Notes under the pieces: model-generated
Told to the model about the DNA's origin: nothing
What the model saw: the letters and a program-made list of their open reading frames with translations, nothing else
Databases searched by the model: none
Made by a program: the position numbers and the translations under genes
Shown here: in pieces, positions 1-64,000 of the stretch
Position numbering within the stretch: the stretch's first letter is position 1
Layout of the letters: each line of letters starts with the position of its first letter
Source of the DNA: Candidatus Nanoarchaeia archaeon
GTDB taxonomy: Archaea; Nanobdellota; Nanobdellia; Pacearchaeales; GW2011-AR1
Assembly: GCA_041501125.1 (NCBI GenBank)
Contig: JBGQNO010000001.1
Span: forward strand, 37,981 to 101,980
DNA length: 64,000 nt
Reading direction: 5' to 3'

Positions 1-298
1 AACCCGCATCAAGATGTTTTGATGGCATCTTTGCCAAGAAAGCAGTCATCTCCTCCGCAGTAAAGCCATTAAGTATTCCGCCTTTCTTCTCTACCTCGCT
101 TGCAAGTTGCTTGTTGCTCCTTGTTTTTGTGCCTTTGAAAACCATGTGCTCAATCACGTGATGGATTCCTTTTTCCTTTTCTGTTTCAAACTCGCTGCCA
201 GAATTAATATTCACTGAAAGTGAAATTACTGGAATATTTCGCTTTTCAAACAGCACAGTTACTCCATTTTTCAGCACTCTTTTGTAAAATTCGGTCAT
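1..298 (-). CDS. M16 family zinc peptidase (insulinase-like), N-terminal part; CDS continues beyond the window start
   Basis: Reverse-strand translation from ATG (complement of 296-298) reads MTEFYKRVLKNGVTVLFEKRNIPVISLSVNINSGSEFETEKEKGIHHVIEHMVFKGTKT. It contains the inverted zincin HxxEH motif (HVIEH) of M16 peptidases. The frame is open to the window edge. Confidence 0.7.
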   Translation of the reverse strand, partial: MTEFYKRVLKNGVTVLFEKRNIPVISLSVNINSGSEFETEKEKGIHHVIEHMVFKGTKTRSNKQLASEVEKKGGILNGFTAEEMTAFLAKMPSKHLDAG

Positions 299-990
299 AT
301 TATTCTTGTTATTTTTATGAAATGTCGGTATTTATCCTCACTGTATACATCAAACTCTATTTTTATTTCTTTGCTAAACTCTGGCATCCACAAAACCGCA
401 CTTTCTGCCTCTCCGCCTTCAAAGTCCAGCCTGAATTTGTATTTCTCAGACAATTTCTTCAGTTTGTCAAATTTCTTTTTAATTATAACTTTCCCGATGA
501 ATTCCTTAGGAATGCCTTCGCATGCAATTTTAGTTATTACAACTTCAAATTTCTCATCTAGCAACTCTCGCCAGAGCTGCTCAGCACTATAATTCCATAA
601 TGGCGCAAATACTCCTAACTCGAGCTCATTTGCAAGACTGTTTATTCTTGTTCCTTGATAACTGCTTGCAATTCCTCCAATTACAATTGTATCAAATTTA
701 TACTTCTTTTTTGCACCAGCCAGCAATGCCTTCATGTCATCTAACTCTTCTGACTCATTTCTTGCCCGTGTTTTTCTTGTCATTAACTCAATTCCAAGCA
801 TATCTGCCTGCTTTTTCAATAGTTTTTCATCTGGAGTATGAAACATCATGCTGTCCATGCTGTCTGGAATAATTGAAAGCAGCACGCTAATCTTCATTCC
901 ATTCTTTATTGCCTTGTGCAAAGCTAAGCACGAGTCCTTGCCCCCTGAAAATAAAACTCCATAATTTGCCATGTCAAAGAGAAGAAACAT
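295..990 (-). CDS. Diphthine-ammonia ligase-like PP-loop ATPase (Dph6/MJ0570 family)
   Basis: 231 aa. N-terminal SGGKDS PP-loop motif (FSGGKDSCLA). Size and motif are typical of the archaeal MJ0570/Dph6 N-type ATP pyrophosphatase family. Confidence 0.65.
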   Translation of the reverse strand: MFLLFDMANYGVLFSGGKDSCLALHKAIKNGMKISVLLSIIPDSMDSMMFHTPDEKLLKKQADMLGIELMTRKTRARNESEELDDMKALLAGAKKKYKFDTIVIGGIASSYQGTRINSLANELELGVFAPLWNYSAEQLWRELLDEKFEVVITKIACEGIPKEFIGKVIIKKKFDKLKKLSEKYKFRLDFEGGEAESAVLWMPEFSKEIKIEFDVYSEDKYRHFIKITRII

Positions 991-1022
991 AGCTTTTTAA
1001 AATTTAATAGCCTCAAAATTTT

Positions 1023-1934
1023 ATGGCAACCAACGCATCTTTAGAGTATACTCTTGCAGAAAAGCGCTATGATGCAGCCAAGACTGATGAGGAGAAGCTT
1101 GCAGCCTTAGAAGAGATGATAAGCCTGATGCCCAAGCATAAAAGCGCTGAGAATCTCAGAGCAAATCTGCGGCAAAGATACAAAAAATTCAAGGAGAATC
1201 TTGAAGTTAAAAAGAAAAAAGGCAAAAAGTCTGGCAAGCCTGGAATAAAGAAGCACGAGTTGCAGGCAGTCATTGTCGGCTTGACACAATCAGGCAAGTC
1301 CTCGCTTCTTGAAGCACTAACAAATTTCAAGCCTACGATTTCTCCTATTCCTTACACAACTAAAACAATAAATTTAGGCATGATGTTATATGAAGGCGTT
1401 CAAATACAAATAGTTGACCAGCCTGCAATTGATTCTGAAAACTTTGACCAGGGAGTTGCAAATGGTGCAGACGTTTTGCTGGTAACAATTACAACACCTG
1501 CGGAGATAAATGAGATTTCCTCATTTCTTAAGCGGGCAATGGGCGAAAGAATAATTGTCCTGAACAAAATCGATTTGCTTGATGAAAACGAAAAAAGAAA
1601 GCTTTCTGCATTCATGCAGTCAAAAAAGCATAATTTTGTTATGACATCTTGCAAGACAAATGAAGGGCTTGCAGAGCTGAAAGAAAAAATTTTCAAAAGC
1701 TTCGGCAAAATACGAATTTATACAAAAGAGCCAAGAAAGCCTTCAAGCAGCATGCCAATGATACTGCCCAGAAATGCAACTGTAAAGGACGTCGCTGAAA
1801 AAATCCATGCAGGTTTCTCAGAAAAAGTCAAAGAAACGCGAGTTACAGGGCCATCAAGCAAATTTCCAAACCAAAAAGTCGGACTAGAGCATGTTTTGAA
1901 AGACAAGGATATTATAGAATTTTATTTTGATTAA
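1023..1934 (+). CDS. DRG/Obg-family GTP-binding protein with C-terminal TGS domain
   Basis: 303 aa. P-loop GLTQSGKSS, NKxD motif (VLNKID), C-terminal TGS-like segment (IRIYTKEP...VTGPSS). The G3 motif is degenerate (DQPA). Confidence 0.55.
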   Translation: MATNASLEYTLAEKRYDAAKTDEEKLAALEEMISLMPKHKSAENLRANLRQRYKKFKENLEVKKKKGKKSGKPGIKKHELQAVIVGLTQSGKSSLLEALTNFKPTISPIPYTTKTINLGMMLYEGVQIQIVDQPAIDSENFDQGVANGADVLLVTITTPAEINEISSFLKRAMGERIIVLNKIDLLDENEKRKLSAFMQSKKHNFVMTSCKTNEGLAELKEKIFKSFGKIRIYTKEPRKPSSSMPMILPRNATVKDVAEKIHAGFSEKVKETRVTGPSSKFPNQKVGLEHVLKDKDIIEFYFD

Positions 1935-2223
1935 CATGCCAAAAAATAAATCTCTTAAGCTTTGTCTGGCAGCGTCGATATTTTTGACACTTCTTCTTTT
2001 CATTATCTTCAGGAACATTTCACCTGTTGAACTCAAATCAGTCTCTGAGCTGGACAAATTAAATGGCAAGTACATCAAAGTTGACGGAGAAATTAAGAAC
2101 TACCATCTTCTTTTTGGAAATTCAAGCATTGAGCTTTATGGATGGAATCTTCCAACAGGAAGGCTTACAGTTTACGGAATTTATGAAAACAGCAAGTTAG
2201 AAGTTTTCAGGATAGAAAAATGA
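1927..2223 (+). CDS. Hypothetical small secreted/membrane-anchored protein
   Basis: 98 aa ORF with N-terminal hydrophobic signal/TM segment (LCLAASIFLTLLLFIIF). Overlaps the preceding gene end by 8 nt. Confidence 0.35.
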   Translation: MINMPKNKSLKLCLAASIFLTLLLFIIFRNISPVELKSVSELDKLNGKYIKVDGEIKNYHLLFGNSSIELYGWNLPTGRLTVYGIYENSKLEVFRIEK

Positions 2224-2259
2224 ATCAAATATTTTATTACTTACTCTGCGTCTCAAAAG

Positions 2260-4896
2260 TTATCTGGAATAATGATGTCTTTCTTGTGATTTTTTCCTTA
2301 TAATCAAGACAACTACAATTGCGATTATTAAAACAGCAATTACAGCAATAATAATATATTTTGTCATGTTTGCTTTTGAGACTGCTTCTGGCGCGCCTGG
2401 CGTTGGCTGCGCTTCTGGCGCAGCAGACACAGGCACAGCCTGCATTCCTTTGATTGTGACATTTGCCTTGCTATTTGCTATTCCATTAAGCTTGATATAG
2501 ACATCATAGTAGTTGTCAGCATTAACATCAACTTTCCATTCATCTCCGATTGAAAGTGTCTTTTGTTGTGGAATACTTGAAACATTTATTGTAGCAGTCT
2601 TATTTGTCAGTTTGAATATGCCTACAGTATGCAATGTATTGTTTAGCTTGAATTCAAATCTCCATTTCTCTGCAAGCTCTTTTGTATATCCATCCTTGAA
2701 GCTTGCATCATTCGCAAAGAATGTTGCTATCCAGAATTCGCCACCGCCAGCAGCACCTCCACCTCCTCCAGCTCCACCTGTTGTTGTGCCTCCTGTAGAT
2801 GCTACAGATGTTGTGAAGTTATAAGTGCCATTAGTTGCGCAGTTTCCAGCCTGGTCGCATACAGTTGCATTGTAATAATAAAGAGTGCTTGCACTTAATC
2901 CGCTGATATCAACGCTTCCGCTGGGAGCGTAAGAGCTTGAAGTGGCAGATGAACCAAGCGAAGCTGATGTCCCGTAAGTTACATTAATGTTCACTGACTC
3001 ATTTGAAGTATATGAAATTGTTGCTCCGCTTGAAGACACTGATGAAATTACATTGGGCACAGCAGGAGCCTGTCTATCTACTGTAAAATTTGTTGTCACA
3101 CTGTTATTTAAGTTTCCAAGAGTATCATTGCAATAATATCTTGCGAGATAATTGCCTTCGGCTATAGAACTTGTGCAATTGAAATTATCGCCTAATTTAG
3201 TCATCGTGGCATTATTACTTCCATTGTTTAGAGTCATCCAGCATGCAGCAGAGTTTGCTACATCAGTAGAGTTTATATTAAACATTATGCTGACAGAATT
3301 TGTATAGGCTGACGATGGTGAAATTACAGTTACTTCCGGACCAACTGTATCAATAACAATGTCTGCCACTGATTGATTTGTATACTCGTTTCTGTTGTTT
3401 GAAGTGTCATAAGCTATAATCCACAAACCCGTCCCTTGCACTTGCCCCGCAGTTATGTAAGAAGAAACATCAATCAATCCATCCCACAATCCTGTTAAAT
3501 TATTATAAGACAGGTTAGAATAACAGTTACTTGGCTCGCAACTGCCATTGTTGATTCCATGTAAATCTGCCTGCACTAAACTTACATTTTGATCATCTGT
3601 AACATTTGCACTGATATTGATTACATTGTCAGAAAATGAAAAGAAGTTGTCTGGATTGTTTATTATTACATTATTTACAACCGGCAATTCATTGTCCACA
3701 TAAATATTCCATGACCTCATACTGCCCCACCAGTAATCATTAGCAGAAAAGGCAAATTGATAATTTCCAGAAGGCATATCTTGCGTCAAATTAACATTTC
3801 TCAAATCCCCTGGGTTATAAAGAGTTCTTGGTGTTAAATTATTCTGAGACCAGTTTCCTGTCTCAAAGTTAAAAGAATCTTTTTGTGGAACAAATTTACT
3901 TGCCCCAGAATGTATCAAACTAGTACTAATATTACATCCACTTTCATTGCACCAATCATCTCTTACTAAACCAAGCAGTCTTCCTGTCCAGATACTTCCT
4001 GTAAAGTTTGAAACATTATAAACAAGATGCCATCTCCATTCTCGGCATGATGGCATCATGCCTTCGCAAGTTTCATAACATGAATAATTACTTCCTGTTT
4101 CATTCTCATCAAAACATCCTGGAACAGAAACATAACTTGTTTTGTTATTTAAATTAAAATTGAAAACATAGTGCGCAGAAACATTTTCTCCATTAATGGA
4201 ATACTTCTCTGCATGCCATGTTTTATTAAACATCCCGCTTCTTGATTGATTGCAATTATCGCTGTCGTTTTCATTGCAGTGCTGTCCCCATTCTATAACT
4301 GTGTTATTGCCATTGTCCAGAACGTATACTCTAACATCTCGTAAATAAGTGTCTAAAATGTTTACTCTTGCATTCCATTGTTTCATAGAATAAAGACCGC
4401 CCATATTGCTTGTTTCTAAAGTTAATGTTGCATTCGGATTAATGAAAGGAGGAACATTATCAATCAAAATATTGCTAATATTGCTTTCATTGGAGTTGCC
4501 TGCTGTGTCATACGCAATTAATTGCAAAGAATAATTCCAGCATTCAGAATCAGGACAAGAGACATTAGTATCCCATGTACAAAGATAATCCTGATTAATA
4601 TTGTTTCCGCTGGCATCGAAACAAGCTGCATTCACAAATCCGCCAGTTTTATTATAAACATTAATGCTCCAATTTGCTAAGTTTCCTGCTGAAGCATTTA
4701 CAGTTCCGCCAATGTCAATAGTACTTCCGCCAACAACAGTCATGTTTGTTCCATTAATTTCATTTATCTTAACGTTGCCTTCTCCAATAACGACTTCAAA
4801 AGGAGTGGCTACTGCAAGAACAAAAGATATCACAATAAGAGACAAGAATATTAAGACTGCACCTAGAAATAAAACCGATTTTGCTTTTTTATTCAT
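2260..4896 (-). CDS. Large cell-surface glycoprotein (S-layer/adhesin-like). N-terminal signal/TM, dozens of N-x-S/T sequons, poly-Gly/Thr linker, C-terminal TM anchor with basic tail
   Basis: 878 aa ORF. N-terminal hydrophobic segment (VLFLGAVLIFLSLIVISFVLA). Extreme Asn/Ser/Thr richness with more than 50 N-x-S/T sequons. Internal GGTTTGGAGGGGGAAGGG linker. Pro/Ala/Glu-rich stalk (APEAQPTPGAPEA) followed by a C-terminal TM helix (YIIIAVIAVLIIAIVVVLII) and RKKSQERHH tail. Confidence 0.7.
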   Translation of the reverse strand: MNKKAKSVLFLGAVLIFLSLIVISFVLAVATPFEVVIGEGNVKINEINGTNMTVVGGSTIDIGGTVNASAGNLANWSINVYNKTGGFVNAACFDASGNNINQDYLCTWDTNVSCPDSECWNYSLQLIAYDTAGNSNESNISNILIDNVPPFINPNATLTLETSNMGGLYSMKQWNARVNILDTYLRDVRVYVLDNGNNTVIEWGQHCNENDSDNCNQSRSGMFNKTWHAEKYSINGENVSAHYVFNFNLNNKTSYVSVPGCFDENETGSNYSCYETCEGMMPSCREWRWHLVYNVSNFTGSIWTGRLLGLVRDDWCNESGCNISTSLIHSGASKFVPQKDSFNFETGNWSQNNLTPRTLYNPGDLRNVNLTQDMPSGNYQFAFSANDYWWGSMRSWNIYVDNELPVVNNVIINNPDNFFSFSDNVINISANVTDDQNVSLVQADLHGINNGSCEPSNCYSNLSYNNLTGLWDGLIDVSSYITAGQVQGTGLWIIAYDTSNNRNEYTNQSVADIVIDTVGPEVTVISPSSAYTNSVSIMFNINSTDVANSAACWMTLNNGSNNATMTKLGDNFNCTSSIAEGNYLARYYCNDTLGNLNNSVTTNFTVDRQAPAVPNVISSVSSSGATISYTSNESVNINVTYGTSASLGSSATSSSYAPSGSVDISGLSASTLYYYNATVCDQAGNCATNGTYNFTTSVASTGGTTTGGAGGGGGAAGGGEFWIATFFANDASFKDGYTKELAEKWRFEFKLNNTLHTVGIFKLTNKTATINVSSIPQQKTLSIGDEWKVDVNADNYYDVYIKLNGIANSKANVTIKGMQAVPVSAAPEAQPTPGAPEAVSKANMTKYIIIAVIAVLIIAIVVVLIIRKKSQERHHYSR

Positions 4897-4995
4897 CTCT
4901 TTTCTCGCACCTCATTTTACCCTGCTAATAGTAACAAAAAGCTGCTTATAAATATTACCAAAAACAATTTACCAAAGAAAAAAATATAAACAACT

Positions 4996-6189
4996 TTGCC
5001 AGATACTTGTATGCTGCTGGAAATAACACTCGCAATTCTTCTCGGCACTTTACTTGGAACTTTTACAGGCCTCACTCCCGGCATCCACATAAACCTTGTC
5101 TCAGTTTTGCTTGTCGCATTTATTCCGCAATTCTCAATATTTCTTATAGTAATGATTGTTGCAATGTCAATCACCCACACATTTCTTGATTTTATTCCTT
5201 CAATCTATTTGGGAAGTCCGGATGAAGATACTGGATTAAGCATCCTGCCTGGACATCGTCTTTTGCTCGACGGCAAAGGACACTCTGCAGTCATGCTCAC
5301 AGTTTATGGCGGAATACTTGGACTTGGAATTATTTTCCTGTTCGCGCCGTTTATAGTCCATGTTCTTCCGAACCTTTACCCTAAAATTGTTCCATACATG
5401 TTTTATATTTTGCTTGCTGCAGTTTTCCTCCTTGTCTGGAAAGAAGAGCATTCGCGCTGGTGGGCAATTCTTATTTTTGCCTTGACTGGAATTCTTGGTT
5501 TGATAACCTTGAATCTTCCATTAAAAGACCCTTTGTTTCCTCTGCTCACAGGCTTGTTTGGTGCATCTTCTCTTGTAACTTCAATAGCAAAGAAACAGAA
5601 AATTCCAAAACAAAAGTTTGCAGAAGAAAAAATTGAAAACAGGACTCTTGTCAAGACAGGCTTGCTGTCAGCAATTGCCTCTCCAATATGCAGTTTTCTT
5701 CCATCCCTCGGCTCTGGGCAGGCAGCTGTCCTCGGCTCAGGCATTAGAAAACTTGACACAAAAGAATTTCTTGTCCTGCTCGGCTCAATTAACACAGTTG
5801 TCATAGGACTTTCTTTTTATGCTGCATACTCAATCCACAAGGCACGGACAGGAGTTGCAGCAGCAGTCATGACTCAGGCTTTTCCACAAAACTATGTTTA
5901 TCTTATAACCCTTGCAATTCTGTTCTCAGGAATTATTGCAGCATTCCTTGCATCAAGAATTTCAAAACTTTTTGCCAGAAACATCAATAAAATAAATTAC
6001 AGCATACTCTCGGTGATAATCCTTGGATTTTTGACGCTTCTTGTTACAATTTTCTCAGGCTGGCTTGGATTTCTCGTTTACCTGGCAGCGACATTCACTG
6101 GACTTGTAACAATACTTTCAGGAATCCGCAGAACGCACATGATGGGCTCTTTGATGTTGCCCTCAATTCTTTTCTATCTGCCGATATAA
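4996..6189 (+). CDS. Polytopic membrane protein, TctA/DUF112-like family
   Basis: 397 aa, about 10 predicted TM helices. Duplicated G-rich motifs GLTPGIH and SLGSGQAAVLGSG resemble the two DUF112 repeats of TctA-family transporters. Confidence 0.45.
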   Translation: MPDTCMLLEITLAILLGTLLGTFTGLTPGIHINLVSVLLVAFIPQFSIFLIVMIVAMSITHTFLDFIPSIYLGSPDEDTGLSILPGHRLLLDGKGHSAVMLTVYGGILGLGIIFLFAPFIVHVLPNLYPKIVPYMFYILLAAVFLLVWKEEHSRWWAILIFALTGILGLITLNLPLKDPLFPLLTGLFGASSLVTSIAKKQKIPKQKFAEEKIENRTLVKTGLLSAIASPICSFLPSLGSGQAAVLGSGIRKLDTKEFLVLLGSINTVVIGLSFYAAYSIHKARTGVAAAVMTQAFPQNYVYLITLAILFSGIIAAFLASRISKLFARNINKINYSILSVIILGFLTLLVTIFSGWLGFLVYLAATFTGLVTILSGIRRTHMMGSLMLPSILFYLPI

Positions 6190-6214
6190 GTTTAAAATAA
6201 AAAAGAAAAAAGAT

Positions 6215-6412
6215 TTATTTTTTCTGCTGTTTCATCAGTTTTGAAACAATCCATATCCACAGATATGCCTGTGCAAGAATAACCACTGCGCTTAATAACA
6301 CGCTAGACATGCTTATAGCATAGTAATTCTTGATGGTCATATACAACGATGCCAGATATGCAAGCAGAAGAATGCCTAAAGAAACAATCGCAATCGTATT
6401 CCATGCTTTCAT
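6215..6412 (-). CDS. Small membrane protein (2 TM)
   Basis: 65 aa hydrophobic ORF, convergent with the upstream gene. No recognisable family. Confidence 0.3.
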   Translation of the reverse strand: MKAWNTIAIVSLGILLLAYLASLYMTIKNYYAISMSSVLLSAVVILAQAYLWIWIVSKLMKQQKK

Positions 6413-6456
6413 AAATATAAAAGAACAAAGCAGTATTTAAATTTATCAAAAAATGG

Positions 6457-9400
6457 TTAAAACCATTTTTTTAAGTCTTGCTGCTTTTCTTTCTCCTTGC
6501 CGAAAATGCTTTCAATATAGCTTTTTGTAAGTTCAAGGTTTTGCGTGAGATACTCAGTAACCTGGTATTTCTGCGCGAGCTGCAAAGCAGGCTCAAGATA
6601 TTTTACAATGCTTCCTTCTGAAATTGTAAATATTATGTTTCCTCCGCACTCAAGACACTTGCCCAAAAGCGGCGGCCTTCTGTATTTCTGGTTGCACTTG
6701 CTGCATCTGAATTCCTGCTGCGAGAATTTTCTCAAGTTTCCTCTTATGTCTCTGATAAAATGTCTGTCAATTACAAGTCTTGCCACATCATTTGCGTCTA
6801 CAGCTCTTAATTTCTCAGCAAGTTCCATTTGTTTCTGAACCTTGTCTCGCATTGTCACAAGCCTCTTGTAATTTGAACACAAAACTCCGTGATTAATATC
6901 ACTTGTTTCATACTCATACCATAAATTAGTAAATTCTTCTTTGCCAACTCTTGATTTTATCTGCTCAATAGAAATCTTTGACGGATGCTCTCCAGCTCTT
7001 GCCTTCTCATAAAGTTCTAGTGGCAGCTCTCGCACAATATCAACATCAAATATCATGTCATCAACTTCTCCTGCTCTTATTCTGGCATTTAATACAAGCG
7101 GCGCATCCTGCGTTCCACCACGATGCGCAGGCAAAAACTCCCTTGAAAAATTTAGCAGCATGTCAAGCAGCAGCATAAATCCTGCTTCATCACCGTCGCA
7201 ATCACGCCTCATTGCAGCATGCATATACGGACTTGCCACAAATGCCTGGCTCTTGCTGAATCCAATTATCCTGCCAACAACACTCGCGCAATTATGCGGT
7301 GCAATGCAGGAAATCAAATGTCCTATCAAGTCCTCCCTGCCTTTGACTCGGTAAAAAGGCTCCAGTCCGTACAATCTCACTAATAAAGAATCAACAAACC
7401 CTGCTATTCTCACAAACACATCATCCGCTTTCTCATCCCCAGAAACCGGGCATGCTGGTAAAATAACATCATGCGGAAAAATTTCAAGTATCTGCTCCTC
7501 ATTATCAAGTTCATTGCCATTGACGTCCTTTGTATAGCCCAGTTCCCTAAGCTTTGCAACACTCGCTGAAACTTCCTTTGGCTTAAAATGAGTCAGTGGA
7601 AGCTCTGTAGCATCAAATCTTATTGTGCCATCCTTGTTTACCTGCAGTTTGAACATTGTTCTCAAGATTCCCTTGGCAAGATTTTCCAAAGCATGATTTT
7701 TATTCGAAGTTCCGCGAACACCTTTAATCAAGCTTGGAATTTCTTCAGGTGTTAAGTCCAAGGACTTGATAGCAGAATTAAAATAATGCTTAATATCTAC
7801 TTTCTTAGACATGTAATTCTGTCCTTGATTATGTACATTGCATTTTTCACCAGCCATTGTGGTTCTGCATTCAGGACAGAAATATATTCTCCTGCATTCG
7901 CTCTTGCAACTCTCACATCTCTTGTAAACAGTTTCCTTTTTGCATGCTTCACAATAAAACAATGGAAAGTCTGCCTTAACAAAACCTTTTTCGCATGCTT
8001 CGTTCAGACTTCTCAGTCTTCCACCTTCTTCTCCGACAGGAAATAAGACATTAGGACTTCCAACAAGTTTTCTCAGCTTAGCTTTCTCAGGCCTTCCCAT
8101 CCTCGAGCCAATGAATGTTCCTGCCTTGTCTCTTATCTGAATGCCTGCAAGCTTATTAATAATTGACAATACCTTTTTGTCCTCTTCTGAATTTACAATT
8201 TTCATTATCCTGTCAATCTCCTGCTCTAAATTCTCGCTTTCAATTCCTAAGCTAAAAAGCAATGCCTGACTGCTTTCAATATCTGATAAAACATTCTCAG
8301 TAGTCACTTCATGTGGAACGCCAAGAATTTCCAAAGCTCTCTTGCCTTTGAGAAATCTCTCGCTTTCTGTTTTGTTGTATGGAAAAAGTATTTTCTTCTC
8401 AAAAATGTTTGAATGCGCAAGCCAGTCAAGCAAAGAAATCAAGTCGTCATATGAAATTTGCGTCCAGAAGAAAGTATGCTTTGGATGCAATGGTGTTCCT
8501 GTTTGCTTGCTCAGACTTTTAGCGACAGTAAATGGAACATCGTATATGCTTTCCAGCTCAGACATTGTCTCACCCTTTGCATTTTTCTTTAACTCCAGAA
8601 ACCATTCCTGTTCTGTATAACCCGCAGGCACTAACACATGATTTCTGTTTGCAAAATCTCCAAAAGGAACTAACAAGTCTCCTGTATAAAGAATTTGTTC
8701 AACATCATCATAAATATTTCTTGCAGTGTCAGCATCCTGTATTCTGCGCACAGAACCATTATATAATTTAACAATCGGTCCTTCAATACTGTCGCAAGAC
8801 ACAATAGCCGCACCCTTTGTTGGAAGCTCAATTTTTATCTGTGTGCCTATGCCAATAAATCCTCCAAGCATGTGCATTGTCGCAGGATGAACAGCCAGAC
8901 AGCTGTAACCAGTATTTCTTGCTCTTCCATATCTTAATCTGAATGCTCCTGCAGCAGACGGATGCCCTAAAACTGGCCTGCCAGCAACTAAATCTTTGAT
9001 AAATGTCGGACTTTCGTTTGCTTTTCCTTTTTCCCTCTTTTCATGAAGTTTATTATACTCTTCAAGGAAACTCCAGTCAGTAAGCTTAAACCCCTTCTCT
9101 CTTAATTTTTTAATCATTCTTTGTATTTTCGGTGCTTTCTGCGCAAGCCCTTCTGCAAAAACAAGGCAGAATCCTCCTCTGATCATGTTTGTTTCAATTC
9201 TTTGAACATCTTTGTAATTGCTGACTTCTCGCTGCTCGCTCGCATCTCCAGTAACCTGCACTGGAATATTTTTCGCAAGAAAAATTGCTTCTTCTTCTGT
9301 AGGCAGATATTGCAAATTATTGACTTTTTCGTGATAATCAAACATTTCAGTCACCATTCTTTTCACTTCTATTTCTGTTGGGTCATATTTTGCATATCCC

Positions 9401-9915
9401 AAAGTCTCTCGCAGATAATCTGCAATGACAAGTGAAAAAGCTGCGCCTGTTCCTCCCGCACTTCTTATCGGCCCAGAATAATAAATCATAAAATATTCTT
9501 TATTGTCCATTGTTTTGCCAAGTTTAAATTCTGTAAAACCCTCAATTGGCGACGACACAACTCCAAGAGTGATGTATGCCATTCCAACCCGTATTCCAGC
9601 ATCAATTCCTTCATGCAGGCTGCGGAATTTGCAGAATTTTTCTTTTGCAATCTCTTCTGCAATTATCAAGCAGATAGCAGGATCAAGATTTCCATACTGC
9701 TTTTCAAGTTCAAGAATCCTGTTCACAAGTTGCGGATTATTCAACTGCGGATAAACCGCAGATATAAGTCCGGCAACCCTTCCAGCAAGGCTTGTTGCCA
9801 GAGGTATTTCTACTTTATCAATAGGGTCAAGTCCTTTTTGCCTTGCAGCCTCGGCTACAACATAGCTTTTTTTAACCTGCTCTTCAAGCTCCTTGAAATA
9901 TTGGTCGATTTTCAT
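6457..9915 (-). CDS. polC: DNA polymerase D (PolD, DNA polymerase II) large catalytic subunit DP2
   Basis: 1152 aa. Cys4 zinc-finger clusters (CEACKKETVYKRCESCKSECRRIYFCPECR; CSKCNQKYRRPPLLGKCLECGG). Catalytic MRRDCDGDE-type motif. Adjacent to DP1 and orc1/cdc6. The length argues against an intein. Confidence 0.92.
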   Translation of the reverse strand: MKIDQYFKELEEQVKKSYVVAEAARQKGLDPIDKVEIPLATSLAGRVAGLISAVYPQLNNPQLVNRILELEKQYGNLDPAICLIIAEEIAKEKFCKFRSLHEGIDAGIRVGMAYITLGVVSSPIEGFTEFKLGKTMDNKEYFMIYYSGPIRSAGGTGAAFSLVIADYLRETLGYAKYDPTEIEVKRMVTEMFDYHEKVNNLQYLPTEEEAIFLAKNIPVQVTGDASEQREVSNYKDVQRIETNMIRGGFCLVFAEGLAQKAPKIQRMIKKLREKGFKLTDWSFLEEYNKLHEKREKGKANESPTFIKDLVAGRPVLGHPSAAGAFRLRYGRARNTGYSCLAVHPATMHMLGGFIGIGTQIKIELPTKGAAIVSCDSIEGPIVKLYNGSVRRIQDADTARNIYDDVEQILYTGDLLVPFGDFANRNHVLVPAGYTEQEWFLELKKNAKGETMSELESIYDVPFTVAKSLSKQTGTPLHPKHTFFWTQISYDDLISLLDWLAHSNIFEKKILFPYNKTESERFLKGKRALEILGVPHEVTTENVLSDIESSQALLFSLGIESENLEQEIDRIMKIVNSEEDKKVLSIINKLAGIQIRDKAGTFIGSRMGRPEKAKLRKLVGSPNVLFPVGEEGGRLRSLNEACEKGFVKADFPLFYCEACKKETVYKRCESCKSECRRIYFCPECRTTMAGEKCNVHNQGQNYMSKKVDIKHYFNSAIKSLDLTPEEIPSLIKGVRGTSNKNHALENLAKGILRTMFKLQVNKDGTIRFDATELPLTHFKPKEVSASVAKLRELGYTKDVNGNELDNEEQILEIFPHDVILPACPVSGDEKADDVFVRIAGFVDSLLVRLYGLEPFYRVKGREDLIGHLISCIAPHNCASVVGRIIGFSKSQAFVASPYMHAAMRRDCDGDEAGFMLLLDMLLNFSREFLPAHRGGTQDAPLVLNARIRAGEVDDMIFDVDIVRELPLELYEKARAGEHPSKISIEQIKSRVGKEEFTNLWYEYETSDINHGVLCSNYKRLVTMRDKVQKQMELAEKLRAVDANDVARLVIDRHFIRDIRGNLRKFSQQEFRCSKCNQKYRRPPLLGKCLECGGNIIFTISEGSIVKYLEPALQLAQKYQVTEYLTQNLELTKSYIESIFGKEKEKQQDLKKWF

Positions 9916-9916
9916 T

Positions 9917-11470
9917 TTAACTGAAATCCATAATCTTTATTTTCCCTGTTTTTAGGTTCATGATTGGCACCTTGCAAGGATCTGGCACATTTCCTACTTT
10001 TTCCTCAAACGGCGTTATTGATTGCCAGCAGCTCGAGCATACAATTGCAGTTCCATTATAAAAATCAACATCTGTCCTGTGGAAATCTGCAGTATTAATC
10101 ACATCAGGCACCTCTGATATTACAAGATAGTCCCTCTTTGTATTTGGAATATAAGTCACGAGAGAGTGCATAGAGCCAAGATGCCTTCTCTTTAAGATTT
10201 CCTTGACAACTTTGCTTGGATTCTGGTGAGCCTTGCTCAGTCTAAGGCTGTCAATTTCATTGACAAAATGAATCATGCTCGCTCCGTGGTACATCAAAAT
10301 CCTTACTCCACGCTTGCCAGGCGTGTTCTTGATTTCAATCAGTGCTGGATTGCTTACTAACAGAACATTCTCAAGCTCATAAAGCGGTGCAGCATAATCC
10401 TGCCCAACAGGCGGCTGGGGTTCAGCAACTCTCACGCAGTCGTGCTGTCCCGGGCACATTATTATCTGCACATCCTTTCTGATTGTTTTCAGATAGCTTG
10501 ATAGTTTCTTGTATTGCTCCCTGATATCCTTAATATTAAGAAGCTCTTCCTGGCCAGGGAATACTCCAACTCCATCAACAGTATCACCAGTGATTAAAAG
10601 ATACTTGACTTTTGCAGCTTCTTGTTTTTGCAGTTCACTATCAGACTCTCCATTCAGCCACCTGACAAATTTTGCAAAATTCTCCTCAAGAAAATTCGCA
10701 GAGCCTACATGCACATCAGAAATAAAGGCAACACTCTCGTCCCTGTCAAGCAAAGTTTTTTCCTGCAAAACCGAATCAGGATAAATTATGTCATTGGCAA
10801 AAATAATTTCCTGGTCGCCAAACCCTTTTACACCAATTATGTCATCTATCAGGACATTTTTTGCCTTGTCATATACTTCTTTCTTGTCCTTGTTAATCAA
10901 AACCGAGATTCTGCCAGTTATATCTTCAATATCCAGGAGAATATTCTTGCTCTTTGATACCCTCTTGCTGTAAACCATGCCAATCACCGATATGCTTTGT
11001 CTGTTGGTCGATAACTTGTTGACAGAAGTCAGATTCTCAAGATTCCTGTCCTTCAAAATATTCTTTATCTCATTATATCTTGCTCTGAAATGCTCTGTAA
11101 AATCCTTTGGTTCTATCTTCTTGCATGCAGCAGGCACAGACATCAATACCCGGACATTTCCAAGCCTGCTTTCCTTTTCTGCCTGTTCTTTCTCCTTGTC
11201 CATGACATACTGCTCTCGCGAAATCTCAAAGCTAAGCCCAAAATTTATCTTTATTTTCTCTACAACTTTCTTGTCTGACAATAAATTCTGAATCTTATCT
11301 ACGTTTTTGAATATTGAATTTCTATTTATGACTTTTTCTTTCAAAAGAATGAATTTGTCAATAATGTCTTTTGCTGTCGCTTCTTCAAATCCAGAAAGAA
11401 AATCAAAACTCTCTTTGTCAAGCAAGACACCTTTTTCAATGCAGAATTTTAATATGCCTGTCATGCACAC
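9917..11470 (-). CDS. polB: DNA polymerase D small subunit DP1 (3'-5' exonuclease, calcineurin-like phosphoesterase)
   Basis: 517 aa. Metallophosphoesterase motifs DVHVGS, ITGDTVDGVG, PGQHD. The 1-nt spacer to DP2 and to orc1 indicates an operon. Confidence 0.9.
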   Translation of the reverse strand: MCMTGILKFCIEKGVLLDKESFDFLSGFEEATAKDIIDKFILLKEKVINRNSIFKNVDKIQNLLSDKKVVEKIKINFGLSFEISREQYVMDKEKEQAEKESRLGNVRVLMSVPAACKKIEPKDFTEHFRARYNEIKNILKDRNLENLTSVNKLSTNRQSISVIGMVYSKRVSKSKNILLDIEDITGRISVLINKDKKEVYDKAKNVLIDDIIGVKGFGDQEIIFANDIIYPDSVLQEKTLLDRDESVAFISDVHVGSANFLEENFAKFVRWLNGESDSELQKQEAAKVKYLLITGDTVDGVGVFPGQEELLNIKDIREQYKKLSSYLKTIRKDVQIIMCPGQHDCVRVAEPQPPVGQDYAAPLYELENVLLVSNPALIEIKNTPGKRGVRILMYHGASMIHFVNEIDSLRLSKAHQNPSKVVKEILKRRHLGSMHSLVTYIPNTKRDYLVISEVPDVINTADFHRTDVDFYNGTAIVCSSCWQSITPFEEKVGNVPDPCKVPIMNLKTGKIKIMDFS

Positions 11471-11471
11471 C

Positions 11472-12677
11472 TCAAAGGCTTAATGTTTCCAGTAAAAGTG
11501 CCTTTACTTTCTTGACTTCCTGTTCAGGTATCGCAAGTTTTATCTCCCGTGTTCTTCCGTGTCTGCCTTTGCTGATTACCATTGCAGTGATTATCCCAAC
11601 CATGTCAAACTCAGCTATGATATCTGAGACTCTTCGTGGTGTCAAAGCCTCGACTTTTGACTTCATGCACAAATCACTGTAGACATTAAACACATCTCCT
11701 GTAAATATTTTCTCGTGTCCTTTCTCTACCAAGTCAATAACAGACAGCAACACAAGCTGAAATTGCTTTGGTGCTGTTTCAACAAAACTTTTTATTTTGT
11801 CCTTGTCAATCTTTTCATTTGCAGTGTCAACATGCTCTATTTTTACTTTCTCGCATCCCTCGCGCTCAGCAATATCTCCGGCAACTCTCAAAAGTTCAAG
11901 TGCCCTTCTCGCATCTCCGTGCTCTCTTGCAGCATAAGCAGCGCATTTTGAAATAACTCCATCCTCAACCACATTTTCCTTGAAAGAATCCATGGCTCTG
12001 CCCCTCAAAATCTCCTGAAGCTGCAAAGCATTGTATGGCGGGAATATAATCTCTTCTTCACCAAGAGAACTTCTTACTCTCGGATCAAGAGAATCAATAA
12101 ATTTTAAGTCATTGCTTATGCCAATAATACTTATCTGGCTCTTTGAAAGTTCAGAATTGATTCTTGTAAGATTATAAAGAAAACTGTCAGACATTTTGTT
12201 GACTGCCTGGTCAATTTCATCTAGTATGAGAATAACGTACTGTTTCTCACTTTCCACAATCTCTAAGAATTTATTATAAACCTGGTCTGTCGGAAGGCCT
12301 GTAGAAGGTACATTTCCACCAAGTTTTTTTATAATCTCTGCCAAAATCCTATATTCAGTATCAGAAACCTTTTTCAACTTACAGTTTATGTATTCCATCC
12401 TCAATGAAATGTTCTCTTTCTTTGCTCTCTTAAGCATTTCATTCCTTACATACAAGGTGCTGAGAGTTTTTCCAGTGCCTGTCTGTCCATAAATAAACAA
12501 ATTGCTTGCCCTCTCACCCCTCAAAGCAGGCGCAAGTATCGTAGCTACCTGTTCTATCTGTTTTTCCCTATGAGGAATATTTTCTGGAGTATATTGTGAC
12601 TGCAAAACCGACTTATCCTTAAACAAGCTTTTTTGCGAGAAAGAATCAAAAATTTTGTCTAATTGCATCACCATCAC
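11472..12677 (-). CDS. cdc6: Orc1/Cdc6 replication initiator (AAA+ ATPase with winged-helix C-terminus)
   Basis: 401 aa. Walker A GQTGTGKT, Walker B ILDEID. Classic position upstream of DP1/DP2 and next to an AT-rich origin-like region. Confidence 0.9.
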   Translation of the reverse strand: MMVMQLDKIFDSFSQKSLFKDKSVLQSQYTPENIPHREKQIEQVATILAPALRGERASNLFIYGQTGTGKTLSTLYVRNEMLKRAKKENISLRMEYINCKLKKVSDTEYRILAEIIKKLGGNVPSTGLPTDQVYNKFLEIVESEKQYVILILDEIDQAVNKMSDSFLYNLTRINSELSKSQISIIGISNDLKFIDSLDPRVRSSLGEEEIIFPPYNALQLQEILRGRAMDSFKENVVEDGVISKCAAYAAREHGDARRALELLRVAGDIAEREGCEKVKIEHVDTANEKIDKDKIKSFVETAPKQFQLVLLSVIDLVEKGHEKIFTGDVFNVYSDLCMKSKVEALTPRRVSDIIAEFDMVGIITAMVISKGRHGRTREIKLAIPEQEVKKVKALLLETLSL

Positions 12678-13180
12678 AATCTACCAGTTTTCCTTTTTAA
12701 AAACCTTTATATCATTTGAAGTATATCTCACACCCTCATTTCTCATGGAAACGTTTCCCGACGGTAAAATGAAATATTGTAACTCATAAGTAAAACATTC
12801 GCAAATCCACCTTCATTTCTTTTGGAGCATTATACTATTATATTATATATATTATATTATAGAAAAGCTTATAAATATATAATAAGAAAAATAAAATACA
12901 TTTCTTTATAAATCTTTTTACCTTTTCCACACGAAACCATGGGGAGAGGGTATTATTAGTCAAAACAGCGTTTAAAACAATGCGAACTTTTGAAAATCCC
13001 AGAATACTTGAAAATTTATGTTTATTCTACTTGATTCTGTTAGTTTGCTTATACACTTAATTCAAAATATTTACCAGGCCAACATTCATTAATTCTCACC
13101 TCTTTTTTTGCAATGTGCTAATAATAAAAATACATACTTTTTTATAGAAAAGTTTATAAACAAATTATCTCTACATCTCT
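12678..13180. promoter_or_regulatory. Putative chromosomal replication origin (oriC): ORB-like elements flanking an AT-rich unwinding element
   Basis: About 500 bp non-coding region directly upstream of orc1/cdc6. ORB-like element TCCACACGAAACCATGGGGAGAGGG at 12926-12950 (resembles the archaeal ORB core TCCA..GAAAC plus G-string). A second GAAAC-containing palindrome GGAAACGTTTCC at 12748-12759 in inverted context. Very AT-rich core 12830-12910. Confidence 0.55.
13141..13160 (+). promoter_or_regulatory. Archaeal BRE/TATA promoter for the PRC-barrel gene
   Basis: AAAAGTTTATAAA with TATA centred about 25 nt upstream of the ATG at 13182. A near-identical copy, TAGAAAAGCTTATAAATAT, lies at 12856-12878. 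Confidence 0.4.
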
Positions 13181-13181
13181 A

Positions 13182-13436
13182 ATGGACAAAAAACCATTCT
13201 CATCACTTCTCGGAAAGCTAATAGTAACAAAAGAAGGCAAAAGATTAGGTTACGTGAAGGATATCACATTCGAAACCAAGTCAGGAGAGCTTATACAGCT
13301 TGTTTTGAAGGACCCTTCAGCCTATACAAAGTCATTGAACCTTGAAAAAACACAAGAAAGCGAAACCTTGATACCATGCAATTCAATAATGGCTATTGGC
13401 GATTTCATCGTTGTTTCTGAAGAAGATATAATCTAA
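13182..13436 (+). CDS. PRC-barrel domain protein
   Basis: 84 aa. Pattern GKRLGYVKDITFETKSGELIQLVL...IMAIGDFIVV is typical of archaeal stand-alone PRC barrels. Confidence 0.5.
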   Translation: MDKKPFSSLLGKLIVTKEGKRLGYVKDITFETKSGELIQLVLKDPSAYTKSLNLEKTQESETLIPCNSIMAIGDFIVVSEEDII

Positions 13437-13437
13437 A

Positions 13438-13857
13438 ATGAAAATCATTGGATTTAACTTTACAAAAATTCTAGCTGAGAAAGAAGGGCCTGTAGAAGGC
13501 AAGGTCAATGTCACAATGGGCATTGATATATCACATATGGAAAAACAGAAGCTTTCTGCTATTGGCCAGGACGTAATCAAGGCAGATTTTAACTTCTCAA
13601 TTAAATATGAGAAGATGGCAAATCTCGATTTCAAGGGCGAGATATACTTTACAGCTGAAGAAGAAAAATTAAAGGAAGTCGTAAAGAAATGGAAGGACAA
13701 AAAAGTTCCAGACGATGTCCGGGTCCCGCTGTATAACTTGATTCTCACAAAATGCAATATTCGTGCTCTTGAGCTTGAAGATGAGTTTGGATTGCCAACA
13801 CACGTGCCTTTGCCAAAGGTTTCGAACAAGCAGCCAGAAACAAGTTACGTCAAATAA
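13438..13857 (+). CDS. Hypothetical protein
   Basis: 139 aa ORF starting 1 nt after the PRC-barrel gene (same operon). No recognisable motif. Confidence 0.35.
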   Translation: MKIIGFNFTKILAEKEGPVEGKVNVTMGIDISHMEKQKLSAIGQDVIKADFNFSIKYEKMANLDFKGEIYFTAEEEKLKEVVKKWKDKKVPDDVRVPLYNLILTKCNIRALELEDEFGLPTHVPLPKVSNKQPETSYVK

Positions 13858-13905
13858 GGTTCTTGACAACATAATTTAAATATAGTCTGTTATTTCTAAA
13901 AATAT

Positions 13906-14010
13906 GCTCCCGTCGCATAGCGGTATTGCGCCGGTCTCGAATTAAGCAAGTTCGCTTTCAAGCGAACCGGTTTCCGAAAGGATCTCCAGGTTCGACTCCT
14001 GGCGGGAGCG
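13906..14010 (+). tRNA. tRNA-Ser (anticodon CGA), type II with long variable arm, carrying a ~23-nt intron
   Basis: Acceptor GCTCCCG/CGGGAGC+G. 3-bp D stem. Anticodon stem CCGGT/ACCGG with loop CUCGAA-[intron]-A. Variable arm TCC-GAAA-GGA. T arm CCAGG-TTCGACT-CCTGG. No encoded CCA. Confidence 0.65.
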
Positions 14011-14220
14011 TGTCATATTGTTAGGCTCGCTGATGCTCGTCTTATTTTAAGAATTAATGTAATAAACGAGAAGAAGCTTGAGCAACCATTCTTTAGCTTG
14101 ATGAGGATTGCTGCTTAACCCAGAAGGGTAAAACGTGTTAACATTAATGAACAGCGAGCCATCAGGCGAGCTAAGAAATCAAATCAAAGATTTTATAAAT
14201 CCTCTAATTCTCGTTTTAAC

Positions 14221-14382
14221 ATGGCAGCAACAGCACCCGGACCACAAAAAAGAAAGCTAGACTATAATGTTGACAGGCAGGTTTACGACGAGTTTGTCAA
14301 AGCATGCACAAGGAAAGGTTATGCTCCAAATGTTATCATTGAGCAGATGATGAAGAAATATAATCAAACAGGCCAAATTTAA
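14221..14382 (+). CDS. Small ORF (53 aa), possible ribbon-helix-helix-like DNA-binding protein
   Basis: MAATAPGPQKRKLDYNVDRQVYDEFVKACTRKGYAPNVIIEQMMKKYNQTGQI. Below the ORF-track size cutoff. Basic N-terminus followed by a helix pattern reminiscent of RHH/CopG. Confidence 0.25.
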   Translation: MAATAPGPQKRKLDYNVDRQVYDEFVKACTRKGYAPNVIIEQMMKKYNQTGQI

Positions 14383-14432
14383 GAATAGTAAGAGGTGATT
14401 GCACCTCAGAAGCAGATTCTGAGAAAATTAAA

Positions 14433-15509
14433 ATGCCGATAGATCCAAGAGCAAGAAAACTTGCGCAGCTAGCAGTAAGATATTCTGTAGCTGTAAAGCC
14501 AGAGCAAAAAGTAATAATCTCTGGAGATACAGAAGCGATTCCTTTTTTAATCGAACTATATAAAGAAATAATTCTCCAGAAAGCGCACCCAATTGTCCGC
14601 ATACATTTGCCCGATGTTAACGACTTCTTCTACAAATATGCAACTAAAGAGCAGATAGAGTTTTTTCCAAAATACTGGTTTGACACAATAAAAAAAGCAG
14701 ACGCTTACATTGGTGTTGATACAGATGTCAATACTCGCGAACTGACTTCCTGCGACCCAGCAAAACAATCACAAAGGCAGAAAATAACAAGCCCGATTTC
14801 ACACTATATCTGCAATACAAGAGACAAAATCCGCAGGGTAACAATTGCATTCCCCTGCATTTCGCATGCACAGGACGCTGAGATGTCTTTGAATGAATGG
14901 GAGAATTTTGTTTACACATCATGCCTCATCGACTGGCATGTGTTTGGCAAGCAGCTTGACAAGATAAACAAAATCTTTGAGAAAGGAAAGCAAGTGCATT
15001 TGCTCGGCGAGAATGTTGACTTAAAATTTTCAATTGAGAACAAGAACTCAATAGCTGACAAAGGCGAGGAGAACATGCCTGGCGGAGAGATTTATATGGC
15101 TCCAGTAAGAACAAGCATGAACGGCTGGATTAAATTTGAATATCCTGCAATTTATGCAGGAAAAGAAGTTACAGACATCTCATTAAAATTCAAGGACGGA
15201 AAAGTTATCGAATACAATGCTTCAAAAAACAAGGAAATGCTTAAGTCTGCCCTTGAAACAGACAAGAACTCATGTTATGTAGGTGAATTTGGCATTGGCT
15301 GCAATCCGAATGTCAACAGATTTACCAAGAGCCTCTTGTTCGATGAGAAAATTTCAGGCACAATTCATCTTGCACTAGGCATGGCATACAAAGATAATGG
15401 CGGAGGCAATGACTCTGCAGTGCATTGGGACATTGTTAAGGACATGAGCAAGGCCAAAATCATTCTTGATGGTAATGTCGTTCAAGAAAATGGCAAGTGG
15501 AAAATCTAA
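14433..15509 (+). CDS. Aminopeptidase, M29 (AmpS/aminopeptidase T) family
   Basis: 358 aa. Overall pattern and C-terminal HLALG...HWD metal-binding region resemble thermophilic M29 aminopeptidases. Confidence 0.55.
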   Translation: MPIDPRARKLAQLAVRYSVAVKPEQKVIISGDTEAIPFLIELYKEIILQKAHPIVRIHLPDVNDFFYKYATKEQIEFFPKYWFDTIKKADAYIGVDTDVNTRELTSCDPAKQSQRQKITSPISHYICNTRDKIRRVTIAFPCISHAQDAEMSLNEWENFVYTSCLIDWHVFGKQLDKINKIFEKGKQVHLLGENVDLKFSIENKNSIADKGEENMPGGEIYMAPVRTSMNGWIKFEYPAIYAGKEVTDISLKFKDGKVIEYNASKNKEMLKSALETDKNSCYVGEFGIGCNPNVNRFTKSLLFDEKISGTIHLALGMAYKDNGGGNDSAVHWDIVKDMSKAKIILDGNVVQENGKWKI

Positions 15510-16225
15510 GAGATTCTTCCAACATCTTTCACTTTTCCTAAGTCATACACTTTGTTGCCAACAGCATAAACTTCAAAATTCTTCAAGTCAAGTTTTAAAG
15601 CAAGATTTGTATCTTCCACATAAACATCGCTTCCCTCTGTAAGCGGAAAGAAACTTGGCAGAATCACAATTTCTTTGTCTTTCCATTTTCCTTTAAGAAA
15701 ACATTTAAACGTTTCTCGCTTCGCGCCTCTTGAAATTGTTATTGCAGGATGCTTATGTCCCATGAAAATTCTTTTTACTTTTTTATCCAGCACTTCAGGA
15801 AACATCTTATGCCCGTGAATAAATGCATTTTCTCCTCTAACGTAAAAGTCAACCAGCTCAAGATTCTTTTTCCTCGCAATCGGCTCAAGGATTGTGTCAT
15901 GATTTCCTTTTACAAGCACAATCTTGTCGCAGTATTTGGCAAGAAACTCTAGGAAATCTGTTACTTCTTTCCATTCCTGCCCAGAAACCGAGCTAAACTC
16001 ATGTTTCAAATCTCCGAGTATGATAATTTCTTTAAGTTTTCCAGTTTCATGAAAAATTCTTTCGCAATCAGCAATTATTTTTTTATACTGCTCTCTGGGA
16101 AGCATGAACCCTGAGACATTCAATGCCTGCTCAAATCCTAAATGCAAGTCAGCTATCGCTGCAATTTTCTCTTTGGAAAAATAAACAGCCTTGTCAATAA
16201 ACTCAAAGTCTTTTGTTTGTCTCAT
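15506..16225 (-). CDS. Metallophosphoesterase (calcineurin-like)
   Basis: 239 aa. Motifs IADLHLG, ILGDLKHEF, KGNHD, and GHKHP. Confidence 0.7.
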   Translation of the reverse strand: MRQTKDFEFIDKAVYFSKEKIAAIADLHLGFEQALNVSGFMLPREQYKKIIADCERIFHETGKLKEIIILGDLKHEFSSVSGQEWKEVTDFLEFLAKYCDKIVLVKGNHDTILEPIARKKNLELVDFYVRGENAFIHGHKMFPEVLDKKVKRIFMGHKHPAITISRGAKRETFKCFLKGKWKDKEIVILPSFFPLTEGSDVYVEDTNLALKLDLKNFEVYAVGNKVYDLGKVKDVGRIS

Positions 16226-16443
16226 CCAAAACGGTTTGCCTCAAACCCTTTTAAATATTGCTGGCACGTGGGTTCATATAAGGGGCATTTCAGGCACGCT
16301 TCATTATCAATCCTTTCAGAGTCATAAAAGCAGCCTAAAGCCAGTTCTGGTTGTTTGCCTTTTCCGGTCTCGTCCCTTTCTTTGAGCCTTTTAAGAACTA
16401 TCTGTATAGCTACTCTCGAAATTTTATAAATATCTTTCTCCAT
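16222..16443 (-). CDS. Hypothetical small Cys-containing protein
   Basis: 73 aa ORF overlapping the downstream gene by 4 nt. No recognisable family. Confidence 0.3.
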   Translation of the reverse strand: MEKDIYKISRVAIQIVLKRLKERDETGKGKQPELALGCFYDSERIDNEACLKCPLYEPTCQQYLKGFEANRFG

Positions 16444-16455
16444 TCTAAAAACTCC

Positions 16456-17424
16456 TTACGCAAACAAGTCGCTTAAACTCTCGCCTTCATTAATCCTGTA
16501 AATTGCCTGCGCAAACAAAGGCGCAAAAGAAATCACTTCAACTCCCGTCTCTTTTAATTTTGGGTTTATAATAGTATCGCCGACTATAACAAAATCAAAG
16601 CATTTTCTGACCTTTTCAGAACCTTCAGTAAATAATGCATGCGTGCAATAAACCCCAACCCTCTTTGCCCCCGCTTCTTTTGCTGCACTGCCCGCCTTAA
16701 TCAATGTATTTCCAGAATCAACCATGTCATCAACAATAAGGACATTCTTGTCCTTTACATCGCCGGTAATTTTTAAGTTGCTTATCTCGCCTGCCTTTTG
16801 TCTTGTTTTATACCCAACCACAATGTCTGCATCAGAATTTATCCTTTTTGCAAATGCTTCTGCTCTCTTGCCGCCGCCAGCATCAGGACTCATTACAACA
16901 AGATTATTGATAAAATCCGGATGCTTTTCTTTCAGATAAGTTATTGCATTAGAAAAACTGTATAGATTATCAAAAGGAATATTATAAAATCCTTGGATTC
17001 TCGGGTCATGAACATCAAGTGTCAATGCCCTGTCAGCATACATTCCAATTACATCAGCAATAACCTTTGCACTTATCGGAACTCTTGACTCATCTTTCCT
17101 GTCCTGTCTGCTGAATCTTAAAAAAGGCAGCACAACAGTTATCTCCTGGCTGGACGAGTTTTTTAATGCCTCAAGTATCAATGCCATTTCAAGAAACCAC
17201 TCTTTTGGCTCTTTGCTGGAATCATGTATAAAAAAGCAGTTTTTTCTTCTTACATTTTTCTCTATTTTTGGCTTAATTTCGCCGTCTCTGAACTTTTGAA
17301 TTACAACTTTATTTAATTCAAACTTGTCAGGTGTTTTCATGCTTAACTCTTGATAAACCTTTTCTGCAAAATTCCATGCGCTTCCATTAGGATCAGCAAT
17401 TATCGAGCACTTGTACATAGTCAT
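16456..17424 (-). CDS. prs: Ribose-phosphate pyrophosphokinase (PRPP synthetase)
   Basis: 322 aa. PRPP-binding PRTase motif VLIVDDMVDSGNTL. Mg/ribose-5-P region VVMSPDAGGGKRAEAFA. Confidence 0.85.
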   Translation of the reverse strand: MTMYKCSIIADPNGSAWNFAEKVYQELSMKTPDKFELNKVVIQKFRDGEIKPKIEKNVRRKNCFFIHDSSKEPKEWFLEMALILEALKNSSSQEITVVLPFLRFSRQDRKDESRVPISAKVIADVIGMYADRALTLDVHDPRIQGFYNIPFDNLYSFSNAITYLKEKHPDFINNLVVMSPDAGGGKRAEAFAKRINSDADIVVGYKTRQKAGEISNLKITGDVKDKNVLIVDDMVDSGNTLIKAGSAAKEAGAKRVGVYCTHALFTEGSEKVRKCFDFVIVGDTIINPKLKETGVEVISFAPLFAQAIYRINEGESLSDLFA

Positions 17425-17483
17425 GCTTAAAACAAAGAATTAAGATTTAAAAACAAATCTGTTCTGCAAAATATAACTTTAAT

Positions 17484-17897
17484 CTATGCATACAATTTAA
17501 TCATGCGCTCATTAGTCTTTGTTATAAACACCTTAGCGCATTCCCTGAATACATCAAAATATTTATTTGGTAAAATATACTTAAAAACATACTTAAAATA
17601 TTCTTCAGAGCCCTCTTTATCAAGCTTAAATTTTACTCTTTCTCTGTTGCTAGTGTCTGTTTCAATAAGCCCGTACGCACAGTTTATTGAGAAGAATTCA
17701 TCTGAGTTCAATAATGAATTCTTTTCATGTGATTCCAGCAATATTCCATTTTCTTCTGCCTTGGCTATTGCTGCCTCAAGTCCTGCAATCACAGGATTGA
17801 TAACTGCTGTAAAATCAACAAGACCTTCAAATCGCAAAGCAGACGCAAGTCCTCTGACAAATTTTGTTTTATCAAGACAAACTTTAGTCGGTGGCAT
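17484..17897 (-). CDS. Hypothetical protein
   Basis: 137 aa ORF with no recognisable motif. Confidence 0.3.
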   Translation of the reverse strand: MPPTKVCLDKTKFVRGLASALRFEGLVDFTAVINPVIAGLEAAIAKAEENGILLESHEKNSLLNSDEFFSINCAYGLIETDTSNRERVKFKLDKEGSEEYFKYVFKYILPNKYFDVFRECAKVFITKTNERMIKLYA

Positions 17898-17945
17898 AAC
17901 TTCTATAAAAATGTATAATATTAAAACATTTGTATAGCAAAAGCA

Positions 17946-20543
17946 TTATTTTTCTCTTTTTTCCTTTATCTGCTTGTACACTCGCTTCAAAAACTCAATC
18001 TTGTCCTCCATTTTCAGCAAATCCATCCTGCCCTGCATTATAAGATTCAGGGAAAACGGCGAAGGAATGCCTGTCTGCACGAATTTAATCTTGATTCTTC
18101 CATCTTTAATCAAATCAACAATCTTTTTTGCATTTTCAATGTCCATTACATCTTCAAGAACTTCTCTTCTTGCTTCTTTTAGTATTGGAAATTCTCCGGA
18201 AATTCTTTTTATAGCATCAAGAATAAAGCCAGACTTGACCTGCTGCCTTCCGACAGAATTTGTTCTGCCCTTGTAATTCCTGAGAATCATCAATGCCCGT
18301 GTCGCGCAATGCCTGAACCTTCTTTTCAGTATTTCTGTCCTGTCAATTGCTTCCTTCAAAACCTCATCAAGATTCTCGCTTGCTAAAAATTTCAGTGCTT
18401 TCTCAATTTTCTGCCTGTCAACATTTTCCCCTGAAACAAAAAATCCATTGTCATTGATTCCAATTTCAATATCCCTGGAGCCAATCCTTGAAACAAGGAA
18501 TGCAAAAGCTCTTGACAGCGCGTCATTAACCCGCCTGCCATAGAGTGTATGGAAAATAAAATAATCCTTGTCTCCTTTGTAATTCTCAACAATAATCTCT
18601 TTCAGTGAAGGAATTCCAATATAATTTTGCTGCTCTTCAAAATACTCATAAATCTCCTTGACACTCTTGTCATGAACATAGCAATGTTGTTTAATAAACT
18701 CCTTGATTTCACATGGACTTAGTTTTTTATGAAATTTTTCTTTAACCAGCTCCCTGAATCTCAATATTTCCAAAGCAAGGTCAAAACTTAATGGCAGCAT
18801 CTCTGAAAACCAGCTCGGAATAGTCGGTGCTCGTTGCACACTTCCCCGGACATATGCATTCATGCCTCTAGTATAAAGAAACTCATACCTCTCGCCTCCA
18901 AGCACAAAAACATCCCGTGGTTTTAATTTCTCGGCAAATGCCTCATCTATCGCTCCAACTTTATGCCCTTTTCTTTCTCCACCAGCAATCACCACATTAA
19001 CAAAAGACTCATCCGGAATTGTTCCAATATTAGTCATATAAATGACTCTTGCAAGCTTTCCCCTCTTTCCAATCTGTTTTGTTTCAGAGTCATACCATAT
19101 CTTTGCATACACATTTTTAGCTTCAAGAGCATACTCTCCTGCAAGATAACTTATTACTCCAAGGAACTCTGCCTTGCTCAAATCCTTGTAAGAATAACAC
19201 CCTTTAATCAGTTCATAGAGCTTGTCAATGTCCCACACCTGATAGATTGCCATGCCAAAAATCTGCTGGCTCAAGACATCCAAGCAATTCTTTGGAATAA
19301 ACACCCGGTCAATCTTCCTTTCTATAATTGCTTTCTTTATTATGCAGCATTCTACAAGATCATCCTTGTCTAAAACAACAAATCTTCCTATTGCAGTATC
19401 ATGAAGTTTGTGCCCTGCTCTTCCTATTCTTTGCATTGCCCTTGAAACAGCCTTCGGACTTCCAAGCAGTATAACAAGGTCAATATATCCAATATCAATT
19501 CCAAGCTCTAAGCTGGTTGAGGTTACAACAACTTTAAGTTTTCCTTCACGCAATCTTTGTTCAATGTCAAACCTTGCATCCTTGCTTAAGGATGAATGAT
19601 GTGCACCTATGTTTGCAATATACTTTGCCGGAAACATCTCCTTTAGATGGTGGATAACTCTTTCAGTCGCGCTTCTTGTGTTTGTAAAAATAACAGTAGT
19701 CTTATGCTCCTGGACAAGTCTGTCAATCAAGCCATAAAGTGAACTGTGCATCTCCAAGCCAGTCGTGTCCAAAAGACTTTCCACAGGTGTAAGAACATCT
19801 AAATCAAGTTTCTTGTCAAATTTTGCATCAGCCACAAGGCACTCTTTTGTTGAGCCAACCAGGAACTTTGCCATCTCATCCAAAGGGGCAATAGTAGCAG
19901 ACAATCCAATCCTTACAGGAGTAATCTTGCTGATGTGCTGCAGCCACTCTAGACTAAGGCTTAAATGAACCCCTCGTTTGTTTGCAAGCGCATGTAGTTC
20001 ATCAACAATAACAAACTCAACACTCTCAAGTTTCTCAGCAAACTTCTTAGAGATAAGAATAATTCCAAGACTCTCAGGTGTAGTTACTAAAATATGAGGG
20101 GTATTCTTGGTCATTTTCTGCCTTTCAGAAGTGCTTGTGTCACCTGTTCTAAGCCCGACTCGTATCTTTTGAAGTTTTATTCCTTTTTTCTCAGCCAGTT
20201 CATTAATCTGTTTCAAAGGAGTTTCCAGATTAACATAAATATCATTGCTTAGGGCCTTCAAAGGCGAGATATACACTGCATAAACCTTGTCTTCAAGTTC
20301 TTGTCTCTCAGCCAAGCTGACAAGATAATTAATAATGCTTAAAAACGATGTAAGAGTTTTTGTTCCTCCTGTAGGAGCTGAAATCAGAATGTTCTTTCTT
20401 TCATGAACAGGCATTACACCATAGAGCTGTGGTATGCTGAACTTCTCAAATCTCGAAAAGAACCACTCATTCACAAGAGGGTGCATAATTCCAATTATCT
20501 CTTTTGGTTCCCTAAGCTTAGCTTCTCCAATTTTCCAATCCAT
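17946..20543 (-). CDS. lhr: Lhr-like ATP-dependent DEAD/DEAH-box helicase (Lhr-core)
   Basis: 865 aa. Walker A APTGGTKT, DELH box (VDELHALANKRG), helicase C-terminal motifs, plus a long Lhr-type C-terminal extension. Confidence 0.85.
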   Translation of the reverse strand: MDWKIGEAKLREPKEIIGIMHPLVNEWFFSRFEKFSIPQLYGVMPVHERKNILISAPTGGTKTLTSFLSIINYLVSLAERQELEDKVYAVYISPLKALSNDIYVNLETPLKQINELAEKKGIKLQKIRVGLRTGDTSTSERQKMTKNTPHILVTTPESLGIILISKKFAEKLESVEFVIVDELHALANKRGVHLSLSLEWLQHISKITPVRIGLSATIAPLDEMAKFLVGSTKECLVADAKFDKKLDLDVLTPVESLLDTTGLEMHSSLYGLIDRLVQEHKTTVIFTNTRSATERVIHHLKEMFPAKYIANIGAHHSSLSKDARFDIEQRLREGKLKVVVTSTSLELGIDIGYIDLVILLGSPKAVSRAMQRIGRAGHKLHDTAIGRFVVLDKDDLVECCIIKKAIIERKIDRVFIPKNCLDVLSQQIFGMAIYQVWDIDKLYELIKGCYSYKDLSKAEFLGVISYLAGEYALEAKNVYAKIWYDSETKQIGKRGKLARVIYMTNIGTIPDESFVNVVIAGGERKGHKVGAIDEAFAEKLKPRDVFVLGGERYEFLYTRGMNAYVRGSVQRAPTIPSWFSEMLPLSFDLALEILRFRELVKEKFHKKLSPCEIKEFIKQHCYVHDKSVKEIYEYFEEQQNYIGIPSLKEIIVENYKGDKDYFIFHTLYGRRVNDALSRAFAFLVSRIGSRDIEIGINDNGFFVSGENVDRQKIEKALKFLASENLDEVLKEAIDRTEILKRRFRHCATRALMILRNYKGRTNSVGRQQVKSGFILDAIKRISGEFPILKEARREVLEDVMDIENAKKIVDLIKDGRIKIKFVQTGIPSPFSLNLIMQGRMDLLKMEDKIEFLKRVYKQIKEKREK

Positions 20544-20595
20544 TTTAACAAAGAATCCTTTCGCATCTTATTAGCCTTTTGTGTTGCTTATAAAG

Positions 20596-21087
20596 TTAAT
20601 GATATACCCTTTTGCAATCAAATCTTGTCAATTTTTCTTTAGAATACTGCAATATAACTTCAAATACCCCTTCCTGCTGCCCTATTAAATCAAAGATTTT
20701 CCTGTCTCCCTCGTACATTCTTATTTTTGAAATTTCAGAATTTGTAACCCAAACAAGTTTGTCTTCAGGCCTTTCTTCTTTCAATCTCCCGTTAAAGGCA
20801 CTAGCATCATAAAATTCTACTCTCCAGTCTTCAGGATTTTCTTTTCCATTCAAAACCCTGCCCCTGTTAAAGAACGTTGCAATCACCCTAAGCCGAGGAT
20901 CCATCAGCCTTAAGCCAGTCTCTTCTTTAATCTCTCGGATTATGCAATCAATACTCCTTTCACCTTCTTCCAATGTCCCGCCAGGAGCAACATAATACCC
21001 TTGGTGAATGTCCTCTTTATCCCGATTTCTATAAAGGAAAAGTGTTATTCCCCCGCTTGTCAAGAAGCACGCTGTCCCATTTTTCAT
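20596..21087 (-). CDS. NUDIX hydrolase
   Basis: 163 aa. Nudix box GGTLEEGERSIDCIIREIKEETGL. Confidence 0.8.
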   Translation of the reverse strand: MKNGTACFLTSGGITLFLYRNRDKEDIHQGYYVAPGGTLEEGERSIDCIIREIKEETGLRLMDPRLRVIATFFNRGRVLNGKENPEDWRVEFYDASAFNGRLKEERPEDKLVWVTNSEISKIRMYEGDRKIFDLIGQQEGVFEVILQYSKEKLTRFDCKRVYH

Positions 21088-21169
21088 AACTACTGCAAAA
21101 TCTCAGAGTTTTTAATTTTTTATGTGTTTTTACACATATATTTAAAAAGATATTCGGTATTAATTTTCT

Positions 21170-21433
21170 ATGAAGCTCAGCCAAGTAAAAAAAGACAAGA
21201 TTTCAGAGCAGATTCTATCGCATCTTTATCACATCTATCCACAATCTAGGTTTACTGCTGAGATTGCAAGAGAGCTTGCCCGCGATGAAGAATTCATTAA
21301 AGCCCTTATGTTAGAGTTGCAGAAGAAAAGCCTGGTCACAGCAATCAAGAAAAACCCTGCAGGAATAGATTATGAAAGAAGAATCAAATGGAGACTGTCA
21401 AATAATAGTTATTCTGCATATAAATCTTTATAA
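21170..21433 (+). CDS. Small winged-helix DNA-binding protein (putative transcriptional regulator)
   Basis: 87 aa. Helix-turn-helix-like segment FTAEIARELARDEEFIKALMLELQKKSLV. Confidence 0.4.
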   Translation: MKLSQVKKDKISEQILSHLYHIYPQSRFTAEIARELARDEEFIKALMLELQKKSLVTAIKKNPAGIDYERRIKWRLSNNSYSAYKSL

Positions 21434-21455
21434 AAAACACTTCAAGTAAGATTAG

Positions 21456-22121
21456 ATGAACGAGCTAAGAGAAGCTTTTAAGAAAGTAAAGGAGGACATT
21501 CTTCTGCTGAATGACGAAGTCAGCACATTAAAAGACGCTTTCTCAGACATTGGTGTTAAGCTGGATGAAATATCCAGAAAGACAGATATTCTGCAGACTA
21601 AACCAACATACACTCCAACACATCCTTCTTATGAAACAGCAACTCCGACACATACTCCAACAGTTCCACAGGCAACAGGGGGGTTAAAACCCCAGTTTAC
21701 CAGTATCTCCATAGGAAATGAAGGGGTTCCAACAGACAGACAGGCAAACCAACAGACAGGCATCCAACAGATAATTAAACAAGAAAACGCCCTGGAAAGA
21801 GCCCATGAAATACTAGACTCTTTAGACAGTCTTAAGAAAGAAGTTCGCATTAAATTCAAGAGACTTACTGAGCAGGAGATTAAGATATTCTCCTTAATCT
21901 ACCAGCTCGACGCTGACGGAGAAATGGTTGATTATAAGCTGCTCTCCCAAAGGACCGGACTTTCAGAATCTTCAATCCGGGATTATGCCCATAAAATCAT
22001 TCAAAAAGGAATCCCGATTTTCAAGGAAAAACTTAATAATAAGCAGATAATATTACATGTATCCCAGGATCTCAGAAAAATTGCATCCCTTGACACGATT
22101 TTGAAGCTCCGCGAAATCTAG
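21456..22121 (+). CDS. Coiled-coil / Thr-Pro-rich linker / C-terminal winged-HTH regulator (paralog of 22457-23071)
   Basis: 221 aa. N-terminal heptad-like segment (LLLNDEVSTLKDAFSDIGVKLDEISRK). TYTPTHPSYETATPTHTPTVPQATGG linker. C-terminal HTH (LTEQEIKIFSLIYQLDADGEMVDYKLLSQRTGLSESSIRDYAHKIIQKG). Confidence 0.5.
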   Translation: MNELREAFKKVKEDILLLNDEVSTLKDAFSDIGVKLDEISRKTDILQTKPTYTPTHPSYETATPTHTPTVPQATGGLKPQFTSISIGNEGVPTDRQANQQTGIQQIIKQENALERAHEILDSLDSLKKEVRIKFKRLTEQEIKIFSLIYQLDADGEMVDYKLLSQRTGLSESSIRDYAHKIIQKGIPIFKEKLNNKQIILHVSQDLRKIASLDTILKLREI

Positions 22122-22456
22122 TATTTTACCGTCGATAAAACACCTTTTTCCAGCATCAAAGACAAAAATTTAGAATAAGACATTCGTTTAAACGAAAATC
22201 TATTTACTTCTGCCTCTTCTTCAATTCCCACATCGTTTTATGCATTTCCCACGATGTTTGACATTCTTTTTCAAGCAAATTTTTATGCTTATTCTGCATT
22301 TAAAACGAACCTTTGTAACCTCACAAGTTCACCTTAATTTTAACTCTCTCTTCTGGAATCTTTCAACCGCAGCACTCTTTTAGTATGTCTTTTGCCTTCA
22401 TGTCTCTCATATTTCTGCACTCACTTCTTTTTCTTGATGGTTTTACCCTCGTCTTC

Positions 22457-23071
22457 CTAATCTTTCCTGTCTTTTTTACCATTCCTAACTCTCACTTTTA
22501 CACTTTTTAGCATTCTTTCTTTAACATCATCAGGCACAAATACCCTCTTTTTACCGTTTTTCTCTATTATTTCCTCAATCATGCCCTCACTTTTCTGTTT
22601 GATAGCATTTACCTGCCCCCTAATCGTAGCTCTGCTTTTTCCTAGCATCACAGCAAGGTCATCGTAACTCAACTTTAGATCAGAGTTTAACATGATGGCA
22701 AACAACGCGCGCTCCATCATTGAAAAACTATCTAAAACACCTGTTTGAACAGGTGTTTGAACAGGTATTTGAACAGCTTCAACAGCCCGCTGTTGCTTCA
22801 AAACAGCCCTGGGTGTTTTAAACAGCTGTTTAACCACCCTCTCGTCAGCCATAGACATCACATCTTTTAGGCTTTCCAGTTCGCGTTTTATCGTCGACAA
22901 ATCATCTTTGACGCTGTTTATATCTTCCTGATGGCCCTGGTCCTGTTTATGCAGGTGTTTTATCCAGCTGCCAATCTTATCAATGTCATCTTTGACTAAA
23001 GAAAAACTATTCTGAACATCCTCTTCAAGCTTCTCAACACTCTTTTTCTTTCCAAACAACCAATCAAACAT
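22457..23071 (-). CDS. Coiled-coil / Gln-Pro-Val-Thr repeat linker / C-terminal HTH regulator (paralog of 21456-22121)
   Basis: 204 aa. N-terminal coiled coil. IPVQTPVQTGV repeat linker encoded by a tandem DNA repeat. C-terminal HTH (LSYDDLAVMLGKSRATIRGQVNAIKQK). Confidence 0.5.
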   Translation of the reverse strand: MFDWLFGKKKSVEKLEEDVQNSFSLVKDDIDKIGSWIKHLHKQDQGHQEDINSVKDDLSTIKRELESLKDVMSMADERVVKQLFKTPRAVLKQQRAVEAVQIPVQTPVQTGVLDSFSMMERALFAIMLNSDLKLSYDDLAVMLGKSRATIRGQVNAIKQKSEGMIEEIIEKNGKKRVFVPDDVKERMLKSVKVRVRNGKKDRKD

Positions 23072-23170
23072 GTAATCTAATCAGATTTAATCTTTATAAA
23101 CATTACGTCTCCGACGTCACTACTCAATATTTCGACGCTAAAATAAGCATAGATTCGGCATCGGAAATAA

Positions 23171-23252
23171 GGGTGTTTAACCAGTCTTTTCCAAAACAAA
23201 CACCTGTTTAAACCAGTCATTTTTAAAACAAACACCTGTTTAAACAGCCCTA
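23171..23252. promoter_or_regulatory. Operator-like direct repeats upstream of the 22457-23071 regulator gene
   Basis: Two copies of AAAACAAACACCTGTTTAAAC (23193-23214, 23225-23246) plus a partial GGGTGTTTAACC (23171-23182). The same CACCTGTTT(G/A)AAC half-site is tandemly repeated inside the regulator's own coding sequence (22738-22775). Confidence 0.35.
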
Positions 23253-23449
23253 AACAGCGTTTATCGACGCTGACACCAAAAATACCCCATCTCCAACACT
23301 CCTAAACACCCCCAATAGAGCACCTTCCCGTCGCTATTTTTCAGGATTTTCCTCAATTATTTTTCTCAATTTGCAAGGAGAAAGGTTTTTAAACATCTCC
23401 GTCGTAGAGTAATCAATATATAATTAAATTAAAAAGGAGGATAAATAAA

Positions 23450-23617
23450 ATGGCAAAATTGACTGCATGGCTTGTAACCATTATCGGTGTTTTGTTACTG
23501 TTACCTTTGATCGGCGTAACTGCATTAGCTGGAATGAATGACTGGCTTATTGCAATAGCTGTAGTGGTAATCGGTATCGGCAAGCTCATGAGGAACTATA
23601 GCGCAAAAAGGAGATAA
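23450..23617 (+). CDS. Small membrane protein (55 aa, 2 TM)
   Basis: ATG preceded by AAAAGGAGG (Shine-Dalgarno-like) 8 nt upstream. MAKLTAWLVTIIGVLLLLPLIGVTALAGMNDWLIAIAVVVIGIGKLMRNYSAKRR. Below the ORF-track cutoff. Confidence 0.4.
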   Translation: MAKLTAWLVTIIGVLLLLPLIGVTALAGMNDWLIAIAVVVIGIGKLMRNYSAKRR

Positions 23618-23665
23618 TTTTATTATTTCTTTTTTCTTTTTTTTATTATTTTTTGTCATTTTATC
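23618..23665 (+). terminator. Oligo-T tract (archaeal intrinsic terminator-like)
   Basis: TTTTATTATTTCTTTTTTCTTTTTTTTATTATTTTTTG immediately after the small membrane protein gene. Confidence 0.35.
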
Positions 23666-23763
23666 ATGTCATTATAAGCTAAAACATCTAAGCGCTGATT
23701 AAAACTTTCAGCATGAATAAAAATCCAAAAAAGGTCATTTAAACCATTAAAAATTCATTAAAA

Positions 23764-23991
23764 ATGCTATCAAAATTCAGGACAGAATTCAAAAAACAGA
23801 CTCGTTTGGCAATAGCAGCTGCAATCGGATTCATAATTGCATTCGCCTGGAAAGATTATATAACAGCCACAGCCCAAAACTGGCTTTCAGGTTTCTCAGC
23901 ATTCTCAGGCCATATTCTTTTATCATCTGCAGTTCTTTTGACCTTGATTGGCACGATTCTGATTCTAATTGCCTCCTGGGCATTAGAGTAG
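23764..23991 (+). CDS. Small membrane protein (2 TM)
   Basis: 75 aa hydrophobic ORF (LAIAAAIGFIIAFAW...LLSSAVLLTLIGTILILIASWALE). Confidence 0.35.
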   Translation: MLSKFRTEFKKQTRLAIAAAIGFIIAFAWKDYITATAQNWLSGFSAFSGHILLSSAVLLTLIGTILILIASWALE

Positions 23992-24108
23992 TCATTAGAA
24001 TAATAAGCTCGCTAAAACTTCCAGTCATCAGCAGAAAGTTTCAGCATGAGAAAAATTTCAAAAAATGCTTGTTTTCCAGCATAGAAATCATTAAAAACTT
24101 CAGAAAAG

Positions 24109-24486
24109 ATGAGAAATTTTATGAGAACGGGATATCTGGTGTTAGCATTAATGTTATTATACTTCTTAGCAGTATCCTACTTTTGGAATGCATATATTGC
24201 AGCATCTTTGATCTTGTTATTAGGCATTTCAAGTTTTATGATATCACATCCACATCCAATTAGTAAATTAGGTTTAGGCATAGGAATAGGAATATTTGCA
24301 GGATGGATAATTGCCCTTTATCAACATGTATCTTCTAAAGGGTATTCTTTCAATGGACCAGAAGTTGGCTTTTTCTTTGCAACATTTGTTGTGGCCATTA
24401 CATTAATTGCTTTTGATGCTAGGTCATATTCTAGGCAAAATTATCAAGTTAAAACCTTCAATCACCGCTTAAACCTTCCTGCATGA
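24109..24486 (+). CDS. Membrane protein (3-4 TM)
   Basis: 125 aa hydrophobic ORF. No recognisable family. Confidence 0.35.
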   Translation: MRNFMRTGYLVLALMLLYFLAVSYFWNAYIAASLILLLGISSFMISHPHPISKLGLGIGIGIFAGWIIALYQHVSSKGYSFNGPEVGFFFATFVVAITLIAFDARSYSRQNYQVKTFNHRLNLPA

Positions 24487-24599
24487 GTATAAACCTCATC
24501 AAAAACCCAAAGTTTTAGGCTAAAACTTCGCACAACATATATTGTGACTACCCTTGAATTTAACTAAAAATATATAAAGATGTTCGCACAATTTATCAT

Positions 24600-25442
24600 A
24601 TGGACAAAGAGGAGTTTCTTAAAAAGATTGAAGTAGAGCTGAAGATTTCTAAAAACTCAGTCTACACACTCAGAAACTATCTTGCTGCTAATACCCTGCT
24701 TCTTGACTATGTCAAAAAGAATCCAGATGAAATAACCTCTGATGATATCAAGCAGTACATGGCTGACAAGCTTTCTGACAAAGCCGCAGTTTCAGTTATT
24801 ATGTTTCTTGCAGCCATAAGATATGCCTATACAAACCTGCTGGAAAAAGACCCGACCTTAAATATTAAAAGGCCAAAAAAAGAAAAGAAACTGCCAGTTG
24901 TTCTTACCAAAGATGAAGTAAAACGATTGATGGCTGCAATCCAAAGTAAAAAAAGCAGGTTAATGGTAAGCCTGATGTATGCCTGTGGTTTAAGGGTGTC
25001 TGAGTTGCTTAGCCTTAAGCTACAGGACATTGACTTTAATGATAAAGTAGGATATACAAGGCAGTCAAAAGGCAAAAAAGACAGGGCTTTTAATATTCCA
25101 GAATTCATTTTTAAAGAACTCGAAGAGCAGTCAAAATCACAACAGGCAGAAGCAAAAGAATTTTTGTTTACAGGCCCAAAAGGCAGGCTTTCCTCAAGAA
25201 ATCTGCAAAAAATAGTCAGAAAAGCAGCAAAAAATGCAGGAATAAACAAGCCGGTTCATTGCCACACACTCCGGCATAGTTTTGCAACGCATTTGCTCGA
25301 GTCTGGCACAGATATAAGGTTAATCCAGGAGTTGCTTGGACACGAAGATCTTTCAACAACCCAGATTTACACCCATGTTTCTCGGGAAGAACTAAAGAAA
25401 GTCAAGTCTCCATTAGACAATTTAATGGCTGATGTAAAATGA
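24600..25442 (+). CDS. xerA: Tyrosine recombinase, XerA/XerC-like integrase
   Basis: 280 aa. Catalytic R...HxLRH...Y signature (HCHTLRHSFATHLLESGTDIRLIQELLGHEDLSTTQIYTHV). N-terminal SAM-like core-binding domain. Confidence 0.85.
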   Translation: MDKEEFLKKIEVELKISKNSVYTLRNYLAANTLLLDYVKKNPDEITSDDIKQYMADKLSDKAAVSVIMFLAAIRYAYTNLLEKDPTLNIKRPKKEKKLPVVLTKDEVKRLMAAIQSKKSRLMVSLMYACGLRVSELLSLKLQDIDFNDKVGYTRQSKGKKDRAFNIPEFIFKELEEQSKSQQAEAKEFLFTGPKGRLSSRNLQKIVRKAAKNAGINKPVHCHTLRHSFATHLLESGTDIRLIQELLGHEDLSTTQIYTHVSREELKKVKSPLDNLMADVK

Positions 25443-26008
25443 GCATGCAGCAAAACAGCCTGTCTGAAAATTATAGATTTGTGGAAAAAGTTTTGGTTCA
25501 AGGTGATTCAAGATATCTTAATCCTTATCTTACGAAGATTCTTGCTTATTTTATTACAAAGAAAGCGGTGTCTATCAACGAGCGAGAAATTCAAAAAATT
25601 CAAGAGCCAAAAGAAAACGATTTGCATGAACTAACCAATCCTCAAAAATTAGCGAAATATATAGCAAAAACTCTTTTAATCAGCGAGGGCTTTTTAGATT
25701 CCGAAATATTTTTTGAAAGAAATTTTGGAGACAGCAGGCCAGACGTCTCTGCTTTAAATTCAAACAGGGAGATATTTGTTGAATGTTTTTCGTGCAGGAT
25801 TAACAAAGTAATAGATTATCTTTCTCAAGATAGAGAGGTGTGGGTTTTAACATCAGGTTCATACCCCTGGGATAAAAGTCCTCTTACTGAAAAAATTAAA
25901 CTCATTGAATTTAAAAAAGGACAAAACTGGGATTTAATATTTGATGAATACAAAGCAAAACAGAACAAAATGTTAGGTGATATAAAAAATCCTCTTGACA
26001 ATCTGTAG
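25439..26008 (+). CDS. Hypothetical protein co-transcribed with the integrase (possible PD-(D/E)xK-like nuclease fold; C-terminus mimics an integrase C-terminus)
   Basis: 189 aa, 4-nt overlap with the integrase stop. RPDVSAL...EIFVECFSCRINK is loosely PD-(D/E)xK-like. The C-terminal IKNPLDNL matches the XerA-like C-termini SPLDNL and NPLDGL. Confidence 0.3.
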   Translation: MSMQQNSLSENYRFVEKVLVQGDSRYLNPYLTKILAYFITKKAVSINEREIQKIQEPKENDLHELTNPQKLAKYIAKTLLISEGFLDSEIFFERNFGDSRPDVSALNSNREIFVECFSCRINKVIDYLSQDREVWVLTSGSYPWDKSPLTEKIKLIEFKKGQNWDLIFDEYKAKQNKMLGDIKNPLDNL

Positions 26009-26070
26009 TTTTATTTGTCTAATCACGCATTTCCAGACCTTCTGGCATAAGATTCCATATCTTTCCAAGA

Positions 26071-26682
26071 TCATGTCCCAGCAGCTGATGCTGCTTTTCC
26101 GGGTTCTTGTTTTGAAGACTCTGGCTGAATTGACAGAGCTGGCATAGGTGTAGGTGTTGATGAAACATGTTCAGCTTTACTGGATTCTGGTTTTGCAGAT
26201 TCTGCATCTGTTTGTTTTATGTAAGCTTTCAAAATCTGAGTGCTTATAGGGCTGTTAGGGTTTTCTTGTAAAATTTGAGGATATGGTCCAACATAATACT
26301 GTGCGCATAAACCCATGATATATTCGCGGACAACAATATGAGTTTTTGACTCAATCACGCTTCCTGTAACAGTGCTGTCTTTGTCAAGTCCATACCTCAG
26401 AGCCTCGCCAAGATAATGCCTAATCCATCTCTCTTTCCTTTCTATACGATGTTTGTATAACTCTATGTCCAAAACATTATCTTTTTGCTCCGTGACTTTT
26501 TCGCCTTCTTCCGGCTTTTTCTCAACAGGTTCTAAACTTGTTCTTAATATGTTAACATCCCTAATCAATCGTTCTAATGTTCCTACAAGCCATTTTTTTC
26601 TTTCTAATCCGTGCACTAATTCATTAACATTCTGAGCGCTGGTTTTTTCTTCAACTCCCATATCCTGAAAACACATTTTCAA
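26071..26682 (-). CDS. Hypothetical protein with low-complexity Ser/Pro/Lys-rich C-terminus
   Basis: 203 aa ORF. C-terminal AESAKPESSKAEHVSSTPTPMPALSIQPESSKQEPGKAASAAGT. Confidence 0.35.
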   Translation of the reverse strand: MKMCFQDMGVEEKTSAQNVNELVHGLERKKWLVGTLERLIRDVNILRTSLEPVEKKPEEGEKVTEQKDNVLDIELYKHRIERKERWIRHYLGEALRYGLDKDSTVTGSVIESKTHIVVREYIMGLCAQYYVGPYPQILQENPNSPISTQILKAYIKQTDAESAKPESSKAEHVSSTPTPMPALSIQPESSKQEPGKAASAAGT

Positions 26683-26744
26683 TTTATAAGAATTCGTATG
26701 TTTTACCCTAAGCTTTATAAACCATCTTTATATCCATAAGTCTT

Positions 26745-27182
26745 ATGTCAAATAATTTAGGTTCAAGAAGTTCAGACAATGAGCACTCAATTGATGGAAT
26801 TGTAATTCCAGATACACTGAAAGAAGGTTATTCATTAGAAAATATGCAAAATGTTATAGAAATACTCAGAGAGTCAGTTTCTAATCTTCAAGAGCTCACA
26901 AGAGAGCATATAATGCCTGCCAGTGAAGCAGCTAACATTGCACATGCCCTTTATGACAGGACCGAAATTATTGGCTGGCATCTTTTGCATAAAGATAAAG
27001 AGTTTAAAAAGAATGATGAAAGAAAGTACGGCAAGATGATAGACTGTGTTACAGATATCCATACAAATCTTTGCAAATTAATGATTGCTAAGGTTGTATA
27101 CTCGCCTAGCGAACTTGCAGAAAAAACAAGAGAGGAATATTTCCAATTGCATCCAGACCAATACAAAGAAGATGCAGCTTAA
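26745..27182 (+). CDS. Hypothetical protein
   Basis: 145 aa ORF with no recognisable motif. Confidence 0.3.
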   Translation: MSNNLGSRSSDNEHSIDGIVIPDTLKEGYSLENMQNVIEILRESVSNLQELTREHIMPASEAANIAHALYDRTEIIGWHLLHKDKEFKKNDERKYGKMIDCVTDIHTNLCKLMIAKVVYSPSELAEKTREEYFQLHPDQYKEDAA

Positions 27183-27193
27183 TTCTATTTAAA

Positions 27194-27445
27194 ATGAATG
27201 CCACTCAGGAACAGCCATCCACTCTTGTTGAAAGAATAAATTTTCTCAGAGAAGAGATGCGCAACAGAAGAAGACGCGGAGAATACTGCACAGCCCAGGG
27301 CATATTAAAAGACGGCAGTGATAATAAACACATAATTTGTAATTTTCCATACATTGAAAAATATTGTTGGCACAAATGTAATCAAATTCGTGGAGTTCGC
27401 TCAATGCACGATCTTTGCAATTATCGTCCGACACCTTTTGATTAA
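27194..27445 (+). CDS. Hypothetical Cys/His-rich small protein (possible Zn-binding)
   Basis: 83 aa. C..C..H..C....H..C pattern (EYCTAQG...HIICNFPYIEKYCWHKCNQIRGVRSMHDLCNY). Confidence 0.3.
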   Translation: MNATQEQPSTLVERINFLREEMRNRRRRGEYCTAQGILKDGSDNKHIICNFPYIEKYCWHKCNQIRGVRSMHDLCNYRPTPFD

Positions 27446-27494
27446 TATATTTCTTTGCAAGTAAGTTTATAAATTAAAGTTCGCTTTAATATGA

Positions 27495-28055
27495 ATGAGA
27501 AAAGAGGTGGAGAAAGTTTACATAGGTGTAGACGAATCTAATCATGGCAAATATCCAGAATATTTTGCAGCAGTCTTCTCGCCATTTGAATCAGATGTTA
27601 CAGCCAGAAAAATGAAAAAACAAAGAGAAAAATGCAAACATCAAAATCTTCTGTCAATGCTTGCGCGGGAAAGAGATTATTCTTTTTTAAGATTAGAAAA
27701 GCCCGATGATGAAAAATTAGGAAAAGATAAACTTGGAATTGTTATAGCTAGTTTAATCTCTGATTGTGTAGAAGATTATGAAATCAGAGGAAATTATACT
27801 GAATATGCAATTTTTGTCGATGGAATCATAGACAATAAATCAATCGGTCGAGCAAGAAGTATAGTCTCAGATTTGACAGAAATTGAGAAGCAATTTTTAA
27901 TAATCAAACCAAGCAGCGATGAAAGAATTCCAATTGTGAATTACGCTGATGAGCTTGCGCATTTCTTTTTTAGGCATACAACATCTCATGATCAAAATAC
28001 AAAATATTTGTCACACCACAAGGCATTGCTGAGGACAGGAGAAATAGCAGCATGA
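27495..28055 (+). CDS. Hypothetical protein co-transcribed with the second integrase (N-terminal YIGVDES motif, RNase H-like/DUF3800-like)
   Basis: 186 aa, 4-nt overlap with the downstream integrase start. The N-terminal VYIGVDESNHG resembles the first catalytic motif of RNase H-fold/DUF3800 proteins. Confidence 0.3.
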   Translation: MRKEVEKVYIGVDESNHGKYPEYFAAVFSPFESDVTARKMKKQREKCKHQNLLSMLARERDYSFLRLEKPDDEKLGKDKLGIVIASLISDCVEDYEIRGNYTEYAIFVDGIIDNKSIGRARSIVSDLTEIEKQFLIIKPSSDERIPIVNYADELAHFFFRHTTSHDQNTKYLSHHKALLRTGEIAA

Positions 28056-28885
28056 TAAACTACCTTGAAAAAATCTCGATAGAATTGAAGCTGAAAGGCT
28101 TTAGCGAGAAGACTGTAAAAATATATTCCTACTTTGTAAAAAAATATCTTGATAAGCTAGCTTTGGAAAACAAACAGCCTGAGAATGTAATCATTGATGA
28201 TATCAAGAGTTTTTTAGCAAGCTTGATTGACACCTACAGCAATAAATCAAGAGCATTGGCAACATCATCGCTTAGATTCTTCTACAAATCAGTAATGAAC
28301 AAGCCAGAAATTATGATTGGAATAGAAATTCCAAAGTCCGAGCAGTATCTTCCAAGTGTATTGACAAAAGAAGAAATTAAGAAACTTATCGATGCTGCTT
28401 TCACTGAAAAATCAAGATTAATCATGTCTCTTTTGTATTCTTCAGGCATCAGAGTCTCTGAACTTGTAAATATAAAAGTAAATGACATTGATTTTGAAAA
28501 TAAGCGCGGGGTTGTCCATGGAAAAGGAAACAAATCACGTCAGATTTTCCTGAGCGAAAATCTTTGCAAAGACTTAAAGGCATTTTTAGAGAAGAATCCC
28601 AATCAGAAATTCTTGTTCACAAGCAAGGAAGAAGCCCTGACAACAAGAAACATACAAAAAATAATCAAAAAAGCAAAAGAAAAAGCAGGCATAACAAAAA
28701 AAGTCACTCCGCACACTTTTCGCCATTCTTTTGCAACGCATTTGCTTGAAGCCGGCGTCGATATAAGAAAAATCCAGGTTTTACTTGGACATAGCAGGAT
28801 TGACACAACACAAATTTACACAAGAGTTTCTGGAAAAGAGCTTGAAAATATCAAGAATCCGCTTGATGGTTTGGAAAATGTGTGA
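28052..28885 (+). CDS. Tyrosine recombinase, XerA/XerC-like integrase (paralog of 24600-25442)
   Basis: 277 aa. HTFRHSFATHLLEAGVDIRKIQVLLGHSRIDTTQIYTRV. Roughly 40% identical to the first integrase by eye. Confidence 0.85.
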   Translation: MINYLEKISIELKLKGFSEKTVKIYSYFVKKYLDKLALENKQPENVIIDDIKSFLASLIDTYSNKSRALATSSLRFFYKSVMNKPEIMIGIEIPKSEQYLPSVLTKEEIKKLIDAAFTEKSRLIMSLLYSSGIRVSELVNIKVNDIDFENKRGVVHGKGNKSRQIFLSENLCKDLKAFLEKNPNQKFLFTSKEEALTTRNIQKIIKKAKEKAGITKKVTPHTFRHSFATHLLEAGVDIRKIQVLLGHSRIDTTQIYTRVSGKELENIKNPLDGLENV

Positions 28886-28886
28886 T

Positions 28887-29204
28887 TTATTCAATAATTA
28901 ATTCAAGAGTGTCTTTCAATATGATTTGATGCCCCTTAGATTTTTTAACTTCTTTTTTTAATTTCCAATACATATCTTTTGATAAAGTGATATCTGCTGT
29001 TTCAGAATCAGGCGTTAAATATGTGGTTATGTCATTGTCTTGTTTTAATCCAGTAAACTCAAGATGTAATTTCAGCAAATATCTTTTGCTTCGCGGTCTG
29101 TATATCAAATCTCGTTCACGAGCATATCCTGCAACTTTAATTTTCATTCCACGCTTACAATTGCTGCTTTTAAATCCTTTATTGCGCTTAAGAATATACA
29201 ACAA
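28887..29204 (-). CDS. Hypothetical protein
   Basis: 105 aa ORF lying between the second integrase and rps9. Confidence 0.3.
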   Translation of the reverse strand: MLYILKRNKGFKSSNCKRGMKIKVAGYARERDLIYRPRSKRYLLKLHLEFTGLKQDNDITTYLTPDSETADITLSKDMYWKLKKEVKKSKGHQIILKDTLELIIE

Positions 29205-29215
29205 AAGCTAAGAAT

Positions 29216-29626
29216 TTATCTGTATGATTTCTGCATGCTTGCTCGTGCCTTACTGTCATTAGGTTTCCTGTCTTCCTTTCTTCTTGTGTCTGCAATAAGC
29301 AGATTTTTGTCATAAGCAGAGAATGCTTTCTTCAAGTCATTTGACCGTGTTGCCTTGATAAGAGCTCTTGCAATAGCAAGTCTTGCAGCTTCAATGCCTG
29401 CCTCTTGTCCGCCGCCATTCAATCTTATTGAAATATCATAATTCACATTTCCAAGAATGTTCTTGGCAATCCTCAAAGGCTCATCTATCATTAATTTTCT
29501 GAACATCGGTTGCAACTCATATGGCTTATTGTTGATGGTTACTTTGCCAGTTCCTTCTATGATTGTTGCCCTGGCTACACTCGCTTTTCTCTTTCCTGTA
29601 ACTACTATTTTGCTTTTGGTTTCCAT
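29216..29626 (-). CDS. rps9: 30S ribosomal protein S9 (uS9)
   Basis: 136 aa. C-terminal ...KARASMQKSYR is characteristic of uS9. Confidence 0.85.
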   Translation of the reverse strand: METKSKIVVTGKRKASVARATIIEGTGKVTINNKPYELQPMFRKLMIDEPLRIAKNILGNVNYDISIRLNGGGQEAGIEAARLAIARALIKATRSNDLKKAFSAYDKNLLIADTRRKEDRKPNDSKARASMQKSYR

Positions 29627-29627
29627 A

Positions 29628-30044
29628 CTATTTTCCGCCTCTCAGGAATTTTGAAAGTTCTGCAAGCGCAATTCCTTTTACTTCTTCATTTCTTTTGCAG
29701 ATTATTTCCTTCTTGATATTCATGTAAGTTCCAGGCACGCCAGAATAACATTTGATTATTTTGAATGCTATCTTTCCTCGTCCTTCATTGTATTTCAGCA
29801 TTCCTCTTACAGTCCTTTTCATTATCTTCTCTGGCAAAGTCGGGAACAATGGCCCTTTCATCTTCATGTGCTTGCCCTTTTGTCTCATTATAATATATTT
29901 TTCAAAGATGCTATGCCTGTTTCCAGTTATAAATATTTTTTCACAATTCACAATAACAACTTCATTTCCCTGCAAAGCCTGCTTGGCAGCATAGCTAGCA
30001 ATTCTTCCCATAATGCATCCGTCAGCATCAATTACAATTGTCAT
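29628..30044 (-). CDS. rpl13: 50S ribosomal protein L13 (uL13)
   Basis: 138 aa. N-terminal VIDADGCIMGRIASYAAKQALQGNEVVIVNCEK is a typical uL13 motif. Confidence 0.85.
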   Translation of the reverse strand: MTIVIDADGCIMGRIASYAAKQALQGNEVVIVNCEKIFITGNRHSIFEKYIIMRQKGKHMKMKGPLFPTLPEKIMKRTVRGMLKYNEGRGKIAFKIIKCYSGVPGTYMNIKKEIICKRNEEVKGIALAELSKFLRGGK

Positions 30045-30100
30045 TTTATTTCATGAAGCTTGTCCTCCACAAGCGAATGATTGAAAATTATTTATAATTT

Positions 30101-30469
30101 TCATTTTTTGAATATATTAAATTTAGTTCTTTGATTTCTATCAATTTCATCTTTTATCTTTCCAAAATCAATCTTGCTTTTCTTTAATTTATCTTCAGCA
30201 GATTTTGAAAATGAAAAAGCTATCAACCTGACCTTCTTGTTTAAGGCCCCTGTGCCTAAAACCTTTCCAGCAACCACAACAACATCTCCATCCTTGGCTT
30301 TCTTGTCAATCTCGTCCAAGTTTGCATCTATCATCCTTCTTGCTGGACACGAGAGCATTCCTGCAACCTCAACCCACATTCCATTCTTTTTTGCTTTCAG
30401 AATAGTTTCAACTAGTTCAGGATTAACCTTTCTTTGCATTTGTTTATCGATTAGTGTTTTTGATTTCAT
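30101..30469 (-). CDS. rpl18e: 50S ribosomal protein L18e (eL18)
   Basis: 122 aa. Conserved position between rpoD and rpl13. L18e-like N-terminal KTLIDKQMQRK. Confidence 0.75.
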   Translation of the reverse strand: MKSKTLIDKQMQRKVNPELVETILKAKKNGMWVEVAGMLSCPARRMIDANLDEIDKKAKDGDVVVVAGKVLGTGALNKKVRLIAFSFSKSAEDKLKKSKIDFGKIKDEIDRNQRTKFNIFKK

Positions 30470-30665
30470 TGTAAACTTGACAGAAGTCTTGATATCGACT
30501 CCTGCTCAGCGCGATTAACTCGCAGGTTGAAACTTGAATTGGAGTATGCTTTATAAAACTTTCCAAATAATGTTTGATTCACTCTTGCTGCGGCGAACAA
30601 AACAAATGTTTGACATTGCTTACTGCGGACGCCTGATGGCGTTCCTCGTTATCGCAATGCGAACA

Positions 30666-30749
30666 TGCGGGGAGAAGGAATCGAACCCTCGCAGGCACTA
30701 AGCCACTTGGTCCTTAGCCAAGCCCGTTTGACCGCTCCGGCATCCCCGC
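30666..30749 (-). tRNA. tRNA-Leu, type II. Apparent anticodon AAG (anticodon loop CUAAGGA)
   Basis: Reverse-strand cloverleaf: acceptor GCGGGGA/TCCCCGC+A. D arm CCG-GAGCGGTCAAA-CGG. Anticodon stem CTTGG/CCAAG. Variable arm GGC-TTAGT-GCC. T arm GAGGG-TTCGATT-CCTTC. Confidence 0.6.
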
Positions 30750-30795
30750 TTGTATGCAATTTTACAACTCTAAGAAATCAACTGGTTTTAAAACT

Positions 30796-31515
30796 TTACT
30801 CTAGCTCTTTCAAATTCTCTTTCAAAGCCTTTACAGCTTCAAACAGAATTTCCTTGGCAGGCATCTGTCCCCAGGATTCTATGCAGAACACGAGTTCCTT
30901 GCCTGGAGCAATCCTGAAATCAAGATTTTTGTCAGTATCATAAAAATCAGTCTTGTACTTATCAATCAACTTAATCTCTCCGTCTTTGAACTCAAGAATT
31001 CCCTTTGGATATCTTTCAATTATCTTGCTGTCTTTCTTGTTTCCTTCAAGTTCAGCAACATTTCGATAGTAAGCCAATCCAGGCGAATATTTTGTATGCT
31101 CAGTTCCTTTTCCAAGCCTTGCAAATGCAACAAGTTCAAGCTCCTGTCCTTCATTCAAGTACACTAAAGGTACATCGGAATAAACAGGCTTTGCGCTTCC
31201 TTTTAATTCCTTAGAATAAACAAATCCAGGCTCTTTAGCCCCAAGTTTCAATTGTATCGTGCACTTCGAGCAACCCTTGCCCTTGCAAGTGCACTGGTCT
31301 GGCATCTTCATGTCCTTGTCCATCTTCAATGGAAGAAGTCCAAGTCTTAATGCAAGAACTTCATCATAGAGAACAGAATCATTTTTAACAAACTCAACTT
31401 CATCAATTGCAAGAACCGGAATTTCAAGCACACTTCTCCTTATCGCATTCGCCAAGCTTTCTGACATTTCTGCTGCAAAGCAGATTTCTTCATTAGTGTT
31501 TTTTATTATTTTCAT
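30796..31515 (-). CDS. rpoD: DNA-directed RNA polymerase subunit D (Rpo3) with Cys cluster insertion
   Basis: 239 aa. Conserved archaeal position after rps11. Cys cluster CTCKGKGCSKCT typical of Rpo3 domain 3. Confidence 0.85.
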   Translation of the reverse strand: MKIIKNTNEEICFAAEMSESLANAIRRSVLEIPVLAIDEVEFVKNDSVLYDEVLALRLGLLPLKMDKDMKMPDQCTCKGKGCSKCTIQLKLGAKEPGFVYSKELKGSAKPVYSDVPLVYLNEGQELELVAFARLGKGTEHTKYSPGLAYYRNVAELEGNKKDSKIIERYPKGILEFKDGEIKLIDKYKTDFYDTDKNLDFRIAPGKELVFCIESWGQMPAKEILFEAVKALKENLKELE

Positions 31516-31856
31516 TTTTTAACCTCATTCCAGTCTATTTTCTCTCGCTTAGCATTACCTATTGTGAAGCCATTAGGATATCGTTTTTTGAGTTTTTCAA
31601 TATTTTCATTTAATACGTCCTCAAGTTTCCAGCCGAAGAAATTGCAAATCATTGCTATATACCATAAAGTATCTCCCAAGTTTTCTTTTATTCCGGGCTT
31701 TACATCGTTGTCATGGGCAAATGTTTTCTTTATGCAGCCAGCCACATCCCCTGCTTCTCCCGCCATTCCTAAGCCCCATGTAAATATTTCTGCCTGCTCA
31801 CTATCAAATTTCTTTGCAGTTATCTTGCACGCTTCCTGATACTCATTAAGGTTCAT
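31512..31856 (-). CDS. MazG-like nucleoside triphosphate pyrophosphohydrolase
   Basis: 114 aa. Helix pair GMAGEAGDVAGCIKK ... LGDTLWYIAMICNFFGW fits the all-alpha MazG/NTP-PPase fold. Inserted between rps11 and rpoD. Confidence 0.55.
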   Translation of the reverse strand: MNLNEYQEACKITAKKFDSEQAEIFTWGLGMAGEAGDVAGCIKKTFAHDNDVKPGIKENLGDTLWYIAMICNFFGWKLEDVLNENIEKLKKRYPNGFTIGNAKREKIDWNEVKK

Positions 31857-32236
31857 TATACTCTCCTTCCTCTTTTTCCGCCCTTCTTCTTTGGACCGCC
31901 GCGAGGAACGCAGCTTATTTCAACAATATTTAATATTTTTAATCCTTCTTTTGCAAGAGCCTTTACAGCAGAATGTGCTCCAGGTCCTGGACCCGGACTG
32001 TTTGTCTGTGCCTTAACTCGAACATACAGCGATGTAATTCCAAAATCCTTTGCCTGTTCAGCTGCTTTCTTGGCAACAAACATTGCAATTGTTGGATTTG
32101 CCTTTAATCTGTCATGCTTTGTTATCTGTCCGCCAGAAACCCGGCTGATTGTTCTTCCAGCCAGGTCAGTGATATGCACAATAGTGTTATTGAATGAAGT
32201 GTAGATATGAGCAATTCCAGCTATTTCATTTGTCAT
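31856..32236 (-). CDS. rps11: 30S ribosomal protein S11 (uS11)
   Basis: 126 aa. GIAHIYTSFNNTIVHITD...NSPGPGPGAHSAVKALA is the uS11 signature. Confidence 0.9.
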   Translation of the reverse strand: MTNEIAGIAHIYTSFNNTIVHITDLAGRTISRVSGGQITKHDRLKANPTIAMFVAKKAAEQAKDFGITSLYVRVKAQTNSPGPGPGAHSAVKALAKEGLKILNIVEISCVPRGGPKKKGGKRGRRV

Positions 32237-32724
32237 TGCATTTCTCCCTTCTTAGCTGCAACTTCTTTCAGAGGCTTTGCGAGAACTTCTATCTTGTGTT
32301 CCTCAGCAACATCTATAACATAGCTCGGAATATTAACAACTTTTTTATCAACCATAACATGCCTATGAGTTATCAGTTGTCTGGCTTGCTTTGGTGTTTT
32401 AGCCAGGCCTTTTGTGAATACAATTGTCTGCAGTCTTCTGTCAAGCCAGTCTTCTTTCTTCAATGCAAGAATATCAGCTATTTTTTCTACCTTCAGCCCA
32501 ATTTTCTTCAACTTTGTTATAAGAACATTTTTCTCTTCTTCTCCTCCAGTGATAAGCGCCTTTGCAATGTTCCTAAACTCTCGTATTCTGGCTTCTGCTT
32601 TCCAGATCTCTCTCTTCTTTTCAAGTCCGTATTTCTTGACTATTCCCGCTTCTACTTCGAATCGTGCCTTATCAAAAGGCTTTCTTGGCTTGCTGTATGT
32701 TTTTTTCTTTCTAATCCATGACAT
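32233..32724 (-). CDS. rps4: 30S ribosomal protein S4 (uS4)
   Basis: 163 aa. Archaeal uS4 pattern with S4 RNA-binding domain (RRLQTIVFTKGLAKT). Confidence 0.85.
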   Translation of the reverse strand: MSWIRKKKTYSKPRKPFDKARFEVEAGIVKKYGLEKKREIWKAEARIREFRNIAKALITGGEEEKNVLITKLKKIGLKVEKIADILALKKEDWLDRRLQTIVFTKGLAKTPKQARQLITHRHVMVDKKVVNIPSYVIDVAEEHKIEVLAKPLKEVAAKKGEMQ

Positions 32725-32725
32725 T

Positions 32726-33274
32726 TTATTTCTTTATAGAGCTTTTAGTTACCCCAACTGTTTTGTTTTTCCTGAAGTGTGATCTTGTTCTCTGGCCCCT
32801 CACTGGCTGTCCCATGATATGCCTGATACCCTTGTAGCATCTTATCTTTTTCATTCGTTTAATATCAAATTCTTTTTGCAAATCCAAATCACTTCCAATC
32901 AGATGTTTGTTCTCGCCTGTGTCAAAATCTTTTTTCCTGTTCAAAAGGAAAGCAGGCAAATTTGGTTTTGCAATGAATTCAGAAATCTTTGTAATTTCAT
33001 CTTTGCTTAATTGTTCAATCTTCTTTGTCTTGTCAAGCCCAAGCTTATTGAGAACTGCATTTGAAAATGTCCATGAAACTCCTTTAATTCTTGTCAATCC
33101 AGCCAGAACTCTCTTGCTTCCTGGAATATCTGTTGCCAGAATCCTGATTAATGCTTCTGTTTCTTCGGCAATAGGCTCTGGTCTGCCCTTTTTCATTTCT
33201 TCAGGCTTTCCTTTCCTTGCTTCCTGATGCCTTTGCCTGCTTTCTTCTTGTCTTTTGTTTTGCTCTTCAGCCAT
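32726..33274 (-). CDS. rps13: 30S ribosomal protein S13 (uS13) with Lys/Glu/Arg-rich N-terminal extension
   Basis: RILATDIPGSKRV...GQRTRSHFRK core. The start is trimmed to MAEEQNK to avoid overlap with the upstream gene. The track ORF extends to 33304. Confidence 0.8.
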   Translation of the reverse strand: MAEEQNKRQEESRQRHQEARKGKPEEMKKGRPEPIAEETEALIRILATDIPGSKRVLAGLTRIKGVSWTFSNAVLNKLGLDKTKKIEQLSKDEITKISEFIAKPNLPAFLLNRKKDFDTGENKHLIGSDLDLQKEFDIKRMKKIRCYKGIRHIMGQPVRGQRTRSHFRKNKTVGVTKSSIKK

Positions 33275-33275
33275 T

Positions 33276-33815
33276 TTATTTCGTGAACATCCTGTGTCTT
33301 TCATCCGGAGTTGTTAATTCAACCCAGATTCTTTTTTCAACTGCTTTTCGCGGATCAGGAATGTTTTGAATCCTGTTTTTGATATCCTCAAAGCTTTCGA
33401 ACGGCTTTTTCTCCCGCTCATTGATTATGTCCAAGGTATGTTTCTTGCCAAACCCTGGAAGCAGCTCAAGTTGATGCAATCTTGTATTTACTGCTTCTGC
33501 TTTGTTGAAAAAATCAACAAATTCCTTCTCTTTTTCTGTAATCACTGCCTTAATAAAGTCTTCTAATGTTAATTTTGCAGTCTGTGTAAGTTTTTCTGAG
33601 GGCAGTCTGCCAAGGATGTAGGATATCTGGTCTCTCTTGCCTGCACCGATATAAACTTTTTCATTCGGCTTGAGAGAAATTCCCCGCCTTGGAACAAGCT
33701 GTAATAGAGTAAGATTTTTAGTTCCTATAGCCTGGGCTACGGGAAGTGTTTTCCCTTCCAGAGGATATCCGTAAGGAAGGAAGTCTAAGACAATCGCATA
33801 TTCTTCTTTTTCCAT
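33276..33815 (-). CDS. DUF655-family archaeal nucleic-acid-binding protein (HhH-containing)
   Basis: 179 aa. Conserved archaeal neighbourhood (rpl21e-rpoF-DUF655). GKKHTLDIINER HhH-like segment. Confidence 0.55.
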   Translation of the reverse strand: MEKEEYAIVLDFLPYGYPLEGKTLPVAQAIGTKNLTLLQLVPRRGISLKPNEKVYIGAGKRDQISYILGRLPSEKLTQTAKLTLEDFIKAVITEKEKEFVDFFNKAEAVNTRLHQLELLPGFGKKHTLDIINEREKKPFESFEDIKNRIQNIPDPRKAVEKRIWVELTTPDERHRMFTK

Positions 33816-33820
33816 TTTCG

Positions 33821-34117
33821 CTATTTGTATTTCTTAACAACCTCAAGTATTTTATTGATTTCATCCTCGTTCAAACTAACATCAACAAAGATCTTATTCA
33901 AGTCTGATGCGTCTTCAGGCATCAAATCAATGACTTTGACTGCTGTATCTGGTTTCATCTTGATAATTTCAAGTTTGTCAAGCTCGTCTCGCATTTTCTT
34001 TGCCTCGTCAGGTTTCATCTTGCAGAATGTTTTTACAAATTTCTCTACTTCAGGCTTGTCCTCACTGACCATGCTCTTGACTTCTGCCAGACTCAATGGT
34101 TCTTGTTTTAATATCAT
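33821..34117 (-). CDS. rpoF: DNA-directed RNA polymerase subunit F (Rpo4)
   Basis: 98 aa acidic protein. Conserved position downstream of rpl21e. Confidence 0.55.
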   Translation of the reverse strand: MILKQEPLSLAEVKSMVSEDKPEVEKFVKTFCKMKPDEAKKMRDELDKLEIIKMKPDTAVKVIDLMPEDASDLNKIFVDVSLNEDEINKILEVVKKYK

Positions 34118-34118
34118 T

Positions 34119-34373
34119 TTACTTTAATTTCACCAAGTGTATTGGTTTAATTATGTATCTCTTCTCCATTCCTAAGTCTTTAATCTTTATCATGTATGCC
34201 CTGCCGACCTTTTTCTCAACTACACCCGTATTTCCCTGTATCCTTGCTGGGAAACTTCCAGTTTCCGAGAGTTCTCGGAATACAGTAACCCTGTCTCCAG
34301 GCTCCAGTTTCTGAAACATGCGACTAAGTTTGATTTTTCCTTTTTCTCTTGTTCCTTTATGCTTCTTTTTCAT
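34119..34373 (-). CDS. rpl21e: 50S ribosomal protein L21e (eL21)
   Basis: 84 aa. KHKGTREKGK...GDRVTV...GNTGVV pattern is typical of L21e. Confidence 0.75.
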   Translation of the reverse strand: MKKKHKGTREKGKIKLSRMFQKLEPGDRVTVFRELSETGSFPARIQGNTGVVEKKVGRAYMIKIKDLGMEKRYIIKPIHLVKLK

Positions 34374-34376
34374 TTT

Positions 34377-34682
34377 TTATCGTTTTCTGAACATATGCTC
34401 AATCTCTGCAAGGATTTTCTCGAAAACCCCTGCCAGAGCAACATATAGATTATAATCTGTTTCCTTTGAACTGATAATATTTCCTTTCATTATCAAGTCG
34501 CCTTCAATCTCGTGAAGGAAACTCTTTCCATGCATTGACTTTTTCAGTCTCAGTTTTAACTCATCATAGGTCTTTACACGATCTTCTATCTTTCCAAGGT
34601 ACTTTTCCAGTACTTCATTAACCTTCTCCTTTTCAGAGGCATCGAGATTAAATCCTGACAACGACAGCTTTTTATCTTGCAT
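34377..34682 (-). CDS. Hypothetical protein
   Basis: 101 aa ORF in the ribosomal/RNAP neighbourhood. No recognisable motif. Confidence 0.3.
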   Translation of the reverse strand: MQDKKLSLSGFNLDASEKEKVNEVLEKYLGKIEDRVKTYDELKLRLKKSMHGKSFLHEIEGDLIMKGNIISSKETDYNLYVALAGVFEKILAEIEHMFRKR

Positions 34683-34707
34683 TTTTTACACTTTTAAGTG
34701 GTATTTT

Positions 34708-34938
34708 TCATTTAAAAGCTTTTTTATAACTTTCCTTTTCGATTTCCCGCAGGTCTTTATTCTCCAATTGTGAGCCCACAAATCCCTGGTTCAAATCGCC
34801 CTTATCCTTGGCTCTTTCCATGCCGTCTTTTATCGCCTTAAGCATTTTTTCTCCCCATACACCTCTTCCGCATACTTCGCAAAAGTCAATGACACTTTCT
34901 TCTGCTATCTGCTTCTTGCAATAAATACATTTTTTCAT
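34708..34938 (-). CDS. Small zinc-ribbon protein
   Basis: 76 aa. CIYC...CEVC pair. Confidence 0.4.
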   Translation of the reverse strand: MKKCIYCKKQIAEESVIDFCEVCGRGVWGEKMLKAIKDGMERAKDKGDLNQGFVGSQLENKDLREIEKESYKKAFK

Positions 34939-35023
34939 TTCAGAAATAGCTTTAAGCAGTTTTTAAATTTAATCTATATTCATTAATAGTAACCTTTTTA
35001 AATCGTCCCTAATTCAAACAAAC

Positions 35024-35221
35024 ATGATTATTCCAATAAGGTGCTTTTCCTGTGGAAAACCAGTAGCGCAATTGTATGCTGAATACAAGAAACGTGTTGC
35101 CCTTGGCGAAGAACCCGGAAAAGTTCTTGATGAACTTGGCTTGAAGAGATATTGCTGCAGAACAATGTTCCTCGGACAGGCAGATTTGATAGAAGAAATC
35201 AGCCGCTTTAAAAAAGCCTGA
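35024..35221 (+). CDS. rpoN: DNA-directed RNA polymerase subunit N (Rpo10)
   Basis: 65 aa. MIIPIRCFSCGK...RYCCRTM is the Rpb10/RpoN zinc-bundle signature. The overlapping minus-strand ORF 35009-35245 is rejected. Confidence 0.85.
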   Translation: MIIPIRCFSCGKPVAQLYAEYKKRVALGEEPGKVLDELGLKRYCCRTMFLGQADLIEEISRFKKA

Positions 35222-35279
35222 TGTTCTTCGGCTTTTTAAAGCCACAAAAATTCTTAAAATTTTTGATGTTTAAGAAGGC

Positions 35280-35606
35280 TTAAACTTTCCACTTCATCAA
35301 ATTTCTGCATTCTTGGCATTCTACATTCTTTATGCCTTTTTTGATTCCTTTTACTTTCAAATTCGGACTTAAACATTTTTTACAGAATCTTTTTCTCAGA
35401 TCTCCAAGGCGAATATTAAACTTCATCGCCATCTTTTTTATTTTCTTGATGTCAGAAATGTGGTTAAAACCACACCCTTTACGGTGCTGCATTTCTGAGC
35501 ATCCAAAACTCAAGGAGTTTTCGATATCGCTGGCAGATTTTCCATCAAGATTTTTGAAGAAATCATTAATCTTTTCCTGAACCTCTTTTCTTGTTAGCTC
35601 TGCCAT
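35280..35606 (-). CDS. RNase P protein component 4 (Rpp21/Rpr2-like zinc-ribbon protein)
   Basis: About 109 aa from MAELTRKEV. C-terminal zinc ribbon FCKKCLSPNL...VECQECRNLM. Basic composition. Confidence 0.45.
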   Translation of the reverse strand: MAELTRKEVQEKINDFFKNLDGKSASDIENSLSFGCSEMQHRKGCGFNHISDIKKIKKMAMKFNIRLGDLRKRFCKKCLSPNLKVKGIKKGIKNVECQECRNLMKWKV

Positions 35607-35770
35607 AAAATAAAAAAAGCAAGACAGCTTTTTGGTTTCGCCTCTTGTGAAGACTACACCCAAAAACGTAACCAGCTTAACTTCTGTGTTCGGAAAGGGA
35701 ACAGGTGTTTCCTGGTTACTATGGCCGTCTTAACTTTAATCAATATGACTCGCTTTTAAAGTTTTCTATA

Positions 35771-35845
35771 CGCTCCCGATAGGATTTGAACCTACGATCT
35801 TCAGGTTAGGAACCTGCTGCTCTATCCAGGCTGAGCTACAGGAGC
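35771..35845 (-). tRNA. tRNA-Arg (anticodon CCU)
   Basis: Reverse-strand cloverleaf: acceptor GCTCCTG/CGGGAGC+G. D arm GCTC-AGCCTGGATA-GAGC. Anticodon loop UUCCUAA. T arm GTAGG-TTCAAAT-CCTAT. Confidence 0.7.
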
Positions 35846-35884
35846 ATAATGATATGCAGAATCTGAATTTAAAAAATGTATCCT

Positions 35885-36394
35885 TTAATGCTTCCAGAAC
35901 CAGAACCCTTTTTTCTTCTTTTCTTTTGGTCTTATGTAAACTACCTGCAAATCATAAGCTTGGGCTGATTTTGCCTGTACAAGATCTGATGTTATTAATG
36001 CAGATTTTGTTTTCATTGCAATCTCTCTTATCAGCGCATCAATTTCTCCTGATTTCGCAAATTTGATTTGCTGTTCAGTTGGTCTTAACCCATAAAAGTA
36101 AATGTCAATTTGGTATTTTTTCTTCAACTTATGCAGCTCAGCAATCTCATCCAAGCCCCGAAATCCTTCTTCTCTGCCTTTATTTGCTAGGTTTTCCAGT
36201 TCTGCCATCACCGCATTTGGAACTACAATTTTTCCTCGCAATCCCTTTGAAATCAATCTTGGCAGAAATTTGTTTATAACCGCAGAAGTGTCAACAACAT
36301 AGCTTCTTTTCTCTTTAGAAAACTGAGAACTGAGCGTTCTTCTGGCATGTGTCTTTACCTGCTGGCTTACTGATTTTTTTTTGAAAATAAACAT
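35885..36394 (-). CDS. PIN-domain protein (putative RNA-processing nuclease)
   Basis: About 170 aa from MFIFKKK. PIN-like YVVDTSAVI and LITSDLVQA acidic-residue segments. The track ORF start (36541) runs through the adjacent tRNA and is rejected. Confidence 0.5.
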   Translation of the reverse strand: MFIFKKKSVSQQVKTHARRTLSSQFSKEKRSYVVDTSAVINKFLPRLISKGLRGKIVVPNAVMAELENLANKGREEGFRGLDEIAELHKLKKKYQIDIYFYGLRPTEQQIKFAKSGEIDALIREIAMKTKSALITSDLVQAKSAQAYDLQVVYIRPKEKKKKGFWFWKH

Positions 36395-36402
36395 TTTTTC
36401 CA

Positions 36403-36486
36403 TGCGGGAGATAGGATTCGAACCTACGAAGGCACTAAGCCGCAGGATCTTGAGTCCTGCCCGTTTGACCGCTCCGGAACCCCCGC
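36403..36486 (-). tRNA. tRNA-Leu (anticodon CAA), type II
   Basis: Acceptor GCGGGGG/CTCCCGC+A. D arm CCG-GAGCGGTCAAA-CGG. Anticodon stem CAGGA/TCCTG with loop CUCAAGA. Variable arm GGC-TTAGT-GCC. T arm GTAGG-TTCGAAT-CCTAT. Confidence 0.75.
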
Positions 36487-36575
36487 ATGAATATCGAACT
36501 TTAAGGCTATTTATAAATATTTCACAGAATGCTATACACAAAACTTTAAAATGCGATTATTTTAATAGTATATAA

Positions 36576-36660
36576 GCGCCGCTAGTTTACCGGTAGAATT
36601 ACTGCCTTCCATTAGTAAAGAAGTTAGCAGTGGAACTGGGTTCAATTCCCAGGTGGCGCA
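36576..36660 (+). tRNA. tRNA-Gly (anticodon UCC) with a ~14-nt intron
   Basis: Acceptor GCGCCGC/GTGGCGC+A. Anticodon stem ACTGC/GCAGT, loop CUUCCA-[intron TTAGTAAAGAAGTT]-A. T arm CTGGG-TTCAATT-CCCAG. 85 nt in total. Confidence 0.6.
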
Positions 36661-36679
36661 TTTTTAAAAAAGACACAAA

Positions 36680-37597
36680 ATGGAACAACAGCACGCAAAA
36701 CAGCACGAACAGCATCCCGTAGCAATACCTGAAAAGTCATGGTATGACCGATATTATAAAATCCTGATGTTCATTCCAGTTTTGATTGTAATCGCTTCAT
36801 TAGTCTATCTTGGCGTTTTCTACTCCCAGCATGGAGATATCATGCTCAAGGACTCTAGTTTGTCAGGCGGAACAACAATAACTATCTCAGGAGATGTTGA
36901 TGCATCCAAGTTAGATTCATTAAAACAGGATTTTCCAGACTTGATTGTAAGAAAGCTTTCTGATGTAAGGACAGGAAAATCAATTGCTTCTATAATTGAA
37001 AGCTCGTCTCCTCCAGAAACTCTTAAGCCTGCACTAGAAAAAACTTTGGGTTATAATTTGACAGCAGATAACTCAAGTGTAGAATTTTCAGGTCCGACAT
37101 TGAGCAAAGGATTCTATAATCAGCTTATTACAGCATTAATCATCGCATTTGTCCTTATGTCGTTCGTTATATTTATAATGTTCCGGACAGCTGTACCAAG
37201 CATTGCAGTCATCTTTGCAGCTCTTTCAGACATTATTATACCTCTTGTTATTATTGATTATCTTGGAATAAAACTATCTGCAGCAGGAATTGCAGCATTC
37301 CTAATGCTTATTGGTTATTCTGTCGATACAGATATTCTTCTTACAACCAGAGCCATAAAAAACAAAGAAGGTTTTGTAAATGAAAGAATTTTCAGAGCAT
37401 TCAAGACAGGTATACTCATGACACTGACAGCAATCGCAGCTGTTCTTCCTGCGTTTTTCATTGTCACAGGATTGCCAGATTCGTTCAGGCAAATTTTCCT
37501 TATTCTCGCTTTAGGATTATTTGCAGACATAGCAAATACATGGCTTACAAATGCAGGCATAATTAAATGGTATTGCAAAGCGAAAGGCATACAATGA
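36680..37597 (+). CDS. secF: Protein-export membrane protein SecF
   Basis: 305 aa. N-terminal TM, periplasmic domain and C-terminal 5-TM bundle. Immediately precedes SecD. Confidence 0.8.
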   Translation: MEQQHAKQHEQHPVAIPEKSWYDRYYKILMFIPVLIVIASLVYLGVFYSQHGDIMLKDSSLSGGTTITISGDVDASKLDSLKQDFPDLIVRKLSDVRTGKSIASIIESSSPPETLKPALEKTLGYNLTADNSSVEFSGPTLSKGFYNQLITALIIAFVLMSFVIFIMFRTAVPSIAVIFAALSDIIIPLVIIDYLGIKLSAAGIAAFLMLIGYSVDTDILLTTRAIKNKEGFVNERIFRAFKTGILMTLTAIAAVLPAFFIVTGLPDSFRQIFLILALGLFADIANTWLTNAGIIKWYCKAKGIQ

Positions 37598-37718
37598 AAA
37601 ATCAAAGACTTCAAAATTCAAAGAATTTTGATAGCACTCAAAAATTTACATTTTTGATGTTTTTCAAGCATACAAATTTCCAAGATTTCCAAAAAAATGT
37701 GGAGGAAATTTTCATACA

Positions 37719-39248
37719 ATGAAAATAACACTAAGAATATGGATACTAATTATTGTACTGCTATTCGCATTCATAAGCATTGTAAATCTTAATGCATTCC
37801 AGCCAGGAGTACTGGTAAAGTCTGTTGACAAGAACTCTACTGCTTTTAATGAGGGTTTGCGAACAGGAATGATTATAACAGAAATAAATTCAGAAGCGAT
37901 AAAGAATTTAAATGATTACAGTAATGTAGTTCATAATCTTTTCTTAAATTTAAGTAACTCATCTGAAAAAATAAGACTGGACATTAAAACCGATCAAGGA
38001 GAATTTATTTTTTACACTAAAAATACGCCAGAAATTTCAGTCGTCGACATTCCAAAAACTAAAATAAAAACAGGCATGGACCTGCAGGGTGGTTCAAGGG
38101 CACTGGTAAAGCCAGAGAAATCTCTCACAGCAAATGAAATGAGTGATTTGATTGCTGTAACAAGCAACAGGCTTAATGTCTTTGGCATTTCAGATGTAAC
38201 AGTAAGGCCTGTCACTGACCTTAGTGGAAACAGCTTTATGCTGGTTGAGGTTGCAGGAGCAAGTGCAGCAGACATTAGGGAATTAGTTTCAAAGCAAGGC
38301 AAGTTTGAAGCAAAAATAGGAAATGATACTGTATTTGTTGGAGGCAAAAAAGATATTACTGATGTCTGCAGGACTGATGCTTCTTGTTCAAGGATAGAAG
38401 CATGCTACCCTGATCAGAACGGCGGTGAATACTGCAGATTCAGCTTTGTTGTATATCTAAGCGAGGCAGCTGCGCAGAGACATGCAGACATTACAAGCAA
38501 ACTTGGAATAAATATGACAGAATCCGGCAGATATCTTGACAAGAAGCTTGATTTATATCTTGATGATAATCTCGTTGATTCACTTTTCATAAGCGAAGAC
38601 CTGAAAGGACAGGTTACAACACAGATACAAGTGCAAGGTTCCGGTTCAGGTAAAACCCATGATGAAGCATTAAATGATGCGAAAGATAATATGCACAAGC
38701 TTCAGACTCTTTTGATAACTGGTAGCTTGCCTTACAAGCTTGAAATTGTAAAGCTTGATACAATCTCTCCTGCATTGGGAAAAGAATTTGCAATGAATAT
38801 AGCTTATCTGGCAATAGTTGTATTTATTATAATTTCAGCAATACTTTTTGTAAAATATAGAAAAATCAAGATAACATTATCAGTTATACTCACAATGTTT
38901 TCAGAGGCATTCATAACTCTGGGAATTGCAGCATTGATTAGATGGAATCTGGATGCACCAAGCATTGCAGGCATTATTGCAGGAATGGGCACAGGTGTAA
39001 ATGATCAGATAGTAATAGTTGATGAGTCTGTGTCAAATGTGCAACTTGGCTTAAAAGAAAGAATCAAACGCGCATTCTTCATAATCATAGGAGCATTCTT
39101 CACAATCATTGCAGCAATGCTTCCTTTATTTTGGGCTGGCGCAGGAATGCTGAGAGGATTTGCATTAACAACGATAATAGGCGTAAGTGTAGGAATAATT
39201 ATAACCAGGCCAGCATTTGCAGATATAATAAAACAAATACAGGAATAA
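37719..39248 (+). CDS. secD: Protein-export membrane protein SecD
   Basis: 509 aa. N-terminal TM, large periplasmic domain and C-terminal 5-TM bundle (SAILFVKYRK...IAGMGTGVNDQIVIVDE). Archaeal SecDF arrangement. Confidence 0.8.
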   Translation: MKITLRIWILIIVLLFAFISIVNLNAFQPGVLVKSVDKNSTAFNEGLRTGMIITEINSEAIKNLNDYSNVVHNLFLNLSNSSEKIRLDIKTDQGEFIFYTKNTPEISVVDIPKTKIKTGMDLQGGSRALVKPEKSLTANEMSDLIAVTSNRLNVFGISDVTVRPVTDLSGNSFMLVEVAGASAADIRELVSKQGKFEAKIGNDTVFVGGKKDITDVCRTDASCSRIEACYPDQNGGEYCRFSFVVYLSEAAAQRHADITSKLGINMTESGRYLDKKLDLYLDDNLVDSLFISEDLKGQVTTQIQVQGSGSGKTHDEALNDAKDNMHKLQTLLITGSLPYKLEIVKLDTISPALGKEFAMNIAYLAIVVFIIISAILFVKYRKIKITLSVILTMFSEAFITLGIAALIRWNLDAPSIAGIIAGMGTGVNDQIVIVDESVSNVQLGLKERIKRAFFIIIGAFFTIIAAMLPLFWAGAGMLRGFALTTIIGVSVGIIITRPAFADIIKQIQE

Positions 39249-39258
39249 ACAAACAAAA

Positions 39259-39549
39259 ATGATAATCAAAATACTCGGATTTTTTGACATTGTCGCAGGA
39301 ATTCTTTTGTTTCTTACACCGTTTGTTTCAATTTCAAAAACTATTCTTTTAATGTTTGCATTGTACTTTGTGGTAAAAGGCGCATTCTTCCTGATAACAG
39401 GAGGAATTGGAATGTTTGCGCTAACTAACATAGGAGATATTTTTGCCGGACTGATGTTCTATCTTGCTGTTCCATTCGCTTTACCGAAAATTTTACTTGC
39501 CTTAGTCTCGCTGTTCCTGGTGCAAAAAGGAATCTTTAGTTATTTCTAA
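39259..39549 (+). CDS. Small membrane protein (3 TM)
   Basis: 96 aa hydrophobic ORF. Confidence 0.35.
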   Translation: MIIKILGFFDIVAGILLFLTPFVSISKTILLMFALYFVVKGAFFLITGGIGMFALTNIGDIFAGLMFYLAVPFALPKILLALVSLFLVQKGIFSYF

Positions 39550-39550
39550 A

Positions 39551-40033
39551 ATGCTTCCGAAATATCACATTTTGATAGGATTTATTGTATCATCAGCAAT
39601 ATTGCTAATCTGGCCAGACATTGGCTTGTTCAACATTGGAATAATTTTCTTTGTATCATTCTTTGTAGATTTTGACCATTACATTTACTTTATTTGGACT
39701 AAAAATGATTTTTCTCTCTCGCATGCATACAGATGGTTTGTTGCGATGGGCAAATTTATCAGAGGTCTTCCCCAAAACAAAAGAGAAACGTATAAGCATA
39801 CTGTATTGCTATTCCATGGCATTGAATTCTGGCTCTTTCTTTTATTGCTGTCTTTGTTCAATAAAATGATTATTTGGGTGCTTGCAGGAATTGCAATTCA
39901 TATGGTTTTTGACTTTGTCGAACTTGTAGTTCATAAAAACCCATTGTACACAAAGATATCTCAGATTTATGTTCTGATTACCAATAAAAACAAGAAACTC
40001 CTGCCTTCTACATTTAACAAGGTAATTTTATAA
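39551..40033 (+). CDS. Membrane protein, possible YdjM-like membrane-bound metal-dependent hydrolase
   Basis: 160 aa, 4 TM. FDHYIYFIW and LLFHGIEFWLF His-containing segments. Confidence 0.3.
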   Translation: MLPKYHILIGFIVSSAILLIWPDIGLFNIGIIFFVSFFVDFDHYIYFIWTKNDFSLSHAYRWFVAMGKFIRGLPQNKRETYKHTVLLFHGIEFWLFLLLLSLFNKMIIWVLAGIAIHMVFDFVELVVHKNPLYTKISQIYVLITNKNKKLLPSTFNKVIL

Positions 40034-40055
40034 ATTAGTGTTTGCTTGACAAAAT

Positions 40056-41843
40056 ATGGCTGAAAATGAAAAGAGTTTAACTGACAGAATTGTTGATGCC
40101 TGGTTCTCAAAAGACAAAACTTTTGTTTATCTTACAATACTTCTTGTTCTTGGTCTGGTATTAAGAATTATTGCAGCTATGAACCTTGATGTTGCTGCAG
40201 ATGACATGCATTTTGCTCCTGGTGCTATCAATTTTCTTTCGTCAGGCAAGCTTGAATATTGGGACCAGTCAGCCGGACTTTGGTTTGCAGTTACTGATAT
40301 ATCCTATAAAATCCTTGGTGTGACACAACTTGCCTCGAGATTTGCACCAGTCTTGTTCGGCACGCTGCTTATATTTGTAGTATTCCTGCTTGCGAAAGAA
40401 CTATTCAAGGATAATAAAACTGCATTGATTGCATCGTTGCTTGTTGCTATCTCACCTTTCCATATAAAGAGCATGATGGCAGAGATGGATGTGATGGCAA
40501 TGTTCTTTGTTTTCCTTTCATTGTTCTTATTTTTAAGAGCATTGAACAACAATACCGATAAGAGGCTCTTGGCTCTGAGTGCGATTGCCCTTGGCCTTGC
40601 GATTTATACAAAAGTTTATCCTTTATTGTTTATTCCAGGCATGGTAATCTTCTGGTTTTATAAAAATCACAAAGAAAAAATTCAGGAAAGAGGAAGTTTC
40701 TACAAAACTCTTATTTTGTTTCTGGCAGTAATCTTTATTTTCTGTCTGCCAACTTTGACTCATAATTATCTACTTTACAAAGAAAAAGGCATAATGGACG
40801 TAAGATTTTCAGAGATACTTGGAATCAATAAAAGCTTAGATATGTACTCATGGGCAGCAGGTAGTGGAGCCAAGCCAGATTTTGCAGGATTTTTCTTAGG
40901 CAGGTCAGGAGCATATAATGGAATGCCAACTTCCCTGCTTGCTTTGTACTGGGTTTTTAATGCAGACCCGCTTGTCTTTATCCTAGGTATACTTGGTCTG
41001 ATTCTGCTCTGGAAGCGAAAAGATTTGTTGCTATTAATGGGTTTAATGTTTATATTTCCATTTGCATATCTTGCATCTCTTGTATTGCTAATTAAGCATT
41101 ATCTGTTTGTCTCACTTATTTTAACAATTCCAGCAGCAGCAACACTTGCAAGAATTTCAAAATTTGTGAGGCTAAGATACATTGCAGTAATTATAATAAT
41201 ATTCTCCTTAGTTTACTTGAGTTTTCCTAACCAGACAAATGCTCATTCGATTTACGAAAAGAGTACTATTGCCAAATTGATGGACTTTAAACAAAACATG
41301 AACCCAGAAGCTATAGTCCTGGTAGACAGCAGAGTATACAGAGGAGAGATGACATGGGCATTCAGTGATAGGCATTACCTTGAGGCCAGCTATATAAATG
41401 AATTTTTCAAAATGCAGGAAAACCAGACCAAAGTTTCAACACCTGTCTATTATATTGAGTGTGCAAGAGATGACTGTGGCTGGGGAACAGTTTACAACCA
41501 GCCAGAATTTAATGCAACAATGGAAAATATGTCAGCATACTTCAGAAGCATATCAAACAAAGTTGGAGCAATTAGTGATGCACAAGGAGAATACTTTGAT
41601 GTTTACAAAACTGAAATGAATCTTGTTCCGCAATCTGCGTCAATTGTAGATTTGACACATAATTGGTGGCTTTATCCTCTGGGCTACAATAAGCAGATTT
41701 CAACAATCTTTGATGAGTATACACCAAAGTCATTTTCAGGAATCTTGCTTAATAACATAGCCCATGCAATACTTTATTTTTCAATAGCAGCATTCCTTTC
41801 AATACTGGTTGTATTATACCTGCTAATTAAAGAATTATCCTGA
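40056..41843 (+). CDS. GT-C membrane glycosyltransferase (GT39/GT83, PMT/ArnT-like)
   Basis: 595 aa. About 11 N-terminal TM helices with an acidic DD motif in the first extracytoplasmic loop (DVAADDMHF). Large C-terminal soluble domain and a final TM. Confidence 0.55.
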   Translation: MAENEKSLTDRIVDAWFSKDKTFVYLTILLVLGLVLRIIAAMNLDVAADDMHFAPGAINFLSSGKLEYWDQSAGLWFAVTDISYKILGVTQLASRFAPVLFGTLLIFVVFLLAKELFKDNKTALIASLLVAISPFHIKSMMAEMDVMAMFFVFLSLFLFLRALNNNTDKRLLALSAIALGLAIYTKVYPLLFIPGMVIFWFYKNHKEKIQERGSFYKTLILFLAVIFIFCLPTLTHNYLLYKEKGIMDVRFSEILGINKSLDMYSWAAGSGAKPDFAGFFLGRSGAYNGMPTSLLALYWVFNADPLVFILGILGLILLWKRKDLLLLMGLMFIFPFAYLASLVLLIKHYLFVSLILTIPAAATLARISKFVRLRYIAVIIIIFSLVYLSFPNQTNAHSIYEKSTIAKLMDFKQNMNPEAIVLVDSRVYRGEMTWAFSDRHYLEASYINEFFKMQENQTKVSTPVYYIECARDDCGWGTVYNQPEFNATMENMSAYFRSISNKVGAISDAQGEYFDVYKTEMNLVPQSASIVDLTHNWWLYPLGYNKQISTIFDEYTPKSFSGILLNNIAHAILYFSIAAFLSILVVLYLLIKELS

Positions 41844-41852
41844 ATTTGAAAA

Positions 41853-42308
41853 ATGAACAATCAGCCACGATACTCGCTCAAGAATATAACAGACAAAAAA
41901 AACAAGAATGCTTTTGTTCAACTTATTAAATACTTTTTTACAGGCGGCATTGCAGCAGTAATTGACATAGGGTCTTTTTTATTATTCTCAATAAGTTTGC
42001 ATATTGATTACAGAATTTCAATAGTTCTTAGCTTTACCTTGGGCACATTAACTAACTTTTTCATATGCAATGCTTTTGTTTTTGAACGGAAAAGCCTGTC
42101 ACTATTCGCAGCAGCATACAGGCATTACCTATCGAGCCTTGGCGGACTGGTAACCAATGAGATAGTTATGATGTTTCTTATTGAACTTTTGAATTTCAGC
42201 AATCTGCTTATCGCAAAATTAATAGCTACTGCAGCAGCATTCATGGTTAATTTTTTGTTGATTAAATTTTATGCATTTAACAGCAAGATTAAAATACTCC
42301 AAAACTAG
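41853..42308 (+). CDS. GtrA-family polysaccharide-synthesis membrane protein
   Basis: 151 aa, 4 TM. KYFFTGGIAAVIDIGSFLLFS is a GtrA signature. Confidence 0.6.
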   Translation: MNNQPRYSLKNITDKKNKNAFVQLIKYFFTGGIAAVIDIGSFLLFSISLHIDYRISIVLSFTLGTLTNFFICNAFVFERKSLSLFAAAYRHYLSSLGGLVTNEIVMMFLIELLNFSNLLIAKLIATAAAFMVNFLLIKFYAFNSKIKILQN

Positions 42309-42317
42309 CGTTTTCCC

Positions 42318-43355
42318 ATGGAAAAAGTTCTGGTTACCGGCGGAGCCGGATTTTTTGGAGAGCTGCTGAAAAAAGAATTGCTTGAGAAAGGATTCTTTGT
42401 AGTAAGCATCGACTTGGAGAAAGACAGTTGCAAACATAAAAAACTTGTTGCAGTGCAAGGAGATATAAGAGACAAACAGCAACTAGAAAATCTATTCTCA
42501 AGGTATAAATTCAATGCCATTTTTCATATTGCAGCAATTCTTGCCCACTCTGTAAAAGATATTAATTTTTTATGGACTTCTAATGTGGATGGAACAAGAA
42601 ACATTGCCGAGTTTGCCAGGAAATATAAGGTTCCAAAAGTTGTTTTTACATCTTCTAATTGTTTATGGGCTAAGAATTTTCACAGGCCTGTAAAAGAAGA
42701 GGACATTCCAGAGCCAGTAGAAATTTATGGTAAGTCAAAGCTCGAAGGTGAAAAAATACTTCTTAGCTATAAAAAATATTTTAATGCAGTTATAATAAGA
42801 TGCCCTACAATAATTGATGAAGGCAGACTGGGTTTGCTCGCAATTCTTTTTGATTTTATAGATGAAGGCAGGAAAGTCTGGATTGTTGGCAAGGGAGACA
42901 ACAAGTACCAGTTTATTTATGCAAAAGACTTAATTGATGCCTGCATAAGAGCATTAAGGTATAACAAGTCTGATATTTTTAACATCGGCTCTGATAATGT
43001 TAAAACTTTTAAGGAAGTTTATGAGCATGTTATAAAAAAGGCAGATACAGGCGCAAGAACATTTCCATTGCCAAAAGGGTTGGTGATATTTTTAATGAAG
43101 CTTGCACATAAATTAAAAATCTCTCCGCTTGGCCCGTATCATTACAAGATGATTGCAGAGGATTTTGTTTTTGATACTAGTAAAATAAAAAACAAGCTTG
43201 GATGGAAACCAACACTAACAAATGAAGAAATGTTGTGGAAAGCATATCAGTATTATCACCAAAATAAAGCCGAGATACTCGCAAGAAAAGATGTTTCTGC
43301 TCATAAAAAAGCAGCAAGTATGGGTGTCATTAAGCTGGTAAAGTGGCTTTCTTAA
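42318..43355 (+). CDS. NAD-dependent nucleotide-sugar epimerase/dehydratase (SDR)
   Basis: 345 aa. VTGGAGFFG Rossmann motif and catalytic YGKSK. Confidence 0.8.
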   Translation: MEKVLVTGGAGFFGELLKKELLEKGFFVVSIDLEKDSCKHKKLVAVQGDIRDKQQLENLFSRYKFNAIFHIAAILAHSVKDINFLWTSNVDGTRNIAEFARKYKVPKVVFTSSNCLWAKNFHRPVKEEDIPEPVEIYGKSKLEGEKILLSYKKYFNAVIIRCPTIIDEGRLGLLAILFDFIDEGRKVWIVGKGDNKYQFIYAKDLIDACIRALRYNKSDIFNIGSDNVKTFKEVYEHVIKKADTGARTFPLPKGLVIFLMKLAHKLKISPLGPYHYKMIAEDFVFDTSKIKNKLGWKPTLTNEEMLWKAYQYYHQNKAEILARKDVSAHKKAASMGVIKLVKWLS

Positions 43356-44779
43356 CTCTTTTTTTCCTCGTGATACTCAGCATCAGTATTAACCTGCCAT
43401 TGGTCATATTTTCCTTCGCCAAGGATATTTTTTACAGCCAAAAGCGCAGTCATCATTGAGTGATCCGAGTTATTGTATCTGTGCAAGCCCCCTCTTCCAA
43501 TCGGCTGAAGAGAATTATCTTTAAAATTATTTTGCAGGTATGCTTTAATTATATTTACCTTCTCTTCATATCCTACAAGGTAAACTGGATAAACCTCTTT
43601 CAACCTGATAACCTCTGCATCAAAAACTTTTTCCACGCTTGCGAAGCTGAGTCTTTTCAAGTCTTGTTTTGCCTGTTCAATTAATTGCTCTTTAGACATA
43701 TTCCATAATTCATCTCCTTCATTGCAGGCATATTCAAATCCTATGCAGGATTTGCTTGCATCAGGCACCATGAAAGGACTCCAGTTCTTAAAAATTTGCG
43801 CTCGAATCGGCTTCATGCCTTCATCATGAGTATAAACCCAAGTGTCTGGCACAGTTTTGGGCTGGTCAATCATCAAAGCGACAGTTATGAAATCCCTAAA
43901 TCTCAAAAATTTAGCAGCATCAAGTATTTCCTGGAAAGGTTTGGGTTCTAATGAAAAAATTAGTTCTCTCAAAGGCATTGTAGACAGTACATAATCTGCC
44001 CTGAATTTTTTATTCTTCTTGCTGTTCTGTGCAGTCACTGAAACAATTTTGCCATTTTTGTGTTTTATCTTCACGACCTTCCATCCTTTCAGCACCTTGC
44101 CTTTCTTTGCCTCAATCAACCTGGTTACATGTTCCCACATCATGCCAGGCCCGTATTTAGGATATTTGAACTGCTCAATCAGGGACTTTATGTTATTGTC
44201 CTTGACGCCAAGAGATTTCTTTAAAGCATCTTTCAACGCGCTCATGAATGAAATTCCTTTGATTCTCTGACTGGTAAAATCCTTGCTTAAATACTTTGGA
44301 TGCACACCCCAAAGCTTAAAATTGTAGTCAATGAAAAATGGCTTTGCAAGATAATGCCCAAAATTATTAATGCACCAGTCAGCAACACTAATCTCAGGAA
44401 CTATAGGTTTGAGTTTTGCCTTTGCATAGCTCAATGCTATTTTCATTGAGTCAACCAGTCCAAAGACTCCAAGCAGTTCAAGGGGCTTTATTGGATAGTC
44501 AAAAAACTTCTTCCTGTAGTACCACCTTGATAATCTGGGTCTTGTCAAGAAATCTTCGTGCAAAATATTTTCCCACCATGCCTCAATTTCCCTGTTTTTA
44601 GTAAAAAATCGATGCCCTCCAATATCAAATCTGAAACCTTTGTAATTTATGGTTCTGGAAATGCCGCCGACAATGTTGTCTCTTTCCAGCACAGTCACCT
44701 TAAATCCCTTTTTAACAAGTTCATAGCCGGCAGTCAATCCTGCAGGTCCAGCACCGATTATTAAGACTGTTTTAGGCAT
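43352..44779 (-). CDS. FAD-dependent oxidoreductase (amine-oxidase/UDP-galactopyranose-mutase-like fold)
   Basis: 475 aa. N-terminal dinucleotide-binding motif LIIGAGPAGLTAGYEL. Confidence 0.6.
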   Translation of the reverse strand: MPKTVLIIGAGPAGLTAGYELVKKGFKVTVLERDNIVGGISRTINYKGFRFDIGGHRFFTKNREIEAWWENILHEDFLTRPRLSRWYYRKKFFDYPIKPLELLGVFGLVDSMKIALSYAKAKLKPIVPEISVADWCINNFGHYLAKPFFIDYNFKLWGVHPKYLSKDFTSQRIKGISFMSALKDALKKSLGVKDNNIKSLIEQFKYPKYGPGMMWEHVTRLIEAKKGKVLKGWKVVKIKHKNGKIVSVTAQNSKKNKKFRADYVLSTMPLRELIFSLEPKPFQEILDAAKFLRFRDFITVALMIDQPKTVPDTWVYTHDEGMKPIRAQIFKNWSPFMVPDASKSCIGFEYACNEGDELWNMSKEQLIEQAKQDLKRLSFASVEKVFDAEVIRLKEVYPVYLVGYEEKVNIIKAYLQNNFKDNSLQPIGRGGLHRYNNSDHSMMTALLAVKNILGEGKYDQWQVNTDAEYHEEKKS

Positions 44780-44837
44780 TTTGAGGTAATATTAACCTAT
44801 ATAGAAGGTTTAAAAATTTCATTATACTGAAGTTATA

Positions 44838-46343
44838 ATGGAACGTGGCTTGAAGGAGCAAGTTGTTAAGAATTCATTCTGGGCTTTCGCATCTTCTTTG
44901 ATAAACAGGCTTGGAGCATTAATTTTCACAATCATACTTGCACGATTCCTGCTTCCAGAAGGTTTTGGATTATATTCAATTGTCCTATCAACAGCAATGA
45001 TATTCTACACATTTGCAGACCTTGGAATAAACTCAACAATGATAAGGTATGTCTCGCATGCCCTCGCAAATAATAAAAAGAAAGTCTATGCATATCACCG
45101 TTATTTGCTCAAGGTAAAGTTTTTCCTGACACTGGCAGTGTCAGTTGTGTTGCTTGCCCTGTCCTATCCTCTGGCACTTTATGTTTTTAAGAACTCTGCA
45201 TTATTTGTTCCATTCATAACGTCTGCATTTTACATTTTTGTGCTTTCATTTGACACCTTTTATACATCATTTTTCTATACAATTGAAAAAGTGCAGTATG
45301 TCAGCTTTAAGGAGTCATTAAGCCAGATTCTCAGAATTGTTTTTGCACTTGTGGTGTTCTATGTTCTGGCATCTTCATATTATGTTGCAGGAATATTTGT
45401 ATCCTTGGCATTAATTTCATTATTCCTTGTTATTTTTATGTTGTATTACTTGAAAAAGTTGATTCCAGAGATATTCCTGCATCCTGGAAAAGAAATTGGG
45501 ATTGACAAAGCAAGAGTTTTGAAATTTGCAGGTTTCCTGACAATTGCAAGCATCTCTACAATATTCTTTTCTTATGTAGACTCAATTATGCTTGGAATGT
45601 TTTTGAAGCCAGAGTTTGTTGGTTTCTATCGTGCGGCATTCTCGCTTGTTTCAGGAGTTTCAGCCATTATTCTTGCACCAGCAGTTATTTTGTTGCCAAT
45701 GTTCACAAAACTTAAAAAATCCAAAACTGAAAATGCATTAAACCAGATTTTCAAGTATCTTACAATCTTTGCAGTTCCAGCAGCATTCGGCTTGCTTATT
45801 CTTGGAAAATATTTTGTAAGATTTTTCTATGACTATTCATACATTCCAGCAGCCCTGCCTCTTTATTTTCTTTCATTTTTAATAATTCCAGTAGTTTACG
45901 TGTCTGTTTTCCTTCCGCTTTTTTCAGCACGGGAAAAACCGCAGATTTTTGCAAAAATAATTGTGGCAGCAAGCATACTCAACATAATACTAAACTACAT
46001 TTTAATCAAGGCACTTCTTCCAGTATCGTCAATCTGGGCAACTGCCGGAGCCAGCATAGCTACTTTGACAAGCTGGATTTTCTATCTTATTGCAGTTGTT
46101 TATGTCTCTAAAAAAGAACTTGGCATTGCAGTTTCATTTAAGCATTTAATCAGGCCATTTATTGCAGGCATTATTATGTCCGGAGCTGTGCTTTATACAA
46201 TGACCTTCTTCAAGGACATGACTTTTATCTCAGGCACATTAGAGATATTGCTGGGCATACTAGTTTATTTCGGCGCATTGTTCTTGATAGGCGGGATAAA
46301 ACGCGAAGATTTTGAACTTATCAAGTTATTAAGAAGATTATAG
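44838..46343 (+). CDS. Wzx-like oligosaccharide flippase (MOP superfamily polysaccharide transporter)
   Basis: 501 aa, about 14 TM helices. N-terminal polysaccharide biosynthesis protein pattern. Confidence 0.6.
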   Translation: MERGLKEQVVKNSFWAFASSLINRLGALIFTIILARFLLPEGFGLYSIVLSTAMIFYTFADLGINSTMIRYVSHALANNKKKVYAYHRYLLKVKFFLTLAVSVVLLALSYPLALYVFKNSALFVPFITSAFYIFVLSFDTFYTSFFYTIEKVQYVSFKESLSQILRIVFALVVFYVLASSYYVAGIFVSLALISLFLVIFMLYYLKKLIPEIFLHPGKEIGIDKARVLKFAGFLTIASISTIFFSYVDSIMLGMFLKPEFVGFYRAAFSLVSGVSAIILAPAVILLPMFTKLKKSKTENALNQIFKYLTIFAVPAAFGLLILGKYFVRFFYDYSYIPAALPLYFLSFLIIPVVYVSVFLPLFSAREKPQIFAKIIVAASILNIILNYILIKALLPVSSIWATAGASIATLTSWIFYLIAVVYVSKKELGIAVSFKHLIRPFIAGIIMSGAVLYTMTFFKDMTFISGTLEILLGILVYFGALFLIGGIKREDFELIKLLRRL

Positions 46344-46389
46344 CTTCTGTTACATAATCATTTATAAACCGCTTCTTTCAAATAAAGGA

Positions 46390-47745
46390 ATGGCAAAAGT
46401 TCTTTTGATACAGCCAAATTATGATATCAGCACACCGTATAGATGGCAGTCAGAAGCATGGATGCCGCTTGCCCTTGTCTCACTGGCAACTTATGTCAGA
46501 GACAAGAAAGGTCATGAAGTCAAAATTTATGACAGAAACTTGGACTATAACAATAACGGTTTTATTAGCATTTTAAGAAAATTTAATCCAGACATTGTTG
46601 GTTTAACATGTTATACATCACCTGCAATAAAGGATGTTATGCAGGTTTCTAAAATTACAAAGGAAAATTCCAAGGCAATAGTTCTTGTAGGTGGTCCGCA
46701 TGCCACGCTTGAGCCAAAGTCATTGCTTGATTATCAATACATTGATTATGTTGTTCGTGGCGAGGGCGAGCAGCCTCTTCTAGAAATCTGCGACCTTGTT
46801 GACAAGAAAAAAGCTGCAAAAAATAACATCTCAAAATTGAAAAACGTAAACTATAATGAAATGAGGCCCTTCATTAATCTTAACGATGTTCCTATAATGG
46901 ATTACGACCTGATTGATGTCAAAAGATACACAGTAACTACCTTTGCAACCAGCAGGGGCTGTCCGGGAAGATGCAGATTCTGCTACAACCAGGGAAGAAA
47001 GTTAAGATTCTATGATACTGCAAACACAATTGAGATGATGTCAAGAGTGATAAAAAAATACAGGATAAAAGAGTTTACAATAGCAGACGATAATTTTGCA
47101 AACATGAGCAAGAGAACTACGGACATATGCAATGCCTTGGCAAAATATAATTGCTCATTTTTCTGCTTTCTAAGAACTGACCAAGTCTATGACAAGGTAA
47201 TGTCTGAGTTAAAGAAAGCAGGTTGTCTTACAATTCAGTTTGGTTTTGAATCAGGCAGCCAAAGAATTCTTGATTTTATACGCAAAGACAATACAGTTGA
47301 GCAGAATGCAAAAGCTGTTGAGCAATGCAGGAAATACGGGATTTTTGTAGAAGGAAGCTTTATGATTGGACTGCCGACTGAAACAACCCAGGAACTTCAG
47401 CAAACAATCAGCTTCATAGAAAAAAATAAGCTCGATAATGTATTTACAAAAGTCTACAAGCCATATCCATCAACCGAACTTTATGATTATTGCATACAAA
47501 ACAAGCTGATGAAAAAGCCGGAAACACTTGAGCAGTGGATTGAATTCTCAAATCTTTCAGAAGGCAACATAAACGTGAGTGACATTCCCACACAGGTTTT
47601 GCTTAAGGCATTGCAAAGAACCAATAAACACGACGTATTAATGTACATTAAGAAAGGTTTGATAATGGTAAAAAGAGGAAACATCAGCTACGCATTATTG
47701 AGAGCCAAGCAACTGATAACTCAGCAACTTAAGAAATTCATTTAA
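46390..47745 (+). CDS. B12-binding (class B) radical SAM enzyme
   Basis: 451 aa. N-terminal cobalamin-binding-like domain. CxxxCxxC radical SAM cluster motif SRGCPGRCRFC. Confidence 0.8.
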   Translation: MAKVLLIQPNYDISTPYRWQSEAWMPLALVSLATYVRDKKGHEVKIYDRNLDYNNNGFISILRKFNPDIVGLTCYTSPAIKDVMQVSKITKENSKAIVLVGGPHATLEPKSLLDYQYIDYVVRGEGEQPLLEICDLVDKKKAAKNNISKLKNVNYNEMRPFINLNDVPIMDYDLIDVKRYTVTTFATSRGCPGRCRFCYNQGRKLRFYDTANTIEMMSRVIKKYRIKEFTIADDNFANMSKRTTDICNALAKYNCSFFCFLRTDQVYDKVMSELKKAGCLTIQFGFESGSQRILDFIRKDNTVEQNAKAVEQCRKYGIFVEGSFMIGLPTETTQELQQTISFIEKNKLDNVFTKVYKPYPSTELYDYCIQNKLMKKPETLEQWIEFSNLSEGNINVSDIPTQVLLKALQRTNKHDVLMYIKKGLIMVKRGNISYALLRAKQLITQQLKKFI

Positions 47746-48421
47746 ACTTTCTGGCTTTAATGACAAAGAATGAAGAGAAAATATTTGGACTAAGATTTGC
47801 CATCATCAGCCTAAGTCTATAGGGCAGCAAAAGATTTCCTGTCTTTGAAACCAGTCTTCTGGCAAATTCTTTTAGATTTCCAGTGTTGAGCGGCTCATTC
47901 CCATTAAATTTAGGCGAGTAATATGCATACACTATTTCAAACCCTTGACACTCAATCAGTCCTAATAGTTTTTCTTTTCTAAACCACTGCTTGTGGTGCG
48001 AGCCATCAGGCTTTACATTCGGCACGCTTATTATCACTTCACCGCCGATTTTCAAAATGCGTTTTATTTCACTGACAGTAAACTCAGGCCTGTCAAGATG
48101 CTCAAGGACCTCGCAACAATATACAGTATCAAATGAGCCATCCTTAAAAGGAAATTTCTTTTCGACATCACCTTTAACAACATCAAAATTAAATCTTTTC
48201 TTCGCGAATTCCAGTCCAGAATCTGAAATGTCAAACACTATTGCATTCTTGACACCAAGATACGCAAGCATTTGCCCATTCCCTCCACCAACATCAAGAA
48301 TCTTTTTCTTTTCTTTTGGCATTATTGACGTCCTGATTTTGTCATACGCCTTTTCATAATATCTTGTTCTTTTGCGTTCTTCAAACTGGTTTTGCCAATA
48401 GTCAGAGTAATCATATTTCAT
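47738..48421 (-). CDS. Class I SAM-dependent methyltransferase
   Basis: 227 aa. Motif I ILDVGGGNGQM, plus CCEVLEHL. Confidence 0.75.
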   Translation of the reverse strand: MKYDYSDYWQNQFEERKRTRYYEKAYDKIRTSIMPKEKKKILDVGGGNGQMLAYLGVKNAIVFDISDSGLEFAKKRFNFDVVKGDVEKKFPFKDGSFDTVYCCEVLEHLDRPEFTVSEIKRILKIGGEVIISVPNVKPDGSHHKQWFRKEKLLGLIECQGFEIVYAYYSPKFNGNEPLNTGNLKEFARRLVSKTGNLLLPYRLRLMMANLSPNIFSSFFVIKARKFK

Positions 48422-49364
48422 GTTTCAAAATCCTCTTGTAAAGGTCAAGATGCTTTCTGGCGACTTCTTCCCATGTTAATGTAATTTCTTTGCTTAATCT
48501 TGCTGCTCCTTTTCCTATCTCATTCCTCAACTTTTTGTCCTTAACAAGCTCTTTGATTCCTTTTGCAAGGTCATTGGTAAGATATGCAGTTTCCCTATGA
48601 GTCAAGAGATAACCAGGCCTGCCTTGAAAAGCAAGTATTGGTCGTCCAGCCCTTATGTACTCAAAGAATTTGAAGCTGCTGTCCTGGTCAGCTGGATTTA
48701 TCAGAATATCTGCTTGCTTCAAAACAGATGGAATTTCATCTGCAGGAATAAAACCCATGAAGTGAACATTTTTTCCAGCAGTCTTCTGGAATTCAGGATT
48801 CGGTTTTCCGAATAAGTATAGCTCACAATCCAAGCCCTGAACAGCATCTATCATCTTGTCCGTCTGCTTGTATCTTGACTGGTCACCAATGTAAACAACT
48901 TTAACTTTTCCTTTAAGTCTTATTTCAGTTAGCTTGACATTTGGCTGAACTCCATGTGGAATAAACTCTACTTTCTTGCCAAGAATCCCAGCCTTTACTT
49001 GATTATATTTGCTCATTGTCGTTATGTAGTCAGAATTAAGAATTGCAAACATCTCAAGATAGCTAGGCAAAGCTCCCCATTTCTTACCCATCTGCTCCGC
49101 ATAATAATCATCCCACATATGCACAATCGGCGTTCTTAGCAAGCCAATTTTCTTGAAGAATGATGGAATAAAGCCAGCAATTCCTGTAGCTACAACAATA
49201 TCTGGCTTAAATCTAAGATACTCAATATAAAACTTCCAGAAACTTCTTTTTGTTATCACGCGAACTTCATTGCCAAATTTTCTGAAAAAATACACGTCAG
49301 ATGTCAAACCCCATGGAACCTTGTCATATGTGTCCAGGTCAACTGCTACGAATAGGATTTTCAT
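48411..49364 (-). CDS. Glycosyltransferase (GT-B fold, GT1/GT4-like)
   Basis: 317 aa. C-terminal donor-binding region FMGFIP...ADILINPA...FEYIRAGRPILA. Confidence 0.5.
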   Translation of the reverse strand: MKILFVAVDLDTYDKVPWGLTSDVYFFRKFGNEVRVITKRSFWKFYIEYLRFKPDIVVATGIAGFIPSFFKKIGLLRTPIVHMWDDYYAEQMGKKWGALPSYLEMFAILNSDYITTMSKYNQVKAGILGKKVEFIPHGVQPNVKLTEIRLKGKVKVVYIGDQSRYKQTDKMIDAVQGLDCELYLFGKPNPEFQKTAGKNVHFMGFIPADEIPSVLKQADILINPADQDSSFKFFEYIRAGRPILAFQGRPGYLLTHRETAYLTNDLAKGIKELVKDKKLRNEIGKGAARLSKEITLTWEEVARKHLDLYKRILKHEI

Positions 49365-49400
49365 GTTTTGATTTACTTCTAGTGATATATAAAATTTTGT

Positions 49401-50015
49401 TTACTTGATTTTCTTGGCGACAATGTGGAAACTCCAGTAAGCATCCCGGCTTGGATTAAACTCTAATATTTTCATTCCATTTTCATTCAAAAATTTGTTG
49501 ACAACTTCATACGTAGGAATCCATTTGTGATTGTCGCTTACCCACGGGCCATTTGCATTCCACAGTTTCATAGATTTATGAGGAATGTAAAGGAATAATA
49601 TCCCGCCAGTTTTAAGTTTGCTTATCCACAGTTCAAGCGCTTCTTGCCACCTGTCAAGATGCTCAAGGCAATGGGAACTGAACACATAGTCTAAACTTCC
49701 ATCTTTGAAGTTGTCAAGCTTGTAGGCATTTTGTCTAGGTTCATTCTCAATTGGAACTGCTCCAGGAAACGGGAATCTTCCAGCACCAACATCAATTCCT
49801 TTTCCCTTGCAGAAATCTTTTGCCCTATTAAGTATAAATGCCATTGCATTGCTTTTGTTTAAATATTCTGGATATAGTTCGCCCTGATATTTGTAAAAAA
49901 CCTTTCCATTTATCTCAATTCGCTTGATTTGGCGCCTTCTCCACGCATTTAACAAGAAATAAAATACCTTTTTTGGGCTTGCTATGAAGCTTTTGAGTTT
50001 TGATGACAGTTCCAT
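49401..50015 (-). CDS. SAM-dependent methyltransferase
   Basis: 204 aa. GIDVGAGRFPF motif I, plus FSSHCLEHL. Confidence 0.6.
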   Translation of the reverse strand: MELSSKLKSFIASPKKVFYFLLNAWRRRQIKRIEINGKVFYKYQGELYPEYLNKSNAMAFILNRAKDFCKGKGIDVGAGRFPFPGAVPIENEPRQNAYKLDNFKDGSLDYVFSSHCLEHLDRWQEALELWISKLKTGGILFLYIPHKSMKLWNANGPWVSDNHKWIPTYEVVNKFLNENGMKILEFNPSRDAYWSFHIVAKKIK

Positions 50016-50096
50016 TTTAGTGTTTTCTTATAACGCCTGAACTCTTAAAAACCTTTCTGAAATAAACTTTTTAAACAACTTCATACTGTCTAGCCT

Positions 50097-51161
50097 ATGG
50101 CATTTAGCAGCATCAAAAACATATTCACTTCGCATCAGAAGGAAGCAGTCAAAAATATATTGAGAGATTTTGTTTATTACACCTGGAAGTTCCTTAGCCC
50201 CTACAAACAAATACTTGATTCTAAAGACATTAAACATGTGCTTGTGGTAAACAAAGGTGTAATCGGTGACTTGCTTGTTATAACACCGATGATAAAAGCG
50301 CTTGCTAAAAAATACCAGAAAGTAGACATTCTTATGCGGCAGGACATGGCAGAGATATTATCTGGAAATTCCAACATAAACAAACTCATGTTCTACACTA
50401 ATTTTGATGACGTGCTTAAGCAGATTAAAGGCAAATATCAGCTGGCTATACTCTTTAATCCGCCAACCTATGAGATGAAGAATCTATGCAGGCAAGCAGG
50501 CATAAAATACATTGTAGGAAACAGTTTTTCATACTCCTTGTCTGATTTTCTCTTAACAGCCAGAACACGAGAAAATTCCAATGAACATTTTGTCCAGAAA
50601 GCACTGGACCAAGCAAGGCTTGCTAATGCAGACATCAAAAACCCAAAAACAGAATTCTTTTTCTCAAAAAAAGATGAGGCATACGTTGAAGATATGCTGA
50701 AATCAAATAAGATTAAAGACTTTGTAGCTGTTCATGCAGGCAAGCGCGGCAATATTAAAGACCCAAATACAAAAAGATTCTTCTGGCCTTCAGAGAGATT
50801 TGCCCAGGTTATTGATTACATTGTCCAAAAATATAAACTTCCAGTTATTCTTACAGGCTCAAGCATGGAAAAAGAAAGAAACGAAGAAATAATGTCTCTT
50901 GTAAAATCAAAAAATGTTTTTAATTTCTGTGAAAAAACAACTCTTAAACAATGGGCGTGTTTGCTGAAGAAAGCCAAGCTTCTTGTAAGCCTGAATACAG
51001 GTGCAACACATATCGCAGCCGCTATGAACACTAAAACAATTGTAATAAATGAAGAATTTCCAGAACTCTGGCATCCATGGCTTCCAGAATCAAGATATAG
51101 AACTTTGCCTTATCCATCAATTGAGCAAGCCAAGGAAGCAATTGATGAGATGTTAGATTAA
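50097..51161 (+). CDS. Glycosyltransferase family 9 (heptosyltransferase-family)
   Basis: 354 aa. GDLLVITPMIKALAKKY N-terminal pattern and C-terminal LVSLNTGATHIAAAMNTKTIVI GT9 signature. Confidence 0.7.
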   Translation: MAFSSIKNIFTSHQKEAVKNILRDFVYYTWKFLSPYKQILDSKDIKHVLVVNKGVIGDLLVITPMIKALAKKYQKVDILMRQDMAEILSGNSNINKLMFYTNFDDVLKQIKGKYQLAILFNPPTYEMKNLCRQAGIKYIVGNSFSYSLSDFLLTARTRENSNEHFVQKALDQARLANADIKNPKTEFFFSKKDEAYVEDMLKSNKIKDFVAVHAGKRGNIKDPNTKRFFWPSERFAQVIDYIVQKYKLPVILTGSSMEKERNEEIMSLVKSKNVFNFCEKTTLKQWACLLKKAKLLVSLNTGATHIAAAMNTKTIVINEEFPELWHPWLPESRYRTLPYPSIEQAKEAIDEMLD

Positions 51162-51165
51162 CATC

Positions 51166-52274
51166 TTAAATGAAATCTAAGCCACAATAACAATTCTTGC
51201 ATACAGGCAACATCTTGTCTATAAAAGCATTTTTTCTAAATTCTTTAAATTTCTTAGAGTTCCATATGTTATCAATATTATCAGTTAGAATATTTCCCAT
51301 ATTCATTCTAATAAAACCACATGGAATTATGTCACCATTATAGTCCAAAAAAAGCATGTTTCTTGCCGTGCAGATTAGTCTCTTTGACCTTAAACTGAAT
51401 ACATTGTAATTAGACGATTCTTTTAAAATAGGGTTAATCTCAATCCGGGCATCAATATTTTTCATTCTTTTGTATGTTTCAAAAAACTCTTTTATACTAA
51501 TATTATCACTTTGCATACAAGTCGATATCATCCCCCCCCCCCGTCAATAATTTTTAATGTATCTTCAATTTGCCCACTTTTCATATTTTGAATAGGATAA
51601 GTTAACCCAAATGATTTTGTCCCTAGGTCCTTGCACAATTTAATAACTTTTTCTGCATCATGAATGTTCTCTTTTTGCAAAACAAAATTAATACCCACAT
51701 CAAAATTTTTAGTCAAAATTTTTATAGTCTTTACTGTTTTGTTAAAAGCCCCGATTCTTCCACGGATTTTGTCGTGAGACTCTTGTAGTCCATCTAAGGA
51801 TATTGAGACGCCGGTAATCGGATAGTTCTTTAATTTCTCTGCAATATTTTCATTGATAAGAGTACCATTGGTTCCAAATTCTATGTTCATTTGATTGTCT
51901 TTTATACAGTCAAGAATTTGAAACAAATCATCTCTCAGAAGGATTTCACCACCAGTTAAACAAATCTTTTTGATGCCAAACTTCTTTAAAGAGAATATAG
52001 CCTTCTCAATCTCTTTTGAAGACAACTCATCTGCATGCAGTTTATTCAGATTTTTAGCTCTGAACTCTTTTTGATGGCACATCTGGCAATTTAGATTACA
52101 TCTCATAGTAAGAAAAATTAGAGCATTTTTTGGCTTAGGAAAGTCTGCCATATTCTTAATCCTTGAATAATCTACTCTTTTCTTTAATTTTGAATATGCT
52201 CTTATTATATACTCGCCAAAGATGTTACTATCTAATGATTTTATAAGTTTTTCTTTCAAAAGTTTAAAGTTCAT
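51166..52274 (-). pseudogene. Radical SAM enzyme with C-terminal SPASM domain, split by a frameshift inside an 11-nt poly-G/C tract
   Basis: Upstream part 51528-52274: CNLNCQMC radical SAM motif, ends ...IIDGGGG then TGA. Downstream part 51166-51531: SPASM Cys motifs CTARNM...CGF...CKNCYCG. A +1 G (12 G) would fuse the frames. Confidence 0.75.
51532..51542. repeat. Homopolymeric C(11) tract (G(11) on the coding strand) at the frameshift site
   Basis: Read directly: tccccccccccccg spanning 51532-51542. Confidence 0.9.
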
Positions 52275-53089
52275 TTTGTAATCTCTATCCTCTTTGCGTA
52301 AAGAACATTCAGCCCGTTATTTCCAGGATACAGCATCCTGACATCAAACCCGTTTTTCTCAAGAAAGTTTTTCATTGTCTGCACATCTCTTTTCTCGTCA
52401 AGAGCATGAACTTCCATGCTTATCTTGTCAATCCTTTTAAGAAGTTCTGGAGCAGAGAAAAGAATTTCATATTCTGCTCCTTCGCAGTCGCATTTAAGAA
52501 AATTTATCCTGTCTATTTTGTTCATCGCAAAAACATCCTTCAATGAAATTGTCTTTATCGAAAATTTCTGCCTGTTCTCGCCGCCTGTTATGTAAAATGA
52601 ATGCCCTCCGGTGTTTATGCCAGAAACCATTATGTCTTTGTTGCCAGTCTTGTCAGAAACACCAGCATTATATGCAACAACATTCTTCAAATTATTCAGT
52701 TTTGCATTATCCTTAAGCCTGTCAAAATTCTCCTTTACAGGCTCAAATGCATAAACTTTTCCTTCAGAAGCTTTTGATGCAGCATAAACAGTAAAAACTC
52801 CAACATTTGCGCCTATATCCATGATAATGTCATTTTTGTTGATTTCAAATCCCTCTGGATTATACTCTTCATATACCCAAATTTCATTTATCATATTCCT
52901 CTCAAAACTGTCAGACTTTATCAGCAACTGAATGCCATTCCTGAACTTATAGACTAAGTTTGTATCTTTGTATTTGCCAAGAAAATCTTTGAAATATGTG
53001 GGCCAATTTTTTATTAGCTTGATAATCTTGAATCCAGCAGCTATCTGCTTGAGTCCTATTTTAGTGTCGCGATTCCTGCTTAATTTCAT
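52271..53089 (-). CDS. FkbM-family SAM-dependent methyltransferase
   Basis: 272 aa. MDIGANVGVFTVYAAS motif typical of Methyltransf_21/FkbM. Confidence 0.65.
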   Translation of the reverse strand: MKLSRNRDTKIGLKQIAAGFKIIKLIKNWPTYFKDFLGKYKDTNLVYKFRNGIQLLIKSDSFERNMINEIWVYEEYNPEGFEINKNDIIMDIGANVGVFTVYAASKASEGKVYAFEPVKENFDRLKDNAKLNNLKNVVAYNAGVSDKTGNKDIMVSGINTGGHSFYITGGENRQKFSIKTISLKDVFAMNKIDRINFLKCDCEGAEYEILFSAPELLKRIDKISMEVHALDEKRDVQTMKNFLEKNGFDVRMLYPGNNGLNVLYAKRIEITK

Positions 53090-54174
53090 TTTTCACTCAA
53101 ATTAGCGTCTTTTATTAACTTTTCCAATTTAGGCAGAAGAATCTTCCAGTCAAACCTTTTGACATTTTTTCTTGCTTCTTTGCCCATTTTTATTGCAAGT
53201 TTCTTGTTGTCAGCCAAGAAATCAATAGTCTCAGCTATGCTCTCAGGCCTGACTCCATCCAGAAGAAAACCTGTTTTTCCATTTATTACGCTCTCGCGTA
53301 ATCCACCCTCGTTTTCACCGATTATAACTTTTCCAGAAGCTCCTGCTTCCAGAGGCACAAGCCCCCAGTCTTCATTAATGCATATGCTTATCACTCCAAG
53401 GCAATTTGCATACAATCTGGCAAGTTCCTTGTCAGACACGTTTCCAAGAAATTTAACATTGGAATAATTTTTGCACAACTCAACTATTTTGTCCTTGTCA
53501 GGCCCATCACCTACAACATAAAGCTCAATGTCTTTGTTCTTTACAAGCCCCATGCTTTTGATTGCAATATCCACTCGTTTGGCAGGAACAAATCTTCCAA
53601 CAGACAGGATATAATTTTGATAGCTTTTTGGCTTGTAGTCATTATAATTTATTCCATGATAGACTACTTGTGCATCTCGTCCATAATACTTTTTCACTCT
53701 CTCACGTACATTTATGCTGTTAGTTGCTATTGTCTTTATGTTCTGGGCAGCCAGTTTGTCAAGTCCCTGAAAAAGAAGCTTTTTCAGCACCAAGGATATT
53801 TTTCCCAGGAAGCTGGCATTATTCCAGTAATATCTTCGCAAATCATAAAAATCTCTTTTTGGAGAATAACAAACCCAGAATACATTGTCATTTCTTAAAC
53901 TTGCAAAATTTGTCGGCCAGTCATTTGCAATAACAACATCAAATCCATCAAATTTCTTGAACCAAAACACAAATGGCGAGAAGATTTTTGACTTTAGCCC
54001 AAGAAGATTTATCTTCAGTTTCTTGAAACCAGGATATGCTGTTTCGGAATTGTATCTCTGGGTAAAGATTTCAACTTCATGCCCTCTTTTCTGCAGGTAA
54101 AGTGCGTAGGTTTCTATAACTCTCTGGGCACCGCCAATTCCCTCAATATAAGGCTGGAGTATTGCTATCTTCAT
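53086..54174 (-). CDS. Glycosyltransferase family 4 (GT-B)
   Basis: 362 aa. E-x7-E motif region GENEGGLRESVINGKTGFL. Confidence 0.75.
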   Translation of the reverse strand: MKIAILQPYIEGIGGAQRVIETYALYLQKRGHEVEIFTQRYNSETAYPGFKKLKINLLGLKSKIFSPFVFWFKKFDGFDVVIANDWPTNFASLRNDNVFWVCYSPKRDFYDLRRYYWNNASFLGKISLVLKKLLFQGLDKLAAQNIKTIATNSINVRERVKKYYGRDAQVVYHGINYNDYKPKSYQNYILSVGRFVPAKRVDIAIKSMGLVKNKDIELYVVGDGPDKDKIVELCKNYSNVKFLGNVSDKELARLYANCLGVISICINEDWGLVPLEAGASGKVIIGENEGGLRESVINGKTGFLLDGVRPESIAETIDFLADNKKLAIKMGKEARKNVKRFDWKILLPKLEKLIKDANLSEK

Positions 54175-54232
54175 ACATTTTTTAGAATGGTTATATATTT
54201 AAATTCGTTTCTTTATCATAAAATGCCTGAAA

Positions 54233-55369
54233 ATGGAAAGTTTTGCAACGAATTTAGCGACATTGTTTAGAAGACTTGGTGTAATGGCAGATTATATAGC
54301 CTGGCTTCTGCTTGACCCAAGCAAATTTACTATAATAAAAAAAGAAAAAATCAAAAAAGTCTTGGTTATTCATCTGGGTGCTATTGGAGAAGTCATTATC
54401 TCAACCCCGATTATTCCTGCTTTGAAAAAATCATTGAAAGCACAAATAGTATACATGGTTTCCCCTGGCAAGGAAGTTCTTTTTGAAAATAATCCTTATA
54501 TAGACAAGGTTTTGACTTATCAGGACAATTTCTGGAAAAATATTGATGCCTTGAAAAAAGAAAAATTTGACATTGTGTTTATTATTTATCCAAGCTCCCA
54601 GAAACTGGCTCTTGAATGTCTTTTAGCTGGAATAAAATACAGGATTGGAGGATTTAAGGCAGTAAAATCTCCACTTAACCTGCTTCTGACAAGAAAAATG
54701 CTTGACTTCAGGAAAAAACACGCTGTTCACTGCAATCTTGATGTTATAAGAACTATAGGCATTGACAACAAAAATCCAGAGCTTGAACTGCATATTCCAG
54801 ACATTTACAACAGGAAAATCAATAATCTGCTGAAACAGCTTAAGATAAAAGAATTTGTAATTATCCATCAGGGTTCAAGTTTCCTGGGCAAATTGAAATA
54901 TCCGTCAAGGCTTTGGCCATTGGACAGATATGCAAAAGTTGCAGACTTTATTTCTAAAAATTATAATGTCAAAATCCTGATTACAGGCGCTCCTGGAGAA
55001 ACGCCATTTACAAACGAATTAATAAAGCAAATAAAAGATAAAAGAAATGTCATTAACCTTTCAGAGAAGCTGAATCTTGGAGATATGATGGCTCTTGTTT
55101 CCAGGGCAAAACTATTGATTGCACCAAGCACAGGCATTGCTCATATTGCAGCAGCCTTAGGAACTCCGATGGTTCATTTGTCAGGTCCGGACGGTTATCA
55201 CTGGCAGCCATGGGCCAAGAAAGGCAAGTGCATTGCAATACAGCACCTTGAAGTATGCACAGGATGCAACACTATAATCTGCAGAAAGAAAAATACAGAA
55301 TGTTTAAAAGCCATAACTGTCAGCGATGTAACCCAGGCAGCAAAGCATTTCCTGGGGAAAATTAAGTAA
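54233..55369 (+). CDS. Glycosyltransferase family 9 (heptosyltransferase-family), second copy
   Basis: 378 aa. LIAPSTGIAHIAAALGTPMVHLSGP GT9 signature. KKVLVIHLGAIGEVIISTP N-terminus. Confidence 0.75.
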   Translation: MESFATNLATLFRRLGVMADYIAWLLLDPSKFTIIKKEKIKKVLVIHLGAIGEVIISTPIIPALKKSLKAQIVYMVSPGKEVLFENNPYIDKVLTYQDNFWKNIDALKKEKFDIVFIIYPSSQKLALECLLAGIKYRIGGFKAVKSPLNLLLTRKMLDFRKKHAVHCNLDVIRTIGIDNKNPELELHIPDIYNRKINNLLKQLKIKEFVIIHQGSSFLGKLKYPSRLWPLDRYAKVADFISKNYNVKILITGAPGETPFTNELIKQIKDKRNVINLSEKLNLGDMMALVSRAKLLIAPSTGIAHIAAALGTPMVHLSGPDGYHWQPWAKKGKCIAIQHLEVCTGCNTIICRKKNTECLKAITVSDVTQAAKHFLGKIK

Positions 55370-55415
55370 TTCTTGATTACAATAATCTTTATAAATTTCC
55401 AGCGTAAGCTAGAGT

Positions 55416-56906
55416 ATGGCTAAGAAAATTCTTTTGGGCGCAGAATATTCAGTTTTAGAGCCCCTGGCATTGTTCTATCTTTCAGCAGTCGCCAAATCTG
55501 AAGGAGTTGAGTCTAAAATTGTTTTTGGCAGAGGCCCTCAATATCCAGAATGGAGAGAAGCTTTAAGCACATTCCAGCCTGATTTTCTAGGACTAAGTGT
55601 CTATACCGGACACCATGCTGCAATCAAAAAATTCTTAAAAGACGTCGTCAAGCCAAAATATCCAACTCTTGAAGTAATTGTTGGAGGCCCTCATGCAACC
55701 TTCTTTCCAAGACAGGTTTTAGATTTTGCAGATTACGTTGTTGTAGGAGAGGGATTTGGTTCATTAAGAAAAATTTTGAAAGGTGAAGCTCCAAAAGGGA
55801 TACTTCTCCCACTGGATAAGGAACAGTTTCCAAAGTCTGACAGGGATGATTTTTACAAAGAATACCCGGAGCATCTTAAAAATAGAATCAAGAATGTTAT
55901 AGCTGGAACAGGCTGCCCATACATGTGTTCATATTGTTATAATAGTGCAAATTTTGACGAAAATCCTGACTTTGATGAATCACAGAAAAAACTTTTGCTT
56001 GAAAAATATCCTCATAAAAGGTTCTTTCCCTTGGAGCAAAGGCCTGTTCAGGATTTTGTTGATGAAATTTCAGATGTCCTCAGATTATCTCCTGAGACAG
56101 AATTTTTTTATTTCCAGGATGATGTTTTTGGCAGTAACCTGGACTGGCTGAAAGAATTTGTTTCCAAAGCTTCTATAATGGACATATCTTTCCATGCAAA
56201 TACACGATTTGAACATATTGACCCAAGAAAGGATTCTGGAAAAGAAAGAATTGACTTGCTGAAAAAAGCAGGCTGTACAGGGTTTTCAATAGCTATAGAA
56301 TCAGCAGACCCTATTATTTGCAGGGAAGTTTTGTCAAGAAATCTCGACCATGATTTAGTATTTGCTTCAATGAATTATCTTCATGAGCACGGATTCAAAG
56401 TCAGAACCAATAATATGCTTGGACTGCCGCTTGGAGCAACTATGAATCCGACAAAAGTCAATCTTGAAGCAGACCTGGAAACTCTTGAGCTGAATGTCAA
56501 GTTATACAAAGAATTTGGCATTCCAACTTTCGCATGGGCTTCTACACTTGCACCTTATCCAGGAACGCATATTGACAGATACTGCAAAGAGCATGGTTTC
56601 TATGAGAATGTCTTTACAGATTTAACAGGAGAAGAAACCTACAGGATTAAAAGTGTTCTAAGGCATCCAAGAAAATGGGTTGGCTCGGAATTATCATCAA
56701 AAACACCTGAGGTATGGCTGTCCAATTATGAAGAGGAAATGTACAGGAATCAGATTAATACTTTAATGAACTTATTTCCGACTTTTGCGAAAATTCCTGA
56801 TGGGCATAAACTTGCCCGGGAATTTTTAGAACACGATAATCTTAATTTTGAAGTTCTTAATAAAGCATTCAGAACGCATGTATACAATAAAGAACTCTTT
56901 TTATAA
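55416..56906 (+). CDS. B12-binding (class B) radical SAM enzyme
   Basis: 496 aa. N-terminal B12-binding-like fold. Cluster motif GTGCPYMCSYCYN. Confidence 0.75.
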   Translation: MAKKILLGAEYSVLEPLALFYLSAVAKSEGVESKIVFGRGPQYPEWREALSTFQPDFLGLSVYTGHHAAIKKFLKDVVKPKYPTLEVIVGGPHATFFPRQVLDFADYVVVGEGFGSLRKILKGEAPKGILLPLDKEQFPKSDRDDFYKEYPEHLKNRIKNVIAGTGCPYMCSYCYNSANFDENPDFDESQKKLLLEKYPHKRFFPLEQRPVQDFVDEISDVLRLSPETEFFYFQDDVFGSNLDWLKEFVSKASIMDISFHANTRFEHIDPRKDSGKERIDLLKKAGCTGFSIAIESADPIICREVLSRNLDHDLVFASMNYLHEHGFKVRTNNMLGLPLGATMNPTKVNLEADLETLELNVKLYKEFGIPTFAWASTLAPYPGTHIDRYCKEHGFYENVFTDLTGEETYRIKSVLRHPRKWVGSELSSKTPEVWLSNYEEEMYRNQINTLMNLFPTFAKIPDGHKLAREFLEHDNLNFEVLNKAFRTHVYNKELFL

Positions 56907-56943
56907 AATAAGGCTTATAAAGTCAAAAGTAACTTCTTAACTA

Positions 56944-58305
56944 ATGAAAATCAACCTTATCGTTCTTCCATTTGAAGAAAATGTCAAGTCACCGCCGATT
57001 TGTCTCGGTTATATAGCCTCGCTTTTAAAGAAAGACAGTAATGATATCAAAATCATAGACTTAAACTTTGAAACTCAGATTTCTCAGGCAGATTTGAATA
57101 TTGTAACTACAACAACAGTCGATTACTATAACTGCCCTTTATTGAATATGGATGTTATTGACAAATGGCTCTCTGTTATTTCCAAGATAAAAACACCCCT
57201 TGCAGTCATAGGTCCGCATGTTACAACAATGCCTGAATATTTTGAAAAATATGCCCAGTATCTTGTTGTAGGCGAGCCAGAACTCACAATAAAAGAACTG
57301 GTTGTTTCATTAACAGAAGGTAAGTCACTAAAAAATATAAAAGGACTTTATTATAAGCAAGGCAGGAAATTTATCAAGAATAAGTCCCGTGAATTGCTTC
57401 AAAATCTCGATAGTTTGCCTTTTCCAGACAGAAGTTTGATTGATAATTCTCGCTATGTTAATCCAGTATGCAAAAATCATCCTTACACGATGGTCATTTC
57501 AAGTAGAGGATGTCCATACCACTGCACATACTGTTATATGGATGTCTACGGGCATTTTTGGAGAGCAAGAAGCGCTAAAAATGTAGTTCAAGAATTAATA
57601 GAAATCAGAAGAAAGTATAATATAAAAGAAATTGTCTTTCGCGATGATTTATTCTCGCTTGACAAAAAGCGCGTTATAGAAATCTGCAATGGTATTGTAA
57701 AGAATAATCTTGATTTGACATGGACCTGCCAGACCCGGGTTGATTCTGTAGACGAAGAAATAATAAGCAAGATGAAAGAAGCCGGCTGTTACTCTATATC
57801 CTTTGGCATAGAAGCCGGCTTGCAAGAGATGATGAACCGGTTGAAAAAAGGAATTAAAGTCGAGCAGGTCAAGAAAGCAATCTTTCTCTGCAAGAAATAT
57901 GATGTAAGAACAAGAGGATATTTTATAATTGGCTGTCCAGGCGAGACAAAAGAATCAATTCAGCAGACACTTGAACTTGCCAAAGAGCTTGACTTGGACT
58001 ATTTTATGCTTAGTATACTAACACCATATCCTCAGACAGAAATTTATGAAGATGCTTTTAAGAAGCGAATTATTAAAAAACGAAGTTGGGATGAAGCGCT
58101 GAGATGCGCAGGCATTATTGAAACGCCTTTTACATTCAATGAACTTGTGAAAATGAAGCGTGATTTATATTTAAGATATTATTTCAGGCCAGGATACATA
58201 CTGCCAAGATTAGCGCCTGGAAAAATAGACATGCTTTACCATGGCTTCATGCCGTTTGTCAAAAACATGATGATAAGAAAATTCAGAGGCAAAAAACTGG
58301 ATTAA
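56944..58305 (+). CDS. B12-binding (class B) radical SAM enzyme
   Basis: 453 aa. Cluster motif SSRGCPYHCTYCYM. N-terminal B12-like domain. Confidence 0.75.
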   Translation: MKINLIVLPFEENVKSPPICLGYIASLLKKDSNDIKIIDLNFETQISQADLNIVTTTTVDYYNCPLLNMDVIDKWLSVISKIKTPLAVIGPHVTTMPEYFEKYAQYLVVGEPELTIKELVVSLTEGKSLKNIKGLYYKQGRKFIKNKSRELLQNLDSLPFPDRSLIDNSRYVNPVCKNHPYTMVISSRGCPYHCTYCYMDVYGHFWRARSAKNVVQELIEIRRKYNIKEIVFRDDLFSLDKKRVIEICNGIVKNNLDLTWTCQTRVDSVDEEIISKMKEAGCYSISFGIEAGLQEMMNRLKKGIKVEQVKKAIFLCKKYDVRTRGYFIIGCPGETKESIQQTLELAKELDLDYFMLSILTPYPQTEIYEDAFKKRIIKKRSWDEALRCAGIIETPFTFNELVKMKRDLYLRYYFRPGYILPRLAPGKIDMLYHGFMPFVKNMMIRKFRGKKLD

Positions 58306-59498
58306 TTCTTGACAAGTTTTCTGTACATGCTAAAAGTTTCCTTGGCAATCTCTCTCCACGAGAATTTCTTTTCTGCTGTTTTCCTTGCAATCTTGCCAAG
58401 TAAATCTCTTTTCTTTTCATTTCCCAGAAGACTCGTAAGCTGTTTTGCCAGTTCATCAGATTTAATTGGGTTAAAATACAGAATTTCTTTATTCTTGCCG
58501 AGTTCCATGTTTGGTGCAATGTTTGATGATATTATTGCAAGCCCAGACGCCATTGCTTCAAGCAGGACAAGAGGCAACCCTTCTGCAAAACTCGGAAGAA
58601 CAAAAATATCAGCAGCCCGGTAATATTCAGGCATTTTGATATTCTCAACACTTCCAATAAATTTGACATATTGCTGAAGATTGTTTTCATTGACAAAATT
58701 CATAATCTCCTCAAAATATTTTTTATCATCAATTTGCCCGATAAAAATGAATTTTACATTCTTGTCCTTGGACAAAACTTTTGGAATAGCTTTGATTATT
58801 GCCATCTGGTTCTTGATTCTTGAAATCCTTGCAACGCACAATACTATCTTTTCATCAGTCTTGGCAAGCATTTTCCTCACACCAGACTTGCCTGGATAAA
58901 ATTTGATTAAATCAACACCATTTGAAATATGAATAACTTTTTTGGAATCAACACCTGCGCGTTTTTCTATTGATTTTTTTAAGGTTTCAGACACTGCAAC
59001 GACCTCATCAGCATTTTTGAAGCATAGTCTTTCTACTGAAGTTTTCAGCCAGAATGTCTTTGGCAGCATCTCATTGGACAAAGTCCAGAATGGTGTGTGC
59101 AAAGTATAAACAAATTTGCTTTTGTAAAATAATCTGTTCATTAACGAGAGTGCAAAGCCAGTGTACTGGTTATGGCAGTGTATTATGTCAAATTTCTCCT
59201 TACACATCAAAGGAATGAAATTAACCAGTGTCTTGATTGTGTATAACATTCTTCTTGCCACATGTCTTAATGTGCCAGGTGTTGTGTATACATCAGGCCC
59301 CCATGCTTTTGGCATGTCAATATTATGGTAGATAACCCCGGATAATTTATCTCGGTTATTATCCTTAAAATCAAGGATATGAACCTCACAAAGCTTGCTA
59401 AGTTCCTTTGACAGGTTGTATGCTACAGATTCTGTTGCTGTAGCACTCTTGGCAGAAATTGAGGACATTCCAGTCCCGACTTGCAAGACTTTCATGAC
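58302..59498 (-). CDS. Glycosyltransferase family 4 (GT-B)
   Basis: Start trimmed to MKVLQVGTGMSSIS. The track ORF extends to 59786 through low-complexity sequence. FAEGLPLVLLEAMASGLAIIS motif. Confidence 0.7.
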   Translation of the reverse strand, partial: VMKVLQVGTGMSSISAKSATATESVAYNLSKELSKLCEVHILDFKDNNRDKLSGVIYHNIDMPKAWGPDVYTTPGTLRHVARRMLYTIKTLVNFIPLMCKEKFDIIHCHNQYTGFALSLMNRLFYKSKFVYTLHTPFWTLSNEMLPKTFWLKTSVERLCFKNADEVVAVSETLKKSIEKRAGVDSKKVIHISNGVDLIKFYPGKSGVRKMLAKTDEKIVLCVARISRIKNQMAIIKAIPKVLSKDKNVKFIFIGQIDDKKYFEEIMNFVNENNLQQYVKFIGSVENIKMPEYYRAADIFVLPSFAEGLPLVLLEAMASGLAIISSNIAPNMELGKNKEILYFNPIKSDELAKQLTSLLGNEKKRDLLGKIARKTAEKKFSWREIAKETFSMYRKLVKN

Positions 59499-59547
59499 AT
59501 ACAGAAAAGAAAATAATTTATAAAGGTTGCCTGTTTGTCCGATTGCA

Positions 59548-60423
59548 ATGATAAGCGTAATCATAACATCATACAAAGAACCTGGAACCATAGGAAGAGC
59601 TATAGAATCAATTGCTGAACAGAAGCTTCTAGATACTGAAATTATAGTTGTAGCTCCAGATATGGAGACGCTGGCAGAAGCAGGCAAACTCCGGCAGAAG
59701 TATAAGAATTTGCGATTAATACAAGATGAGGGCAAAGGAAAGTCATCTGCACTCAACTTGGCAGTTTCAAAAGCAAAAGGAGACATTCTTGTGCTGACTG
59801 ATGGCGATGTTTACGTTGGCAATGACTCTATACTTCCACTTTTAACACCTTTTACTGACGGCAAGATAGGTGCTGTCTCTGGAAATCCAGTCTCATTAAA
59901 TCCCAAGGATAATAAATTTGGTTTCTGGGCGTATGTTCTGACGAAAGTAGCAGATGAAAGAAGAATTTATGCCTCTGAGCATAATCTCAGATTTTTCTGT
60001 TCAGGATATCTGTTTGCAATCAGAAAAAAACTTTTTCCAAATCTTCCAGAAGACTTGCTTTCAGAAGACGGATATATCTCGCATAAAGTCTATAAAGAAG
60101 GATTCGAAATCGCATATTCTTCAGAATCTAAGGTATTTGTGAAGTATCCTGATAACTTTGATGGTTGGATAAAGCAGAAGAAAAGAAGCGCCGGCGGTTA
60201 CAATCAGATTAAAAAAATGATAGGTGTGGAAATTCGTTCATTTAAAAAAGAATATTCGGGCGCGATTTCATTCTTCAAGTATTTTAAAGGTTTGAAAGAG
60301 CTGTTGTGGCTTTTTGAACTGTTCGCAGCCAGAGTTTATCTATGGATTATTATCTATCGGGATATAGATGTCAAAAATCAAAGCCATCATAAAATCTGGC
60401 AAAGAGTAGAAAGCACAAAATAA
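59548..60423 (+). CDS. Glycosyltransferase family 2 (GT-A)
   Basis: Start trimmed to MISVIITSYKEP. SALNLAVSKAKGDILVLTDGDV DXD region. Confidence 0.7.
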   Translation: MISVIITSYKEPGTIGRAIESIAEQKLLDTEIIVVAPDMETLAEAGKLRQKYKNLRLIQDEGKGKSSALNLAVSKAKGDILVLTDGDVYVGNDSILPLLTPFTDGKIGAVSGNPVSLNPKDNKFGFWAYVLTKVADERRIYASEHNLRFFCSGYLFAIRKKLFPNLPEDLLSEDGYISHKVYKEGFEIAYSSESKVFVKYPDNFDGWIKQKKRSAGGYNQIKKMIGVEIRSFKKEYSGAISFFKYFKGLKELLWLFELFAARVYLWIIIYRDIDVKNQSHHKIWQRVESTK

Positions 60424-60464
60424 AGTATAGAAAAATCTTTATACCTCTCGATTGTCGTTTCGGC

Positions 60465-61856
60465 ATGAAGCACCAGAAAATTTTGTCTAAAGAAAAGCTT
60501 AAGCAGATTATTCGCAAGTATAAATCTAAGGGCAAGAAAGTTGTCTGGACAAACGGATGCTTTGACCTGATACACTCAGGACACGTAAGATACCTTAACT
60601 CAGCAAAAAAACTTGGTGATATCCTGATTGTTGGTTTGAATTCTGACAAATCTGTCAGACAATTAAAAGGTCCAGACAGACCGATTCAGCCGCAGGATCA
60701 AAGAGCAGAAGTTCTTGCAGCTTTGGATTCTGTAGATTATGTTACAATATTTAATGATACTAGAGTTACTAAAATTCTCAATTATCTTAAACCAGACGTT
60801 TTTGTAAAAGGCGGCGACTATACGCTCGAGAAAATGGATCAGAATGAGAGAAAAGTATTGGAAAGCTATGGAGCAAAGATAAGATTCATCCCAGTTGAAA
60901 TAAATACATCAACATCAAAGATGCTTGACAAAATTACCAGCTCAGAAACTAAAAAAGGAGTTAAAGAATTCCTGTCCAACCTTCCTGTCAAAATGCACTA
61001 TGACTACAAGGATTACAACGAGCAAAAATACGAGACTGGTTTCTGGAACATCAACCGCTCAAAATACAAATGGTTCCAGAATTATACAAAACTAAAGATT
61101 TTCAGCAAATGGATAAAGGCTTCTAAAGGCAAGTCAGTGTTCTTGGATGCAGGCGGCGGTGTTGGAAACTGGACATTTTATTTTCTTAAAGATTTCAAGA
61201 AGTGCATAGTTCTTGATATTTCAGAAAACGCTTTAGCGCAGATTCCAGAAAAAGAAATTGTTAAGCTGCACGGCTCAATTCTCAAAATCCCCTTGCCCGA
61301 TAATTCAGTAGACTGCATACTACTTGCAGATGTCTTTGAGCATATTTTTTTGAATGACCTGCCAAAGATGCTTCAGGAACTTGCAAGAATCCTGACAAAA
61401 GATGGCAGAATCATAATTTTTACATCAGAAAATGGATATGGCATTGATTTGATTTTTGATAACTTGTTTGGACAGATGCGCGGAGGATTGACACTGGCAG
61501 ATATAGAGTGCGGGCATGTTAATCGTTTGACACTGGATGAAAAAAGAAAACTCTTCGCACAAGCAGGCTTGAAGCTGGCAGATTATTATAACTACAGTAT
61601 CTTTTTTCAGCAGCTTACTGACTTTGTTAAAGACAGTTCAGCCAAAATCATAGGCAAGCTGTTTGCAAGAAACAAGAGTGAAGAATCCGGCCAGTTTTTG
61701 AAAGACAGGTTCAAAACCCAGAAAGAGCCAAGCATTGTCACAAGAGCATTATTTTCTATTCCAACATTAATTTCATATCTGGATATTTATCTTGGAAGAT
61801 TTATCCGAGGCTCATACATTTTTTTGCTCCTCGAAAAAAGCAATAAAAAGGAATAA
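60465..61856 (+). CDS. Bifunctional protein: N-terminal RfaE-domain-II-like heptose-1-phosphate nucleotidyltransferase (cytidylyltransferase fold) fused to a C-terminal class I SAM methyltransferase
   Basis: 463 aa. N-terminus WTNGCFDLIHSGHVRYL...LNSDKSVRQLKGPDRP closely matches HldE/RfaE domain II. C-terminal half has methyltransferase motif I FLDAGGGVGNW and DVFEHI. Confidence 0.7.
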   Translation: MKHQKILSKEKLKQIIRKYKSKGKKVVWTNGCFDLIHSGHVRYLNSAKKLGDILIVGLNSDKSVRQLKGPDRPIQPQDQRAEVLAALDSVDYVTIFNDTRVTKILNYLKPDVFVKGGDYTLEKMDQNERKVLESYGAKIRFIPVEINTSTSKMLDKITSSETKKGVKEFLSNLPVKMHYDYKDYNEQKYETGFWNINRSKYKWFQNYTKLKIFSKWIKASKGKSVFLDAGGGVGNWTFYFLKDFKKCIVLDISENALAQIPEKEIVKLHGSILKIPLPDNSVDCILLADVFEHIFLNDLPKMLQELARILTKDGRIIIFTSENGYGIDLIFDNLFGQMRGGLTLADIECGHVNRLTLDEKRKLFAQAGLKLADYYNYSIFFQQLTDFVKDSSAKIIGKLFARNKSEESGQFLKDRFKTQKEPSIVTRALFSIPTLISYLDIYLGRFIRGSYIFLLLEKSNKKE

Positions 61857-61880
61857 AAACATCCATTTCTAGAAATAACC

Positions 61881-63476
61881 ATGCCAGAATCAGAGAAACT
61901 TGAAGATAAAAAGAAACAAAGATTGAAAGAATGGCTGTCTGACAGAAGCAATCTTGCACTTATTGGAATCATGATTTTTGCCTTTATAGTAAGGCTGTAT
62001 TATTATTTCTTGACAAAAAATCAGCCCATGTGGTGGGATGAATCAGGTTACATGGCAGCTGCCAAAAGTTATGCAGGCATCGGACACTACCAGCTCGAAA
62101 ACATCAGGCTTCCAGGATTTCCACTTCTAGCCTCAATATTTTTTAGGATAGGATTAACAAGCGAACCATTAATGAGGTTTGTTCTGTTGTTCATTCCATC
62201 AATAATCTTGATTTTCCTTACATACAAGATGATTAAAGAAATGTATCCTGACAAAAGAATAGCATTAATTTCAACGGCAATCATAACAGTCTTATGGGAG
62301 AATCTATTTTACAGCAACCGCTTCCAGACAGAGAATCTGGCAATTGTATTTGAATTCCTCGCAATATTTATTCTGTTCAAATCATATATTAAAAAAGAGA
62401 ATTCTTGGTTTATCTCGCCAAAATACTCTTTAGTATGGGTCACGTTACTTGCTTTTGTTTCAATACTTTTCAGGCCAGGAAACGTAATGTTCGTGCCGGC
62501 AGTCTTCCTTTTTGTAATTATACTGAATAAATCCATAATATTCAGTAAAAAAGGTTTAATTGCCTCAGCAATTTTAGTAGTTGCGGCAATCTTAGCAGTA
62601 ATTTTTATTCCTAAGATTGCCGGTGCGCTCATTAGCTATTACTACCATCCTGAAAGACCCCTGGCACTAAATGTCTTGTCAGTATTTTACGGATTTTATC
62701 AGTCATCAATATCCTGGCTTCCATCATTGTTCTTCTGGGCATTCCTTTTCGGTATATTCTTGTTAATCCTGGACTTTTCTATAAGCTTTGATAAATTCAA
62801 ACAGATTGCAGTTAATGGAGAAAATCTTGACTTTAAGTCAGATGTATTTAATATACTGCTTATTATCTCAATCCTTTTCATTTTTATATTCCTAATGAGA
62901 ACATATGACGGATTTGAGTACAGGTGGTTTTTCCCTCTTCTACCAGGCATGCTTGCATTTACAAGCAAAGGAGTTATAAGCTTCTCACAATATCTTGCCG
63001 GAGCATTTAAAAATAAGAAATTTGCAACCGCTCTGATAGTTATTATTGTTCTGCTTGGAGTTTGCACTCAACTAGTTCATGCTGATAACATCATTCGAGC
63101 AAAACTTGATTCATACTTGCAGGTTAAACAATCTGGCTTGTGGCTAAAAGAAAATTCAAATCCTAATGACATAATAGTCAGCGCATCTGTGCCGCAGCAT
63201 GCATATTATTCTGAACGGCAAATTGAAAATTTCTATGTTAACAATTCTAATGAGAATGAAACTGCATTTGACCAGAAACTTCTAGCACTTAAGCCGAAGT
63301 ATCTTGTTATCTCAGTCTTTGAGCCGGGTTTCCAGCCAGATTGGGCGCTTGCATGGCCTTCAGAACATAATCAAACAGCAACTCTGGTTCAGGCATATTA
63401 TCTGGATTCTGCAAAACAGCAGCTTGCGTTGATAATTTATGAACTGAAATATGGTCAAAACAATAGATTATTATGA
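61881..63476 (+). CDS. GT-C membrane glycosyltransferase (PMT/ArnT/GT39-like), second copy
   Basis: 531 aa, about 11 TM helices. DE motif in the first loop (PMWWDESGY). C-terminal soluble domain. Confidence 0.45.
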   Translation: MPESEKLEDKKKQRLKEWLSDRSNLALIGIMIFAFIVRLYYYFLTKNQPMWWDESGYMAAAKSYAGIGHYQLENIRLPGFPLLASIFFRIGLTSEPLMRFVLLFIPSIILIFLTYKMIKEMYPDKRIALISTAIITVLWENLFYSNRFQTENLAIVFEFLAIFILFKSYIKKENSWFISPKYSLVWVTLLAFVSILFRPGNVMFVPAVFLFVIILNKSIIFSKKGLIASAILVVAAILAVIFIPKIAGALISYYYHPERPLALNVLSVFYGFYQSSISWLPSLFFWAFLFGIFLLILDFSISFDKFKQIAVNGENLDFKSDVFNILLIISILFIFIFLMRTYDGFEYRWFFPLLPGMLAFTSKGVISFSQYLAGAFKNKKFATALIVIIVLLGVCTQLVHADNIIRAKLDSYLQVKQSGLWLKENSNPNDIIVSASVPQHAYYSERQIENFYVNNSNENETAFDQKLLALKPKYLVISVFEPGFQPDWALAWPSEHNQTATLVQAYYLDSAKQQLALIIYELKYGQNNRLL

Positions 63477-64000
63477 ACATTGGAACAAAGTTAGACAGAA
63501 AAGAAATTTTCTTCTAGACAGAGAAAAAGTTGCTTTGAAATTTATTTCTTCTATTTTAAAGCATGACAGTGTTTTATTGGATGCTGGTTGCGGCAGCGGC
63601 ATATTCATGGAGTTTCTCTCTAAAAAATTTCAAGATTTAAAACTTCAGGGTATTGACTTCTCAAAAACCGAAGTAAATGAAGCAAAACAAAAAGGATTTG
63701 ATGTAAAACAAGGAGACTTTGAAAAAGGCATTGCATTTAAGGACAAAGTTTTTGATATTGTGTATGCAGGCGAAATTATTGAGCATCTTTATAATCCGGA
63801 TTGTTTCCTTGCTGAACTAAACAGGATTTTGAAAAATCAAGGCTATCTTGTTCTCTCAACACCAAATTTATGTGTTTGGTATAACCGGATTTTAATGCTT
63901 CTAGGCATACAGCCGCTTTTCTTGGAGCCTTCAACAAAGTCAAAGTTAGTCGGCGCCGGGTTCTTGAAAAGATTCAAGAAAGAAAGCCAGCCTGTAGGAC
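63476..64000 (+). CDS. Class I SAM-dependent methyltransferase (5' part; continues past the window end)
   Basis: Motif I LLDAGCGSGIF. IEHLYNP post-II region. Reading frame is open to the window edge. Confidence 0.65.

Follow-up and report, generated by a model that had tools for sequence, protein, structure and literature searches.

A small, uncultured DPANN-type archaeon carries a gene in which a nucleotidyltransferase (NT) of the heptose-1-phosphate type is joined to a class I SAM-dependent methyltransferase (MTase). We propose that this inherited, bifunctional gene arose from an HldE gene and an MTase gene, that its NT half produces ADP-heptose, and that its MTase half methylates a sugar of a glycan, and we give this reading as a whole a probability of roughly 0.6. 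The wide occurrence of NDP-heptose enzymes beyond bacteria has been recognized only recently, and heptose use in archaea is essentially uncharacterized.

The gene and its parts lie on the plus strand of the window, the 64,000-nucleotide stretch of DNA that we analyzed.

60465..61856, + strand: fusion gene, NT + MTase, 463 aa (ORF with Pfam and NCBIfam domains; identical to P0386; alleles P0001, P0383, and P0385)
60465..60944, + strand: NT half, residues 1-160, predicted heptose-1-phosphate adenylyltransferase type (TIGR02199, match to 5x9q, conserved columns, dN/dS)
60945..60992, + strand: 16-residue linker, SSETKKGVKEFLSNLPVK region (DNA alignment with L001 and L002, where it is intergenic spacer)
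60993..61853, + strand: MTase half, residues 177-463, class I SAM-dependent, with a helical lid (stand-alone orthologues, alignment A2, AF2/Foldseek, dN/dS)

The 1392-nt frame runs from an ATG to a single terminal stop and encodes 463 residues. The initial annotation had placed the ORF at exactly these coordinates, and every motif that it quoted is present in the protein, namely, WTNGCFDLIHSGHVRYL (HSGH at residues 37-40), KGPDRP (68-73), KGGDY (115-119), and FLDAGGGVGNW (GGGVG at 230-234). Its domain sizes of about 150 and about 300 residues were likewise correct. A domain architecture search, the check that it had proposed, finds CTP_transf_like/rfaE_dom_II and Methyltransf_11 in one ORF (Pfam, NCBIfam), with CTP_transf_like covering residues 28-159 (1e-20) and Methyltransf_11 residues 227-318 (2e-17). 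The boundary between the NT half and the linker lies at residue 160/161, and M177 marks where the ancestral MTase began.

Alleles of the fusion and selection on its halves

At least four distinct full-length alleles of the gene exist: that of the window (identical to P0386), P0385 (in L010 and L011), P0001 (in L005), and P0383. Partial copies are provided by the fragment P0384 and by an N-terminal piece in L101. A frameshift or assembly artefact, which the initial annotation had named as a possible refutation, is hardly credible, and so is a chimeric assembly or a miscalled ORF merging two genes. It might have been suspected from the MTase being a separate gene in close relatives and from a contig look-up that missed the exact window protein, of which the identical P0386 was found by cluster listing. 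Against it stands the same 1392-nt frame, which is uninterrupted in assemblies made independently of one another (JGI, NCBI, and Logan). Since at least four independent full-length alleles share this open frame and differ mainly at synonymous sites, we conclude that the fusion is no such artefact.

The comparison of the window with L005, at about 7% DNA divergence over the locus, gives 45 synonymous and 8 nonsynonymous codon changes in the fusion. The corresponding dN/dS values are 0.03 for the NT half and 0.048 for the MTase half versus 0.10 to 0.14 for three neighbors, and neutrality of the NT half is rejected with a binomial p of 1.8e-9. The fusion is thus real and inherited, and both of its halves are under purifying selection.

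Nucleotidyltransferase half and its heptose-linked surroundings

As judged from its sequence, the NT half is a member of the HldC/HldE-domain-II nucleotidyltransferase family, as had been proposed from the outset. The rfaE_dom_II model (TIGR02199) matches residues 15-158 over profile positions 2-143 of 144 and scores 185.6 bits versus a curated cutoff of 181.5, a small margin of 4 bits. TagD, which the initial annotation had named as the competing assignment, remains below cutoff (TIGR01518, 44.5 versus 165.4 bits). All 32 columns that are conserved to at least 90% in 244 RfaE-II domains are intact, including HxGH, KGxxRP, and KGGDY. The closest PDB match is 5x9q (2.4e-31), which we take to be HldC from Burkholderia pseudomallei, while TagD (1coz) matches at 4.7e-8.

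The nearest relatives, at 54 to 65% identity, are all two-domain HldE proteins, and the top NT matches at 50 to 65% are likewise of the PfkB+NT type. The fusion protein contains no PfkB kinase domain by Pfam, and the HldE model NF008454/PRK11316 is matched at profile positions 319-473 only (166.6 bits versus a cutoff of 521). The NT half aligns to residues 305-469 of the HldE encoded in L001, and its start coincides with the linker between the kinase and NT domains of HldE. The NT half most likely converts D-glycero-beta-D-manno-heptose 1-phosphate and ATP to ADP-heptose. Its STS motif (residues 149-151; family pattern S-T-T/S) is preceded, five residues upstream, by Val rather than Arg, and both traits are common to the NT half and the two-domain HldE of L001. 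According to Tang et al. (Science 2024), as summarized in the commentary PMC11461863, the STTR5 arginine is tied to CDP/UDP-heptose promiscuity; since the NT half has no such arginine, ADP-heptose specificity is predicted for it rather than that promiscuity.

A surface-glycan biosynthesis cluster, with radical-SAM and GT-C genes, occupies about 40 to 64 kb of the window and includes the following neighbors of the fusion.

59548..60423, + strand: GT2 glycosyltransferase, conserved upstream neighbor (Pfam; synteny in L001, L002, L005, L010, and L101)
61881..63476, + strand: 531-aa polytopic membrane protein, conserved downstream neighbor (weak PMT_2/GT-C; Pfam PMT_2, 2.4e-6)
50097..51161, + strand: GT9 heptosyltransferase-like protein, putative NDP-heptose consumer (Pfam Glyco_transf_9, 1e-17)
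54233..55369, + strand: second GT9 heptosyltransferase-like protein (Pfam Glyco_transf_9, 2e-22; conserved in L001, L005, and L010)

The best NCBIfam match of the GT2 is PgaC/IcaA-like and below cutoff. The membrane protein has at least nine hydrophobic segments and matches no NCBIfam model, and in L001, L002, L005, L095, L014, and L008 its orthologues have HldE or the MTase as a neighbor. For the GT9 at 50097..51161, which is 36.5% identical to a GT9 beside the MTase in L014, the best NCBIfam matches are LPS heptosyltransferases, below the cutoffs of the bacterial LPS equivalogs; for that at 54233..55369, they are heptosyltransferase II/III, also below cutoffs. The initial annotation had missed both GT9 genes.

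The 64-kb window holds no gene for a PfkB kinase, a SIS protein (GmhA), or a HAD protein (GmhB), just as had been noted at first for the HldE kinase, GmhA, and GmhB. This result comes from Pfam scans of ORFs of at least 186 aa and some shorter ones, with several of 120 to 185 aa left out, and from tblastn over the whole window irrespective of ORFs, for which archaeal GmhA, GmhB, and HldE kinase sequences served as queries. The same genes are absent from 10 kb upstream and 2.2 kb downstream, about 76 kb in all. The best 120 matches in a search for close orthologues of the L001 kinase include none on the 511,838-bp contig with allele P0001, which is suggestive only. For the epimerases at 42318-43355 and just past the end of the window, an assignment as HldD is unsupported, as GalE-like models score equally well or better and all scores are below cutoff.

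These absences, together with the 4-bit margin, the STS in place of STT, and the Val at position -5, could indicate that the NT half has been repurposed for another sugar 1-phosphate or a phospho-alcohol or that it serves the MTase in a noncatalytic, nucleotide-binding role. We consider this improbable: the family-conserved residues are intact without exception, the HldE of L001, a genuine two-domain enzyme, has the STS and Val as well, and the cluster holds two GT9 heptosyltransferase-like consumers. Furthermore, related archaea commonly have a heptose kinase as a stand-alone gene, and it is plausible that a diverged one lies elsewhere in the genome. With no kinase, isomerase, or phosphatase gene close by, it is conceivable, though unlikely, that the symbiont even takes heptose phosphate from its host.

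Methyltransferase half and origin of the fusion

The C-terminal half had been called a class I methyltransferase from the beginning, and its Pfam domains (PF08241, 64 bits with a cutoff of 21.2; PF13649, 53 bits with a cutoff of 27), its GxGxG motif, and its predicted Rossmann-like fold of seven strands all agree. An AF2 model of the MTase half only (pLDDT 84.6, pTM 0.84) gave more than 1300 Foldseek matches in the PDB at E <= 1e-3; each of the 50 listed matches has the class I MTase fold. The fold is that of small-molecule class I MTases, with the sugar O-methyltransferases RebM and AtmM among the matches. DAGGGVGN, DVxEH, and H175/N177 are invariant across the family (alignment A2). The MTase half shares 89% identity with the 288-aa MTase that stands alone in L001 and 79% with its counterpart in L002.

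Named equivalogs score below cutoff (BioC, 33 bits versus 185; the UbiE subfamily, 32 to 33 bits versus 158), and PDB sequence, fold, and NCBIfam searches return generic matches with no specific substrate assignment. The source annotation "UbiE" on relatives of the MTase is similarly generic. A C-terminal membrane anchor is unsupported, with a maximal Kyte-Doolittle value of 1.26 and a model that consists of helices and a terminal strand at this end. In L014, a member of the same MTase family is located 5 kb from a GT9-GmhA-GmhB-HldE operon, and L008 has one close to a GT9; two of the seven contexts sampled (L012 and L013) have no neighboring GT9 or HldE. From its fold and this company, we infer that the most likely reaction of the MTase half is O-methylation of a sugar in the glycan of this cluster, with the heptose or a carrier-linked intermediate as the acceptor.

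The slot between the GT2 and the membrane protein is filled differently in related loci. Its order is GT2-HldE (473 aa)-MTase (288 aa)-membrane protein in L001 and GT2-MTase-membrane protein in L002 and L003, and L095 has HldE-membrane protein. In the DNA alignments with L001 and L002, M177 is aligned with the start codon of the stand-alone MTases and the linker with the spacer; similarity between L001 and the window ends at the GT2 stop (60423) and restarts at 60999. Neighboring HldE and MTase genes were probably the precursors of the fusion, which would have arisen through deletion of the PfkB kinase domain and loss of a stop codon, with the order of these events being conjectural. The fusion did not arise from an L001-type HldE simply by truncation in place: the NT half is 56 to 58% identical to the NT of this HldE versus 83 to 89% for the flanking genes, and the two are not sisters in a neighbor-joining (NJ) tree.

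The spacer would have become the 16-residue linker together with the MTase's own promoter, and the following element precedes the fusion.

60437..60444, + strand: TATA-like box CTTTATAC, 21-28 nt 5' of the fusion ATG, presumed promoter of a putatively leaderless transcript

Its equivalent in L101 is CCTTTATACC, and a similar A/T-rich box stands at a similar distance from most of the eleven cluster genes examined. Stand-alone MTase genes and the fusion ATG have such a TATA-like box, which is absent 5' of M177. With its promoter presumably absorbed into the linker, the MTase is now probably produced solely as part of the fusion.

Loss of a stop codon could also have neutrally welded together two enzymes that go on acting independently, in one branch of glycan synthesis or in different ones, with no channeling or coupling and with the MTase perhaps also made from M177. 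We regard this as possible but rather unlikely. It would fit the retention of M177 and of the entire stand-alone MTase sequence, a linker that is merely former spacer, and the restriction of the architecture to one narrow lineage. In addition, RfaE-II domains join many partners, and chance would quite often supply a run of about 17 in-frame codons without a stop (an estimated 10% or so, including the frame). However, the frame is still open across lineages that have diverged by about 7% in DNA, and the linker is identical in all full-length alleles and P0384, although merely one to two changes would be expected in it. Moreover, the kinase-less NT start is still present in L101, which has diverged by 17% in DNA and whose contig ends short of the junction, and the missing box before M177 argues against separate production of the MTase.

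Proposed function and comparison with known systems

That sugar-phosphate activation and methylation are coupled in the fusion, as the initial annotation had suggested, is an inference: what the data establish is a pair of catalytic domains under selection within a glycan cluster linked to heptose, and not their action on one molecule. The fusion most likely couples two steps of one glycan pathway, perhaps kinetically or spatially. The GT9 heptosyltransferase-like enzymes of the cluster, two in number, would use the ADP-heptose made by the NT half as their donor. That both halves act consecutively on a single molecule, yielding a methylated nucleotide-heptose or methylating heptose 1-phosphate before its activation, is doubtful; if true, a single polypeptide would provide this archaeal lineage with a dedicated route to an O-methyl-heptose donor. 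In a weaker form, the trio of GT2, NT::MTase, and GT-C protein may constitute a lipid-carrier pathway in which methyl-heptose is added to the surface from outside the membrane.

Because a strongly selected NT is tied to an MTase among heptosyltransferase-like, radical-SAM, and GT-C genes, the locus suggests methylated, heptose-containing surface glycans in DPANN archaea. The syntenic series of no HldE, full HldE, and kinase-less fusion furthermore offers a clean natural example of a Rosetta-stone fusion from adjacent genes. The practical payoff is modest, consisting of an expressible 53-kDa protein with which heptose methylation can be probed at the nucleotide-sugar stage.

The fusion had been suspected to be a nonstandard architecture, and an exhaustive search of 1.84 billion representatives bears this out, with no second NT-MTase fusion in the best 150 matches and none among 185,579 GTDB species genomes. 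Eight candidates for the reverse order, each with two matched stretches (P0125, P0127, P0132, P0134, P0152, P0166, P0171, and P0178), are tandem NT-NT duplications. The tblastn matches extending beyond residue 200 (L081, L154, L037, L065, L108, L130, L161, L028, and L044) are alignments through stop codons and no fusions. Alignment A1, which combined the fusion with homologues of both HldE and the MTase, was discarded, since kinase domains had been misaligned onto the MTase half. Our literature search on NT-MTase fusions, ADP-heptose in DPANN archaea, and archaeal heptosyltransferases found nothing specific. The fusion is a genuine, lineage-restricted new domain architecture within a known enzyme family.

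Other partners found fused to RfaE-II domains are a GmhA-like SIS domain, a HAD phosphatase, PfkB in swapped order, radical SAM-SPASM, SDR, a formyltransferase, a CMP-sugar synthase, and a second NT in tandem. These fusions follow the same logic, a small NT domain welded to an enzyme of sugar activation or modification, but for the 140 NT-containing representatives examined no methyltransferase is among the 25 most frequent Pfam families, and phmmer gives 0 matches to the window MTase. In their work on heptose nucleotidyltransferases (HENases) across kingdoms, Tang et al. (Science 2024; commentary PMC11461863) already established functional NDP-heptose enzymes in archaea, and the architectures described there are NT alone, kinase+NT, and isomerase/kinase+NT; the NT+MTase of the window lies outside these three. 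The NT half resembles HldC and HldE domain II in family, motifs, size (about 160 aa), and its GT9 heptosyltransferase-like company. It differs in being neither free-standing nor behind PfkB, with an MTase fused at its C terminus, and in being archaeal with no GmhA, GmhB, or kinase nearby.

The Arn/Gtr lipid-carrier modules combine a GT2, a modifying enzyme, and a GT-C transferase, as in ArnC-ArnD-ArnT. The order of GT2, then HldE, NT::MTase, or MTase, and then a PMT_2-like membrane protein is similar, by analogy only, whereas the GT2 of the window is nearer to the PgaC/IcaA type than to ArnC/GtrB and the membrane protein is without an NCBIfam match. With respect to the MTase half, a comparable enzyme is AglP of the N-glycosylation pathway in Haloferax volcanii, a stand-alone archaeal glycan methyltransferase; both are class I SAM MTases in archaeal glycan clusters, and both presumably methylate a sugar of a carrier-linked glycan.

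Domain assignment and authenticity of the fusion

60465-61856, + strand: fusion open reading frame, 463 aa, 1392-nt frame

Our analyses confirmed the open reading frame and both halves of the protein as proposed in the initial annotation, an RfaE-II-like nucleotidyltransferase (NT) followed by a class I methyltransferase (MTase), on the basis of Pfam, NCBIfam, closest-structure and conserved-column results. By Pfam, residues 28-159 form a cytidylyltransferase-like domain (1e-20), and residues 227-318 match Methyltransf_11, a class I methyltransferase family (2e-17). Against the NCBIfam model TIGR02199 (rfaE_dom_II), the NT half scored 185.6 bits, slightly over the curated cutoff of 181.5, with the match spanning 142 of 144 profile positions, and of the model for full bifunctional HldE only the C-terminal third aligns with the fusion protein. 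An identity as TagD, the glycerol-3-phosphate cytidylyltransferase, was rejected (44.5 bits versus a cutoff of 165.4). The closest solved structure to the NT half is 5x9q (2.4e-31), titled 'putative cytidylyltransferase' in the PDB, which we take to be Burkholderia pseudomallei HldC. All 32 columns conserved at ≥90% in the 244 RfaE-II domains collected in this analysis are kept.

Alleles of the fusion gene
P0386: NCBI, 133-kb contig; protein identical to that of the window
P0385 (L010/L011): JGI 98-kb contig and Logan SRA assembly; 6 nt differences in the gene
P0001 (L005): JGI 511,838-bp contig; ~93% DNA identity to the window across the locus
P0383: 2.6-kb contig; 23 amino-acid differences from the window
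P0384: fragment cut by a contig end; starts at residue 132 and spans the NT/MTase junction

The frame is open in independent assemblies, and 45 of the 53 codon differences between the window and L005 are synonymous.

dN/dS by the Nei-Gojobori method, window versus L005
NT half: 0.03
MTase half: 0.048
GT2 neighbour: 0.136
Radical SAM neighbour (453 aa): 0.106
B12-radical SAM neighbour (496 aa): 0.099

In the NT half, only 2 of 18 changes are nonsynonymous (binomial p = 1.8e-9 for the synonymous excess). As judged from the low dN/dS and this excess, both halves are under strong purifying selection while fused, which rules out a decaying remnant and, together with the open frame in independent assemblies, a frameshift or assembly artefact. 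The fusion is genuine, inherited and selected. A further contig, L101, the sole contribution of a JGI metagenome scan, is 83% identical in DNA; it has GT4 and GT2, shares the spacer with its TATA box, and starts its NT at the same point, lacking the kinase; protein identity to the window is 92% for NT and 73.5% for GT2, and the contig ends at residue 98.

Within 12,120 bp, the six differences between the window and L010/L011 all fall in the MTase half. Three are nonsynonymous, in codons 424-426 (61734-61742; IVT versus FIA, with F424 also in L005), and could reflect a micro-recombination patch or strain mixing.

Most of the 11 cluster genes examined have a TATA-like A/T-rich box (TTTATA, TTATAAA or similar) ~21-30 nt before the ATG, a spacing typical of leaderless archaeal transcripts. 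Such a box, CTTTATAC at 60437-60444, precedes the fusion start, while none occurs in the 45 nt preceding M177, the first residue of the MTase half, as those 45 nt now encode the linker. Stand-alone MTase genes of L001 and L002, related loci lacking the fusion, have A/T-rich TATA-like sequence ahead of their starts. The box before the fusion ATG and its absence before M177 suggest that the MTase is made solely as part of the 53-kDa fusion. The linker is invariant across all alleles, only one or two changes being expected there anyway.

Origin from neighbouring genes

The closest relatives of the MTase half are stand-alone proteins of ~286 aa, and related loci show a series of arrangements in this slot.

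Gene order in related loci
Window lineage: GT2 - NT::MTase - membrane protein
L001: GT2 - full HldE (PfkB + NT, 473 aa) - 30-nt spacer - MTase (288 aa, 89%) - membrane protein
L002/L003: GT2 - 78-nt spacer - MTase (79% identical) - membrane protein
L095: HldE - membrane protein
L014: GT9 - GmhA - GmhB - HldE - membrane protein; MTase 5 kb away

DNA similarity between L001 and the window is 89% up to the GT2 stop (60423) and restarts, at 87%, at 60999, six bases inside the MTase. The first residues of the fusion align to the kinase/NT interdomain linker of HldE (L001 residue ~305), M177 aligns with the start codon of stand-alone MTases, and linker residues 161-176 correspond to the intergenic spacer of the relatives. 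Given these syntenic states, similarity breakpoints and alignments, we conclude that the fusion descends from an HldE adjoining the MTase, both the kinase domain and the stop codon having been lost. A Rosetta-stone fusion of pathway genes that lay side by side readily accounts for it.

A recent derivation from an L001-type HldE was rejected, since the identity between the NT halves is only 56-58%. A neighbour-joining tree gives the window NT a separate branch, surrounded by two-domain HldE proteins of DPANN archaea that are all 58-61% identical to it. The closest NT found is that of L095 (65%), and its HldE adjoins a membrane protein 60% identical to that of the window, an arrangement compatible with vertical descent of the NT half from an HldE resident at the locus.

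Glycan cluster and predicted function

The window is archaeal, encoding PolD DP1/DP2, Orc1/Cdc6, a diphthamide synthase and an Rpb3-type RNA polymerase subunit; its G+C content is ~37%, and the nearest homologues carry DPANN source names (Pacearchaeota, Woesearchaeota and Nanoarchaeota). Tyrosine recombinase genes at 24600-25442 and 28052-28885 flank ORFs lacking a Pfam match, with a local G+C dip to ~0.35 and a tRNA-Leu just beyond (30666-30749); this region (24600-28885) may be an integrated mobile element. ARAGORN reports an 85-nt tRNA-Trp(CCA) at 36576-36660, with no Rfam report at the gathering threshold, which is probably an intron-containing archaeal tRNA.

~40 kb to window end: glycan cluster, gene content as annotated
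50097-51161: first GT9 heptosyltransferase-like gene
54233-55369: second GT9 heptosyltransferase-like gene

Besides the GT9 genes, which the initial annotation had missed, the cluster encodes three GT4 and one GT2 glycosyltransferases, PMT_2/GT-C-type membrane proteins, a Wzx-type flippase, several radical SAM enzymes (B12-binding and other types), an SDR epimerase and three methyltransferases beyond the fusion gene. Three of the radical SAM enzymes are B12-binding or HpnJ/BchE-like (46390-47745, 55416-56906 and 56944-58305), and four SAM methyltransferases accompany them; C- and O-methylation of the glycan product may be unusually heavy, or the product may be rearranged in other ways. On the minus strand, a 247-aa radical SAM ORF (51528-52274) overlaps by 4 nt a 121-aa SPASM-only ORF (51166-51531), so that one radical SAM-SPASM enzyme (51166-52274) appears split over two reading frames. 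The minus-strand GT4 at 58302-59786 is over-extended as a mechanical 494-aa ORF; since relatives' calls are 397-420 aa, its overlap with the GT2 start (59548) is not real, and transcription of the two genes is divergent.

The two GT9 genes are plausible consumers of the nucleotidyltransferase product, and we infer from sequence that the NT half would make ADP-heptose to supply them. It carries every family motif, with Val rather than Arg five residues ahead of the S-T-S motif, and therefore lacks the 'STTR5' arginine that Tang et al. (Science 2024; commentary, PMC11461863) tie to CDP/UDP-heptose promiscuity. The chief weakness of this assignment is that the rest of the heptose pathway was not found in the searched DNA. 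As already noted in the initial annotation, the window holds no HldE kinase domain, GmhA or GmhB: Pfam scans and tblastn with archaeal queries found no PfkB kinase, SIS or HAD gene there, nor were any found in the 10 kb upstream or 2.2 kb downstream. Likewise, the 511,838-bp contig of allele P0001 was absent among the 120 matches listed for the L001 HldE kinase domain, which reach down to ~40% identity. We therefore retain the alternative that the NT half has been repurposed away from ADP-heptose synthesis, and consider it improbable; the S-T-S motif and the Val are shared with the two-domain HldE of L001 and so are not signs of repurposing. A diverged heptose kinase elsewhere in the genome is plausible, since those 120 matches show that related archaea commonly have heptose kinases as stand-alone proteins.

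Elsewhere, L014 (GCA_043815245.1, JBDRJD010000014.1), from an archaeal MAG, has the complete GT9-GmhA-GmhB-HldE-membrane protein operon (3532-7147). At L008, a GT9/MTase/radical-SAM glycan cluster beside AglB/STT3 includes a NUDIX hydrolase and a split transketolase-like pair (14784-16404), which could provide sedoheptulose 7-phosphate locally for heptose synthesis.

The MTase half belongs to a well-conserved archaeal family whose alignment shows invariant DAGGGVGN and DVxEH and a distinctive GH(V/L)NR. Its AlphaFold model is confident (pLDDT 84.6, pTM 0.84); the structures it matches are class I methyltransferases of the small-molecule type that bear a helical lid, among them RebM and AtmM, which O-methylate sugars, and phosphoethanolamine methyltransferases; PDB sequence, fold and NCBIfam searches returned no substrate-specific match. 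Of the seven contexts sampled, five (the window, L001, L002, L008 and L014) place the family in a glycan cluster with GT9 sequence, in L002 on the evidence of just one partial tblastn match where the contig ends; L001 and L014 have HldE in addition. No GT9 or HldE lies near the MTase in the other two, L012 and L013. The most economical reading gives the MTase half a sugar of that same heptose-containing glycan as its putative substrate.

This slot is constantly flanked by a GT2 on its upstream side and, downstream, by a PMT_2-like polytopic protein with at least nine TM segments, and in this respect recalls, by analogy only, Arn/Gtr-type lipid-carrier modules. Against the comparison, the GT2 looks more like PgaC, and no curated family matches the membrane protein.

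Rarity and comparison with known architectures

The initial suspicion that the architecture is nonstandard was borne out: no second NT-MTase fusion occurred among the best 150 matches of an exhaustive phmmer search of 1.84 billion representatives or in 185,579 GTDB species representatives, and no methyltransferase family was among the 25 most frequent Pfam families in 140 NT-containing representatives. The RfaE-II domain is a promiscuous fusion partner, joined elsewhere to SIS/GmhA, HAD phosphatases, PfkB in reversed order, radical SAM-SPASM, SDR, a formyltransferase, a CMP-sugar synthase or a tandem copy of itself. The bacterial locus L154 (Ga0247841_10008433, ~5960-7284), where an FkbM-type methyltransferase gene directly follows a stand-alone HldC-like gene, is an independent NT-MTase adjacency with a different MTase family. 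The L014 cluster also encodes a 435-aa APS-kinase::class I methyltransferase fusion (18010-19317), another union of an activation enzyme with an MTase.

Our literature search found no paper on an NT-MTase fusion. The value of the gene is as a way into the heptose glycans of archaea and into the question of whether methylation of heptose happens at the nucleotide-sugar stage. Functional NDP-heptose enzymes from archaea have already been published, in three architectures (commentary, PMC11461863). NT::MTase is not among these three: the enzyme family is known but the domain architecture is new, and it is confined to a single narrow lineage of archaea.
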